DNA of 59,374 nucleotides, filler included, from Dugesia japonica (Eukaryota): assembly GCA_001938525.1 (NCBI GenBank). It is 6 parts of 6 records of this genome, joined end to end, with 100 filler letters (N's around TTAATTAATTAA, not from the genome) between each part and the next. Parts side by side here need not be neighbours in the genome. Positions count along the whole stretch, not along the records: positions 9,983 to 19,467 come from MQRL01221288.1; 5 more parts are not named here. The stretch is one strand, 5' to 3'. Shown piece after piece: positions 1-59,374 of this stretch. The position numbers were made by a program, and so were the translations under genes. The notes under the pieces are model-generated. The model searched no databases, had not been told where the DNA came from, and was given only the letters and a program-made list of their open reading frames with translations. How positions within the stretch are numbered: position 1 is the first letter of the stretch; each line of letters begins with the position of its first letter.

Positions 1-57
<57 letters not shown>

Positions 58-70
58 TAGCAATAATAAT
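1..70. repeat. (TAA)n microsatellite
   Basis: Pure TAA/AAT trinucleotide run at the window start. Confidence 0.95.
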
Positions 71-1159
71 CCTTATATTAATTAAATATTCCCGCCCAGC
101 ACTCGTTTCACTCAACAAATTTCTTTTTCTGTTTTCCGATTCGAATTTTATTTTCGTTTCTTTTCTGTCAGGATCTTCAATTCTTTTATTATTTTAAATC
201 TGGCATTCCAGCCCAACAGACTGATTGATTTAACTACAATTTTCAGCTGATTATATAGCCCTATTTTTTGTGGGAGTGTAGCGTAATTCGTTCCTGTTTG
301 GCTAATCACTGATTTTGTATTTTGTCTTACCTGGTTTCCTTAAGTTTCCTTCCTAAAGCATTTTTATGTTAAAATTTTGATTTTCGGATTTTTCATAATC
401 CATTTTATTGAAACTTTCTTATCTCACATTTTTTCTACCAACCTTAATCTGCTAATTCTGTATTTTATATATTGTTGGATTTTAATAAATTAAAAAATTA
501 CTAATTCATTTCTTTTCTAAATAATATATATATATATATTGATTATAAATTGATTAATATATAATATTTTCTTCTTAAACTTTTCAATTCCTACCTTCAT
601 TATTGATCTGAGTTAATTAACTAACGTCTTTACCAATTAATCTTTGTTATTTCTACTCGAATTTAATGTATTTATTTCTTCAAGCTTAATAATTCTCGTT
701 GTTAAATAATTTTTTTGCTGTTGCAAATAAATTATTGTCTTCAATTCTGATATCGCTTTCTTATATTTTGCTCTTGTACTTGCATCTTCATTTTTACTTT
801 TCATTTTCAATCTTTCATCTGTTTTGCTATGTTTTGTCTTTTCATTGTTCATGCTTTTACACTTAAACTTCCTGCCTTTCTACTTAAGTTTTAATTTCAA
901 TAATTTAAGGTTTTCTACTTTAAAAGAGTATATATTTTACACTTGTATTAAATATACTCTTCAAGCGTGTTATATTAGGTTATTTGGAAAGAATGGCGGA
1001 TTTTTAATAGTTCAGAATTTCATGAATATACTTAAAGAATATCTATTTCCAATCAATTTGTTATGATAGTATAACTAACAAACAAATTTTCTATATATTG
1101 CAAAGGTATTTCATGAAAATAATATTACTTTTTAGTTATCAGTGGACGAACTAGTTAAC

Positions 1160-3048
1160 ATGTGCAGTATTGCTTTGCGTACCATTAGACTACACAAATT
1201 TAAACTCGGTCACAGTGCAATAGGTTTTGGGAAAAAACGTGTTTCTTGTAAAAATGGTTTTACGGTTTTTTCATTCTAAAACCCAGTTAACCGGTGAAAA
1301 CCGGTATTTTAAAGAAAATAATTAAATACATCTCCCTTATCTCCATTATTGTTTAACTTTGCTAAAAGACGACATTAAATAAAGATTTTTTCGTAGTTTT
1401 GTTTTTATTTCCAATTCAGATGCAAAAATTAAAAAAACCAGATACAATTTATTAAAATATTATAAATGTAGTAAAGTAAAAATAAAGTTTAATACAAAAT
1501 TTGACTCTTTCCGAAAGAAAATAGTATTTTAGAAATACTAAAGTATTTAGCGACTCATCACCAAGACGACTTCTAATTTTATTGCTAAAATTTCCTGATA
1601 CAGAAAAGGTTCTTTTTGAGTCCGCTGAAGTTTGCTTAACTGTAAGTAAGGCATTGAAAGGTAATACTAAGTTGTTTATTCTTTCCTCAGTTGCTATAAA
1701 TAAATTACATTCTTTTCTAAACGTGTTAACATTAATGACTTCTTGTACTTTTTGCACACACTTGTTTTCAATATATATGTTTTGTTCATCATTAGGTGAC
1801 ATTTTAACAGCATTATTACCATTTGTTATGTTAATCTCACTATCCTTACCATCCACCAAACTTTCTGGTTCATATTCTAATTGAAACAATCTTTCTAATA
1901 ACCGCTTGCCAAAATTAAGCATTTCTGTTTTTGACGAATATGGCATGGAAACTCGCGGTTGACGGAGTGATTCGGTTTTTGTATTTGAATCTTTCAAATA
2001 CTTGCGAAAGATAATAAACTAATACTTCTAAGTTATAGCACTCTCTATTTTAATGAATTGAATAAACTTTTGTTGATTTCTGTATTTAGCCAATCAATTT
2101 TATCAATCCAACAATGTTGAATCCTACTGATCTTATTTAAAATTATGTTCATTTTGCAAATAAATACTATTTCAGATTTATTACATTAGAATTTATCATG
2201 AAAAGTATAGAATTAGGAATTAGTAGTTTATCTTCTTATGTAAAATTAATGTTAAATAAATCTAAATCTCACAATTGCCGGTTATTTTTCCAAAAAAACG
2301 GTTTTCGGTTTTTGGTTTTCATTGAAAAACCCGGTTTTTAAAAACCGGTTTTAACTGGTTTGCAAATCCTACAATGCAACATAAACAACTGAAAATGGAA
2401 ATAAAGCTAGAGGATAGGATACAGCACCTCAGCGTACGGTAGAGAGATTGTTTCTGAAGTTCCAGAATAAAAATGAGTTTTTTAAAGATAAAGAAAGAAC
2501 TGGATGACTTTCTGTTGTTGATGAAAATGTTTTAAAACAAGTAGTTGAGGAAGACTCAGGGCAAAGTGTCTCAGAGATAGCTGCAAAGATGTATGTTTTG
2601 AAATTAACTGCCTTCGAACATTTGCAGCTTGTAGGCAAAGTCGAGAAACTAGATAAATGAGTGCTGCATGATCTTATGGAAATCCATATGAAAAGAAGAC
2701 TAAGGGTAGGATCATCTCTCCTCACAAGATATTACAACGATCCATTCTTGTATTGCATCATTACTTGAATGAAAAAACCACCAATCTTTTGCATAGTAGT
2801 TTTTAGTTATATGAGTACGCTAAACATTTCCCTAAAACGAAGAGGGATCTGGCTACCATGGATATCCATTTCTTTAACCTTCCCGATCACTTAATGAAGG
2901 ACAAAGTGTTCATAATTCAATCCGATATCGAAAAAGCATTCGAAGATTTCACTGACTCAAGAAATCTAGATCTTTTTCGAATGGGAATGAATGAAGTTTA
3001 ATTACATTGGCAAAAAGGCATAGATTCAAATGGTGCTTATTTTTAATG
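1160..3048 (+). mobile_element. Decayed mariner-family transposase, split by a nested hAT insertion
   Basis: Conceptual translation gives LHKFKLGHSA (~1190-1220). After 2380 it continues QRTVERLFLKF..KDKERTG*LSVVD..GKVEKLDK*VLHDL (the WVPHEL motif), PFLYCIIT, DLATMDIHFF (YSPDLAPSDYHLF-like) and a C-terminal HWQKGIDSNGAYF*. Multiple stops and an internal deletion. Ends are approximate. Confidence 0.85.
1221..2371 (-). mobile_element. Non-autonomous/deleted hAT DNA transposon
   Basis: Imperfect TIRs TAGGTTTTG... and ...CAAATCCTA. 8-bp TSD CAGTGCAA (1213-1220) / CAATGCAA (2372-2379). AAAACCGGTT subterminal repeats at both ends. ORF 1452-1997(-) has a hAT dimerisation-like tail LTVKQTSADSKRTFSVSG..RSRLGDESLNTLVFLK. 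Confidence 0.88.
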
Positions 3049-3399
3049 AAACTTTTGTAATGGACTTGGTTATGGCAGTTTAAAATACTTTGATAATTCT
3101 CTTGTGTTTCATAAACAGAATCAGACAACTAACAAATTAACGAGCCCAAACATATAATCTAATTATTTACTAAAATATATGATATGTATAATTGAATTTT
3201 AATTGGAGTTAGACTAGTTACCATTAATAAATTATTTAGGACATATAATTAATAAAATTTTAGTAGCACTCTCAAATTTGAATTATGTCTATATGCTGAT
3301 TACTTTTATTTTTTGACACTATTATTACTAACGGTGCCAAAATCGGACCTCAACTTACATAATAAGTGCTGATCAGCGTATTCGTGACTTAAAAGAAAA

Positions 3400-4266
3400 A
3401 GTGACACTATTAGCAGAGATGGGATTTATCTTAAATGCTTTAAAACAGAAAACTATGGGGAAAAGCCCAGCTGAAATCGTATTTGTTAAGAGAATAAGCA
3501 GAAAAAAATGGTATGAGACCAATACTCAAAGAGTGCACAAAGAACAAGAAGAAGAAATATTGACCAAAAACAATTCAAGATTGGTGATGAGGTCTTAGTG
3601 AAAGCTAAAACAAGAAACAAGAACCAAGATCGTTTTGAAGGACCTTATAAAATCAAAGGAAAGGTTCACGACAGACGTTTTATCCTGGAAGATACGAAAG
3701 GAAAAATTCTCGAAAGAAACGTAGAGAAGATCAAAAATTTCTTAAAAAGGAGGATATAAGTGTGTTTAAAAAGCAATTTAAATTTTTTGTGTGATTGGTG
3801 ATCATATTTTTAAAATATTTTGTTTAAAAGAAAGATTTAAAGTTTTGATGAAGAATTTAAATAACAAAAATTTATTTTAAATGATAAATTAAAACTTTTT
3901 AGTAAACGGAAATTTATTTTAATCTTAAATAAATAAATAAAATGTTTGAAATAAATTAAATTAATTTTAAATAAATAAAGTTCAATTTAAAAATTCAAAA
4001 ATGATGATTGGATGATAAAGTAAATTTTTAATAAATAAAATTTTCAAATTAAAAGAAATCGCCTTAAATTTTAAATAAATAAATAAAATGTTTGAAATAA
4101 ATAACTTAGAGTTTTAGATTTTGAAAAATGACCAATGAAAACACGGGATTTTTATTTGTTTGTTTAACAAATATTGTTGAATATAGTTTTGATTTTCAAT
4201 AATGTGTTGTAATGAATTCTAATTTTTATATTAATGATACGCTGAGTCTTCCAAACTCAACTAACA
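3400..4266 (+). mobile_element. Ty3/Gypsy 3' remnant: integrase C-terminus (GPY/F), PPT and 3' LTR
   Basis: Translation includes MGKSPAEIVF and RFEGPYKIKGKVHDRRFILED..ERNVEKIK. Purine tract AAAAGGAGGA at ~3745-3755. The AT-rich LTR ends ...TTCCAAACTCAACTAACA (4266), resembling the LTR end at 10240. Confidence 0.7.
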
Positions 4267-6166
4267 ATTGTAAATAGTTTTATATTTCATTTTATTTTAT
4301 ATTAAATGATTTTAATCAACTGTCTAAAAAATCGATTTTTATTCAATCTATAAATAATTTCTAAAACATACAATCTGCTATAATAATATATCGATTATTT
4401 ATTGTGGAATTATGTGATAAGGAAATTTTTTTATCGGGATTTATTTACAATTGTTGAAAAAAGGTGGAAAGTTTTTATATATTGTAGAAATCTTCATGAA
4501 TTTTAATCCATTTTTCAAATTTTTTTATTATGTATGTAACAGAAACACGTGTCTGAAAATAGTATAAATACTGTAAAAAGTTTAGTGGAAATTCGCCCTT
4601 AAAACCTGTTCAACAGTTTATGTCCTATGGGGATATACGATTGAAAGTAAAAATAATAAAATGTGTAAACTAAATATTTAGAATTGTATCTGTTATATTA
4701 CAATAAAGTTTAATTTCAAAAGTAAATTTTGCATTTGTTATAGTAAGGATTAATGTATACTGTATATATCCGATATATCTATATTTATGTTAAACATATT
4801 ATGATTAAATAAAGTCTATTATATCACTTAGCATAATATAAGTATGATATAAGTCATTTGGATTGTTAAAATTAATATCATCAATCTTCTTTACCTATTT
4901 TTTTATATTAATCGGTTTCTTCTATCTTTGGTTTACAGCATATTTAGTTTTATTTCATTGTAAACTAATTCTCATTTGGCCCTGATTAAGATATACTCGT
5001 TTAATACTTTGTACTGTTTTAGACTAACAAATAAGCGTATTTAAATTTTTCGATTGATTGTTTTATTTCCTAAGTAAGGCTTCTTAAGTCTTGCAGTCCT
5101 ATTTATTGTAGAATGAATTAAATTCACTAATTTATCAAAAAAGTGATTCAGATTATTATTTAGAAATTTTGAGAGCAAATAACTTCCTGTCTTTTACCGT
5201 CAGCTTTTGATCTTTGATCAACGACATAGCTGAAACTTTAGTAGGAAGAATGACCTCCAGAATAATCGATATGGCTTCGATGCATTTGGTAACAAGAGTC
5301 AAATAAATTTTACATAGATCCATTTTGTTGAAAGAAACATAATGTAAGTATAAATTTATGCATTTAAATTGAACTATTTCTATATCATTAATTTATGGTT
5401 TCTCCTTAATGACTTTTATTTGTAATTATTAATCTTTGCTTTATTCGGCTTCTCACTCTTTTGATTTATTTTTCGTATCAAACTTTCTAGATCTTACGCC
5501 ATTTATAGTATGGTTTTCGAATCACACAGTTTCACAACATGCTTCTACATTTTATATAAATTAGATTTAAACTATTTCTCAACAATCATTATTATAATTA
5601 TTCATTGTTTTCTTTGATTTATATTATTTCAATTAATACAATGTATATAATTGCTTAATTTTTTTTTCTTCAAATTCTCGGCTTAAGTCTCTGTCCAAAA
5701 CAACTTTTTAAATTTATAAATTTATAAATACTCAAAATTAATTAATATTAATTTAACATACATACATTTCACGTAATTCAGTAATGTTATTAATTTGATT
5801 TAATTATTTTGATTTTAAAATTCAGCAACATTTTAATTTTTAAAAATGAATTTCTTTAAAATTTCTAGACCAATTTTATACCCTTATTTCATGATTTTGA
5901 ATATTTTTGTCACTCTCAATTTCTGAAATGAATACAATTAAATTTGTATATGAATATTATTTTTAGAAAAATGGTTTCATTGTAAAACGAATATATTGTG
6001 GTAAATGGTATAAATACGATGTATGTTTACCTACATATCTTATTCGTATGTTTGTTTTAATTATGAATTTGTTTAAATAATATCTAAATATTTAATAATT
6101 TAAAAAATATAAATTTAATTGTAAAGTAATATGACTATTCTCGCTTAATTTTATATGTTATTCTAG

Positions 6167-7747
6167 ATGACTGATGTAATTTCAGAAAATAAACTTATTT
6201 CTAATAGTAAAAAAAGGCGTGACAGAAAAAAGAAAGCTAAAGAAAGAAAGCGAAAAGAATTCGATGTTCTTAAATTAGAATGTATAGAAATTGATGTAGA
6301 ATATCCGACTTCTTTAGATAACATTGTTGAATTTGAATTAAAAGGAAGGTTTGAAAGATTTATAAATTATGAGAAGGATGAATTGAAGAGTGATACCAGA
6401 GATGATCCTAAAAATGCAAAAGTAACAAATGCCCAATCTCTAAATGAATTACCAATGAAAGCCAGAGCAGCAGCTATTTTACAAGATGATCATGATCGTG
6501 ATGAAAATGAAGAGCCGAAAATCGGTAAGAAACAATTGAAAAGAATGAATCGTATGAGTACAGCACAGTTAAAAATCAATGTGGAACAACCGGAGCTTGT
6601 TGAAACGTGGGATTATTGCAGCAAAGACCCTCTCTTGTTATTAGAGCTAAAAAGTATGAGAAACACAGTGCCTGTTCCAAGACATTGGTGTGCTAAACGA
6701 AAGTATTTACAAGGTAAACGTGGGTTTGAAAAACCTCCTTTTAAATTACCGGAATATATTGCAAAAACTGGAATTATGGAAATGAGACAAACAGTACAAG
6801 ATAAAGACAGTGATAAAACATTAAAAACTAAAATGAGAGAGAAAATTCGCCCAAAAGTTGGTCATGTTGATATCGATTATAATAAATTGCATGATGCATT
6901 CTTTAAAGATCAAGTTAAACCTCCTCTTACAATTCACGGGGATATTTATTATGAAGGCAAAGAATTCGAAGTTAAATTAAAAGAGAAAAAACCTGGTCAA
7001 TTATCTGATGAATTGAGAACATCGCTAGGTTTGCCCACTGGTCCAAATGCAGATAAATACCCGCCACCGTGGCTAATTGCAATGCAGCGGTATGGTCCTC
7101 CTCCGTCTTACCCAAATCTTAAAATCCCCGGATTAAATGCGCCAATCCCGTACGGTTGCTCGTTCGGTTACCATGCAAACGGGTGGGGTAAACCTCCAGT
7201 TGATGAGACAGGACGGCCGATTTACGGAGAAGTTTTTCTTGATAATTTGCCTATTCCACCTCCACCTTCAGATGATGATATTGACGGCGATGAAGGCAAC
7301 AAATATTGGGGAGAAATCGAATCTGATGAGGAATCGGAAGAAGATGAAGAATCAGAAAAAGAGGAAGAGGATGACGAGATGGAATGTGANNNNNNNNNNN
7401 NNNNNNNNNNNNNNNNNNNNNNNNNNNNNNNNNNNNNNNNNNNNNNNNNNAGTGTCGGACAAGGTTTGACCACTCCGCAAAGCATTGAGTTACGTAAGAA
7501 AGCGGTGGACGAAGAGTCGATACCAATTGAGAAACCTCTTTTCCAAGTCATACCACAGATCAAAGCTGAGATCGGATCAGCAATTATGGGTTCAGAAAAA
7601 CTTTATCAAGTACCGGAAATGATGGATCTGAAAAATAAGAAGCGAATTGCACCGACTCCTTCTGGAACGACTTCTGGGCAGAAATCGAGTCAGCCGCCTG
7701 AACCAGCAGAACCGAAATCGAAAAAGCATAAAGACTTCAAATTTTAA
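6167..7747 (+). CDS. SF3B2: Splicing factor 3B subunit 2 (SAP145/CUS1 homolog)
   Basis: Hallmark DUF382 and PSP motifs: RNTVPVPRHWCAKRKYLQGKRGFEKPPFKLP, DIDYNKLHDAFF, HGDIYYEGKEFE, PPPWLIAMQRYGPPPSYPNLKIPGLNAPIP, GWGKPPVDE, and the conserved C-terminus KKHKDFKF. An N gap at 7390-7450 makes frame continuity there an assumption. TTCTAG acceptor directly before the ATG, so an upstream exon or leader is possible. Confidence 0.95.
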   Translation: MTDVISENKLISNSKKRRDRKKKAKERKRKEFDVLKLECIEIDVEYPTSLDNIVEFELKGRFERFINYEKDELKSDTRDDPKNAKVTNAQSLNELPMKARAAAILQDDHDRDENEEPKIGKKQLKRMNRMSTAQLKINVEQPELVETWDYCSKDPLLLLELKSMRNTVPVPRHWCAKRKYLQGKRGFEKPPFKLPEYIAKTGIMEMRQTVQDKDSDKTLKTKMREKIRPKVGHVDIDYNKLHDAFFKDQVKPPLTIHGDIYYEGKEFEVKLKEKKPGQLSDELRTSLGLPTGPNADKYPPPWLIAMQRYGPPPSYPNLKIPGLNAPIPYGCSFGYHANGWGKPPVDETGRPIYGEVFLDNLPIPPPPSDDDIDGDEGNKYWGEIESDEESEEDEESEKEEEDDEMECXXXXXXXXXXXXXXXXXXXXXSVGQGLTTPQSIELRKKAVDEESIPIEKPLFQVIPQIKAEIGSAIMGSEKLYQVPEMMDLKNKKRIAPTPSGTTSGQKSSQPPEPAEPKSKKHKDFKF

Positions 7748-8585
7748 TTCCTGTAGTTTAATATATTGTTTTTCGTATTTTTTTCAATAGTATTATTATT
7801 ATTATCCTTCCGATAATTTGCTGGGTAACACACGTTTCGCAAAAAAATTTGGAACGTTTTTTTTTATTTTTAAATATAAAATTAGTTTAAAATTTTGGCG
7901 AATTTTATGTATCTTTTGAGATTTTTTTCTAAGATTTATTTGTGATACACAACTTCACATCGAAAAATATCTAAAATTGCTAATGCTTTTCAATATATAA
8001 AATTAGTTTCAAACTTTTGAAGAACTTTTAACATTCTGTCATTTGATTTTGACGATGAAGAAACCAGTTTAGAGATGACTTTAGAATATTGAAAAGTAAT
8101 TCAACATGGAAATGCCGAGATGTTATCTAGACTGAGATTCCAAGTATGATTACATTGTCAGATGTTCCTTGAGGATGGTGAGAAATTAAAGATCAAAGCA
8201 AGAATATTGTTGGGCTCCGAGGTTTTGATGTTTTATTTCTTCTCTTGGTTTTCGCACTCGATTATCTCGTATTCCTTTTATCTCATTATCTTCTATGGGC
8301 AGATACCCCTGAGCCGGCAGAAATTTGGCAATACTCCATGTTTTGGTCCATCCACCACGAGTCTTGTAATTTTCAATTTTGATTGCATTCGGCTCAACTT
8401 GTTCTTGTGTTATATATNNNNNNNNNNNNNNNNNNNNNNNNNNNNNNNNNNNNNNNNNNNNNNNNNNATTATGACTTATTATAATTGCATACACCATAAC
8501 GCCCATAATTTGTCATTCACTTTGGAACATAATTTTACCCCAATAGTGTTTCAAATGCGAGAGATCCCCCCCAAAAATTTTATTT

Positions 8586-8603
8586 ATCCCGGCTGAGTCC
8601 CCA
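8586..8603 (-). promoter_or_regulatory. tRNA-Pro-like primer binding site of an LTR retrotransposon
   Basis: Minus strand reads TGGGGACTCAGCCGGGAT, a 15/18 match to the canonical tRNA-Pro PBS TGGGGGCTCGTCCGGGAT. It lies 8 nt after an LTR-like end ...GATCCCAACA. Confidence 0.7.
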
Positions 8604-8611
8604 AATTTTTC

Positions 8612-9882
8612 TGTTGGGATCTTATGCAGTGGATGTTAAGGCTCAGAAAACTCATGAGACCCCAACGAGAAAAATGGTAGTAGTTTCCCAAGCTACTTTT
8701 CGTAAGAGAACCGGTGACCCTCATCCGCGCCACGGTGCAGTTCGCCTTACTTTCTTTCGGGTTCTGGGTATGATACTCGGTTGCGAGAGGTAACTTTCCT
8801 GCGCTAATATGCGGCGTGGACCAATCGCTTTATCACATCGAAATTCTATTATATTTAGACACTATCTTATCTTATCATGGTATTTAATCGTAATACTCCT
8901 TTATTCNAATGTATTATCTCTACAACTAGCTGAATGGTTTTATTACTAATGTGCAATTCTACCGTATCTAATACTATATGTTATCTCAACTATTATCATT
9001 ATCAAAATATTCCTTTGTTAGTCAAATCTAACTATTCATTTAGCTATAAGTTACTATTTACTATTAATTTTACTTTATACTTATCACTACTGTCATTATT
9101 TGTCTATAACTCAAGTCAATTACTTAAGTACCTTAGCTATTCCTATAGTTATTTCGTGATTATTTAATTACATTATTCAAATTTGGATTCAGGAACTCAA
9201 CACAACGCATTTTAAAATAAGACATTTATTGCTACAAAATTAGTTTTTATTAGTTCCATAATATTCGGCGAGCCACGCATCTACATCAACCGTATCCCAT
9301 GTTTGTATTGGGTTAGGGATAGGTGATGCTGGCGGCTGAAAAAACATGATTCTCCTGTCATCTGCTAATGGGTTTTCGATAACTTCTGGAGGGTAAGTTT
9401 TCTGATCTTTGATTTGTTTTTCTAGGAATTTAATCTTATCATCCTGTTTATTAATGGTTCGTTCTAATATACTAATTAACTGTTCCTTTGTTTCCTTCAT
9501 GCGTNNNNNNNNNNNNNNNNNNNNNNNNNNNNNNNNNNNNNNNNNNNNNNNNNNNNNNNNNNNNNNNNNNNNNNNNNNNNNNNNNNNNNNNNNNNNNNNN
9601 NNNNNNNNNNNNNNNNNNNNNNNNNNNNNNNNNNNNNNNNNNNNNNNNNNNNNNNNNNNNNNNNNNNNNNNNNNNNNNNNNNNNNNNNNNNCCTTCATAT
9701 TTAACCTGTAACAAAATAATAATAAAACATAAGTTAATTCAAAATATATTTCCCCGCAACCCTATCAATTTATCTGGGAAAACCCCTCCTAAAATAGTAA
9801 CGCATGAGAAACATTCTTAACTGGCCAAACAGACCTAATATATTATTTAAGAAACACTTTAAATAAGACATTACTCACTAAA
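8612..9882 (-). mobile_element. 3' part of a large 5' LTR (truncated by scaffold end) containing an ORF
   Basis: Ends in CCCAACA next to a PBS, with a GC-rich terminal ~200 bp. Architecture parallels 16547-17160. Confidence 0.6.
9240..9706 (-). CDS. LTR-borne coiled-coil ORF of unknown function (KIxFL family), interrupted by a gap
   Basis: TTGTTACAG acceptor at ~9707. Translation LISILERTINKQDDKIKFLEKQIKDQ..WDTVDVDAWL*, with AATAAA ~10 nt after the stop. Similar to 16742-16909. Confidence 0.5.
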
Positions 9883-9982
9883 NNNNNNNNNNNNNNNNNN
9901 NNNNNNNNNNNNNNNNNNNNNNNNNNTTAATTAATTAANNNNNNNNNNNNNNNNNNNNNNNNNNNNNNNNNNNNNNNNNNNN
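9883..9982. other. Artificial scaffold linker (N44-TTAATTAATTAA-N44)
   Basis: Identical 100-bp spacer with stops in all six frames. Recurs at 19468-19567, 28796-28895, 39857-39956 and 49691-49790. Confidence 0.97.
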
Positions 9983-12430
9983 TAATATATTTTTAAATTT
10001 AACGTTAATAAAATTTCGGATAAATTAAAATAAGATAAAATGTATTTATAAAATTCGACGTTAGATAAATTTTAAAATGTTTTGCAAATACTGGTATTTG
10101 ATGTTTTCCGTTTTGAATATGGAATTTTAAATTTGTTTAAGAAAACAAATTTATATGTATAGTTTTTGTTTGAATAAATTTTGTATTGAATTCGAGTTCT
10201 GATATTAATGATCAGACGAGTTTTCCAAATTCATCTAACATGTTGGCAGTGGTAAACACCTATGCGATCACAGAGAGATTGTTGCCAAAAATATTTTGCA
10301 GAGGCGATGATCTATTGAAGTTTATTAAACGGTGTGAAATATATTTTGAAGCAAAGAACATCATTGTTAAGAAAGATCAGGACCGTTGGACAACATGTAT
10401 GCTTCATGAAGATTTAATTGTAGCATATGTGAAGACCAAGAAGAAGTTGACGGAATTCGAGAGAGAACGCGATTAGCTTTTGAGAGCAAGAGAGACGTAA
10501 TAAAAGATTTACAGAATCTTTAAAGCTATCGATGTGGTGATAATGAACTTATGTTTCTTAAAAAAGTCGAAGATTTGGTCGATAAAGTTTAGCAAATTAA
10601 GAGCTGACGGAAGAAAAACTCTTATCAAAAATGCTAATAATTTGTGCAAATAGTAAAAAAGCAGAAGACGAAATAATCATGCAAAAATTTTAGAAAGTAG
10701 AAGATATTAAAGAAACGCTATCATTAGTTGAAAAAATAGAAAAAAGAGAACCTATTAACGTATTAAAGAGTTACGCAGGTGTAACACGTAGATAACGTAC
10801 TGGAGAGAGGAGACAAAATATCGAGAAGGTTGTATAAAGAACAGAATCAGAGTATTGGACATGCCAGAGTTATGAGCATACAAAAAGAGAGTGTCCCAAA
10901 AATTCTCATGTGGAATGTTGAACTTGCCACAAGAAAGAGCATTTAAGTAGAAATTGTCCAGGCAAAAAACCACCAAAATGTTTTGGATGTGGTAAGATTT
11001 TTCATATCAGAAAGAGGTTTAGAGACATTGTATGTGGTGGATGTAAAAGACCAGGTCACAGAGCAGAAGAATGTTATTCGAACATTAATAAAACTAGACT
11101 AGAAGGTAGATACAATTCTAAAAGCGAACAACAAACAAAAGATTGGAGTCGGACCAAACCAATCTATGCCATTCGAGATGAAAATGATGCTGAAAACGAA
11201 GAGATATTTTTGGGAGCATAATAGAAAATGAAGATCCGAGAAGAGAATACCCAAAAAATAGGGCTCCATCAGTAGAGGAGTTGGTCGGAGCCATTCATTA
11301 AACAAGATGCTGTTTGATTATCCTCAAGAGGCTGAGAAATGGAATGAAATGAGTAAAGTTTGAGGAAGTTTCAGTGATGCAGGAGATAACAAAGCGTAAG
11401 TGATATGAACAATTAAAGAGAAACAGAACATAGAAATTTCGTACGATAAAATGCAAGGGAGACTTAGCATTTTAGTAATGATCAAGGGCTAACAGTTTGA
11501 TTGTTTGTTAGATACAGGAGCAAGAATAAATGTGATGAGCATGAAAGGATTTAATAGACTCTGAGAAACAATGTTAGAGAAAAGCGAGGAACGATTGTAT
11601 TGCGCGAATAACAGCTCATTGGAGATGATTTGAAAGATACATGTGGAAGCTGTAGTTTTAGAGGTGTGCAAGGAAGTAACATTTATAATAGTAGAGAAAT
11701 TATTACCCGATCTAATTGGCGGAGTGGAATCCCAAAATAATTTTGGGTATCATCTTCCAACAAAGTGTAAGGCAGATATCAACAATTATCGAGAAAAATT
11801 GGTTTGCAACATCGAGTCAAAATGTGGAACACAGATACAGACGGGTGAACGATTGAGACATGCAATGGAGATATGTCAATTCATACGGAATTAGATCAAA
11901 ATTTTTGGACACGTTATCAGTAAAGAAGTTGTCAAAACAGATCTAACTAAAATAGAAGCAATTAAGAACTTTGATAAACCAAAATGTGTTAAGAAGATGA
12001 AAAGCTTTTTGGGAATTATCAATTACTATCGCAAGTTCATTAAAGATTATTCGAAAAAGCTAGATTGCTGGAACAACTGTGTAGTAGATCGAGTAACAAG
12101 AAGATTGAATGGCGAACGATTTAGAAGAAGTTTTTAATGGAATGAAAGAAGCACTAATAGTGTCTCCAATGTGTTTTCCAGATATAAATAGAGGATTTAC
12201 TTTGGACACGGATGCGAGTTTCAATACGATTGGGACAGTATTGTCTTAAAAGGACAACAATGGACAAGAAAGACTAATTGCAAATGGGTCACACGCAATG
12301 ACGAGTCACGAGAAAGGAGATTGTACTACGCGGGAAGAATTACTCGCAATTTACTATTTCTGTATTTATTTCAAACATTACATATATGGAAAGAGATTTA
12401 TCCTCAGAACAGACGATAAAGCTATAACTT
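9983..12430 (+). mobile_element. Degenerate Ty3/Gypsy LTR retrotransposon (LTR end, PBS, gag, protease, partial RT, RNase H)
   Basis: LTR end ..CATCTAACA at 10240, then PBS-like TGTTGGCAGTGG. Gag N-terminus and several CCHC knuckles (TCQSYEHTKREC, CFGCGKIFH, CGGCKRPGHRAEEC). Protease CLLDTGARINVM at ~11500. RT thumb FGHVIS..SFLGIINYYRKFIKDYS. RNase H FTLDTDAS and EELLAIYYFCIYFKHYIYGKRFILRTD. RT catalytic core is missing. Confidence 0.9.
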
Positions 12431-15072
12431 TGTATGTCTCACCGAGAATAAAAAATTATTTTTTCTGGAAATACTTATGATAATCAAATATATTCGGTTT
12501 TGTTTAACTCAGAATTAAAATCCAAACATATTTCCTATAGGGTTTGCTGAGCAAATGTTTTTGAATGAAATTTTGTGTTTTGGTTATTTTCCACAACTCT
12601 TTCTAAATCCATTAAAAGCATCGAACATATATAAGTTACTGCAAGCTAACGAATATAGTAAACAATATTTAAATTAGTTAATTTCGCAGACAATTGATGA
12701 ACCTTTTAGTGAATAATAATGTTGGGGTGAAACACCCAGTTAAGAAGAAATCAAGGCCAGGGGCCCAAATCATAAAACATCGAAGACGGTGGTTGGAAAG
12801 AAAACGCAGGGGAAAGAATATAATAATCAATCAGTAAAAGAAATCGAAAAGAAAAGCAATTATAAATAACTAATATTGTTAAAATATAACAAAAAATAAT
12901 CAATCGGAAAATAAAAATATAAAAAGAAGATGGATATGGAGATCTTGAGTGAACAAAAAATTTAACCAGCAACCATGCCAGTAATTAAAGAAAATTATCA
13001 AATTAATAATAAAAGACAAAAAAATTATTATAATTAATTTTCACAGAAAAAAATAATTAATTTGGACGGAAAAATAAATTGAAATTGAACGAAAATCAGT
13101 TTTTAGTGATTATCTCCGCTCGACATACTCACAGAGACTCGTGGAAAGAAAATCTAGAAAGAGAAAGATCTGGGGCAATAGGATTTGTCAACCCAAAAAT
13201 CGTAGCATCATCGGGAAGGTCCCTACAAGGGTTAGAAAAATGGGCCAATAAGGGGCCAGAAAAGGAAAATAAAACAAAGACGAGATCATCACATGGCACT
13301 ACAAAATTAGTCACTAATGGAAGCCAAAAAATCAATGAAAAATCTAAAAAAATTAGCACTGGAACCAATGAAAGACCATAATTTTGAATCAAAAATAGAA
13401 GCCAAATAGCAATGATGTTGAGTTGTATCTGGGAAACTATATAAGCCCCATGAAAATTAGAAGAAAAATACACATTTTTCATAAATTGTAAACTTCTGAT
13501 AGTTATTGTAGCATCTCTGAAATTTATTGGACTATCGAAGAGAAAACTTTTCTATTACTATCAACGGTGTGAATTATTTGAAAACACTTTGTTGGGCAAA
13601 TTGGTAGAATCGATCAAAGATTAATTTCGGCATAGTAACATTGGTCAATTATTCAGTGGATTTTTAACGTTAACTTATTACAGATCAAAATAGTCATGTG
13701 AACCCGAGAAAAATACTAGTGAACCATCATTCAGAATTTCGTCATAAAGAAAACAGACCTATTTACTCGTTCCCGTTGCAGAAAATCGTAATTATTCAGT
13801 AAGTATTCAGCCTGTTATAAAATTCGTTTTGAAATCATGAATTTTGTTTATGTAATAAATACTTGTCAAATGAAGTCTAGTTACTACATTATTAATAAAA
13901 TAAGTGTGGCATTAATCATTAATTTAATATTTATTTAGGATCTGTTTAAGTACTGCAAACATTTGGTTTAAACAGAAAATCATTAGTCAGTAATGACTTT
14001 CTTTCATTCTTGTTACTATTTTTAGCTATCATTGATGTGATTATGGATTAAAGGATGAAATTATCTAGTATGGTAGAGTCGTTGTTTAACCAGTAGTCAC
14101 CACACGCATTGCCATATGAACTAATCCAATCGTTAGGACTACTGCACTCATTTCACAAAGGTATGATAAATCAATAAATGACCTCATTGATAAATAACGT
14201 GACATACACACAGGACATGTGTGTATCAACAGAAATCTCTGACACAGTCATTATGCTAACAAGAATATTAGAATTGATTTACATCTTAACTAGTATCAGC
14301 TAATATCTTTATTTGTCTCATCAATAGATTCTCGACCAGAAAAAGAAGAAAAAACAACCACTTTTATGTATCAAGCAATGGCCGCTATTCTGTAAAATAT
14401 CACCTAAAGGATTTAGGGAGGCACCAATCTAATATGACTTTTTTTAACTAAGTGAAATTCCATGTTTGACTTGGGTATTCAGCCTTCACACAGATGGTAT
14501 TCGGTAATTTGATGATATTTGGAAATCATGAAAATATGGATTTAAAACAACATCAACTATAATTTCATCCTGGGACTCACACAATAATGTGGGTTGAGAG
14601 AATCAATAGCGTTCTACCATCAAGGAAAGTATATTGTTGTAATCACAATATATGTGGACTTGATTTTATCTTATTACTGATTTTGTCATATGTAGTAAAG
14701 GGTATATGGGTAATTAGATTTCAGTTGAATTATTTTGTTATTTAATGTCATTAAAAAATTTTTTTTCTTTTCATCATAATTTTATAATTAAATAAAGTTT
14801 AGCGCATGGTTGTAGTTAGCAGTTCAAAATACAGCTGTAAATGAATAACCGAGAAGGTTTTAATCCCCTACTGATAACGAGGGTTTGCTTCAGTTAATAA
14901 ACGGACGTTACCATTATATTTTCTATGATATAAAATTTTGCTAGCACATGGGGTTCACTCATCCTGTTACATTGATTCCAGCCGAAAAAAACTATTTTTA
15001 ATTACATCATTACCCACTAGGGGATAGGGTGATTCTACTACTTATTAATAATCAACTTTCATACGTTTAGTA

Positions 15073-15258
15073 ATGACAATAGAGCTCAGTTATGCCCTCC
15101 AGATCATCCGAAAGCAGCGACGAGTTGCTCGCCGAAAACAGCTGCTGGCCTACATTTTTTCTCGCAGAACCGTCGAGCATCCCGACGAGACGGATCTTAG
15201 CTGTTTCGTTGAGATGTTCCCTCTGAATGTTCAGGTGGGTATCGACACAGAAATCTGA
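15073..15258 (+). CDS. Small protein of unknown function, DETDL family copy 1
   Basis: MTIELSYALQIIRKQRRVARRKQLLAYIFSRRTVEHPDETDLSCFVEMFPLN. Acceptor AG at 15069-15070, AATAAA at 15290. Paralogs at 29741 and 30511. Confidence 0.6.
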   Translation: MTIELSYALQIIRKQRRVARRKQLLAYIFSRRTVEHPDETDLSCFVEMFPLNVQVGIDTEI

Positions 15259-15387
15259 AAGTAGTATCGTTAACGTTTTATAAAATAATAATAAACTTAT
15301 TGAATCTGTGTTGGAGTTTCTTATAGATTTAATTTATATATTAGCTAAATTCCTTTTTATAAACCTAAACCCATTTTATTTTTCTAG

Positions 15388-15724
15388 TGAATCACAAATG
15401 GGAAGTTTTGTTGGACCAACGCACTGGTCGCACAATATTTAGGAAGTACACGAATCCCTACAATCGGATTGATGGCGTCTTAGTAGATTACTCGAATTTA
15501 CCTAAGAAGGAGGCTGAGAACGAGCAGGAATGGGTCGAAGCCGAGCGCCAGGCTTTTTATACTTGAAATGGCTCGGATCGAACCTGAGAAGTATATCATT
15601 CCATCACCGCTTTCCCGCCTATAAATACTGGGGAAATTGGGACTGCCAGCGAATGGTGTTCAGGTCCATTAGTGATCCCTATCTCAGTCGAGCACTTACC
15701 ACCCTACACGAGATTATACAGTGA
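15388..15724 (+). pseudogene. NPYN-family module (frameshifted)
   Basis: Acceptor AG at 15386-15387. Translation KWEVLLDQRTGRTIFRKYTNPYNRIDGVLVDYSN, with a second internal RMVFRSISDPY repeat. AATAAA at 15729. Confidence 0.5.
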
Positions 15725-16107
15725 CATAAATAAAACATTATGGGATCTGAGAAATATCGCTGACGGGGGCGGATCCGAGAATGATGCACCAAACAATGGG
15801 ACTTGACTTTTATAATGTCATTAGTTATTTTTATCAAACGCTGTAGTAATAATAATAATTTGTTGTATTTTCAGCACCATTCTTATATCTTGTAGTTTAA
15901 TTAGGATTTTAATTTTTATCAAATAGGAATTAGTCGTAAGAAATATCTCGTTTAACTCGAGACTGATAATTTTTGAAGGTGTGTTCTTTTGTCTTCACTA
16001 TTGAATTATAAACCTCGCAAATGTTTCATTTTTATTTAGTCCATTCCTCCTTAACTCGTACCATAGCACTCACCAAAAAGTTGCGAGAAGTCGACGAGGA
16101 CTAAGAA

Positions 16108-16398
16108 ATGACTTGGGACCTATACCGTCTAGCGAAAAGGCGATGGAAAGCAGACGTTGCTAATTCCACTAGTAAAGTGAAAAGATATAAGGCCAAGTGC
16201 CTCACTTTTAAAAAGGAAGTCGAAGCCTCACACGACCAAGAGTGGGTGTGGAAAAGACAGATAGAGTCTTTCAGCGAAGTCATCCGGTCCTACCAAGACC
16301 GAGAGAATAAACTGGTCGATGATATTTTGAAATTACGGAATGATCGGCCGCTTGAACCCCTTTTGGTAGACAAGAGTACTCAAACTTCGCGGTCTTAA
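16108..16398 (+). CDS. Basic coiled-coil ORF of unknown function inside the LTR-like unit
   Basis: 96-aa ORF, GC-richer than its flanks, with heptad-like character. Acceptor AG at 16038-16039 and AATAAA at 16428. Confidence 0.5.
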   Translation: MTWDLYRLAKRRWKADVANSTSKVKRYKAKCLTFKKEVEASHDQEWVWKRQIESFSEVIRSYQDRENKLVDDILKLRNDRPLEPLLVDKSTQTSRS

Positions 16399-16741
16399 CT
16401 TTTTTAAATGTTGTGTTTTGTCTTTTAAATAAATATCGGGTGTCTAAAGTAATTCATTTGCGTTCATACAGGTGACGGTGATGGGGTCCCCGTTTAATTT
16501 TATGGGATAAATAAATTATATTCTGTCATAATTTCTTATTCGTTTAGTGCCAAGGATCCGATTCCCTACAAGTCTTAAGCGATGTCACCACCTGATACAA
16601 TAATTATTGGTAGAGAGACATGTTAAACGACAGAAGTAAATGGCCTTACTAAAACATCTGTCACAACGTAATAAGTTAATCAAAAAGATGGATGTGATCG
16701 TGAAAAAGTAGAGTGACCTGGCAACGCAAACCAAACAACTC

Positions 16742-16909
16742 ATGCAAAATAAGATAGATTTTTTGAAACATTATATCTCCGACCTGTCTCGTCAACTAGG
16801 CCACATGTCCTGTTTACAATGGGACGATAACGACGACACGGCGGTGTTCAATTTTATACCAGAAGAGCCTACCCAGTGGTTAGACACGGGGGCTATGGAT
16901 CTAATGTAA
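16742..16909 (+). CDS. KIxFL-family small ORF (likely 3' part of a module starting at acceptor 16547)
   Basis: MQNKIDFLKHYISDLSRQL..DDTAVFNFIPEEPTQWLDTGAMDLM*, with AATAAA at 16917. Resembles ORF 9240-9500(-). Confidence 0.45.
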   Translation: MQNKIDFLKHYISDLSRQLGHMSCLQWDDNDDTAVFNFIPEEPTQWLDTGAMDLM

Positions 16910-18289
16910 ATTTAGAAATAAATAAATCTTAGTTTTTAATTTTTCCTAATCGTTATAAGTGAATTTGAAGAAGGGAAACCAAAGAACCCAAACTAAAGGT
17001 GTACGAGTGTGAACCTCCCGTAAGGGTTGGAGGTCAACCGCTCAACATTGAATATCTAACACATGGACGTTAGATTTAAATTCTTGAAAGGAATCCCCTG
17101 AGGCCCGTTTTTCCCCAGCCAGCGTTCCTTTTCACCGTCAGCTCAGGTGGAACCCCAACAATAATATTGATTTCGACAAAAAGGTTGAAACTTTATTGAA
17201 TAATTATAAATCTAATAAGACTTTGTCAAATGCTGGGTCATTTATTTTATCGATTCTTGAAGCTTTTAAAAGGTTTAAGTATATAAAAAATATATAAAAA
17301 GATATCAAATATGAAAACAAACAAATGAAATTATTTTCCGTTGATTTTTTTGTAACCTAAATTATCAAACATGTTTATGGAATTTAATTAAGATAATTAG
17401 TGTCTAGTGTTAGATACTTGTTTACAATTATAAATTAAATAAAAACAATCTACACTTTTTAATGCATTATCATTTATTTAAAAAAATGAAATATATTGCA
17501 ATCAATATAATTTTATCTTCAGTTATATGACAATCTTAGTTCTTCAGTTTCTTTAAATGATTTTGAAAAGATGCGTTCCAGATCAAATGTACCAGAAGCC
17601 AAAAATAGTAAGTATTTCTAGTATTTAAGCCATTTAATAAATTAAAATTAAAGCAAATTATTAATAATAACAAATTAATTAAATTATTAATTACAATTTT
17701 AAATGGCATGAATTTCATGATTTAAATCAAAAATCACATTCTACAATAGCCAAAATATTTAATGTTTTTTAGTTAAATTAGCAGTGAAATGTAAAAATTA
17801 TTATTAGATTTCTAATCATTAAGCTATTAACGCCCAAAATAAAACTACAATTGAAAATACTGTTTATTTACTATTTATTTAAACAAAACAAAAAATAGTT
17901 TATTAAAAGAAATTCAAAAAAATAAATAAAATATTACCTAGCATGCAGTAAATGAAAAATATCGTCACAATAATATTTTGTTTTAATACAGTTTAATTGT
18001 AGACAATAATCAAAAATAAATTTATCTATATTATTATTTTTAAGAAAAATATAAATATCTTACCTGAATAATCTTATAATTTTTAATTTTTATATAGCAA
18101 ACTCTATTTTTAAAAAATTGAGCTTTTAATTCTGAGTTCAATGATTCCAAATTTGAAATTGTACGATAAACATGGACCGAGAATATTCGAATTTCCAACG
18201 AGCTAAAATTCGACCAATAAAATTCGAAATCGAAAATATTATTTACTAAATCAAAATCCTACATTTTTAAATAACTCAAATCTTTCGAT

Positions 18290-18580
18290 CACTTCGTCGG
18301 CGGAAGGGGAGGTGATTGAGTGCACTAGTATCTATCTACTAAATTATCATGACGATTACCTGAAATATGGATTTGTTGTATCAAAAAACGATTCCTCACT
18401 GCCGTTTCATTTGACATGCCTCAATACTCTAAGCAACGAAACGATGACACATTAATCACATGCATAAGTTTTTGTTAACAAAATGTTTTTCACGTTTACA
18501 AAATTATCCGTTTTTAAATGGGTGCGCCTCGAAAATTATTTTAAGCACCACGATCTGAAAAATGGTTTCCCGATTCTGTA
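18290..18580 (+). mobile_element. hAT Buster/Charlie (ZBED5-like) remnant
   Basis: YHDDYLKYGFVVSKNDSSLPFHLTCLNTLSNETM (~18345-18447) matches the Buster N-terminal Y..YL..GF..P.C..C...LSN..M motif. Ends are approximate. Confidence 0.6.
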
Positions 18581-19073
18581 CTAAGCAATCATACATATTT
18601 AATCAAAGATTATTTTTTATTTGGAAATTGAATGAATTTAAATAGTATTATATAATTTAATGTTTAATATAAATTTTTATTAAAATAAATCACCACTAAG
18701 ATTTATGATAAGAGCAGTGTTAATTAAAAATTTTACAATCAAAATTATTTTCATACAAATAATATCCGTGAAATAATTTCTTTAAGAAACTTGGAATCCA
18801 CTAGGATTTTCAAATCCCAAAGGTTATGTAAGATATCTCACATTAATGTATATCAGCCTATTTTTCGTATTTGCAGTGCTATTTAAACAGTGTTGTTCAA
18901 GTTCTTGGATCATGCGAAGATTTCAAAAGGGACATTTATAACTGTGAATGGATTTCTACCGAGAAAACAAATGATTCAATATTTGTTGAAGGTTAGGTAT
19001 AATTTTGCATTTTTTGTATTAATTTTAATATATTTGGTCGATATTTAAATGAAATTTATTAATTTAATAAATT

Positions 19074-19290
19074 ACCCAAACCGAGCAATCTCGAAGAAAT
19101 ATTGGACTAAATTCACCTAAACCAGCCAAAACTAACTAAAATAACCAATCCCGATGAAATTTTCGACCAAATCACCCAAAATTTACCTAAAACCGACCAT
19201 GTTTGCCCAAACTGACCAATCCCGAGGAAATATTCTACCGAATTCACCTGAACCAATTAAAAATCGAACTTCTTCGACCTCAACGAATAA
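19074..19290. repeat. Degenerate tandem repeat (ACCAATCCCGA..AAATATT..CCAAATTCACC units)
   Basis: Three to four imperfect ~60-70-bp units in a C-rich patch. Confidence 0.55.
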
Positions 19291-21059
19291 ATCCCCAACC
19301 AAAAAGCTTGAAAAATTTGTTACCACATGAAAAGCCTAATAACTACTACGGCTTAAAAAGCCAAAAAAAGTTTCCCAACTAAATGCACAGGGAAATACTA
19401 AAACAGTAAAGTAATATAACTTAGTATGATGCATTTTTTAAATTCCTAAATACATGAATTAGGATTANNNNNNNNNNNNNNNNNNNNNNNNNNNNNNNNN
19501 NNNNNNNNNNNTTAATTAATTAANNNNNNNNNNNNNNNNNNNNNNNNNNNNNNNNNNNNNNNNNNNNAATCATATAAGAAATATGTGCAGATTTAAATTC
19601 TGCGTTTAAAAATATCCATTTTGCTATTTTATCATAAGTATTTCTCGAAAAAATAATTTTTCATCCTCCGTGAGACATGGAACCTGGGAATTTTCTATCT
19701 TTTGAACAAAAAATATTTTTACAACAAACCTTACACAAAATTTGCTTGGAATTATATTCTGAAATTTTAAAAAAAAATAATTATAAAAATAAAGAAAAAA
19801 AAATAATTATAAAAATAAAGAAAAAAAAACTAATAATAATAATAAAAAAAAGGTTTCAAAAAAATAAAACTTAAAAAAAAATAAATAAACCATAAAACAA
19901 AAATTTATTTATAACAAGTAAAATGCAGCTATATTAAAGATAAAGAAACATAAAAGCAACTATAATAAGGAAATTGCAAATTGAATTCAACTATAACAAA
20001 GAAAATACGACATGAATTCAATTAAACAAAGAACGTGAGTCATATTTGTGCAACATTAATNNNNNNNNNNNNNNNNNAATGCACGATAAATCAAAGTTTT
20101 AATAAGGTTTCTTTAGAATATTATTGGATTTTATAGGTTATATATATAGTTTTTTATAGAGATTTAAAAGATTTTATTAGTTTGAAAATGTTTTTAAAGT
20201 TCATAAGATAATTTAATTTTAATAAATTAATAATTAAAAAAATTTTAATTTATCAATAAATTAATTTTTTTGTAAGTATGTAAAATTAATTATTATTATA
20301 TAGAAATTATTTATTTATTTTTGTTTAACTAAGTTAAATAAATAAAATGGTAGATGACCTTGAAAATCAATAATTATAATTGATAATTATTTCATAATTC
20401 AATTACAAAGTAAGTGACCATTTATTCGTTAATTTATTTTAATGATTTTTTTTATTCTAGATGAATTCAAATGAATTCAAAGAAAAATATTTCAACAAAC
20501 ATGACTAGAAGCCTAAACATGGTAAGTTTGATTAATTACTTTATTGTTATTGATTTATCTTTTAGACTGAAAAAGTAAATGATGTGTCTAAGGAATTTTA
20601 TGACAATATGACAAAAGAATTTATAAATAGAGGTTAGATTTATTAAGATTAAATTTTAGGTTAATGACTTTCTTTAATAATTATATATTAATGATTTTTT
20701 TAAAATTTGATTATAATTTCATTTCATTTTATAATAATAACAATATAATAAAACAATATAATAATATAATTACCATGTAATCACCTTATAAAACCCCATA
20801 GAAAACATATTGAAGTTAGTAAAATATTTTTCCTGAAATTTATGAATATTTGTATGAACTTTGTATATTTTATTAATAAAATTATATGTAAATTGTACAT
20901 ATTAGGTGTATAATTGGGTTTTGAATGTTCTTAATACATTTAATGTATGGATTTCTTTGAATTATTTGCGTTCATGTAATGTAATAATTGAATGTATGCT
21001 GTTTGTTGTTTCATTGAGTGCATTGGGTTTATTGCACGATTTTCTTAACTCTTCTAAGG

Positions 21060-22650
21060 TTTTCATAAACCCTATATACTCATAAACCATGCAATACATG
21101 GTTGCTATGTTAATAATACAAGGTAACTATGCAAATAATACACTCGTAAGCCTTAAATTACACGGTTAATATGTAAATAATACACTTTTAATATTTAAAT
21201 AATAAAAGGTAACTATGCAAATAATACAATCATAAACATTATATTACACGGTTAATGTGTAAATAATATACTCATAAACCCTATAATACACGGTTACTAT
21301 GCAAATGATACAAAGTAACTAGGTAAATAATACACTCATAAACCCTAAAATACATGGTTAAATTGTAAATAATAAAAGGTAGCTATTCAAATAATATAAT
21401 CATAAAAACTATAATTCAGGGTTACTATGTAAATAATACACTCATAATCCTTATAATACATGGTTGCTATGTAAATAATATAATAATATACTCATAAACT
21501 CTATATACTTATTAACATAATCATAAACATATTTTCTTATAAGTTGTTATATAGACTTATTAGTTATGTATGAAAATGTTCCATGAATTTATGATTTTAT
21601 TTTGAAAAGGTTTTTTATTATTTTGTATAGAAACATTCCCAGCTAATATGTTTTTATGAAAAATTGTCACTACTTATATGATTTTATAGAAAAATTGACT
21701 AAGTCTTGTAAAATTTTATTATAAATAAATACTAAATTAAAAACTAAAAAATAAAACAAAGACTGAATAATAATACATTTATTTCTGAACATAAATCACC
21801 GGAAACAAAAATAATTGTCATAATTGAGAAGATAATTCTGATGGTTCTACATGGTAATCATCAGATTAAACTTAGTGCACCCAAAACAATCAGGTGCGCA
21901 AATATCAGCTGCCATATAGTAATATACCACTACTTCTGGAAGAAACGGTTGTATTTCTTCGTCCAGGATCCCCAATTCTTCGCATATTTCAACCAGCATT
22001 CCTGAATTCAATTTATTAATAAAATTAAAAAATTAATAAAAATCAAACCTATCTTACTAAACTAAAGATATATATGAAAATGTTACACACTTATAAATCA
22101 TATACACTCAAAATCCCTATTATATACATACAAATATTTACTTACAAAGTATTTATACAGTAATTTTCAGTAATATATGAAATAGTTTCTACACTCATAC
22201 ATCATATAAACTCGAAAAACCTATACTACATAGTTGTTCAGTAAAAAATACAATGCAAATATATAAATATTACACTCTATTATGTTATAAATGTTATAAC
22301 CCTATATAACATTGTTACTATGTATAAAGTAAGCCTTAAATTACACGTTTGCTATATATATAATTCCTTTAAAAGTCTTATATTTTATAAACCTTATATT
22401 TTATGGTTGCTATGTAAGTATAACACTCATAAACTTTATAATACATGATTACCAAGTAAATAATACCAGTTAACTATGCAACTAATACAAAAAGAAATAC
22501 ATTAAACAGTTGTTATTTACATATTACATAGTACCTAAGCAAATAATACACTTGAAAACCTAATATTACACGGTTACTATGTAAATAATATACTCATAAA
22601 CCTTATATTTAATGGTTGCTATATAAATAATACAAACATAAATTCTATTC
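21060..22650. repeat. ~42-bp minisatellite (GGTTACTATGTAAATAATACACTCATAAACCCTATAATACAC) with 21-bp half-units, in two blocks
   Basis: About 10 copies at 21060-21510 and further copies at ~22200-22650. Confidence 0.85.
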
Positions 22651-22729
22651 AGTCATAAACATATTTAATTATTAAGTATTTTTACAATAGTTTTAGGTTA
22701 TATATGTTTCTCACTCGTAAAATCCTATA

Positions 22730-22955
22730 AACCATTGATCGCATTTGAGATTTCATTAAAATAAAATGTATTTGTAAAAAATTTCAAATTTTCGACAATA
22801 GTTTTCTTTATATTATTACTTCATATTGTCGAAAATTTGAACTTTTTTTACATTTCATTTTATTTTGATCGAAGTTTTTTCTTTATTTTAATGAAATCTC
22901 AAATGCGATCAATGGTTAAGTGCAACAATTATTCTCCCAATAATTGTAATTATAT
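22730..22955. mobile_element. Fold-back/palindromic MITE (AACCATTGATCG family)
   Basis: 36-bp perfect inverted arms AACCATTGATCGCATTTGAGATTTCATTAAAATAAA (starting 22730 and ending 22917), plus inner arms. Relatives at ~27720-27785, ~38500-38590, 51278-51480 and 53430-53684. Confidence 0.8.
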
Positions 22956-22959
22956 AATT

Positions 22960-23600
22960 TTACAACTAAATTTCAGTGACAAAGTTTCGGTCTTTTGCTT
23001 AAAGTTTATTTAATATAGAAAGTTTCTTTCGACACAAGCTGAAGTAGACTAAAATTTCATTAAAATAATATTCCGTTGGTGAAATTAATTCATTTTTCAT
23101 GTCCCTTATTGTCAGTATTATGGTAATATTTTATTTACCATTAAATAAAAGAAAGATTTGACTTTTGTTTACTAATATTCAGACTTAATAATGAAAGTAT
23201 TTTACTTATTATACCATTCTTCTCGAAACTTTCTTCTATGTACTTTTTGATATGATATGGATTTTTAATGAATTGCAATTCAGAAACTTCATTCAAGACA
23301 GACCCGATTGTGTAATTTGCACTCAGTCGGAATAATAATTTCAGTCAAAACAATATAATTTTAACAATCTCATGCAAAGTTTGGTTACTGTTGGATTTGA
23401 AACACTTTCTTTTGCCTGCGTAACAATTATTTCTTCCTCTTTAAAGTTGTCAATAATTACTTTGATCGTCACAAAGAGCTCAGCATAGTACTTTACAGCA
23501 TTCAATCATCTTGCCCATATTGTGACAACAGGTTGGGGTGTCATTCTTATATCTTTAAACATTGAGATAGAATATCGGTAAGTGCGCAAAAACCAGAGAA
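22960..23600 (-). mobile_element. hAT-superfamily transposase remnant
   Basis: Minus strand gives TPQPVVTIWAR*LNAVKYYAE (PP.PV.TRWGTWL.A..YY-like) and STSACVERNF (TS..VERSFS-like). Confidence 0.6.
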
Positions 23601-24310
23601 GAGTGAGAAAAGAAAATCACCAGTATGAATCTACTTACGTAGGGCAAAGATTCTTCTAACACATTCGCTGAAGTATGGGTAAGAAAAAATTATTATGAAA
23701 ATGTAAAATTTATTTTCAAAAAACTATTACAATAAATATATCATTTATAATTATAAATAATTATATTTTATTTTATAAAAATATTTGGTTATAGGTTAAA
23801 GATTTATTTGATATTAGTCTCACACAAATCATGCCGCATTAATATAGCCGTCTGTCCATCATGTTTTCTAATAATACTTAACGGTTATTAAACCAATATT
23901 AATCGCTATAGTTCTACTCTTCTTCAAAATGCTTTCTACTTTTTCAGCTATTAAATATTTCAGTACTTTGCACCATGAAAAAGTTTTATTTCTATTAGCC
24001 ATATTTTATTCGTAGTCAACAGCAAAGTTGAGAAAATTGATGGATGAGTTGCAATTCTAATTCTACAGATATTTGGACTTCCAAATTCTAAGGTTAGTGG
24101 GGCGAGCAGTACTAAAACCTGTTGATGATGTTATACGCAGTGAACATTCGTTTAAGGATTCAATCAAAAATCAAGTAATGAATATGTTGTTGAATGTGAA
24201 GAAAAATCTACTTAATGCTTTAAAGGAAGTTTTTAATGGACAGCATAAAAGTGAAATACGTTAACAAAAAAATAAAATAATATCGACTATAAGCAAAAGA
24301 CGGTGATTAA

Positions 24311-25578
24311 ATGGAACCATCTTTCCAAAAAAGCATGTATACCAAAAAAACTGAGTTATCGTATTTTGACCATAATATACTACATGTTATGGTTGAAAGC
24401 TTAACGTTTAAAGAAATTTACTAAAATGATTTAATAACTGGGTATGCTGGACAACAAATTGAGTTCAATATTATTGGTTCAGATAATGAGTACTTGGATT
24501 TCAATGATACATTGCTAATTATCAGAATGAAGACTGTTAAAAATGATAAAAAGGATTTTTCATCAACTGGCAATACTGATATGATTCCATTTAACTATTT
24601 CTTTCACATTATATTCAAAGAAGCATCATTAACGCTAACTAATATTAAGGTTGAAGATACAAATGATATGTATATGTAAAATGCGGGAATTGGAGGAGCT
24701 TTGAATTTTGGATCAGATACAAATAACACGTTCTTTGAAGTCTTTGGTTATCATAAAGAAGATAACAAGAGAAAAGGTGGGATTAAAAAGTCTGTCAAAC
24801 TGACGCTCTGTGGTGCACTTAATTTAGATTTTTATGACCTCTCAAAGTATTTGTTGCCAGGATTCAATCAAGTTGACGAGAAATATTGGTTCAGTAATTT
24901 ACAAATATACTAAATGCACTGGTGAAACAGCTGAGATTAATCCACAACGATATATTATAGAAGCAAATTTAGTAGTGTGAGGTGTTTGCGTTGATCAATC
25001 GGTTATAACTGAACACCTTCAAGGATTGGAACATCAAAATGCAATCTAAATTTTCCAAATTACAAACGTCGTACATTTTAAAATTCCAAAAAACTTAAAT
25101 GGAGAAAATAAAGATAATCTATTTTCAGGTGAAAGATTACCGAAATTGGTTTTGATTGCTTTTCAATCATCGAAACAAGCAAGTTGTGATTATGGGTTAT
25201 TTTGCTTGACATTTTCAAATTTCAGTGTAAAGTCAATATGCTTGGCAAGAAGGGTTGATTACCGAGAAACATATTTTACTGACTTTGATACCGACTATAC
25301 CAAAGCATATGTACAATCAATTATTCGTAACATGGGTCAGTTAAATGTAGATCAAAATAATGGTATTACAATGAAAGAATTTAAAGATTTATATACGTTA
25401 TACAATTTTGTATTGGCTCCGGACATTGCTTTTAATCAACCGTATTTACCAAAACATAGAAATTTCAAGTTGAATGTGTGATTCCATAAAGTCCTGGAAG
25501 AATCAGTAACAATGTATGCACATAGAGTATTTGATTCGGAAATGTCAATCACCACAAATGGATTAGTATGTGTGTATT
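24311..25578 (+). pseudogene. Polinton-type double-jelly-roll major capsid protein, pseudogene
   Basis: ATG at 24311. Fragments KTELSYFDH, IEFNIIGSDNEYLDFNDTLL, LPKLVLIAFQS, YVQSIIRNMG..NNGITMKEF and NFVLAPD. Many stops and frameshifts. Confidence 0.85.
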
Positions 25579-25621
25579 GCATAGCAAAAATTATTAATGG
25601 TTTTTTATAAAGAGATTTGTT

Positions 25622-25975
25622 TTGATTGATATTACTTTTCAGATTGAAGCAATATTGAAACGTGAGTTGGTTAGTAGCCGATTCAAAATAGTGTATCTAT
25701 TGTGACGATTTCCAGACTTTTTCCCAAGTGAACCTTATGTAATCAATACACATACATCGAATTTAGATGGTGAGCAATAAATTGCCATTTCTGTNAAACC
25801 AAATTTTACTCGTTTATTTGATTTAATAGGTTTATTTTATTCACCAACAATGGTAACAAAATTGGATCGTATGCAACAGCATGCCGAACACAGTCAAATC
25901 ATGAATCAGATTCCTTCGACATTCTTATGTGGACAATATGGTATTGAATTGCTCAAAATGGAACCGTCATTAATT
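25622..25975 (+). pseudogene. Adenain-like cysteine protease, pseudogene
   Basis: YVINTHTSNLDGEQ*IAI (catalytic HW lost), LFD and FLCGQYG. Homologous to 41616-41972. Confidence 0.8.
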
Positions 25976-26049
25976 AAATGTAAAATGTAAAATTCAATGC
26001 AATCAATTTGCTTCTATTTATTGTCAAGAATTACCTGCAAAGTACTGGT

Positions 26050-26645
26050 GTTACTTGTTATGAGAATTGGATATTTCCCAGACGTTCTGCCAAGTATTTG
26101 GAAAAATATGTTTGACCGGGCACAATTACAAAACAAGTACTTACTTCAGTAAAGTTAGTATAACCGTTTAGCGTTCTATGGCTAGTATTATTCATTACAA
26201 TTTCTTTGGAACTGGAAAGAATTTCAAAACGGAATCCTAATGTTGTCAAATCAATGCATATCCTGAATAAATAAAGCTAAAACCGCAAGTATTGATGAAT
26301 AATAACTGTCTTTTGCTTGGTCGCATGTTCCCAAATTAACACCAGAAATATTACAGAAGTCGGGTTAGAAAACCTTCCTTCACCAACTTTACTAAACAGA
26401 TTTATTTTCTGCAGATTACAATATATTTTTATTGGTTTACAATTTTCTACGAAATAAGATGTTCAAAAAGCATTTGCCTCTTTTTTCGAATTTCATGCGT
26501 CTGACTTATTAGAAACCCCGGTAAAAAAATAAACTCGTAGAATGTTGTCAATGTTGGTAATTATTTCAATAAGTAACATTTTTTCATTATGACTTATCAA
26601 ATTTTAATTTGAAAATCAAAAAGCGACAACACTTTTCGCACAGCC
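26050..26645 (-). mobile_element. Possible Sola-like DDD transposase remnant
   Basis: Weak minus-strand fragments VVAFDFQ and FVENCKP (DNC-like), plus a G...QAKDSYYSSI-like stretch. Heavily decayed. Confidence 0.3.
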
Positions 26646-27965
26646 TAATTTTTCTTGAATTATTATTAGAATTATTAAGTAAATGTCTCACAAATCTTTA
26701 TTGTTTGTAAATTAAAATGAAATATATAAATTAGATATTTTGTTGAATTCAATTTGTTTCTTGTTGAAATAAAATCAACAAATTAATTGAACATATTTGA
26801 CTAGTAAGAAAATAGAAAAACCTGATATAAATAATTGTAATAATAATAAAATTACAAATAAAGTTATAATAATCTCTAATCATAAATAGAAACTTGTGAA
26901 ATAATTATGGAAATATTTAGATAATTTTTGAAATTATATTTTATGAAATAGAATTAATTATAATAATTTAATATAATATTTTATCATTAAATAAATATTT
27001 TAATTAACATCGTTCTGATTTTCAATATAAAACGAATGAAATGTATAAATAGAATCAAATAATTTCCAAGATAATATTATAAATATATTTAATATTTCAA
27101 ATATAAAAACAAATATTTATTATCTGGTTAATGAGAAAGCAGTTAAAATTGTAAATGTTAGAAAGGTTTGATATTGTTAAGATTATTTCAATTCATTAAT
27201 TAATAAACAGTTAATTAAATTAATTGTTATTGTTCCAAAACTCCAGATAAAAGCTAAAAACAATTTATTAATTATTAAAACAATAATTAAATAATAAATA
27301 ATATTNNNNNNNNNNGATATTTTAGAAGTAGAATCTACAATGAAAAATGTTATTTTTTTATTTGATAAAATAAATATTACAAACAATAAATTTTTTATTA
27401 AAAATAACAAGAAAATATCACGATAAATTATCAATACAAAACATTTATTTTAACAATTGGTTGATTTCCTTTCTTTAATTATCCTAATGTAAAAATAAAT
27501 ATAATTTACAATAGTTAAATTAAATAATTAAATATAAAATAAGAATTAAAATTAACCAATTAAAANNNNNNNNNNNNNNNNNNNNNNNNNNNNNNNNNNN
27601 NNNNNNNNNNNNNNNNNNNNNNNNNNNNNNNNNNNNNNNNNNNNNNNNNNNNNNNNNNNNNNNNNNNNNNNNNNNNNNNNNNNNNNNNNNNNNNNNNNNN
27701 NNNNNNNNNNNNNNNNAATGAATTCTATAAAACGATCAATGGTTATGTCCAACAATTATTCTCGCAATAATTGGAATTGTAAAATAATTAATTAACAAAT
27801 AATATTACTTGATTTTGATTTTATAGAAGTTGAATCTAAAATAAAGAATGTTATTTATTATTTGATAAAATAAATAAATAAATACAAACAACAAATTTGT
27901 TATTAAAAATAACAAGAAAATAACATGATAAACTGTCTAATTAAATAAAACAAATATATTACCAA

Positions 27966-28620
27966 AGTAGTAGGATAGCGGCGCATTGCCGGGGAGGGGG
28001 CTCGATAACTCATGACCCGGCAATGTGCCACTATCTATTTTTAAATTTTAGTTTTAACTATTAGAATTTTTTGTTTTGACTATTGGAATTTTTGTTTTAA
28101 TTAAGTGGAGAGAGGAAACCACCGAAGAATGAGTTATCGTGGATTTCTATAGTATAAAAAATAAAAATTGAATTTTTTGTTTTAATGAAGTAGAGAAGGG
28201 TGCATTGCCGTAGTATGCGTTCTCGAGTTGTATTTTTGTTTTAATTAATGGAATATTTTGTTTGAATCATGGAATTTTTTGTTTTAATTATTGGAACATT
28301 TTGTTTTAATTAATGAAAGTTTTTTTTGTTTTAATTAATAATAGAATTTTGTTAGTAATTCAAATTTCATTATTTTTTAGGGGTTGGGGTGGTGTGAAAT
28401 TTAAATTTCAACGGGGGGAAATCTTTTTAAGATAATTAAATTAAATTAAATTAAATTTAATTAATTTATTTTTGTAAGAGATAGGGCAGTCTTGATATTT
28501 TGCATGCGGAGTCTCTATATTTTGTATGAGATGGCGGTAGTCTCTATATTTTACATGAGCAGTCTTTAAAGTTTTTAAGATATTATAACAATATATTTAT
28601 ACATGGTATGGGCAGTCTAA
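27966..28620 (+). mobile_element. Candidate Maverick/Polinton terminal inverted repeat (left end)
   Basis: Begins AGTAGTAG. 20-bp GC-rich hairpin (27974-27993 / 28016-28035, 18/20 matched). Followed by ~22-bp TTTTGTTTTAATTATTGGAA repeats and GCAGTCTCTATATTTTG repeats. Confidence 0.45.
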
Positions 28621-28895
28621 ATATATATGCTCAAAGATATTTAAAGAATAAGACATTAATTTTTTTTTTAATAAGTACATTAGTTTAAATTATTATTAAT
28701 TATTTTCATGCATTGTTTCATTAACAGTCTTCTTTTCCTTCCATACCATTACATTACCTCCTCTGACATGTACAGTCCGACGGAGTGAATCCATCNNNNN
28801 NNNNNNNNNNNNNNNNNNNNNNNNNNNNNNNNNNNNNNNTTAATTAATTAANNNNNNNNNNNNNNNNNNNNNNNNNNNNNNNNNNNNNNNNNNNN

Positions 28896-29086
28896 GATTT
28901 GGAGAAGATTTTACTGAAGAAAAAAACCAAGCAGCGAAAAATAACTGAGTTTATTTTAAAAAAATTAATTTATTGATTAGTAAAGTCTTTTTGATATTTT
29001 TTTAAAGTATCTGTTAAAGAGAAATATCGGTTATANAGAACATTTTTTCAAGTCCCAAAAATATTCTCTTTAAGCGGAATCTACTG
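28896..29086 (+). mobile_element. Tigger/pogo 3' end
   Basis: DLEKILLKKKTKQRKITEF (KQxxIxxFF tail), then TIR ..CTCTTTAAGCGGAATCTACTG followed by TA. Confidence 0.7.
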
Positions 29087-29740
29087 TATTTTGAAATTAT
29101 TATTATTATTATCACTATTACTATTATTATTGTTATTATACTCCTAATGATATTAGTACTATTAGTTTCATTATCAACATAATTATTACTGTTTGTTTTA
29201 ATTCTTTTATTATTATTATGTCACTCGTTTAAAGGTTATCATTAATTTGGTTAGTAACAGAAACACCAACATTACAATTCCCAGCATCATCGTCATTATG
29301 GATTTTAGTTAGGATCTTTATTGCCGATGTGTTAATTATCATCACGATTCTGTGTATTAACTGCGAATACTACTATCAGTGACGAGTGTTCTTATTATGG
29401 TAGCCTGCATAGCGTTAAGATTATTAAACAACCACCCTAACATCTATCATCCTGGTAGTACTCGGCGTTATCCGTAAGGACTTTAGTATTTACCTTAATA
29501 CATTCATGATCAGCCTTCTCATTATTATCGATTTTACTAAAATAAGTAATAATGTTAGGATTAATAGATTAAAAATTATAACTCACAATATTATTTATGA
29601 TTTAGGATTACTATTCAACTATAATAATTTCGTGATTAATGTTTTGGCTACGATAAAATATAATATCATTCTAACTCATCAATTTTCTTATGATGCCTTA
29701 ATTTATTGCAGTTTCGTTGTGATAATTTAATTTGTTGTAG

Positions 29741-29936
29741 TATAATATCTGAGATTCTGCAGGACACTATAAGATTCATTCGACAAGAAAGAGAAAGGTC
29801 ACGCTGCAAACAGTTGATTGGACATATTTTGGCGCCTGATCAGATATTGTTCCTTGATGAAACCGACTTAATCTTTTTTGTCGAGTTATTTCCATTAGCG
29901 GCAAAGATGAGGGTGTATTTGGACGCCCCCTCATGA
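29741..29936 (+). CDS. DETDL family copy 2
   Basis: After acceptor TTGTTGTAG: ILQDTIRFIRQERERSRCKQLIGHILAPDQILFLDETDLIFFVELFPL. Followed by an NPYN module (TSRMVFKRPANPYNTLAGVLVDRSN, ~29955-30050) and AATAAA at ~30235. Confidence 0.55.
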
Positions 29937-30510
29937 TTTTAATGCATTTTCTGATTTGACGAGCCGAATGGTATTTAAGAGACCAGCCAACCCATATAAT
30001 ACCCTAGCTGGTGTCCTCGTAGACCGTTCGAATATGGACCCCTCCTAGGCAGATTTTCAACGTGGCCGTGATATGTCTGAACGATGGTTGCATCGTCACT
30101 GGCCCAATGAAAGAACTAAATCCCCGATCACTCCGTCTACTCCAACGCTAGCCGATTTGGAAGATTATCTTCAGCCCCCATGTTCATCATCTTAGTGACT
30201 TTTACCATTAATCTGCAGTGTTGCATGTGACTCGTAATAAATTTTATTAGTTGTCTCTATCGTTACATAATGCTTTATAAAAATTAATCCAATGATCAAT
30301 TTTATTTATTTATTTACGGGGGCTATCATTATGATAATCATAGTTATTCTTAACATTTTTCTGAGGACATCATTATTGCAGGATTACCGTTATGCGTACT
30401 AATAGTAATCATTATTAATCCCATCTTTAAAATTCAGGTTCCCGAAGACTTTCACAACCAAATCGTCGGCAGTTCCAGCTACTAACTTTTATAATTTTCT
30501 TTCTAGAATT

Positions 30511-30687
30511 ATGCCTGATGTTATATATAATACATTGCGATTGATCCACAAAGAGAGGAAGACAGCCCGTCAGCGACAATTAATCGCACATATTATGTTC
30601 CCAGGAAAGGTAAGGCATCCAGATGAAACAGATCTAGCCTGCTTGGCTGAGATGTTACCCTTAAACCCGGATTGTAACAAATCCTGA
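30511..30687 (+). CDS. DETDL family copy 3 (58 aa; absent from the ORF track)
   Basis: MPDVIYNTLRLIHKERKTARQRQLIAHIMFPGKVRHPDETDLACLAEMLPLNPDCNKS*. Branch-like ACTAAC at 30481, acceptor AG at 30505-30506, AATAAA at 30720. Next acceptor at 30820-30821 opens an NPYN module (TGRIMFRHLRKPYNRD). Confidence 0.6.
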   Translation: MPDVIYNTLRLIHKERKTARQRQLIAHIMFPGKVRHPDETDLACLAEMLPLNPDCNKS

Positions 30688-32998
30688 ACTTTTGCTGTTG
30701 TTGTATATTTAATAGTAATAATAAACCGCTCAGTTAATTTATTGAGTGTTACATTATTCCTTTGATTTATTTGAACGATCTTTTATTTACCCACTATTTA
30801 GTTAATTAATCTCTTTTATAGTGTCCGAATATAGATGGCGACTGATATGCACTCCACCGGTCGAATAATGTTCCGTCATTTGAGAAAACCCTATAATCGG
30901 GATGCAGAAATCTAGGCCGATATTATACATGAGATATTAATTTGAAAGTAGGCAACATCGATTGAATCAAAAAACGAAAGTCAAGTAACTGATAATAATG
31001 TTGAAAAGTAGTTTAAATAGTCCGAATTGTAATGCGTGGGAAATGAAATGATGAATTATTCAAAATTCTGAATGTTCAAATTGATCGAAAATGAATGTTA
31101 TTGAATAAACAAACGACAATTTATCAGAGAAGAACAATAATGTTTATCAAATATATCAAGGATATAATTATCATTATGAAATTTTGTTGTTTCGGGAGCA
31201 CGGTCGGCGAATTTTAGTATATAACTGGAAGATTATTACTTTAAATTTAATATACTTTGGAAAATTATTGATCATGAAATGGCACTCCAATTATGTAAGT
31301 ATTTATTGCATTGTAATTCTTATAATGTTCATTTAAAATTTGGCGCATTAATATTTTTTATTGATATGCGCATAATTAATAATTTATTTTATTATTATAA
31401 TGTTCGACCAGTGTATATAGTATATGTTGGATTAAAGGAATTTTGGTAAATGATTTTAGTAAATACATTTTAGTAAATTTTGAGTAATGTTTTTGGTAAA
31501 CAATTTGATTAAAGAAATCAAGTAATGCGTTTTCTGTAACGATTTTGGTAACAGTTGAATTAACATTGAAGTAATAGTTTTATTAATTGAGCACTGGAAT
31601 TTATTTTGACTTATATTTTATATAATTTTGTTGATATGAAATTAATTAAAGTTGTGCTAAATAGATCATTTAAAATCGACCTGTGTATAATAATTATAAA
31701 AAAAATTGTAACTTATGTATAAGTATTTAGTTAATTAAATGCTCAAAATGATATAATTATTATAATTCAAGCATGTAGAGAAATAGAAAACGCAGAGCGC
31801 ATTCAGATAAACTATGGTGATATCCAAAATAAGTTTTTAAACTGCAATAATTATTATTTTAATGAAATTGTGGCGCATGTTTTTTCTACATACAATCACA
31901 CCGTTAATAATATAAATAATCTGTAGTGATATAAACCCCCCTTTATTTTAAAATATATTTATGTTAAGATTGCCTGTGTACATTCTTTAAAGTTAAAACA
32001 AAACTTTTGTCACTTGGGAAGAACACCATTTTTACATGTTTTAAAATTTATTTATTCAATGTTACGCTTTTAAATTATTTTCTACAATGTGTTGAAATTT
32101 TAGCTTCCTTACTATATTTCACATGTCTTCGAATAAAAACGAGCTTTGAATCCTGATTCGCTATTGTTGAAAACGAGAACTTTCGACTAGGGAAGCTGAA
32201 AAATAGATATTTGGTGAATGCAAAATGGTCGTCTACGAAAACTGTTTCACGTTGGTAAAATTATTTTCATACTAGTGACATTAATTTGGAAGACTAGCTA
32301 TATTTTACACCATTTAACTTTAAACTTTCCTTATCAATGTAGCAGTTTTAACAAGGTTGTCGATTCAAGTCATTTGAGGAAGTTGAAGAAGCATGAAAAT
32401 AATTCTTCGAATCAAAACCCAAATAATCGTAATTTAATAAGATTCGGACGACTAGATTTGATTGCAAAAATTTGTTGAGAATGATGAACTTTATTTTGAA
32501 AAGAAGTAATTATTTTTATAGCAAAAAGAAAGATATGGATTGGTTTCATAAACCTTTCCAAAAATGTCTAGTAACTTTGCTCTATCTCAATAATCTGAAT
32601 TAATTAATAAGATGAATCATTTCACTTTATATTTTTTAAATTTCTCTTTTGCATAACTCTTTTCATCTTACAGAATCAGTTTATCCAATATATAAAAATA
32701 AATTAACAATAGAAGCAATATTTGAAAAAAAGAAATAAAATTTCAAAATCTGTAACTTATTAAAAAAAAATATTTACTCATTAAAATACAAAAACGAAAA
32801 GGAAAATAAACAAAATATAAAAAAGAAAATCAAAACTGTATATATAAGGAAATTCCACAATTTATCCAACAAAATGTCTGACAAATAATCCGAAAATTAT
32901 ACAGAAAAAATAAGAAACGTTTACAGTCAAAATTCAAAGAATAAAATCTAAAAAGCAAAAAAATATAATTAATAATACAATAAGTCAAACAAGAATTT

Positions 32999-33118
32999 TT
33001 AACAAATGTTCAAATATTTTTCTAAAGCTTCTAAATCAAAAGAAACAGTAATATCTTCTCTACTAATTAGTTGCATTAATTCATTAACAAATTTTCCATA
33101 GTGTTGAATATAACCACA
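32999..33118 (-). mobile_element. Possible Penelope-like RT fragment
   Basis: GYIQHYGKFVNELMQLISREDITVSFDLEAL resembles the Penelope-like YI.NS..F....D.LVSFDV.SL motif. Very short. Confidence 0.35.
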
Positions 33119-35489
33119 TNNNNNNNNNNNNNNNNNNNNNNNNNNNNNNNNNNNNNNNNNNNNNNNNNNNNNNNNNNNNNNNNNNNNNNNNNNNNNNNNN
33201 NNNNNNNNNNNNNNNNNNNNNNNNNNNNNNNNNGAACGAATTTGATCATATGTGCGAATTGTAATAAACAAATAATAAACTCCAGAAGTGGGAACACAGA
33301 AAATGTTACGCCAATGTCAAAAGAGGAGTGGTATTGTTAATAAAAAATTCATTTTTATTTTTTTCTTATGTTTAATTTTTCGGTGATATTATGGTTGTTA
33401 TTAATGATATTAAATGAATAACCTATCTAGAGCGTGTGGAAAGATTACTGCAGGTTAATATGCCTGGCCAATAAATGACGATGAAGGCACATACTAGATT
33501 GATTGGATGAAGATCCAAATGATGCTGAAATAAAAGAGAAAATGATTTGAAATAGAGACGCTGGAGCTGAAAGCAGAGTTAGAATTGTTGCATTTGCAGT
33601 TGGTAGCGAAAGCACAATGAAAGCACAAAAAGATAAAACATTTGAAATATGCGGAGCCTTTATCAATCATGTAAAAGAGAATGCTGGTGAAAATTGAAAC
33701 AGGAGCTAAATGACCATCCTGAAAAAGAAATAAGTTAGAATTCTGTAGGAAATGATGAGCCTGAAAGGCTCTATTCAGTCTATTACTTTTGATGATGCGT
33801 CTAAATAAAGTCTTGTCTTTACTGTGTGTTCATGTGATATGTAGGTCAAGAAATTCGANNNNNNNNNNNNNNNNNNNNNNNNNNNNNNNNNNNNNNNNNN
33901 NNNNNNNNNNNNNNNNNNNNNNNNNNNNNNNNNNNNNNNNNNNNNNNNNNNNNNNNNNNNNNNNNNNNNNNNNNNNNNNNNNNNNNNNNNNNNNNNNACT
34001 TGATTGAAATAAATTTAAATTGTGTCTCATAAAATACCAATGATTAATAATAATAAGTTCAAACTGAATTTTATTAAATTATTTGTGGTGTTACAATAAA
34101 ATATAATGACAAGTTATCATTAATTATTTAAGTGTCAAATAAAACAGATGAGACTATAAATAAGAACAAAGTATAAAATATCCAGAAGCGGTGGAAAGAG
34201 AAGAAGCAATTACGATAGGAGACTAAAAGTTATGCATACCAAATCAGAGGCCAAGAGAATCCAACATAAATCAAGAGAATTGGCATTACAACAAGCCACT
34301 CTGTTGATGGCGTATATTATTAAGATATACCACCGAGAGGCCGCACTGTTCGCCATTGTGGTTGTCCTATAAACTGAATGAAAACGAAGAAAAGAAAGTG
34401 CGGTAGATTTGGATAAATAAATAAATATTAGAATAGTGTATGTTCATTGAATCAGTTTTTTGCTATGTATGGCTAATAATAATAATAATGAATTTATCGA
34501 TGAATTTATTATGAGAACAGAGTTGGAATGAAATACTCAGCAATTGAAGCTTGGCCACTAACATCCAAACAAACAAAAACGAGATATCAAAGTCTCGCTA
34601 AACTCGGAAAATGGGGATACGGCAGATGTACATTAAATGCTTTTGGGTTTTAGGTAACCCCCGATATAATGAAGTGATACATGAATCAAAATCACAAGCC
34701 TAAAACCCCAACAACATTGANTTGGATAATGAACGGAATCATCGTGAATCTATTTGTCTTTATATGCATGNTAACAAAAATAGAATGCAAACATTAGGAG
34801 TTCATCGATCATAATCGACTCACATAATAGACAATTTACTTTTTTATGTACATTGATTAAATACGCTATTTTATGTAGTGCCATTGATGGTGTACCAATG
34901 AGAACGCTATTATTTAGTGGTTTATTGATTTTACCGTGTTGATAATGAAGCAAACCTAGTATAATCGTAGTGGCTACCTGTACAATGACTGTTCAAATTA
35001 ACTGCTCTGGCCATAAACACGATTGTTATTAATATGACTGGTCTTATTATAAATATTGTTTACACTATTAATTTTATATTATTAATATCATCATTCTTAT
35101 ATTCAATGACGTTATTTATTTATTATTTCGTTTGTTTTTTTGATTTAATTATAAATTTTTTAGTAACAGCTTTTAATTTTTTCTGTAATAAATTGTGTTA
35201 ATTTTGTAATCGATATAGTAATATTTTGTACTCAATCAATTTTATTAATCTGTTCTTGTAAGCAATATTGATAACATATATTATCAAATTTTTGGTATAA
35301 AAAATATAATTTATTAAACTACTAATTTTTGTTTAATTATTTATTTTTAATAGTTAATAAATACATTTAGTTTTTTTTACTATCTTGAAATCCTATATGG
35401 AATTTAGTCAAGAAAATTTTAATCCTAACACCACTAATAAACTTAAATTTAAATTAAATTTATTATTTATTTTATTAATATATTAATAA

Positions 35490-35960
35490 TATTGATGGGT
35501 TAAAACAAACTTGTACAGTTGAACTAGCACGTCAAATGTTTCTTCTAGACTCATTGCACACGATAAACCCAGCATAGATTGAGATAGATATTTGTATGGC
35601 TCATAATTTTACTAATAGCACTGCATTTAATGACTTTAAAGACTATGTTGCAATGGATTTTGATGTTCAAACAGCAGAATTGTATGATGATAAGAAGACA
35701 TCGAAGAGATAATGAAAGGATGTTCTCAACATTTAAATGAATCAAACGATAATTATAGTGAAAATGAGTTAAATATTGAAAATAATCACAAACGTTCACC
35801 TACTTTTGATATATTTTTAGAGACAATAAAAATTTGCAGAAAATTTATGTAAGTAAATGGTTATACAACATACGACAGTTTGTATGAACTTGAAAGTCTT
35901 TTTTATGAAATAAAGTAGCGAAAAGTTGACCAATCCTCTATTAAAAATTTTTTTTAATCT
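35490..35960 (+). mobile_element. Tigger/pogo transposase C-terminal remnant
   Basis: DFKDYVAMDFDVQTAE and terminal KVDQSSIKNFF. Confidence 0.5.
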
Positions 35961-35975
35961 ACAATTTAATAAAAG

Positions 35976-36870
35976 TGTTGCGGTGAAACATCCGGGTAGA
36001 AAAAATAAAATAACGAGTGACCCAGAACAGACGAATAAAATAATTCAAAGATAAGAAAGAAGAGATAATGTAAGGAGGGATCACAAACAGATGGATGACA
36101 AACTAATTAATAATAATTCAGAAGAAATATGATTATAAATGATTAAATTAAAATGATTGTGGACGAAATAAAGAAATAATAAGAAAAAATAATTAGAACT
36201 CGAAAAGAAAGAAAATATTCAGAAAATGAATTAAATTTATTTAAAATTAATAAACATAAATTAAGAAGAATAAGAAAAATTTTAATTAATTAGTGCAAGA
36301 AAATGAAAGTCAATTAACAAGAAAAAATAATAACTTCACTTCAGATAACCCTAAAACAAAGGGATAAGAAAAATTGAACAGATTAAAACTATAGTAATTC
36401 AATTTCAAAAAAGTTAAAAAATGTAGCACCTTTAGGGAAACCAGGAAAAGGTCAGGAAGATTGAACTAATGAGGGGTCATGAAAAAGACATGAAACAAAG
36501 AAACAAAAATCAGGTGGTTACTGAAAATAATGATATTGTCAACAATGTTAGTCTATCGCTGAATCTGGTTATCGCTACTCATTGAAACTAACAACGTTAT
36601 CGATTTCGTTAAGTGTTGGAATTATTAGAAAATGGCTTTAAGCTACTAGCAATCCTATTTTAATTAATTATTCACTGTTACCATCCTTGAACTAATATTA
36701 TAGCTGGTACAGAAAATTATTAAAAAAATACACTTTGAAAACAATTACTCTAAATGCATCACAAGGAAGCATCGGGATGAGATATATTTTCATATTAATT
36801 TCACTAGATCCTGATTTGATAAAACTCAGTGCTATGGCTGAGGTCAAATAAAAAAAATTCTAACTAAAAA
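35976..36870 (+). mobile_element. LTR-like fragment related to the 12720 unit (left end)
   Basis: Starts TGTTGCGGTGAAACATCC versus TGTTGGGGTGAAACACCC at 12720, with a similar purine-rich interior. Right end not identified. Confidence 0.45.
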
Positions 36871-37279
36871 AAATTTCAAAGGTCCTTTCTTAGAAACAAA
36901 ATAACGGGAATACGTGCAATAAAGAAAATACATGTAATAAAGGAATATTTTTAATAAAATACATTGAAGAATTCGAATTTTGTTTAAAAATAATCTTTAA
37001 TAATACAGCATGTTAAATAAAAACATTTTGAATTTGAAAAATTTTTAGTAGTTAAAACTTTTCTACTATTCTTTTACGCTATCACATCTACATGTACTTC
37101 ACTTCCCTTTCTTATTGCGTCGTCATTCTTGTCGCTCTCTAAATTAACCTCAACTTTACCTACTCTTCTAGAGTTGAATGAGATGCTCTAGAGGGTTTTC
37201 TTCATGACAGTAAATTTTGATGTATGCCTGGATTTCGCGTGAGAGTTCTATTTCTTTGGCGTAAGACTTGTGGAATTTT

Positions 37280-37620
37280 GTAGTAATTCCATTTCATGTT
37301 TGCACATATGATATGATCTTCATTTTTCAACCATGCATAGATCCCATTTCATTATCAAAAACGTCATATTTTCTCTGCTCACTTTCTACAATCTGCAGTT
37401 GATCTTTACTAGTTCTATTCACTTATGTTATTATTTCTTCCTTTATATTGTAGTGAATGACATTGTCTGGCCTATTGGCACACTGCTTTGTAGATGTAGC
37501 AACAGTTGTATCTACTAGAATCTCAACTTCTTTGTTAGTATATAGCTCCTGGACTGAATGCCCTCAAAGCTTTTTACTTCTCTTAATTCCGTATTTGTTG
37601 CATAAATAAATGTAAACAAT
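37280..37620 (-). mobile_element. Possible Gypsy protease/RT-linker remnant
   Basis: Minus strand gives KEVEILVDTTVATS (DTGA-like) and KYDVFDNEMGSMHG*KMKI. Confidence 0.35.
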
Positions 37621-39956
37621 GTACTACTTCGTTGTGTCGACGTGAACATGTTAACTAATACATTAATTAATATACGTTTTTTGTTAAACAAAGATTATTA
37701 CGATAAATTTAAAGTTAACTGTAAAGTGCTCTCAAAGAATAATATTAACAGTTTAAGTAGATGGTGTTGCCATATCGATATTTTTTCTGATAAAACTACT
37801 TTATAATATGTTTATATGATAAAAATCAAGATAATTGATTAATATATATTTCTCATTTAACAAGCTTTATTTATCTACTCAACTCGTGAAAAATGGTAAA
37901 AGATAGACATCCTATACCTGGTGAATAGAAAAATATCTTTTAGTTGGTTCACTACACGTCTTTTAAAATATTATTTGTTATAAATTTACACACACAAAAT
38001 ATTTTATAGGTCATTTAAATTTTAAAGCCTAAATCTAAAATAAAATAAAAACCGCAAATTCGCATAATTGGTAACAATTTTGGATTTATGACGCAAATAC
38101 TATCTGGCTAAATTGTACTACCTGTCACTAATGTATTGCAAGATAAAAAAATAAAAAATATATTATCGTCACAATATGTTGAATATTTTGAAAATGTCTT
38201 CGACTGTAGTAAAAAAAATAATTATACTCCTAATAATACATTTTTAATACTTTTTATGCAAAAAAATATCCATTTATTTGTCAAAATTTTAACAATTCTT
38301 GAAATAAAAATCATTGGTGTTGACTTCTTTAAAGTCAAAAATCATTTTTGTTGATAAACAAGTATATTCTGCAAAGTTTTGATCAAGTGCGTGTATTCTT
38401 TGTACTGGCTCTCGTCCAGACTCAATTCAAACCGTTAGGCATTAGTCATGCTACTTCAATTTATTAAGGCAATAATTATCGTTCATTATTATTAGATTTA
38501 TTGCTGAATTTTGTGTGATTATTTTGTCGAAAATTTGAAATACTATCTAAAACAAAATAAATTGGATCGAAGCTCTATTTTAATGAAACAACAGAGGATA
38601 TAAAAACTCTAAGTTGATGTAAACTATAAAATAGTTTGCAGCATTATTTAAATTTATAAATTGTCTAGTAGAGTTGAAAAGTATCTAACAAAGGGTCATA
38701 AGAAAAAAATATTGAACGAAGAACGCCGAACTTTTAATAAAGAAATGATTTCATAGGACAGCTCAATAACACTAACTATTGCTTAACATGGCAACACCTG
38801 TTTCATTCTCTACAACTAACTTTAATTATTCCTTAAAGCGCGTAAATTATGTGATGACTGGGAGCATTTGCAGTCTAATTATAAATAACTAAAAAATTAA
38901 ATTTTTAACAATTGTTTTATTAAATCAAGGTTATTAATAATTTTGGGGAAATTACTATAAATAGTTATAAAAAAAATTATTTAAAATAAGAAATAATTTA
39001 AATTCAAAAATAATTACAATATTTAATAGATAGATAAATTTTAAATATTTTATTTTCAAATGTTACTGTGGTAACATTTTTTTTTCTATACCAATTTTTT
39101 TGTATTCAACAGTTAGGTAGGCAGCTACTACCCTTGATTAAATCTATATAAAAACCATTGCAGTTCAATAAGAACTACACAACATTAAAATTTTATGAAG
39201 GTAAAAATTATTGATTTTTCGGCATAACATTATAATTTTATAAAGATAACGAATGAAATTATTTCAGAAAACTGTTACTTGGAAAATTGTTTGTTTTGAT
39301 TTATTTGTGGGAAGTAATTTACTTTCACTTTTATTTTCTTTTAAAACAATTTAATAAATTTTCATAAAAAGATAAAATTAAAAATCCAGTTTGCTAATAG
39401 CTGGGATTATTTGTGTAATTATAAATAAATTAATAATAATAATTTTCAAATTATAGTCTGTTAAAGACTAGTTTAGTTAATTTTAATTAAAAATATTTTA
39501 ATCGTTTTCATAGTCTGTTACAGACTAGTATAAAGGTTTTACTCAACAATTTTAAATTGATAAATACTGCTAGACAATTTTATTTAGCAGTAATTCAGTA
39601 TTTACCCAAAATCAATTTTAAAATTAGCGAGACCGAAAAATCTCATATCTTGCTTCCTTGTTATAAAGGCGGTGTGCTGTAATTTGTTAGTGCCACCGTG
39701 TGAATAGCTTTTAGGTCAGTAGTAATTAATGAGTTTTCTTTCTTTAAATTACAGGATTTGTAACCACATTTTGAAAATTTGTTTAATTTTTTAATTGCAT
39801 TAAGGAAAATGTTATCCAATGATTTCAGAAAGAGGATTGTAGAGTCGTACAATAATNNNNNNNNNNNNNNNNNNNNNNNNNNNNNNNNNNNNNNNNNNNN
39901 TTAATTAATTAANNNNNNNNNNNNNNNNNNNNNNNNNNNNNNNNNNNNNNNNNNNN

Positions 39957-40304
39957 TATAGTCGTCCACAAATGGGTTGAGACTTGCCATATTTTATCGG
40001 TAGTCAACAACAGCAAGGTGGTGGAAATTGTCTGCATAGAATTGGACGTTTTGCAATTCCAATTTTGCAGAAATTTGGACTTCCAATTGCAAGGTCAGTG
40101 GGGCGAGCAGCACTAAAAACTGTTGATGATGTTATAAGCAAGAAGCAGTCATTTAAAGAATCAATCAAGAACCAAGCAATGAATATGTTGCCGGATGTAA
40201 AGGAAAATGCACTTAATGCATTAAAGAAAGTTGTTGGTGGACAGGATGGCAATGGAATACGTAAACGAAAAAATAAAATAAAATCGACTATAAACAAAAG
40301 ATGA
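39957..40304 (+). pseudogene. Small basic Gly-rich Polinton virion (core/membrane-lytic-like) protein with QxGxG motifs; 5' truncated
   Basis: YSRPQMG*DLPYFIGSQQQQGGGNCLHRIGRFAIPILQKFGLPIARSVGRAALK..GQDGNGIRKRK. Amphipathic helix and basic tail, directly upstream of the MCP. Confidence 0.7.
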
Positions 40305-40311
40305 CGATAGG

Positions 40312-41548
40312 ATGGAACCATCTTTGCAAAGTAAGTATGTATGCCGGAAAAACTGAATTATCGCTTTTTTACCATAATATTCCACTGGTTGTTGTTGAAA
40401 GTACCACATTTGAATAAATCTACCCGAAAGATTCTATAACTGGGTATTCTGGACAAAAAATTGAATTCAATATTATTGGTTCAGATAATGATTACTTGGA
40501 TTTGAATAATACGTTGCTCATTATTAAAATGAAGTCTGTGAAACATGATGGAACGGATTTTGCATCAATTGATACTACCAATATGATTCCTTCCGATTAT
40601 TTGCTTCACACTCTATTCAAAGAAGCATCATTAACACTAAATAATGTAAAGGTTTAAAATACAAATGATACGTATATACAAAAGGATCGGATACAAAAAA
40701 ACACTTTTCTTGAAGCCATTGGTTATCATAAAGAAGATGACAAGAGAAAATGTTGAATTAAAGCGTCTGCAAAGCTAACGCTTTGTGGTGCACTTAATTT
40801 GGATTTCTTTGATCAACTAAAGTATTTGTTGCCGGGAGTCAATGTGACAATCAAATGGACGAGAAATGTTGGTTAAGTAATTTACAAATATATCAGGGGT
40901 ACTGAAACAGTTAATTTGAATCCACAACCGTACATTATAGAAGCAAAATTAGTAATGCGACGTGTTTGTGTTGATCAGTGGGTTATGATTGGACATCGTC
41001 AAGGATTGGAACATCAAAATGCAATTTACCTTTTCCAGAAAACAAAAATTGTGCATTTTACAATTCCAAAGAACTCGCGTGGAGTATATAAAGATAATCT
41101 CTTTTCCGATGAACGATTAACGAAATTTATTCTGATTGCTTTCCAATCATCAAAACAAGCCAGTGGTGATTATGGTTCATTTTGTTCGACATTCTCAAAT
41201 TTCGGTGTAAAATCAATATGCTTGGCGAGAAACGTTGATTATCGAGAAACATATACTACTGACTTTGATACCGAGGCATATGTGCAATCGATTATTCGTA
41301 ATATAGGTCTGTTGAATGAAGATCGAAACAACGGTATTACTATGAAGGAATTTAAAGATTCATGTACGTTTTTCACCTTTGTATTGGCTCCGGACTTTGC
41401 AGTTGATCAACCGCAATTGCCAAAAACCGGAAATCTCAAGTTGGATGTGCGATTTCATACAGCCTTGACGGTATTAGTGACAATGTATGCATATGGAGTA
41501 TTTGATTCGGAAATTCAAATCACCAAGAATAGAGTAGTGATTGTATAA
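40312..41548 (+). pseudogene. Polinton-type major capsid protein (PY/hexon-like), with a few stops and frameshifts
   Basis: N-terminal C.KTELSLF..VVESTTFE*IYP..IEFNIIGSDNDYLDLNNTLL. C-terminal intact 210-aa frame EAKLVMRRV..LTKFILIAFQ..NGITMKEF..FVLAPD..GNLKLDVRF..YGVFDSEIQITKNRVVIV*. These match the Maverick MCP pattern. Confidence 0.9.
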
Positions 41549-41615
41549 ACAATACATACATGTATATGTGTATTCCATAGCATGAAGTATGTATTGTATT
41601 TATAAATAAATTTTA

Positions 41616-41972
41616 TTGATTAATAGTACTTTTCAGATTGAAACAATATTGAAACGTGATTTGGGCAGGAGAAGATTTAAAGGAGAATATCCACTAGAAC
41701 GATTATCGGACCTTTTACAAAACGAATGCTATGTAATCAATATACATACCTCGAATTTGGATGGTGAGCATTGGATTGCTATTCATTTCAAATCAAATAT
41801 TATTCGTGTATTTGATCCTATAGGTATGTTTTATCCACCATTGCTGGTAACAAAATTGGAGCGTATGCAACAACGTGTCAAATACAATGAAGTCATGTTT
41901 CAGAATCCATTGACATTTTTATGTGGACAATATTGTATTGAATGGCTNNNNNNNNNNNNNNNNNNNNNTTAA
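41616..41972 (+). CDS. Adenain-like (C5 family) cysteine protease of Maverick/Polinton
   Basis: YVINIHTSNLDGEHWIAI (His), VFDPIG (Asp), FQNPLTFLCGQYC (Gln/Cys). Catalytic set intact. Start codon unclear and end lies in a gap. Confidence 0.9.
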   Translation: MINSTFQIETILKRDLGRRRFKGEYPLERLSDLLQNECYVINIHTSNLDGEHWIAIHFKSNIIRVFDPIGMFYPPLLVTKLERMQQRVKYNEVMFQNPLTFLCGQYCIEWXXXXXXXX

Positions 41973-41996
41973 TGTGATTATCAATAAATATTTAAA

Positions 41997-42458
41997 ATGA
42001 CTGTGTTTTTTATTGATTATGAAGCCTTTCAGGATAATAATGGTGACTATCTAATTAAAGAATTATGTATAATGGATCTTGATAATATTCTTCAACCGTT
42101 TTATTACATGTTTGCCATGACAGAATCAATGGGTAGTTTATCAAAATCTGCTNNNNNNNNNNNNNNNNNNNNNNNNNNNNNNNNNNNNNNNNNNNNNNNN
42201 NNNNNNNNNNNNNNNNNNNNNNNNNNNNNNNNNNNNNNNNNNNNNNNNNNNNNNNNNNNNNNNNNNNTAAATGGAAAGAAAATAAATACTCTCAAGAAAT
42301 ATTTCCCGAATCTTCGAATTGTCAATTATAACTCTGATGAGTCTCCTCAATTAAATATACCAGATAATATTTCTTGTCCATAATATAATCATGGAGATTA
42401 TTGTGCATATGAAAAATGTTTAAAACTGTGTGTACATTATCTATCGTCATGTAAATAA
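41997..42458 (+). pseudogene. DEDD/RNase H-fold nuclease-like Maverick accessory ORF
   Basis: N-terminal FIDYEAFQ..YLIKELCI. Premature TAA at 42381-42383, then in-frame NHGDYCAYEKCLKL (C..H..CA motif) to a stop at 42458. Frame across the gap is assumed. Confidence 0.6.
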
Positions 42459-44048
42459 ACATTTCTTTCTGTTTTTGATGTTGATAATAATAATAATAAT
42501 GATAATAATAATGATAATGATAATAATAATGGTGAATTATGTGAGAAAATGAAATTGTACAATTAAAAAACAAATAAATATTTATAGGTTCATTTTTTCA
42601 TGAAAATATTTTAAAATTTAAAGTTAACGCCAAAGTTGTGAAAGTTCACAGTTTACATTAAGGTGTGAAAGTTTACGCCATAAAAAAATATTTAGATTTG
42701 GATATGAAAGTATAAGCCAAAGGTGTGAAATTTCACACATTCAAAAAATTAAAATTAAATAATAAAATAAATATTAATAATAATGATATTCTTTGAAGTG
42801 AGAAAATTCACGTTAATAAAAAATAATGTGTGAAGCTTAAACAAAAACATTTAAATAATAACAATAATGTTTTATATATTTATTCTAAATGCGCAATGCT
42901 TGAAATTATCATGGTTAAAAAACATGAAAATAATATGTATGAAAATTCATACTTAAAAAACAATACATTGATTATTTAAAGGCGTGGAAATTGACCTCAT
43001 TGATTGAAAATTGATCTATTGTTGTTTATATTATGAGGTTTGAAGTGACCTGTTAATCATCTGAGCCGGTGCACACCTAACCACCTACTAACTTAATTAA
43101 TTTATTTAAAATTTTTCAAATTCAGAATTAAATGTTTACTGGGAAGCATCTAATATTCAAATATTTATATCGCGGATGAGCAATTAATATCTACTTTTAT
43201 ATTGTTCGAGAGTGATTTAAAAGGGCTGACATTAGTCCCTTAACTACGTACGCAGATTAAGCCAGGGATATGGGACGGCTACGTGCGCTATTATTTTTCT
43301 AATGGTGAGAAAATTTAATAATTTTGTTTTACCTAACGAAATTTGAATACGATCTTTTATTAGTTGTGCTTTGTATTTTAGTTGCAAAGAATATGCACCA
43401 TAATTTGCTTTTATTTGATATATTGAATATTCAAATTAATCTGTAACACTTTAATAAAGTATAAATATTCAAAATAAAAAAATTTTCAAAAGTAATTTCA
43501 CTGCATACCGGTTGAAATATTTTTTGGGCCAGCCAATTTTTTAGTTTAACTTTCCTAAACTATATTTCTACTTTCTAAATTCATTAAGTAATATGACCTT
43601 AGTACTATTGAGTAAAATGTAATTTAAGTTTGAAATCACTGTTTAAGTTGTCGTTCTGTCACAATAGTTACACTGAAATAGATAATAAAAGAGAACAAAA
43701 GTAAACTTTTATTCTCACAGTGTGGATTTGTATCTATTCGCATAAAAATCAGATAATTTTAGATTGTTCACATATTTACCAAACGCTTGTTTCTAATTTT
43801 CATTAAAGAATTTTTAATTTAAAAATAATTAATAATAAAATGTATTTTTTAAAACTATTAAAATATTGGTTCAATATTTTAATTTTCAAAGCAAAACATA
43901 AAGTAAGCTATTATAACTTCAAAAAAAAATCGTTAGATCAATTCACAACAGTTATCACAAGTTTTTAATCGTATTATGCATTTAATACTGGAGAAGGAAC
44001 AACACAACATTAATGAAAGTAGTTTGTTTTTTTCTAATTTACATAATC

Positions 44049-44479
44049 TCATTCAATCGTTGAATAAGTGTTATAATCATTGTTCATAATTGGAGCTTGG
44101 TCATCTTCTTCTTGGAATTTAGATTGGTACATCGAGGTGGTGTCTCCATAAATTAACTTATAAAGCCAAATTCTACCTTGGACAAAAATGAATAAAAATA
44201 ACTGAACTAATATCGACATAATTATAACACATATTACTGCAACAATTGCTCGACTTGGATACTTCCAATATAATGCTTCATATATATACGGTTTATCGTT
44301 TGGACCTAAACCTCCTGCGCTGTAAAAAATTCCCAACAGTACGGTATATAATATTCCAACAATAAATGGATATATAAAATGAAACAGACGAATCGGTATT
44401 GCACATATTGCAAGATCAAATATAATAAGAGCAGCATTTAAGCCATGTTTTAATTTACTTTGAGTAGTATTGAAAATTT
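44049..44479 (-). CDS. Terminal exon of a rolling-stone-like multi-pass membrane protein
   Basis: TTTTTTTAG acceptor ending at 44480. Open 143-codon frame KHGLNAALIIFDLAICAIPIRLFHFIYPFIVGIIYTV..GGLGPNDKPYIYEALYWKYP matches the rolling stone H..N..P.RL.H..YP..YIY..L.W..P pattern. Upstream exons not found in this scaffold. Confidence 0.8.
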
Positions 44480-45174
44480 CTAAAAAAAATAAGTAAATTT
44501 CAGCATAAATAATAGATAGATTTCATATTAAAATAGAGTTGTTAGTAGTTTTAAAAATTTGCAAATAATTTTAAAATTTAATGCAATGTTATTAGTTTAA
44601 ATTTTTTAATGTAAAAAATTAGTAAAAAATTTAAATAATTAAAATTTATCGCTTTTTTTTTAAATTACTGTAAATTCGAAGTTTTAGATTTAAAAAATAT
44701 ATTTTTAATAAATATAATAAATTTGTTTAAATTTATTATTTATTCAAAAATATAAATTGGGAAAGGCAAGTTTTGAAAGAAGCGTTTAAAAAGATAGAAG
44801 AATTGATTGTAATTGAAATAAAGTATTGAATGAAAAGTCTTGTTTTAATTGATTTAAATGAAGAAAAAAACTAATAAAACTAACAAGAGTAAAGCAATAA
44901 AAAAATACAAAAGAATAGATTCTGCGACAAAACTTATATATGTATAATAAAAATTATCAATACATTCCAGATTAGTTAATTTATCTGAGTATTAGAAAGA
45001 TTCTTATTATAGAAATAATAGTTCTCTTCATTACAAAGTAGATTGATAACCATGTCGACTTTGTTTTGATAGGAATATTNNAGTTAATTATTTATAATTA
45101 TAATTACAATTCTCCACTTATAATTTAAATAGTTTGAATAATAAGTACAAAATGCTCTGATTAACAATAAATGA

Positions 45175-59374: not shown

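What the first reader, a model, noticed from the sequence alone, without database searches (positions are those of the whole stretch)
15061..16922. Serial 'acceptor - short ORF - stop - AATAAA' modules: a virus-like alternative-last-exon or trans-spliced array
Four modules in a row each begin with a pyrimidine-rich AG (15070, 15387, 16039, 16547) and end with a stop plus AATAAA (15290, 15729, 16428, 16917). The same pattern recurs at 29740, 30506 and 30821 and at 9707(-). This suggests one promoter and leader producing different small proteins by choice of terminal exon, as in adenoviral late units, or an operon resolved by SL trans-splicing. I know of no described retroelement system with this layout.
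Basis: partly seen in the sequence, partly recalled or inferred. Interest (0 to 1): 0.8.

Follow-up and report, generated by a model that had tools for sequence, protein, structure and literature searches.

The report
Small-gene cassette inside a giant LTR
Four decayed small protein-coding units, each starting at a splice-acceptor signal and three ending at a poly(A) signal, sit inside a 4.4-kb mobile insertion that is likely the lone terminal repeat of a giant retroelement, which would make several small proteins from one leader by choosing among final exons, as adenoviruses do.

Summary
The modules are real coding units. They are GC-rich, have homologues elsewhere in the window and one in a public assembly, and relatives differ mostly at silent positions (13 of 26 listed differences synonymous, about 21% expected). 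Acceptor position, acceptor phase (B) and AATAAA position (A) are kept between copies whose proteins are about 45% identical. It has TGTTGGGGT...ACCCCAACA ends, a 4-bp target duplication, and an empty site seen in public contigs, so it is most likely a giant solo LTR (Burro-like; planarian host inferred, not shown). All four acceptors are phase 1, and B, C and D lack an early Met, so they need an upstream phase-1 leader; the flatworm ATG-ending spliced leader would not fit. The upstream part of the insertion is spliced in two runs, and one contig ends exactly at its only GTAAGT donor. No leader-to-module junction was seen, and contigs read unspliced through the spacers. Module B's claimed end is wrong. 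Verdict: a real, apparently undescribed small-ORF cassette in an LTR; choice of last exon is plausible but unproven.

The parts
12720..17160 (+). 4,441-bp insertion holding the array; likely solo LTR of a giant gypsy-type retroelement
   Evidence: 9-bp inverted ends, 4-bp duplication; contigs of the host repeat join 12698->17161 and 12632->17234, and relatives of 16984-17160 stop aligning at 17160
12716..12719 (+). left target-site duplication ATAA
17161..17164 (+). right target-site duplication ATAA
12720..12728 (+). left end TGTTGGGGT (fits the TGTNR pattern of gypsy termini)
   Evidence: pattern from PMC2836005 passages
17152..17160 (+). right end ACCCCAACA, inverse of the left end
13439..13634 (+). 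upstream exon, candidate leader exon 1 (5' end unknown)
   Evidence: exact-match spliced contigs in runs X7 and X10
13635..13683 (+). 49-nt GT-AG intron, removed in contigs of two studies
   Evidence: joints 13634->13684; sequence
13684..13798 (+). upstream exon, candidate leader exon 2; followed by the only GTAAGT of the insertion at 13799
   Evidence: X7 contig ends exactly at 13798, X10 contig ends at 13788; donor count. The phase-1 frame of this exon holds 4 stops in this copy
14706..14715 (+). candidate minimal coding leader ATG-G followed by GTAATT (phase 1); untested
   Evidence: 1 of 5 candidates listed; contigs cross it unspliced
15071..15295 (+). module A: acceptor, 61-aa ORF with own ATG (15073-15258), AATAAA at 15290
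   Evidence: 43% and 33-34% identity to copies at 30.5 and 29.7 kb, 50% to P0001 with the same start and end; AATAAA at the same distance in the 30.5-kb copy
15388..15806 (+). module B: phase-1 acceptor, Met-less coding block of about 140 codons, broken by a stop and frameshifts; no AATAAA after its end
   Evidence: 41-45% identity to copies at 29.9 and 30.8 kb; acceptor and phase kept at 30821
16040..16433 (+). module C: phase-1 acceptor, 119-codon charged frame with one stop, AATAAA at 16428
   Evidence: synonymous excess in relatives; relatives abundant in contigs and raw reads
16372..16386 (+). KSTQT, matching the dynein light chain LC8 binding motif, near the end of C
   Evidence: only (K/R)xTQT in 118,744 six-frame codons of the window; motif from abstracts in the listing; one relative changes the Q codon
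16548..16922 (+). module D: phase-1 acceptor, 120-codon frame with three stops, AATAAA at 16917
16960..17160 (+). 3' block of the insertion: further AG|TG acceptor at 16959, two short hairpins (17013-17034, 17055-17074) and an AT-rich box; heavily represented in relatives
   Evidence: loose ends of relatives show the second hairpin with other paired letters (read by eye); whole-block fold not better than shuffles, z -0.31
29741..30198 (+). related copy: A-like and B-like frames adjacent without spacer (frameshifted), AATAAA 37 nt after the B-like stop
30507..30912 (+). related copy: module A (58 aa, stop, AATAAA), spacer, start of module B (truncated)
9225..9707 (-). unit of similar layout (acceptor, ORF with assembly gap, stop, AATAAA); relation to D not shown

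Best explanation
The array is a decayed set of four small protein-coding exons inside a 4.4-kb insertion with inverted TG...CA ends and a 4-bp target duplication, likely the solo LTR of a giant gypsy-type (Burro-like) retroelement, and it likely works by splicing one upstream leader to one of several last exons, each closed by its own poly(A) site. Shown: insertion ends, duplication and empty site; coding of A-D; conserved acceptor, phase and AATAAA between diverged copies; a spliced upstream exon pair from this copy. Inferred: that the insertion is an LTR; that the host is a planarian; that a promoter in the 5' third drives a leader ending in phase 1 which supplies the start codon to B, C and D (A has its own); that a poly(A) site is used mainly when its acceptor is used, so unspliced RNA reads through to give full-length element RNA; that the products are accessory proteins acting on the host (C would bind the dynein light chain LC8).
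For: Ends, duplication and empty site. All four acceptors are AG|T in phase 1 to the least-broken or homologous frame (chance of one shared phase about 1/27). First in-frame Met: none in 120 codons of B, codon 24 in C, codon 32 in D. B's acceptor and phase are kept in the 30.8-kb copy; AATAAA lies 31 vs 32 nt after the A stop in copies 43% identical. P0001 starts and ends where A does, and its last 11 residues include none that an xGT codon could encode, so A is not an internal exon spliced to B there (inference from codons). In relatives, 14 of 26 listed differences fall at third positions and 13 are synonymous, against 6 of 25 and 4 of 26 in the other frames. A spliced contig ends exactly before the only GTAAGT of the insertion. 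Unspliced read-through is what a retroelement needs for full-length RNA.
Against: No GT-AG joint into any module acceptor among 158 contigs and 93 raw reads and 441 contigs. Only 18 of 90 and 24 of 386 loose-end rows were shown, none at an acceptor. Contigs of this copy and of relatives cross the A acceptor and the A-B and C-D spacers unspliced. Three raw RNA runs (6-26% read) gave no read at 99% identity or more. The two other A copies have phase-2 acceptors. The phase-1 frame of the exon before the 13799 donor has 4 stops. B has no AATAAA after its true end. At 29.7 kb, A and B are adjacent with no spacer, so an A-B fusion exists or existed. Four other TGT..ACA pairs with an 8-9-bp inverse match and a duplication occur by chance in the window (5 of 177 pairs). 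No gag-pol could be linked to the insertion.
Confidence: 0.5

Rival explanations
1. Same LTR context, but the cassette lies in U3 and is expressed only from the 3' LTR of a full element. A distant leader from the 5' LTR or the internal region is spliced to each acceptor, and the promoter and R region lie in the 3' block at 16984-17160 (the foamy-virus/HIV nef arrangement, recalled).
For: The 3' block has hairpins and an AT-rich box and is the most abundant part in relatives. No convincing phase-1 coding leader was found inside the insertion.
Against: This solo copy itself yields spliced RNA upstream of the array in two runs, which points to transcription starting within or before the 5' third.
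Confidence: 0.2
2. The modules are exons of one ordinary multi-exon accessory gene (phase 1-1 exons), and the stops and AATAAA lie in introns or arise by decay.
For: Uniform phase 1 is typical of shuffled symmetrical exons (knowledge). A and B are adjacent at 29.7 kb. A has phase-1 GT near its end in two copies (codons 56 and 55). D could be followed by a 54-nt intron to the acceptor at 16959. A planarian GLT2 probe, read by eye, shows a similar spacer with no AATAAA on the coding strand.
Against: P0001 ends where A ends and cannot carry a phase-1 GT there. AATAAA position is conserved. No phase-1 GT near the ends of B or D; the one near C's end is lost in a relative. Relatives' contigs keep the spacers.
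Confidence: 0.15
3. An operon resolved by spliced-leader trans-splicing.
For: Short spacers of 129-233 nt holding poly(A) signal then acceptor look like operon spacers; planarians have SL trans-splicing (PMC12582326 passage). A has its own ATG.
Against: Reported flatworm leaders end in ATG. Read in phase 0, B starts with a stop and C and D close after 4 and 15 codons. Conserved residues of B lie upstream of any Met. The host is inferred, not shown.
Confidence: 0.07
4. The insertion is a non-autonomous DNA transposon (Ginger-like) or another virus-like element rather than an LTR, carrying captured small genes.
For: TGTNR ends and 4-bp duplications also mark Ginger elements, some with introns (PMC2836005 passages). 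No reverse transcriptase is linked.
Against: The inverted repeat is 9 bp, against 40-270 bp (Ginger1) or about 50-180 bp (Ginger2). No transposase match in the ORFs scanned.
Confidence: 0.08

Closest known systems
Burro/GYPSM1 giant gypsy-like LTR retrotransposons of planarians (PMC6431247, section 7 read in full)
   Same: Multi-kb LTRs implied (internal region up to 25 kb, total over 30 kb); virus-like accessory coding; active in planarian RNA (passages).
   Different: The section read describes accessory domains in a giant polyprotein and upstream ORFs, not a cassette of small spliced ORFs in the LTR. No sequence comparison with Burro was possible.
Adenovirus major late and E3/E4 units (recalled, no call)
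   Same: Several 3' splice sites and several poly(A) sites in series, giving different proteins from one transcript.
   Different: Here the unit is in a chromosomal mobile insertion, the leader must carry the start codon for three of four ORFs, and use of the sites is not shown.
Retroviral ORFs in or next to the LTR: foamy bel1/bel2 and fish FLERV acc1a/acc1b/acc2 (PMC5512871 passages); HIV nef and MMTV sag (recalled)
   Same: Small accessory ORFs of unknown fold, some paralogous, at the LTR end of a retroelement.
   Different: As recalled, those RNAs share the single poly(A) site in R; here A, C and D each have their own AATAAA and all four lie wholly inside the repeat.
Planarian transposon GLT2 (probe row in the supplement of PMC8532177)
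   Same: By eye, the opposite strand of the probe shows an AT-rich spacer, a TTTAG|TG acceptor in phase 1 and a charged frame without an early Met.
   Different: No alignment was run; its forward primer does not match the window; no AATAAA seen by eye in that spacer; the class of GLT2 was not found in print.
Ginger DNA transposons (PMC2836005 passages)
   Same: TGTNR ends, 4-bp duplication, introns.
   Different: Inverted repeats 40-270 bp and an integrase-like transposase; neither found here.

Membership tests
Gypsy/Ty3 LTR retrotransposon (solo LTR) | TG...CA ends with short inverted repeat (TGTNR) | tested here: met
   TGTTGGGGT...ACCCCAACA, 9 bp; pattern
Gypsy/Ty3 LTR retrotransposon (solo LTR) | 4-6-bp target-site duplication and an empty site | tested here: met
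   ATAA on both sides; contigs joining 12698->17161 and 12632->17234
Gypsy/Ty3 LTR retrotransposon (solo LTR) | Occurs as a direct-repeat pair around gag-pol, with PBS and PPT | not testable with these tools
   no genome held; no related loci in viral or metagenome collections
Burro elements | Planarian host | tested here: inconclusive
   organism is coded; AT-rich DNA, 49-nt intron, 680-930 million letters of DNA-run contigs, and a by-eye likeness of the Polinton remnant to a planarian probe fit but do not prove it
Burro elements | Multi-kilobase LTR | tested here: inconclusive
   4,441 bp fits the size implied, but LTR identity is inferred
Burro elements | Giant gag-env-pol polyprotein; sequence similarity to Burro1-4 | not testable with these tools
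   no Burro sequence available; original paper not held
Ginger DNA transposon | Terminal inverted repeats of 40-270 bp | tested here: not met
   9 bp only
Ginger DNA transposon | Integrase-like transposase | tested here: not met
   no match in the ORFs of the insertion that were scanned: 13061-13378(+), 13132-13551(-) and pieces of A-D; shorter frames not scanned
Alternative-last-exon unit (adenovirus-late-like) | Series of 3' splice sites, each with its own ORF and poly(A) signal | tested here: met
   in sequence for A, C, D; B lacks a poly(A) signal after its end
Alternative-last-exon unit (adenovirus-late-like) | One leader spliced to each acceptor in RNA | tested here: inconclusive
   no such joint seen; candidate leader contig ends at a donor; tables truncated
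Alternative-last-exon unit (adenovirus-late-like) | Cleavage and poly(A) after each AATAAA | not testable with these tools
   contigs cannot show ends; no raw reads on these sites
SL trans-spliced operon (flatworm type) | Each ORF readable from the leader's terminal ATG or its own ATG | tested here: not met
   phase 0 closed or short in B, C, D; no early Met
SL trans-spliced operon (flatworm type) | SL sequence on the 5' end of each mRNA | tested here: inconclusive
   no loose end at an acceptor among the rows shown

The most novel reading that the evidence does not exclude
A family of giant retroelements carries, inside its LTR, a self-contained adenovirus-style expression cassette: one promoter and coding leader, four or more alternative last exons with their own poly(A) sites, and orphan proteins including an LC8-binding one. 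Every solo LTR left in the genome is then a ready-made four-protein gene, and splice-coupled poly(A) choice switches the element between accessory mRNAs and full-length genomic RNA.
Probability: 0.38. Interest if true: 0.82.

Novelty: new variant of a known kind. Interest (0 to 1): 0.62.

Why it matters
LTRs are normally treated as non-coding control regions with one poly(A) site. A multi-gene, multi-poly(A) cassette inside an LTR would explain why some invertebrate LTRs are several kilobases long. It would pose a testable question of how full-length RNA passes several poly(A) signals. It would also mean that solo LTRs seed expressible small host-acting proteins across the genome. Planarian retroelements are switched on tissue by tissue when PIWI is lost (PMC8532177 passages), so existing knock-down animals make the test easy if the host inference holds.

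Tried and rejected
No whole genome was held. Word-based protein searches with A, C and a B alignment found no relative. The HMMER scan with the A profile gave 3 hits; P0002 and P0003 are repeat-driven and were dropped. Pfam and PHROGs gave nothing above cut-off for the modules. The A model (two helices, mean pLDDT 82) had no Foldseek match at E<=0.001 in viral or PDB libraries; the VIA searches were not run. Viral and metagenome scans were empty. Rfam and tRNA scans found nothing above threshold. The ESM Atlas did not answer. Earlier findings of this scan: none returned. No listed holder was on record as RNA; this blank is no evidence on expression, and the 'RNA?' labels are guesses, so DNA may be in those contigs. 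Parts without cover were not used as evidence. D versus the 9.2-kb unit, C versus D, and the second halves of B were not significantly alike. A hammerhead ribozyme and a minus-strand ORF at 17077-17204 were considered and dropped: one-base length changes in relatives, and 17161 onward belongs to the host repeat. No matching ends with a duplication were found around the 29-31-kb or 8.5-9.8-kb clusters. The gypsy remnant at 10.2-12.4 kb was rejected as the parent, since it lies outside the duplication. Searches for a description in print; none listed such a cassette (listings and selected passages only). The original Burro paper and the Terminon paper were not held, Repbase was not available, and one supplement of PMC11410931 was unreadable; any of these could already annotate these ORFs.
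Full report
Setting. The window is AT-rich eukaryotic scaffold DNA with assembly gaps. It holds an SF3B2 gene without visible introns and many decayed mobile elements. No genome was held. The organism is coded in the run list. A planarian is my inference from base composition, a 49-nt intron, the size of DNA-run assemblies and by-eye likeness to planarian transposon probes. It is not shown.

The observation. The four acceptors are there and sit at sharp AT-to-GC steps. Only 4 of 68 strict + strand acceptors precede a GC-rich block, and all are module acceptors. A, C and D end in a stop followed by AATAAA after 31, 29 and 7 nt. AATAAA by itself is common here (0.23 per 40 AT-rich nt), so the weight lies on conservation. 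B does not end at 15729: its frame and GC-rich block continue to 15806, with no AATAAA after it.

The modules code for protein. A has copies at 29.7 and 30.5 kb, and B has copies at 29.9 and 30.8 kb. A profile of A found one real relative among 1.84 billion representatives: P0001, 60 aa, 50% identical, with the same first Met and the same end. For C and D I took the differences listed for relatives (40 of 106 and 40 of 261 rows were shown). I kept the 26 inside C and D, after leaving out one in a split codon and three in codons that are stops in this copy. Of these, 14 are at third positions and 13 are synonymous, against about 21% expected and 6 of 25 and 4 of 26 in the other frames. No Pfam, PHROG or fold match was found. 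C ends in KSTQT, the only (K/R)xTQT in the window's six frames. It matches the LC8-binding motif given in abstracts. One relative changes its Q codon.

The signals are conserved. In the 30.5-kb copy, whose A protein is 43% identical, AATAAA lies 32 nt after the stop against 31 here, the spacer is 134 against 129 nt, and the B acceptor keeps AG|TG and phase 1. All four acceptors of the main array are AG|T and phase 1. B has no in-frame Met in 120 codons, C has its first at codon 24 and D at codon 32. So B, C and D need an upstream exon that ends in phase 1 and supplies the start. A has its own ATG, and its acceptor is phase 2 in the other two copies. Reported flatworm spliced leaders end in ATG (PMC12582326, passages). 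That would read phase 0, which is an immediate stop in B and closes after 4 and 15 codons in C and D.

Contigs in two runs join 12698 to 17161 and 12632 to 17234, and relatives of 16984-17160 stop aligning at 17160. At these edges lie TGTTGGGGT (12720) and ACCCCAACA (17160), flanked by ATAA on both sides: a 4,441-bp insertion into another repeat. Such end pairs occur by chance too (5 of 177 pairs with an inverse match of 8 or more also show a duplication), but this pair is GC-rich and coincides with junctions defined independently by the contigs. The ends fit the TGTNR pattern of gypsy elements, and the inverted repeat is too short for Ginger transposons (PMC2836005, passages). No long internal direct repeat was found. 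I read it as a solo LTR. Its size fits the multi-kb LTRs implied for planarian Burro elements (PMC6431247, section 7 read), but membership could not be tested.

RNA evidence, for and against. An exact-match contig with a 49-nt GT-AG intron (13635-13683) occurs in runs of two studies. In one it ends at 13798, the base before the only GTAAGT in the insertion, as an assembly would where one donor has several exits; in the other it ends 10 nt earlier. The phase-1 frame of that exon has 4 stops in this copy, and five other ATG-plus-phase-1-donor candidates exist, among them ATG-G|GTAATT at 14706. No joint into a module acceptor and none between modules was listed among 158 contigs and 93 raw reads or 441 contigs. 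Contigs from this copy and from relatives about 90% alike cross the A acceptor and the A-B and C-D spacers unspliced at depth 2-9. Three raw RNA runs gave no read at 99% identity. More distant relatives of C and of the 3' block are abundant but align only over short stretches, so their 5' joints cannot be seen. The RNA label of the contig runs is a guess.

Mechanism. Most likely the LTR carries an accessory cassette: promoter in its 5' third, spliced leader, then a choice among A, B, C and D as last exon, with the poly(A) site used when its acceptor is used (terminal-exon definition, recalled). Unspliced RNA would read through to give element RNA. The coding, the conserved signals and the insertion are shown; the leader joints, the poly(A) use and the LTR identity are inferred (0.5). 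Rivals: expression from U3 of a 3' LTR with a distant leader (0.2); one multi-exon gene (0.15), helped by the spacer-less A-B copy at 29.7 kb; a non-LTR carrier (0.08); SL operon (0.07).

Novelty. Accessory ORFs at the LTR end are known from foamy-like viruses (PMC5512871, passages), and serial acceptors with serial poly(A) sites from adenovirus (recalled). Eight literature searches (listings and selected passages) showed no such cassette inside an LTR. The original Burro paper, the Terminon paper and Repbase could not be seen. I rate it a new variant of a known kind, interest 0.62.

Noticed in passing
window 6168-7747 (+): SF3B2/SF3b145 splicing factor gene, one frame of about 525 codons with no visible intron, crossing an assembly gap.
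   Followed up: partly
window 10174-12420 (+): Decayed gypsy-type element: zinc knuckles, protease-like and RT/RNase H pieces; cut at about 12420 by a short repeat shared, inverted, with 19573-19678.
   Followed up: partly
window 12540-12719 and 17161-17260 (+): The repeat into which the 4.4-kb unit inserted seems itself coding, with a frame that runs on across the empty site in relatives, and is well represented in RNA reads. Identity unknown.
   Followed up: partly
window 23998-25953 and 39986-41947 (+): Two decayed copies, 77% identical, of a Polinton/Maverick-like capsid and protease region (weak Peptidase_C5 hit E 0.09; by-eye likeness to a planarian Polinton-1 probe).
   Followed up: partly
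window 8547-8830 and 8189-8416: GC-rich block ending, on the minus strand, in ...AAACA at 8547, downstream of the 9240-9707(-) unit: possibly the 3' end of a second large LTR. Next to it a frame that by eye resembles an integrase tail, with no Pfam support.
   Followed up: partly
window 17055-17074 (+): Six-pair hairpin whose counterpart in several relatives has other letters that still pair (loose ends, read by eye).
   Followed up: no
window 13939-14326 (+): Exact-match contig of depth about 110 in run X7 inside the insertion, far above its neighbours; may be a nested repeat or separate transcript.
   Followed up: no
window 44052-44522 (-), 1455-2018 (-), 48756-49061 (-): Rolling-stone family fragment; hAT dimerisation domain; BED zinc finger.
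   Followed up: no
window 21074-22675: Degenerate 22/42/64-bp tandem repeat arrays.
   Followed up: no
window 9883-9982, 19468-19567, 28796-28895, 39857-39956, 49691-49790: Assembly gaps of 100 bases with a TTAATTAATTAA linker between two runs of 44 N; an assembly mark, not biology.
   Followed up: yes

Follow-up and report, generated by a model that had tools for sequence, protein, structure and literature searches.

The window, that is the whole stretch of 59,374 nucleotides of Dugesia japonica DNA that we analysed, contains a 4,441-bp unit inserted in a multi-copy host repeat. The unit neighbours an SF3B2 gene whose closest protein stands at 90% and whose best named relatives are from Platyhelminthes. 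The features at the locus, followed by two related copies of one of its genes elsewhere in the window, are as follows:

12549..12719, resuming at 17161 to about 17290, plus strand: host repeat interrupted by the unit (flank depth, empty-site RNA reads, open frames).
12716..12719, plus strand: left copy, ATAA, of the target-site duplication (sequence; empty sites with about one copy).
12720-17160, 4,441 bp: inserted unit with ends TGTTGGGGT..ACCCCAACA and ATAA on both sides.
12720..12728, plus strand: left terminus TGTTGGGGT, a TG end of integrase type (junction crossed by contigs with 0 differences).
12729..13106, plus strand: A-rich 5′ stretch (AT skew 0.29-0.45; TATAAA at 12861 and 12918).
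13107..13381, plus strand: module 1, an open run of 91 codons preceded by an acceptor-like site (stop counts; depth peak).
13939..14300, plus strand: possible fifth module, decayed further than the others and preceded by an acceptor-like site.
15071..15238, plus strand: gene 2 exon A, with ATG at 15073 and an 'HPDETDL' motif (two window paralogues; codon-position pattern).
15239..15387, plus strand: probable gene 2 intron in phase 1, 149 nt (splice donor and acceptor sites present; counterpart in a paralogue).
15388..15806, plus strand: gene 2 exon B, with stops at 15564 and 15585 (first part: tblastx matches in both paralogues).
16040..16398, plus strand: module 4, 119 codons, helix-rich and charged, with one in-frame stop at 16102.
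16548..16909, plus strand: module 5, 120 codons, with in-frame stops at 16601, 16637 and 16709.
16917..16926, plus strand: last AATAAA words, a candidate poly(A) signal of putative function.
17077..17116, plus strand: sub-terminal stretch of 40 nt, also found in much more abundant relatives that are transcribed.
17152..17160, plus strand: right terminus ACCCCAACA, a CA end (empty-site joints land on 17160-17162).
17161..17164, plus strand: right copy of the duplication, ATAA.
29736..30200, plus strand: decayed, apparently intron-less gene 2 paralogue, outside the unit.
30496..30920, plus strand: second decayed gene 2 paralogue, in tandem to the first, outside the unit.

Both the inverted ends and the flanking ATAA were found where a preliminary description, made from the sequence, had placed them, the inverted match being 9 bp long with no further match inward. 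Taken alone, the end pattern is only moderately rare: when the window was searched for TG-starting 9-bp inverted arms bearing a 4-bp flank repeat and spaced 0.3-8 kb apart, five pairs were recovered, where 30 local shuffles gave 1.7 on average. The other four pairs, however, were nearly pure A/T, and an arm with at least five G/C was seen in 0 of the 30 shuffles. The left junction was crossed by contigs with 0 differences in both DNA runs (12460-12741), as was the right junction in DNA run X1 (17047-17660). Two DNA runs and an RNA run showed empty-site joints at the position of the unit, with the left flank (12628-12698) connected to 17160-17162 in 6 of the 15 joints listed (43 in total). In three of the four rows with listed letters, the length of the empty site agreed to within 1-2 nt with a single ATAA, whereas two copies would have required a further 5-6 nt; the remaining row was 9 nt shorter and is uninformative on the number of ATAA copies. 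Because contigs span both junctions and the empty sites carry about one ATAA, the unit is a single insertion flanked by a genuine 4-bp duplication. That its ends might belong to different repeats next to a chance ATAA match, or reflect an assembly artefact, draws on the frequency of ATAA in this DNA and on the four A/T-only pairs above; it is scarcely credible, being refuted by the empty sites, the 0-difference junction contigs and the sibling copies covering the interior.

Read depth over the host repeat flanks is in the thousands, and open frames occur in this repeat on both sides of the unit. Five RNA reads crossed the empty site, so the host repeat is transcribed from copies without the insertion. 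A decayed gag-pol region at about 10100-12430 was considered as the internal region of the unit and rejected, because it is cut by another repeat at 12433 and the host repeat lies in between.

Sibling copies collinear over the whole interior, at ~88-90% identity, were evident in the DNA reads. Their interior depth was 85-158 versus about 10-14 for single-locus contigs in DNA run X1, a rough comparison in which depth does not equal copy number. A joint from 15295 to 12712, present in both DNA runs, suggested a second left junction with a different flank; no second right junction was seen among the 15 of 43 joints listed, nor loose ends at either terminus among the 21 of 1,559 listed. In these listings, no sibling adjoined a primer-binding site, a polypurine tract or gag-pol. 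Depth peaks of 2,000-16,000 were confined to short parts of modules 1, 4 and 5 and to the 3′ end of the unit.

Gene 2 is coding and likely spliced, with the codon-position pattern of purifying selection. Exon A is 43% and 36% identical to its two window paralogues, and over 198 aligned codons the identity between gene 2 and the paralogues was 0.58, 0.73 and 0.31 at codon positions 1, 2 and 3, respectively, in pairs chosen with tblastx, a selection biased towards positions 1 and 2. Of 90 identical residues, 61 used a different codon. The paralogue at 30496 has a counterpart intron of 148 nt, alike in size and phase, and that at 29742 apparently has none. Spliced reads for any intron of the unit were absent from the RNA reads sampled from the two runs. 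Exon B showed no depth peak (292, 125 and 95), and 15588-15806 is a candidate remainder of the gene 2 protein.

Besides gene 2, the unit likely holds three or four coding modules. Module 1 lacks stops on the plus strand (0 against 5.8 expected) and is overlapped on the minus strand by an open frame of 140 codons (13551-13129; 0 against 7.2 expected), and is hence open on both strands; its depth peak reached 2495 at 13130-13311. Module 4 has one stop against 6.8 expected, a GC3 of 0.50 and the highest depth peak of the unit (16616 at 16224-16405). In module 5, three stops were counted against 7.6 expected, with a GC3 of 0.48 and a depth peak of 2342 at 16770-16951, and at the stops at 16601 and 16637 most sibling depth differs from this copy. 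The possible fifth module at 13939-14300 has four stops over its 120 codons where 9.0 would be expected (P about 0.05 in a frame picked post hoc) and no depth peak. Three modules start at splice-acceptor-like sites, and the candidate acceptors within the unit are all phase 1, for which a leader exon common to all modules was considered as a possible reason. In a phase-sharing test, 3 of 4 acceptors of the real unit shared one phase under the rule used, against a mean of 1.5 sites in shuffles; the acceptors before exon A in the two gene 2 paralogues are not phase 1. The GC3 of exon A, exon B and modules 4 and 5 (0.48-0.58) is far from that of the host SF3B2 gene (0.25), and these sequences are therefore not a recent host capture. 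Of the at least four coding modules proposed in the preliminary description, all lie about where they were expected, with coding capacity demonstrated for gene 2 and at most likely for the others.

None of six open frames of the unit matched gag/pol or transposase families in Pfam, which bears out the reported absence of gag and pol, and the frames gave no Pfam match to BIR, BCL2, MATH or env families. Searches of Pfam, PHROGs and PDB returned below-cut-off matches only. Module 4 yielded one candidate and no match among 5.8 billion proteins, and no match among 1.84 billion representatives. The three-copy alignment of exon A gave 331 candidates and no match among longer proteins, and no match in 221 stretches of metagenome contigs or 70 of viral contigs. 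Modules 1 and 5 were compared with Pfam, PHROGs and the window only. Clusters retrieved from the ESM Atlas were set aside as no more than leads: unnamed clusters at 0.92-0.93 with low recognition for module 4, and for exon A condensation-domain clusters at 0.85 with 63-71 of 256 features in common.

Compact genes, a codon use unlike that of the host and the lack of homologues in the searched sets would also suit another virus-like cassette mobilised by an integrase, such as a satellite of a Polinton-like or other element, as would fragments elsewhere in the window that we take to be Polinton-like. Hallmarks of Polintons are long inverted repeats, AG..CT ends and a duplication of 6 bp. The unit displays none of these, and no capsid, polymerase, ATPase or integrase match was obtained in Pfam or PHROGs, leaving this a distinctly improbable origin.

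The first kb of the unit had been called promoter-like; it contains an A-rich stretch with TATAAA words, in which a transcript start was not seen. At the opposite end, depth reached 13026 at 16952-17133, and both DNA and RNA runs showed loose ends at 17076/17077 and at 17116. Exact matches to the sub-terminal motif were absent from metagenome and viral contigs, and on the plus strand 16960-17160 folded no better than shuffles (z 0.42; minus strand, z -1.81). Rfam gave three matches, all far below the gathering score, and a hammerhead considered at the 3′ end was dropped. With about 25% and 6% of the two RNA runs sampled, neither run had any RNA depth over 13494-14585, and depth on the modules did not exceed 1.6; none of 485 reads from run X22 was 99% alike to the unit. 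Because of the in-frame stops in this copy and the near-zero RNA reads in the two runs, the earlier suggestion that solo LTRs go on expressing their genes is unsupported here; the copy examined is a relic in decay rather than a working cassette.

What kind of element was inserted is best approached from its ends. TG..CA termini with a 4-bp duplication are described in the excerpted text of PMC2836005 as the signature of gypsy-type integrases. Searches for a paired LTR or a long inverted repeat belonging to the unit found none, and the terminal 30-mers are not repeated inside it (best internal matches of 18/30 and 16/30; no self match). Given these absences and the lack of transposase or pol matches, the best fit would be, with reasonable likelihood and with the host lineage pointing the same way, a solo LTR of a giant gypsy-type element. 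The giant solo LTR originally proposed is thus partly upheld, in its TG..CA ends, its 4-bp duplication and its lack of gag-pol or of a second LTR inside, its solo status being a probable one reached by exclusion.

A complete non-autonomous DNA element, moved by an integrase-like transposase of Ginger type and carrying cargo genes between very short inverted ends, would share TGTNR ends and 4-bp duplications with Ginger1 and Ginger2, of which Ginger2 prefers AT-rich targets (PMC2836005). Ginger genes may have introns (PMC2836005), which a DNA element retains easily. The same excerpt, however, gives these elements a transposase gene and inverted repeats of 40-270 bp (Ginger1) or 50-180 bp (Ginger2), compared with 9 bp and no transposase match in the scanned frames of the unit, although a non-autonomous copy need not carry one. 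The intron-less paralogue of gene 2 is better explained by passage through RNA, and a Ginger-type origin is unlikely. A comparably unlikely alternative is an internally deleted LTR element, the ends of which would derive from shorter LTRs and the genes from internal accessory ORFs. The accessory ORFs of Burro sit in the internal part (PMC6431247), no recognisable termini were found near the gene 2 paralogues at 29.7-30.9 kb, and short parts of the modules occur in many more copies than the spacers. Yet a single deletion would leave an LTR end repeated inside, and neither end recurs; siblings collinear over the whole interior at similar depth need not accompany a private deletion, although they could come from a non-autonomous derivative that had spread.

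Weighing these together, we regard the unit as probably a solo LTR left by a giant planarian element of gypsy type, similar to Burro, whose LTR holds one spliced gene under selection and likely another three or four. In planarians, giant LTR elements are more than 30 kb long, up to 25 kb of it internal, and occur in thousands of copies (PMC6431247); they therefore have room for LTRs of several kb, and their copy number fits the depth peaks seen here. The likeness to Burro/GYPSM1, by description only, lies in the flatworm host, integrase-type ends, room for several-kb LTRs, very high-copy relatives and accessory ORFs of no known function; in the excerpt of PMC6431247, however, accessory ORFs and domains are described for the internal region and not for the LTR. 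Ogre elements of plants have LTRs of 1.9-6.5 kb, but their one or two extra ORFs are likewise described as internal (PMC6431247). A precedent for whole genes in U3 is MMTV sag, a complete reading frame lying within U3 and expressed through a spliced message (HIV nef overlaps U3; PMC12789967), with one gene in a retroviral LTR as opposed to four or five modules here, one of them with a likely intron of its own; Pfam gave no match linking the two.

Under the solo LTR reading, an integrase would have inserted a full element, the genes of which would lie in the U3 part of the LTR. The plus-strand genes may give rise to spliced messages that are each polyadenylated separately, chiefly out of the 3′ LTR in elements that are intact, and each round of reverse transcription would copy them into both LTRs. 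Recombination between the LTRs would then have left one copy between the original duplications, and the intron-less paralogue could stem from reverse transcription of partly spliced RNA.

LTRs are usually viewed as regulatory sequence, and the solo ones as debris without coding content. If a solo LTR, the unit would be an unusually gene-rich one, genes in LTRs being otherwise known singly, as in MMTV sag. In the literature searched we found no LTR with a battery of four or five genes and no description of a multi-gene LTR in planarians, although ORFs within the LTR may already be depicted in the primary Burro papers. It is quite possible, if somewhat short of an even chance, that planarian giant elements have made their LTR into a set of four or five accessory genes, spliced and belonging to new families, which duplicate, lose introns and diverge between subfamilies and are spread over the genome in hundreds to thousands of LTR copies. 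More tentatively, and by analogy, the encoded proteins may be accessory factors of the element that act on the host in trans, in silencing or cell survival; planarian giant elements are reported to affect stem-cell survival (Burro1 B-IAP; excerpt of PMC13465017). If a several-kb LTR does hold selected, spliced genes, each insertion doubles the set and each solo LTR leaves one, and a second gene compartment would exist alongside the giant polyprotein. Such an unannotated set of small conserved element genes would lend itself directly to RNAi and expression studies, and may be listed under wrong annotations among planarian orphan genes.

The insertion under study (the unit) occupies 12720-17160, between the following features.

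Termini and target-site duplication of the unit
Starts 12720, plus strand: left terminus TGTTGGGGT, read in the sequence
Ends 17160, plus strand: right terminus ACCCCAACA, read in the sequence
12716-12719 and 17161-17164, plus strand: target-site duplication ATAA, read in the sequence

The inverted match between the two ends is 9 bp and goes no further; these ends and the ATAA duplication were borne out where the preliminary description had placed them. Since A stands at both 12715 and 17160, the same letters could formally be read equally well as a 5-bp duplication whose end lacks CA; the canonical CA end favours the 4-bp duplication. Inverted ends with a flank repeat were found at five pairs in the window against a mean of 1.7 in 30 shuffles, and taken alone this bare pattern is weak evidence. 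A G/C-rich arm was present only in the unit's pair among the five and in 0/30 shuffles.

Public DNA contigs from the same organism were placed on 12220-17660, a stretch contained wholly or partly in 20 of the 24 listed runs. Both junctions were crossed by contigs with no differences, the left one (12460-12741) in the DNA runs X1 and X5 and the right one (17047-17660) in X1. The unit splits one multi-copy repeat, whose halves form its flanks, and six of the 15 joints listed, out of 43, are empty-site joints running from 12628-12698 to 17160-17162; five of these six were present in both DNA runs, and one was also seen in five RNA reads. In the four rows with letters listed, the distance to 17161 was 40, 15, 16 and 36 letters, against predictions of 41, 17, 17 and 45 for one ATAA and 45, 21, 21 and 49 for two, a single ATAA fitting three of the four rows within 1-2 letters and the fourth carrying its own larger gap. 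The unit is one real insertion: that its ends come from different repeats and ATAA matches by chance, the outcome the preliminary description had named as fatal, is ruled out by the junction-spanning contigs and empty sites. The interrupted host repeat has open frames on either side (12549-12719 and 17161-17620), and RNA reads span its empty site and also fall at 17498-17660; it looks like an exon belonging to a gene family or element that is multi-copy, transcribed and spliced.

The TG..CA ends and the 4-bp duplication point towards an integrase of the gypsy type, as in LTR elements and Ginger transposons (PMC2836005, excerpt). A Ginger-type DNA element is nonetheless an unlikely reading, its inverted repeats being 40-270 bp (same excerpt) versus 9 bp here. 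We consider an internally deleted LTR element equally improbable: in a complete element, or one with a simple deletion, an end should appear again internally, and neither end recurs inside the unit. By exclusion, we lean towards a solo LTR of several kb. The gypsy-type gag with zinc knuckles, the protease, the partial RT and the RNase H at approximately 10100-12433, all of them heavily decayed and with very high-copy, transcribed relatives, were rejected as its internal region; this stretch is unrelated to the unit because it lies outside the host repeat and is cut at 12433 by another repeat, which recurs inverted at 19573-19678. The Burro elements of planarians are longer than 30 kb, with an internal part of up to 25 kb and thousands of copies (PMC6431247, excerpt), a size and copy number that fit the unit's size and depth peaks; no Burro membership is claimed.

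Within the unit, gene 2 (15071-15806) has two tandem decayed paralogues elsewhere in the window, at 29736-30200 (tblastx, E 1e-16) and 30496-30920 (E 9e-9). Five ungapped alignments, 198 codons in all, gave identities of 0.58, 0.73 and 0.31 at codon positions 1, 2 and 3, and a different codon was used at 61 of 90 identical residues. Long purifying selection on the predicted protein is shown, with the caveat that tblastx selects such stretches. A candidate phase-1 intron of 149 nt separates the two matched parts, with a 148-nt counterpart in the paralogue at 30496; in the one at 29742 both parts lie within ~60 nt, with a frameshift between them and no fitting intron. The matched parts are putatively exons of one gene (A, 15071-15238; B, 15388-15806), the introns being predicted from homology only. 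Hydrophobic frames riddled with stops lie upstream of the paralogues (29240-29700). No recognisable termini were found near 29736-30920, which is probably a remnant of an older, diverged relative. The other modules are as follows.

Candidate modules, with in-frame stops (P values for these counts are optimistic, the frames having been picked after inspection)
13107-13381, plus or minus strand (a 140-codon minus frame overlaps): module 1, 0 stops vs 5.8 expected
16040-16398, plus strand: module 4, 1 stop vs 6.8 expected
16548-16909, plus strand: module 5, 3 stops vs 7.6 expected
13939-14300, plus strand: possible fifth module, weaker, 4 stops vs 9.0 expected

Modules 1, 4 and 5 begin at T-rich AG sites and end ahead of AATAAA words. 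The stops at 16601 and 16637 look private to this copy, since most of the depth of its siblings (other copies of the unit) differs there (133/144 and 133/157 in X1). Exons A and B and modules 4 and 5 had GC3 values of 0.48-0.58, compared with 0.31 for module 1 and 0.25 for SF3B2, a neighbouring gene. No homologues were found in protein collections for module 4 or exon A, nor in metagenome or viral contigs for exon A, and no protein family scored above cut-off for any unit frame scanned.

Contigs ~88-90% alike cover the whole interior of the unit (34 differences in 354 letters and 38 in 316 are examples), with a summed X1 depth of 85-158 over 13494-15131 versus ~10-14 for single-locus contigs. 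This suggests about ten siblings, a rough estimate given the tool's own warning that contig depth is no copy number. Depth peaked at 2495 (13130-13311), 960 (15132-15313), 2153 and 16616 (16042-16405), 2342 (16770-16951) and 13026 (16952-17133), with spacers far below, at ~80-120; short parts of the unit are common to far more copies than the rest. The peaks coincide with reading frames, exon B (292, 125, 95) being the exception, and with a 40-nt stretch situated 45 nt from the right end. Of the at least four coding modules initially proposed, gene 2 stands, through selection on its protein, and modules 1, 4 and 5 are candidates by few stops and depth peaks. Both DNA runs also show, at single-locus depth, a joint that links 15295 with 12712; it is probably the left-hand boundary of a further copy within AT-rich flank, and may instead be a nested insertion or chance alignment.

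Two RNA runs, sampled at about 25% and 6% of reads, left most of the interior at depth 0; depth did not exceed 1.6 on modules and was 3-5 close to the right end. Of the 485 reads aligned from the RNA run X22, not one was 99% alike to the unit, and no splice joint inside it was among those listed; the few reads on it derive from diverged relatives. This copy was not seen expressed in these partly read runs. Lasting expression from solo LTRs, as earlier suggested, is unsupported for this copy and may hold for young ones. Candidate donors lie 60-200 nt upstream of each acceptor; expression of a solo copy would depend on its first exons. By a study's title, MMTV sag function reportedly requires a donor in env, so that expression in this known case may rely on a splice donor lying beyond the LTR.

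We envisage that the genes sit in U3 and would yield spliced plus-strand messages, each using a poly(A) signal of its own, with intact elements as the main source. Reverse transcription would copy them into both LTRs, occasional copying of partly spliced RNA could remove introns, tandem duplication could add paralogues, and LTR-LTR recombination would leave solo copies that then decay. By analogy with Burro1, which encodes an apoptosis inhibitor (PMC13465017, second-hand), the proteins may be accessory factors that affect silencing in the host or the survival of cells. A whole gene within U3, MMTV sag (PMC12789967, excerpt), and Ogre LTRs of 1.9-6.5 kb (PMC6431247, excerpt) are already known. 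MMTV differs in carrying one whole gene, versus four or five modules here, one with an intron. The unit is genuine, and an LTR with four or five modules and an internal intron apparently has no published counterpart in the literature searched, mainly at abstract level; primary Burro papers may already show such ORFs. Nothing on LTR content was found in excerpts of PMC8532177, PMC11410931 and PMC13238120.

Elsewhere in the window, a single intron-less open frame among repeats (6167-7747) encodes the splicing factor SF3B2 (DUF382 + PSP), its best named relatives being from flatworms and the closest protein at 90%. Together with DNA that is AT-rich and dense in repeats, these relatives suggest a triclad planarian host. 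Two copies of one region (23998-25953 and 39986-42383) are 77% identical; their frames, which we take to resemble Polinton capsid, cysteine protease and nuclease genes, gave a weak Pfam match to Peptidase_C5 (E 0.09) and none in PDB. Minisatellite arrays of 21-22-nt and 42-nt occupy 21060-22680. Further features were:

Other frames in the window
47559-49061, minus strand: hAT-type transposase remnant, BED finger
1452-2018, minus strand: hAT-type transposase remnant, dimerisation domain
44049-44522, minus strand: frame matching Pfam Rost (rolling stone), E 9e-10

Follow-up and report, generated by a model that had tools for sequence, protein, structure and literature searches.

The open reading frame (ORF) at 15073–15258 encodes a member of a real, undescribed microprotein family, referred to here as DETDL. 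We consider it rather probable that this ORF is one of a set of accessory genes carried as a cassette by a mobile element whose copies are decaying here; the likeliest candidate is a large Gypsy-type LTR retroelement. We are fairly confident that the battery formed by DETDL and a second ORF family, PYN, is a mobile-element cassette; whether the element carrying it is of the LTR class is about evenly balanced. The window, by which we mean the whole stretch of 59,374 nucleotides of Dugesia japonica DNA that was analyzed, holds three copies on the + strand: copy 1 at 15073–15258, copy 2 at 29745–29936 and copy 3 at 30511–30687.

The three copies are homologs of about 60 codons with 39–47% amino acid identity. 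In a tblastn search with copy 1, copy 3 scored 57 bits (E 3e-14) and copy 2 scored 39 bits (E 6e-8), and the next match had E 0.98. When 200 shuffled queries were used as a control, nothing else in the window scored above 24.3 bits. An earlier sequence-only reading of the window had described three related stretches with DETDL, and all three are present with the DETDL codons that it quoted. Its details needed some correction. The second copy had been placed at 29741, which is the first base after an acceptor-like AG; the homologous frame runs from 29745, where there is no ATG. The spacer before DETDL had been given as 13–14 residues and is 13 in all three copies, as the alignment is ungapped. 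Additionally, the motif itself is less strict than claimed: the T is not invariant, and the outside homolog P0004 reads DELDL.

To describe selection on the family, we aligned the three copies over 51 codons with 0 gaps. There are 20–24 identical residues, of which 14–17 are encoded by different codons. Identity at codon position 2 is 36–38 of 51 (71–75%), while identity at position 3 is 13–18 of 51 (25–35%), against a random expectation of 0.23–0.26 (position 2 versus position 3, Fisher p 1e-4 to 9e-6). In a codon model, omega values of 0.07 and 0.15 fit nearly equally and a likelihood ratio test against omega 1 gave p=1e-11; the branches are long and the likelihood profile is unstable below 0.1. 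The copies were chosen for protein likeness, which biases the estimate toward low dN/dS. We nevertheless accept past selection, because third positions that are saturated while the frame stays open would be difficult to explain in another way. Strong past purifying selection on the DETDL protein is supported, in agreement with the proposal made from the kept motifs: dN/dS is 0.07–0.15, far below 1, and position 2 identity greatly exceeds that at position 3. This selection lies in the past, and its most likely target was a mobile element.

Database searches returned very little. A profile search of 1.84 billion protein representatives gave three hits, of which one, P0004, is a true homolog; the other two, P0005 and P0006, are tandem-repeat proteins in which weak stretches had been summed, and were discarded. 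P0004 is a protein of 60 amino acids from a single 1041-nt Logan contig, is 46–50% identical to the DETDL copies and begins at the same Met. Word-indexed protein searches gave no hit with DETDL alignment A1 or with the ORF at 16108, and P0004 only with alignment A2. The DETDL protein has no match in Pfam, a PDB sequence search gave a best E of 0.39, and the ESM Atlas held no usable match for P0003 or P0004. Foldseek with the DETDL model (best E 5.4 and 3.4; a short helical model gives little power) and a VIA fold comparison (best Z 4.7) led to no fold call. No relatives of the cassette were found in viral contigs, metagenome contigs or phages, an exact look-up of four window ORFs gave no match, and Rfam gave 0 matches over 8000–34000. 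A match to a described transposon protein domain, which the sequence-only reading had named as evidence against its proposal, was looked for and none was obtained. No description of the family was found in the literature, and Repbase or Grohme et al. 2018 may already annotate these ORFs.

The copies differ in their state of preservation. Copies 1 (61 aa) and 3 (58 aa) are intact, each with an AATAAA about 30 nt past the stop (at 15290 and 30720), while copy 2 is an open frame without a start codon at the homologous place, where related copies carry one. Each frame starts 2–4 nt past an acceptor-like AG (15069–15070, 29739–29740 and 30505–30506, the last with a branch-point-like CTAAC); as background, of the 1932 ATGs that the window contains, 54 show an acceptor-like site no more than 5 nt away. 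Upstream of copies 2 and 3 lie tracts rich in ATT, ATC and ACT (29080–29700 and 30320–30500), which read as Asn/Asp-rich decayed minus-strand frames; the part at 30388–30500 is common to related contigs.

DETDL is followed by PYN, a second conserved ORF family (TGRxxF...PYN, E 2e-7), in the same fixed order in all copies, and the PYN cores show the same pattern of low third-position identity. PYN copy 1 (15388–15806, +) is an exon that opens AG/TG, the slash marking the exon boundary, and has a 139-codon frame with 2 internal stops. PYN copy 2 (29950–30195, +; AATAAA at 30236) lacks the 5' end and the acceptor and has 1 internal stop, and PYN copy 3 (30822–30915, +) opens AG/TG but is frameshifted and truncated. 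The PYN core lies 383 nt from the DETDL start in copy 1, 378 nt in copy 3 and 247 nt in copy 2. Since a contig from run X1 carries DETDL then PYN and has 249 letters in a stretch that counts 108 in copy 2, or 141 more between the two ORFs, we attribute the shorter distance in copy 2 (∼140 nt less than in copies 1 and 3) to loss of spacer.

After PYN, the copy 1 battery continues with three further GC-rich exons split by AT-rich spacers, all acceptor-led and on the + strand. The exon at 16040–16398 appears coiled-coil-like by eye and has 119 codons with 1 stop; its ATG-led part is 16108–16398, with an AATAAA at 16428. The exon at 16548–16909 opens AG/TG and has 120 codons with 3 stops and an AATAAA at 16917, and the exon at 16960–17204 opens AG/TG without a clear frame. 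For all three long exons tested, stops are least frequent in the frame that begins 2 nt past the AG, 1–3 against 7–11 in other frames (PYN copy 1, 8 and 8; 16040 exon, 8 and 9; 16548 exon, 11 and 7), indicating that the downstream exons are old genes, now broken. An AATAAA lies within 60 nt of 6 of 8 ORF ends, where the background is 0.17–0.21. Elsewhere, at 9240–9706 on the minus strand, an acceptor-led small ORF followed by AATAAA has a cassette-like style, with a coiled-coil-like appearance by eye and an acidic, Trp-containing tail; the ORF contains an N gap, and no homology to the cassette exons was detected.

The window as a whole has 27% GC, sparse coding, a CpG observed/expected ratio of 0.98 and AAT microsatellites; the AT richness, the microsatellites and the lack of CpG depletion point, with fair probability, to a planarian-like animal. 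It also contains an intronless, compact SF3B2-like ORF of 526 aa with DUF382 and PSP domains (6167–7747), hAT transposase remnants (dimerisation domain, BED finger) together with a rolling-stone coding exon (1452–2018, 47559–49061 and 44049–44522, all on the minus strand), and a composite tandem array with units of 22, 42, 64 and 106 bp (21074–21521 and 22387–22675).

We also searched sequencing runs for the cassettes. Run X11, whose type is not on record but which covers spacers and ORFs alike, as for DNA, gave 96 contigs at ≥80% identity to 29700–30960, 72 of them below 90%. Its summed depth, which is not a copy number, peaked in the DETDL ORFs, at 134 and 191, and was 16–47 over spacers and 7–8 for own-locus contigs. 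One related contig matches 30508–30691 only, nearly exactly the exon of copy 3. Among the matches listed, 13 variant places in copy 2 fall at third (6), first (5) and second (2) codon positions and are uninformative. The polyA runs contributed 3 and 5 reads on 29700–30960 from 13.6 and 13.2 million records, all less than 95% identical to the locus, and 14000–17300 drew 51, 5 and 4 reads in three raw runs, mostly at 16997–17218. No read at ≥99% identity to these loci was present in the part searched (6–26% of each run) of four raw polyA/cDNA runs. The DETDL/PYN family is multi-copy, more conserved over ORFs than over spacers, and weakly transcribed from other loci. High dispersed copy number with low expression is expected of silenced giant LTR elements, and both were found. 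Two short motifs within the 16960 exon, at 17077–17116 and 17161–17204, recur in many polyA reads, and in contigs of very high depth, that come from other loci. They may be a signal conserved within the element family; they have no Rfam match, and the folding of 17000–17210 does not exceed that of shuffled sequences (z −0.48).

These results bear on whether DETDL is instead a lineage-specific host microprotein family in birth and death, with its own promoter for each gene. Such a family would show low dN/dS, and copies 1 and 3 do carry their own ATG and AATAAA; a related contig has a TATA-like box upstream, and P0004 is a stand-alone homolog of 60 aa. However, third-position GC is 0.42–0.56 in cassette ORFs against 0.21–0.25 in two host genes, about twice as high and not a host-like codon composition. 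This doubled GC, the linkage to PYN and further decayed ORFs in fixed order, the many diverged copies and the scarcity of polyA RNA lead us to prefer a mobile element, and we regard the host family as unlikely. Thus, of the diverged paralog family originally proposed, the homology and the selection stand, but the linkage, GC content and decay are not the behavior of free-standing host paralogs.

The arrangement of the exons suggests how a mobile-element cassette of this kind could be expressed. By a fixed rule, the window contains 17 sharp AT-to-GC acceptor-like sites, 5 of them on the cassettes' sense strand. An opening TG occurs at 4 of these 5 sites and at 1 of the 12 others (background 0.065), and in one related contig the fifth, too, starts with TG. 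The pattern was noticed post hoc, and since two of the four sites are homologs of each other, 3 of 4 independent sites remain (p about 0.001). Four of the five downstream exons are of the AG/TG type, and in three of these the TG is in the frame that is conserved or least interrupted; the frame shifts early in PYN copy 3 and is unclear in the 16960 exon. A start codon would therefore form at TG-opening exons upon splicing to a leader ending in A. We envisage a single promoter and a short leader that would be joined, in each transcript, to one out of several alternative last exons, all of them with separate polyA sites. An ATG is already present in DETDL exons, whereas AG/TG exons would gain theirs (A/TG) from the leader. 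We somewhat favor such shared-leader splicing onto alternative last exons. The only AGTRAG donor candidate upstream is at 13798, a motif that is not rare (29 in the window), and the few RNA reads include no GT-AG joint into any cassette acceptor. In one related contig a TATA-like box lies just upstream of copy 3 and could indicate a separate DETDL promoter.

Two other readings of the same exon boundaries were weighed against shared-leader splicing. A stop, an AATAAA, a short spacer and an acceptor make up the layout of an operon, and the cassette shows it, as would an operon-like polycistron resolved by spliced-leader trans-splicing. In the accessible part of one report, flatworms trans-splice and the reported leaders end in ATG (PMC12582326). 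Placed on the four AG/TG exons, however, an ATG-ending leader would give an immediate stop in two and out-of-frame peptides of 7 and 15 residues in the other two, making this reading very unlikely as long as the host is a flatworm. Alternatively, DETDL could be a single exon of a gene for a longer protein, in which splicing would join it in frame with PYN and others, as a donor-like CAG/GT near the end of copy 1 and the shared phase 1 of the downstream exons would allow. This is more improbable still: copy 3 does not conserve the donor, the ATG follows the acceptor by 2 versus 4 nt so that the phase differs, the stop codons have almost equivalent positions, P0004 has 60 aa and starts from the same Met, and an all-length profile search gave no credible longer homolog. 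For shared-leader splicing itself there is a described parallel: in the env gene of springer-clade Gypsy elements, which are insect endogenous retroviruses, the start codon is completed only via splicing to a short leader, according to the available part of that report (bioRxiv 2023.08.03.551782). The published case, as far as it is described there, concerns AU/G and one env gene, whereas here A/TG starts would apply to several small non-env exons.

The identity of the carrying element was approached through its surroundings. In the short, gapped contigs of the window, nothing linked the cassette to an LTR, a primer-binding site, a terminal repeat or a pol gene, and no long direct repeat was seen around either cassette. 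The only gag-pol near the cassettes is a small decayed Gypsy element at 10174–∼13890, upstream of copy 1; none was seen beside copies 2 and 3. By eye, this Gypsy element has zinc knuckles, protease and RT/RNase H, with a short insertion at ∼12434–12544 and a likely LTR end at ∼13890. It is apparently separate from the copy 1 cassette, from which it differs in composition.

Many acceptors and many polyA sites are also found in adenovirus late units, which the cassette layout resembles. This would suit a cassette from an integrated DNA virus or Polinton/Maverick-type element with adenovirus-like alternative 3' splice and polyA sites, and two Maverick-like fragments do occur in the window. The first, however, is cut off from the two cassettes by assembly gaps, and the second lies across a gap at a distance of 9 kb; with no relatives in viral contigs or phages and no viral fold match, we hold this origin to be improbable. 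The Maverick/Polinton-like fragments (23998–25953 and 39986–42400) are 77% identical over 2 kb and by eye appear capsid-like and exonuclease-like, with a weak adenain match (E 0.08).

Among described elements, the closest case to DETDL, judged by general traits, is sORF1 of the Drosophila MDG1 group (412, Mdg1). As presented in the available part of its description, sORF1 is a nuclear helix-turn-helix protein with low dN/dS and its own polyA site (bioRxiv 2025.03.14.642691). DETDL would likewise be a small accessory ORF, with low dN/dS, a predicted helical structure and a putative polyA site of its own. The likeness is confined to these general traits: sORF1, in the same excerpt, is about 110 aa, unspliced and one of two sORFs, whereas DETDL is about 60 aa, acceptor-led and one of at least five. 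That small accessory ORFs in retroelements may be genuinely functional is illustrated by the nuclear sORF1 and fusogen-like sORF2 of MDG1 elements. The DETDL protein is not an MDG1 sORF2 or FAST-like fusogen; its Met-led sequences have no transmembrane segment and, lacking Gly2, it has no N-terminal myristoylation motif.

In planarians, Burro elements carry accessory ORFs, as stated in the accessible portion of their description (PMC6431247). The giant Gypsy elements Burro and GYPSM1 of Schmidtea mediterranea share this feature with the DETDL battery, but none of the described Burro domains (MATH, BIR, BCL2, ankyrin, env) was matched in the ORFs scanned. In the roughly 400 of 485 characters available of the GLT2 probe from S. 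mediterranea (PMC8532177 Table S1), an ORF end, an AT-rich spacer, an AG/TG acceptor and a coiled-coil-like frame can be made out by eye. The GLT2 primer has no match in the window, and no sequence link to Burro or GLT2 was found. Within the portions available of the reports cited here, the described elements have one or two accessory ORFs, fewer than the DETDL battery.

To consider what the protein may do, we modeled four sequences with AlphaFold, which predicts a helix at residues 3–29, a loop, and a second helix at 37–48 (mean pLDDT 80, pTM 0.52). Residues 9–24 contain 6–8 Arg/Lys (net charge +4 to +7), and residues 36–51 have a net charge of −3 to −4. The model and the charge counts agree with the earlier description of a basic helix followed by an acidic motif. 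The invariant residues I12, R16, R20, Q23, L24 and I28 appear to be spaced as a single helix face. Since DETDL lies at the start of the predicted second helix, it may as likely be a helix cap as a binding motif. The best 19-residue hydropathy is 0.04–0.76 in three Met-led sequences and 1.52 in copy 2; there is no membrane segment in the Met-led sequences and no Gly at position 2. On the predicted structure, the DETDL protein is likely a nuclear regulator of the element: the Arg/Lys-rich helix 1 would bind the element's nucleic acid, while the acidic-capped, hydrophobic helix 2 would bind a protein partner.

Rev and Rex proteins, with which complex retroviruses export their RNA, have an Arg-rich helix and an acidic, export-signal-like tail. 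DETDL similarly has an Arg-rich helix, then an acidic stretch, then a hydrophobic motif whose spacing is export-signal-like (residues 42–51 in 4 of 4 sequences), a loose pattern that also matches elsewhere. Pro in the last spacer is disfavored in export signals. DETDL has a Pro there, and the Pfam, PDB, Foldseek and VIA comparisons, of little power for so short a helical model, gave no sequence or fold match to Rev or Rex. Internal acceptors and polyA sites in such numbers mean that the element must have some route to full-length RNA; a Rev-like RNA export role for DETDL is, by analogy, a doubtful possibility. Equally tentative is the full proposal, in which a mobile element would make at least five microproteins from one leader, with separately polyadenylated last exons and A/TG starts, and DETDL would be a convergent Rev-like adaptor letting full-length RNA bypass splice and polyA sites.

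As the discovery of a host microprotein, DETDL is weak, since its loci look like decaying insertions. As a family, it has one homolog among 1.84 billion representatives and was kept under selection until silent sites were saturated. The architecture of the battery is of greater interest than the DETDL family itself: if the reading of a shared leader and split start codons is true, gene expression in the style of complex viruses arose in an invertebrate element.
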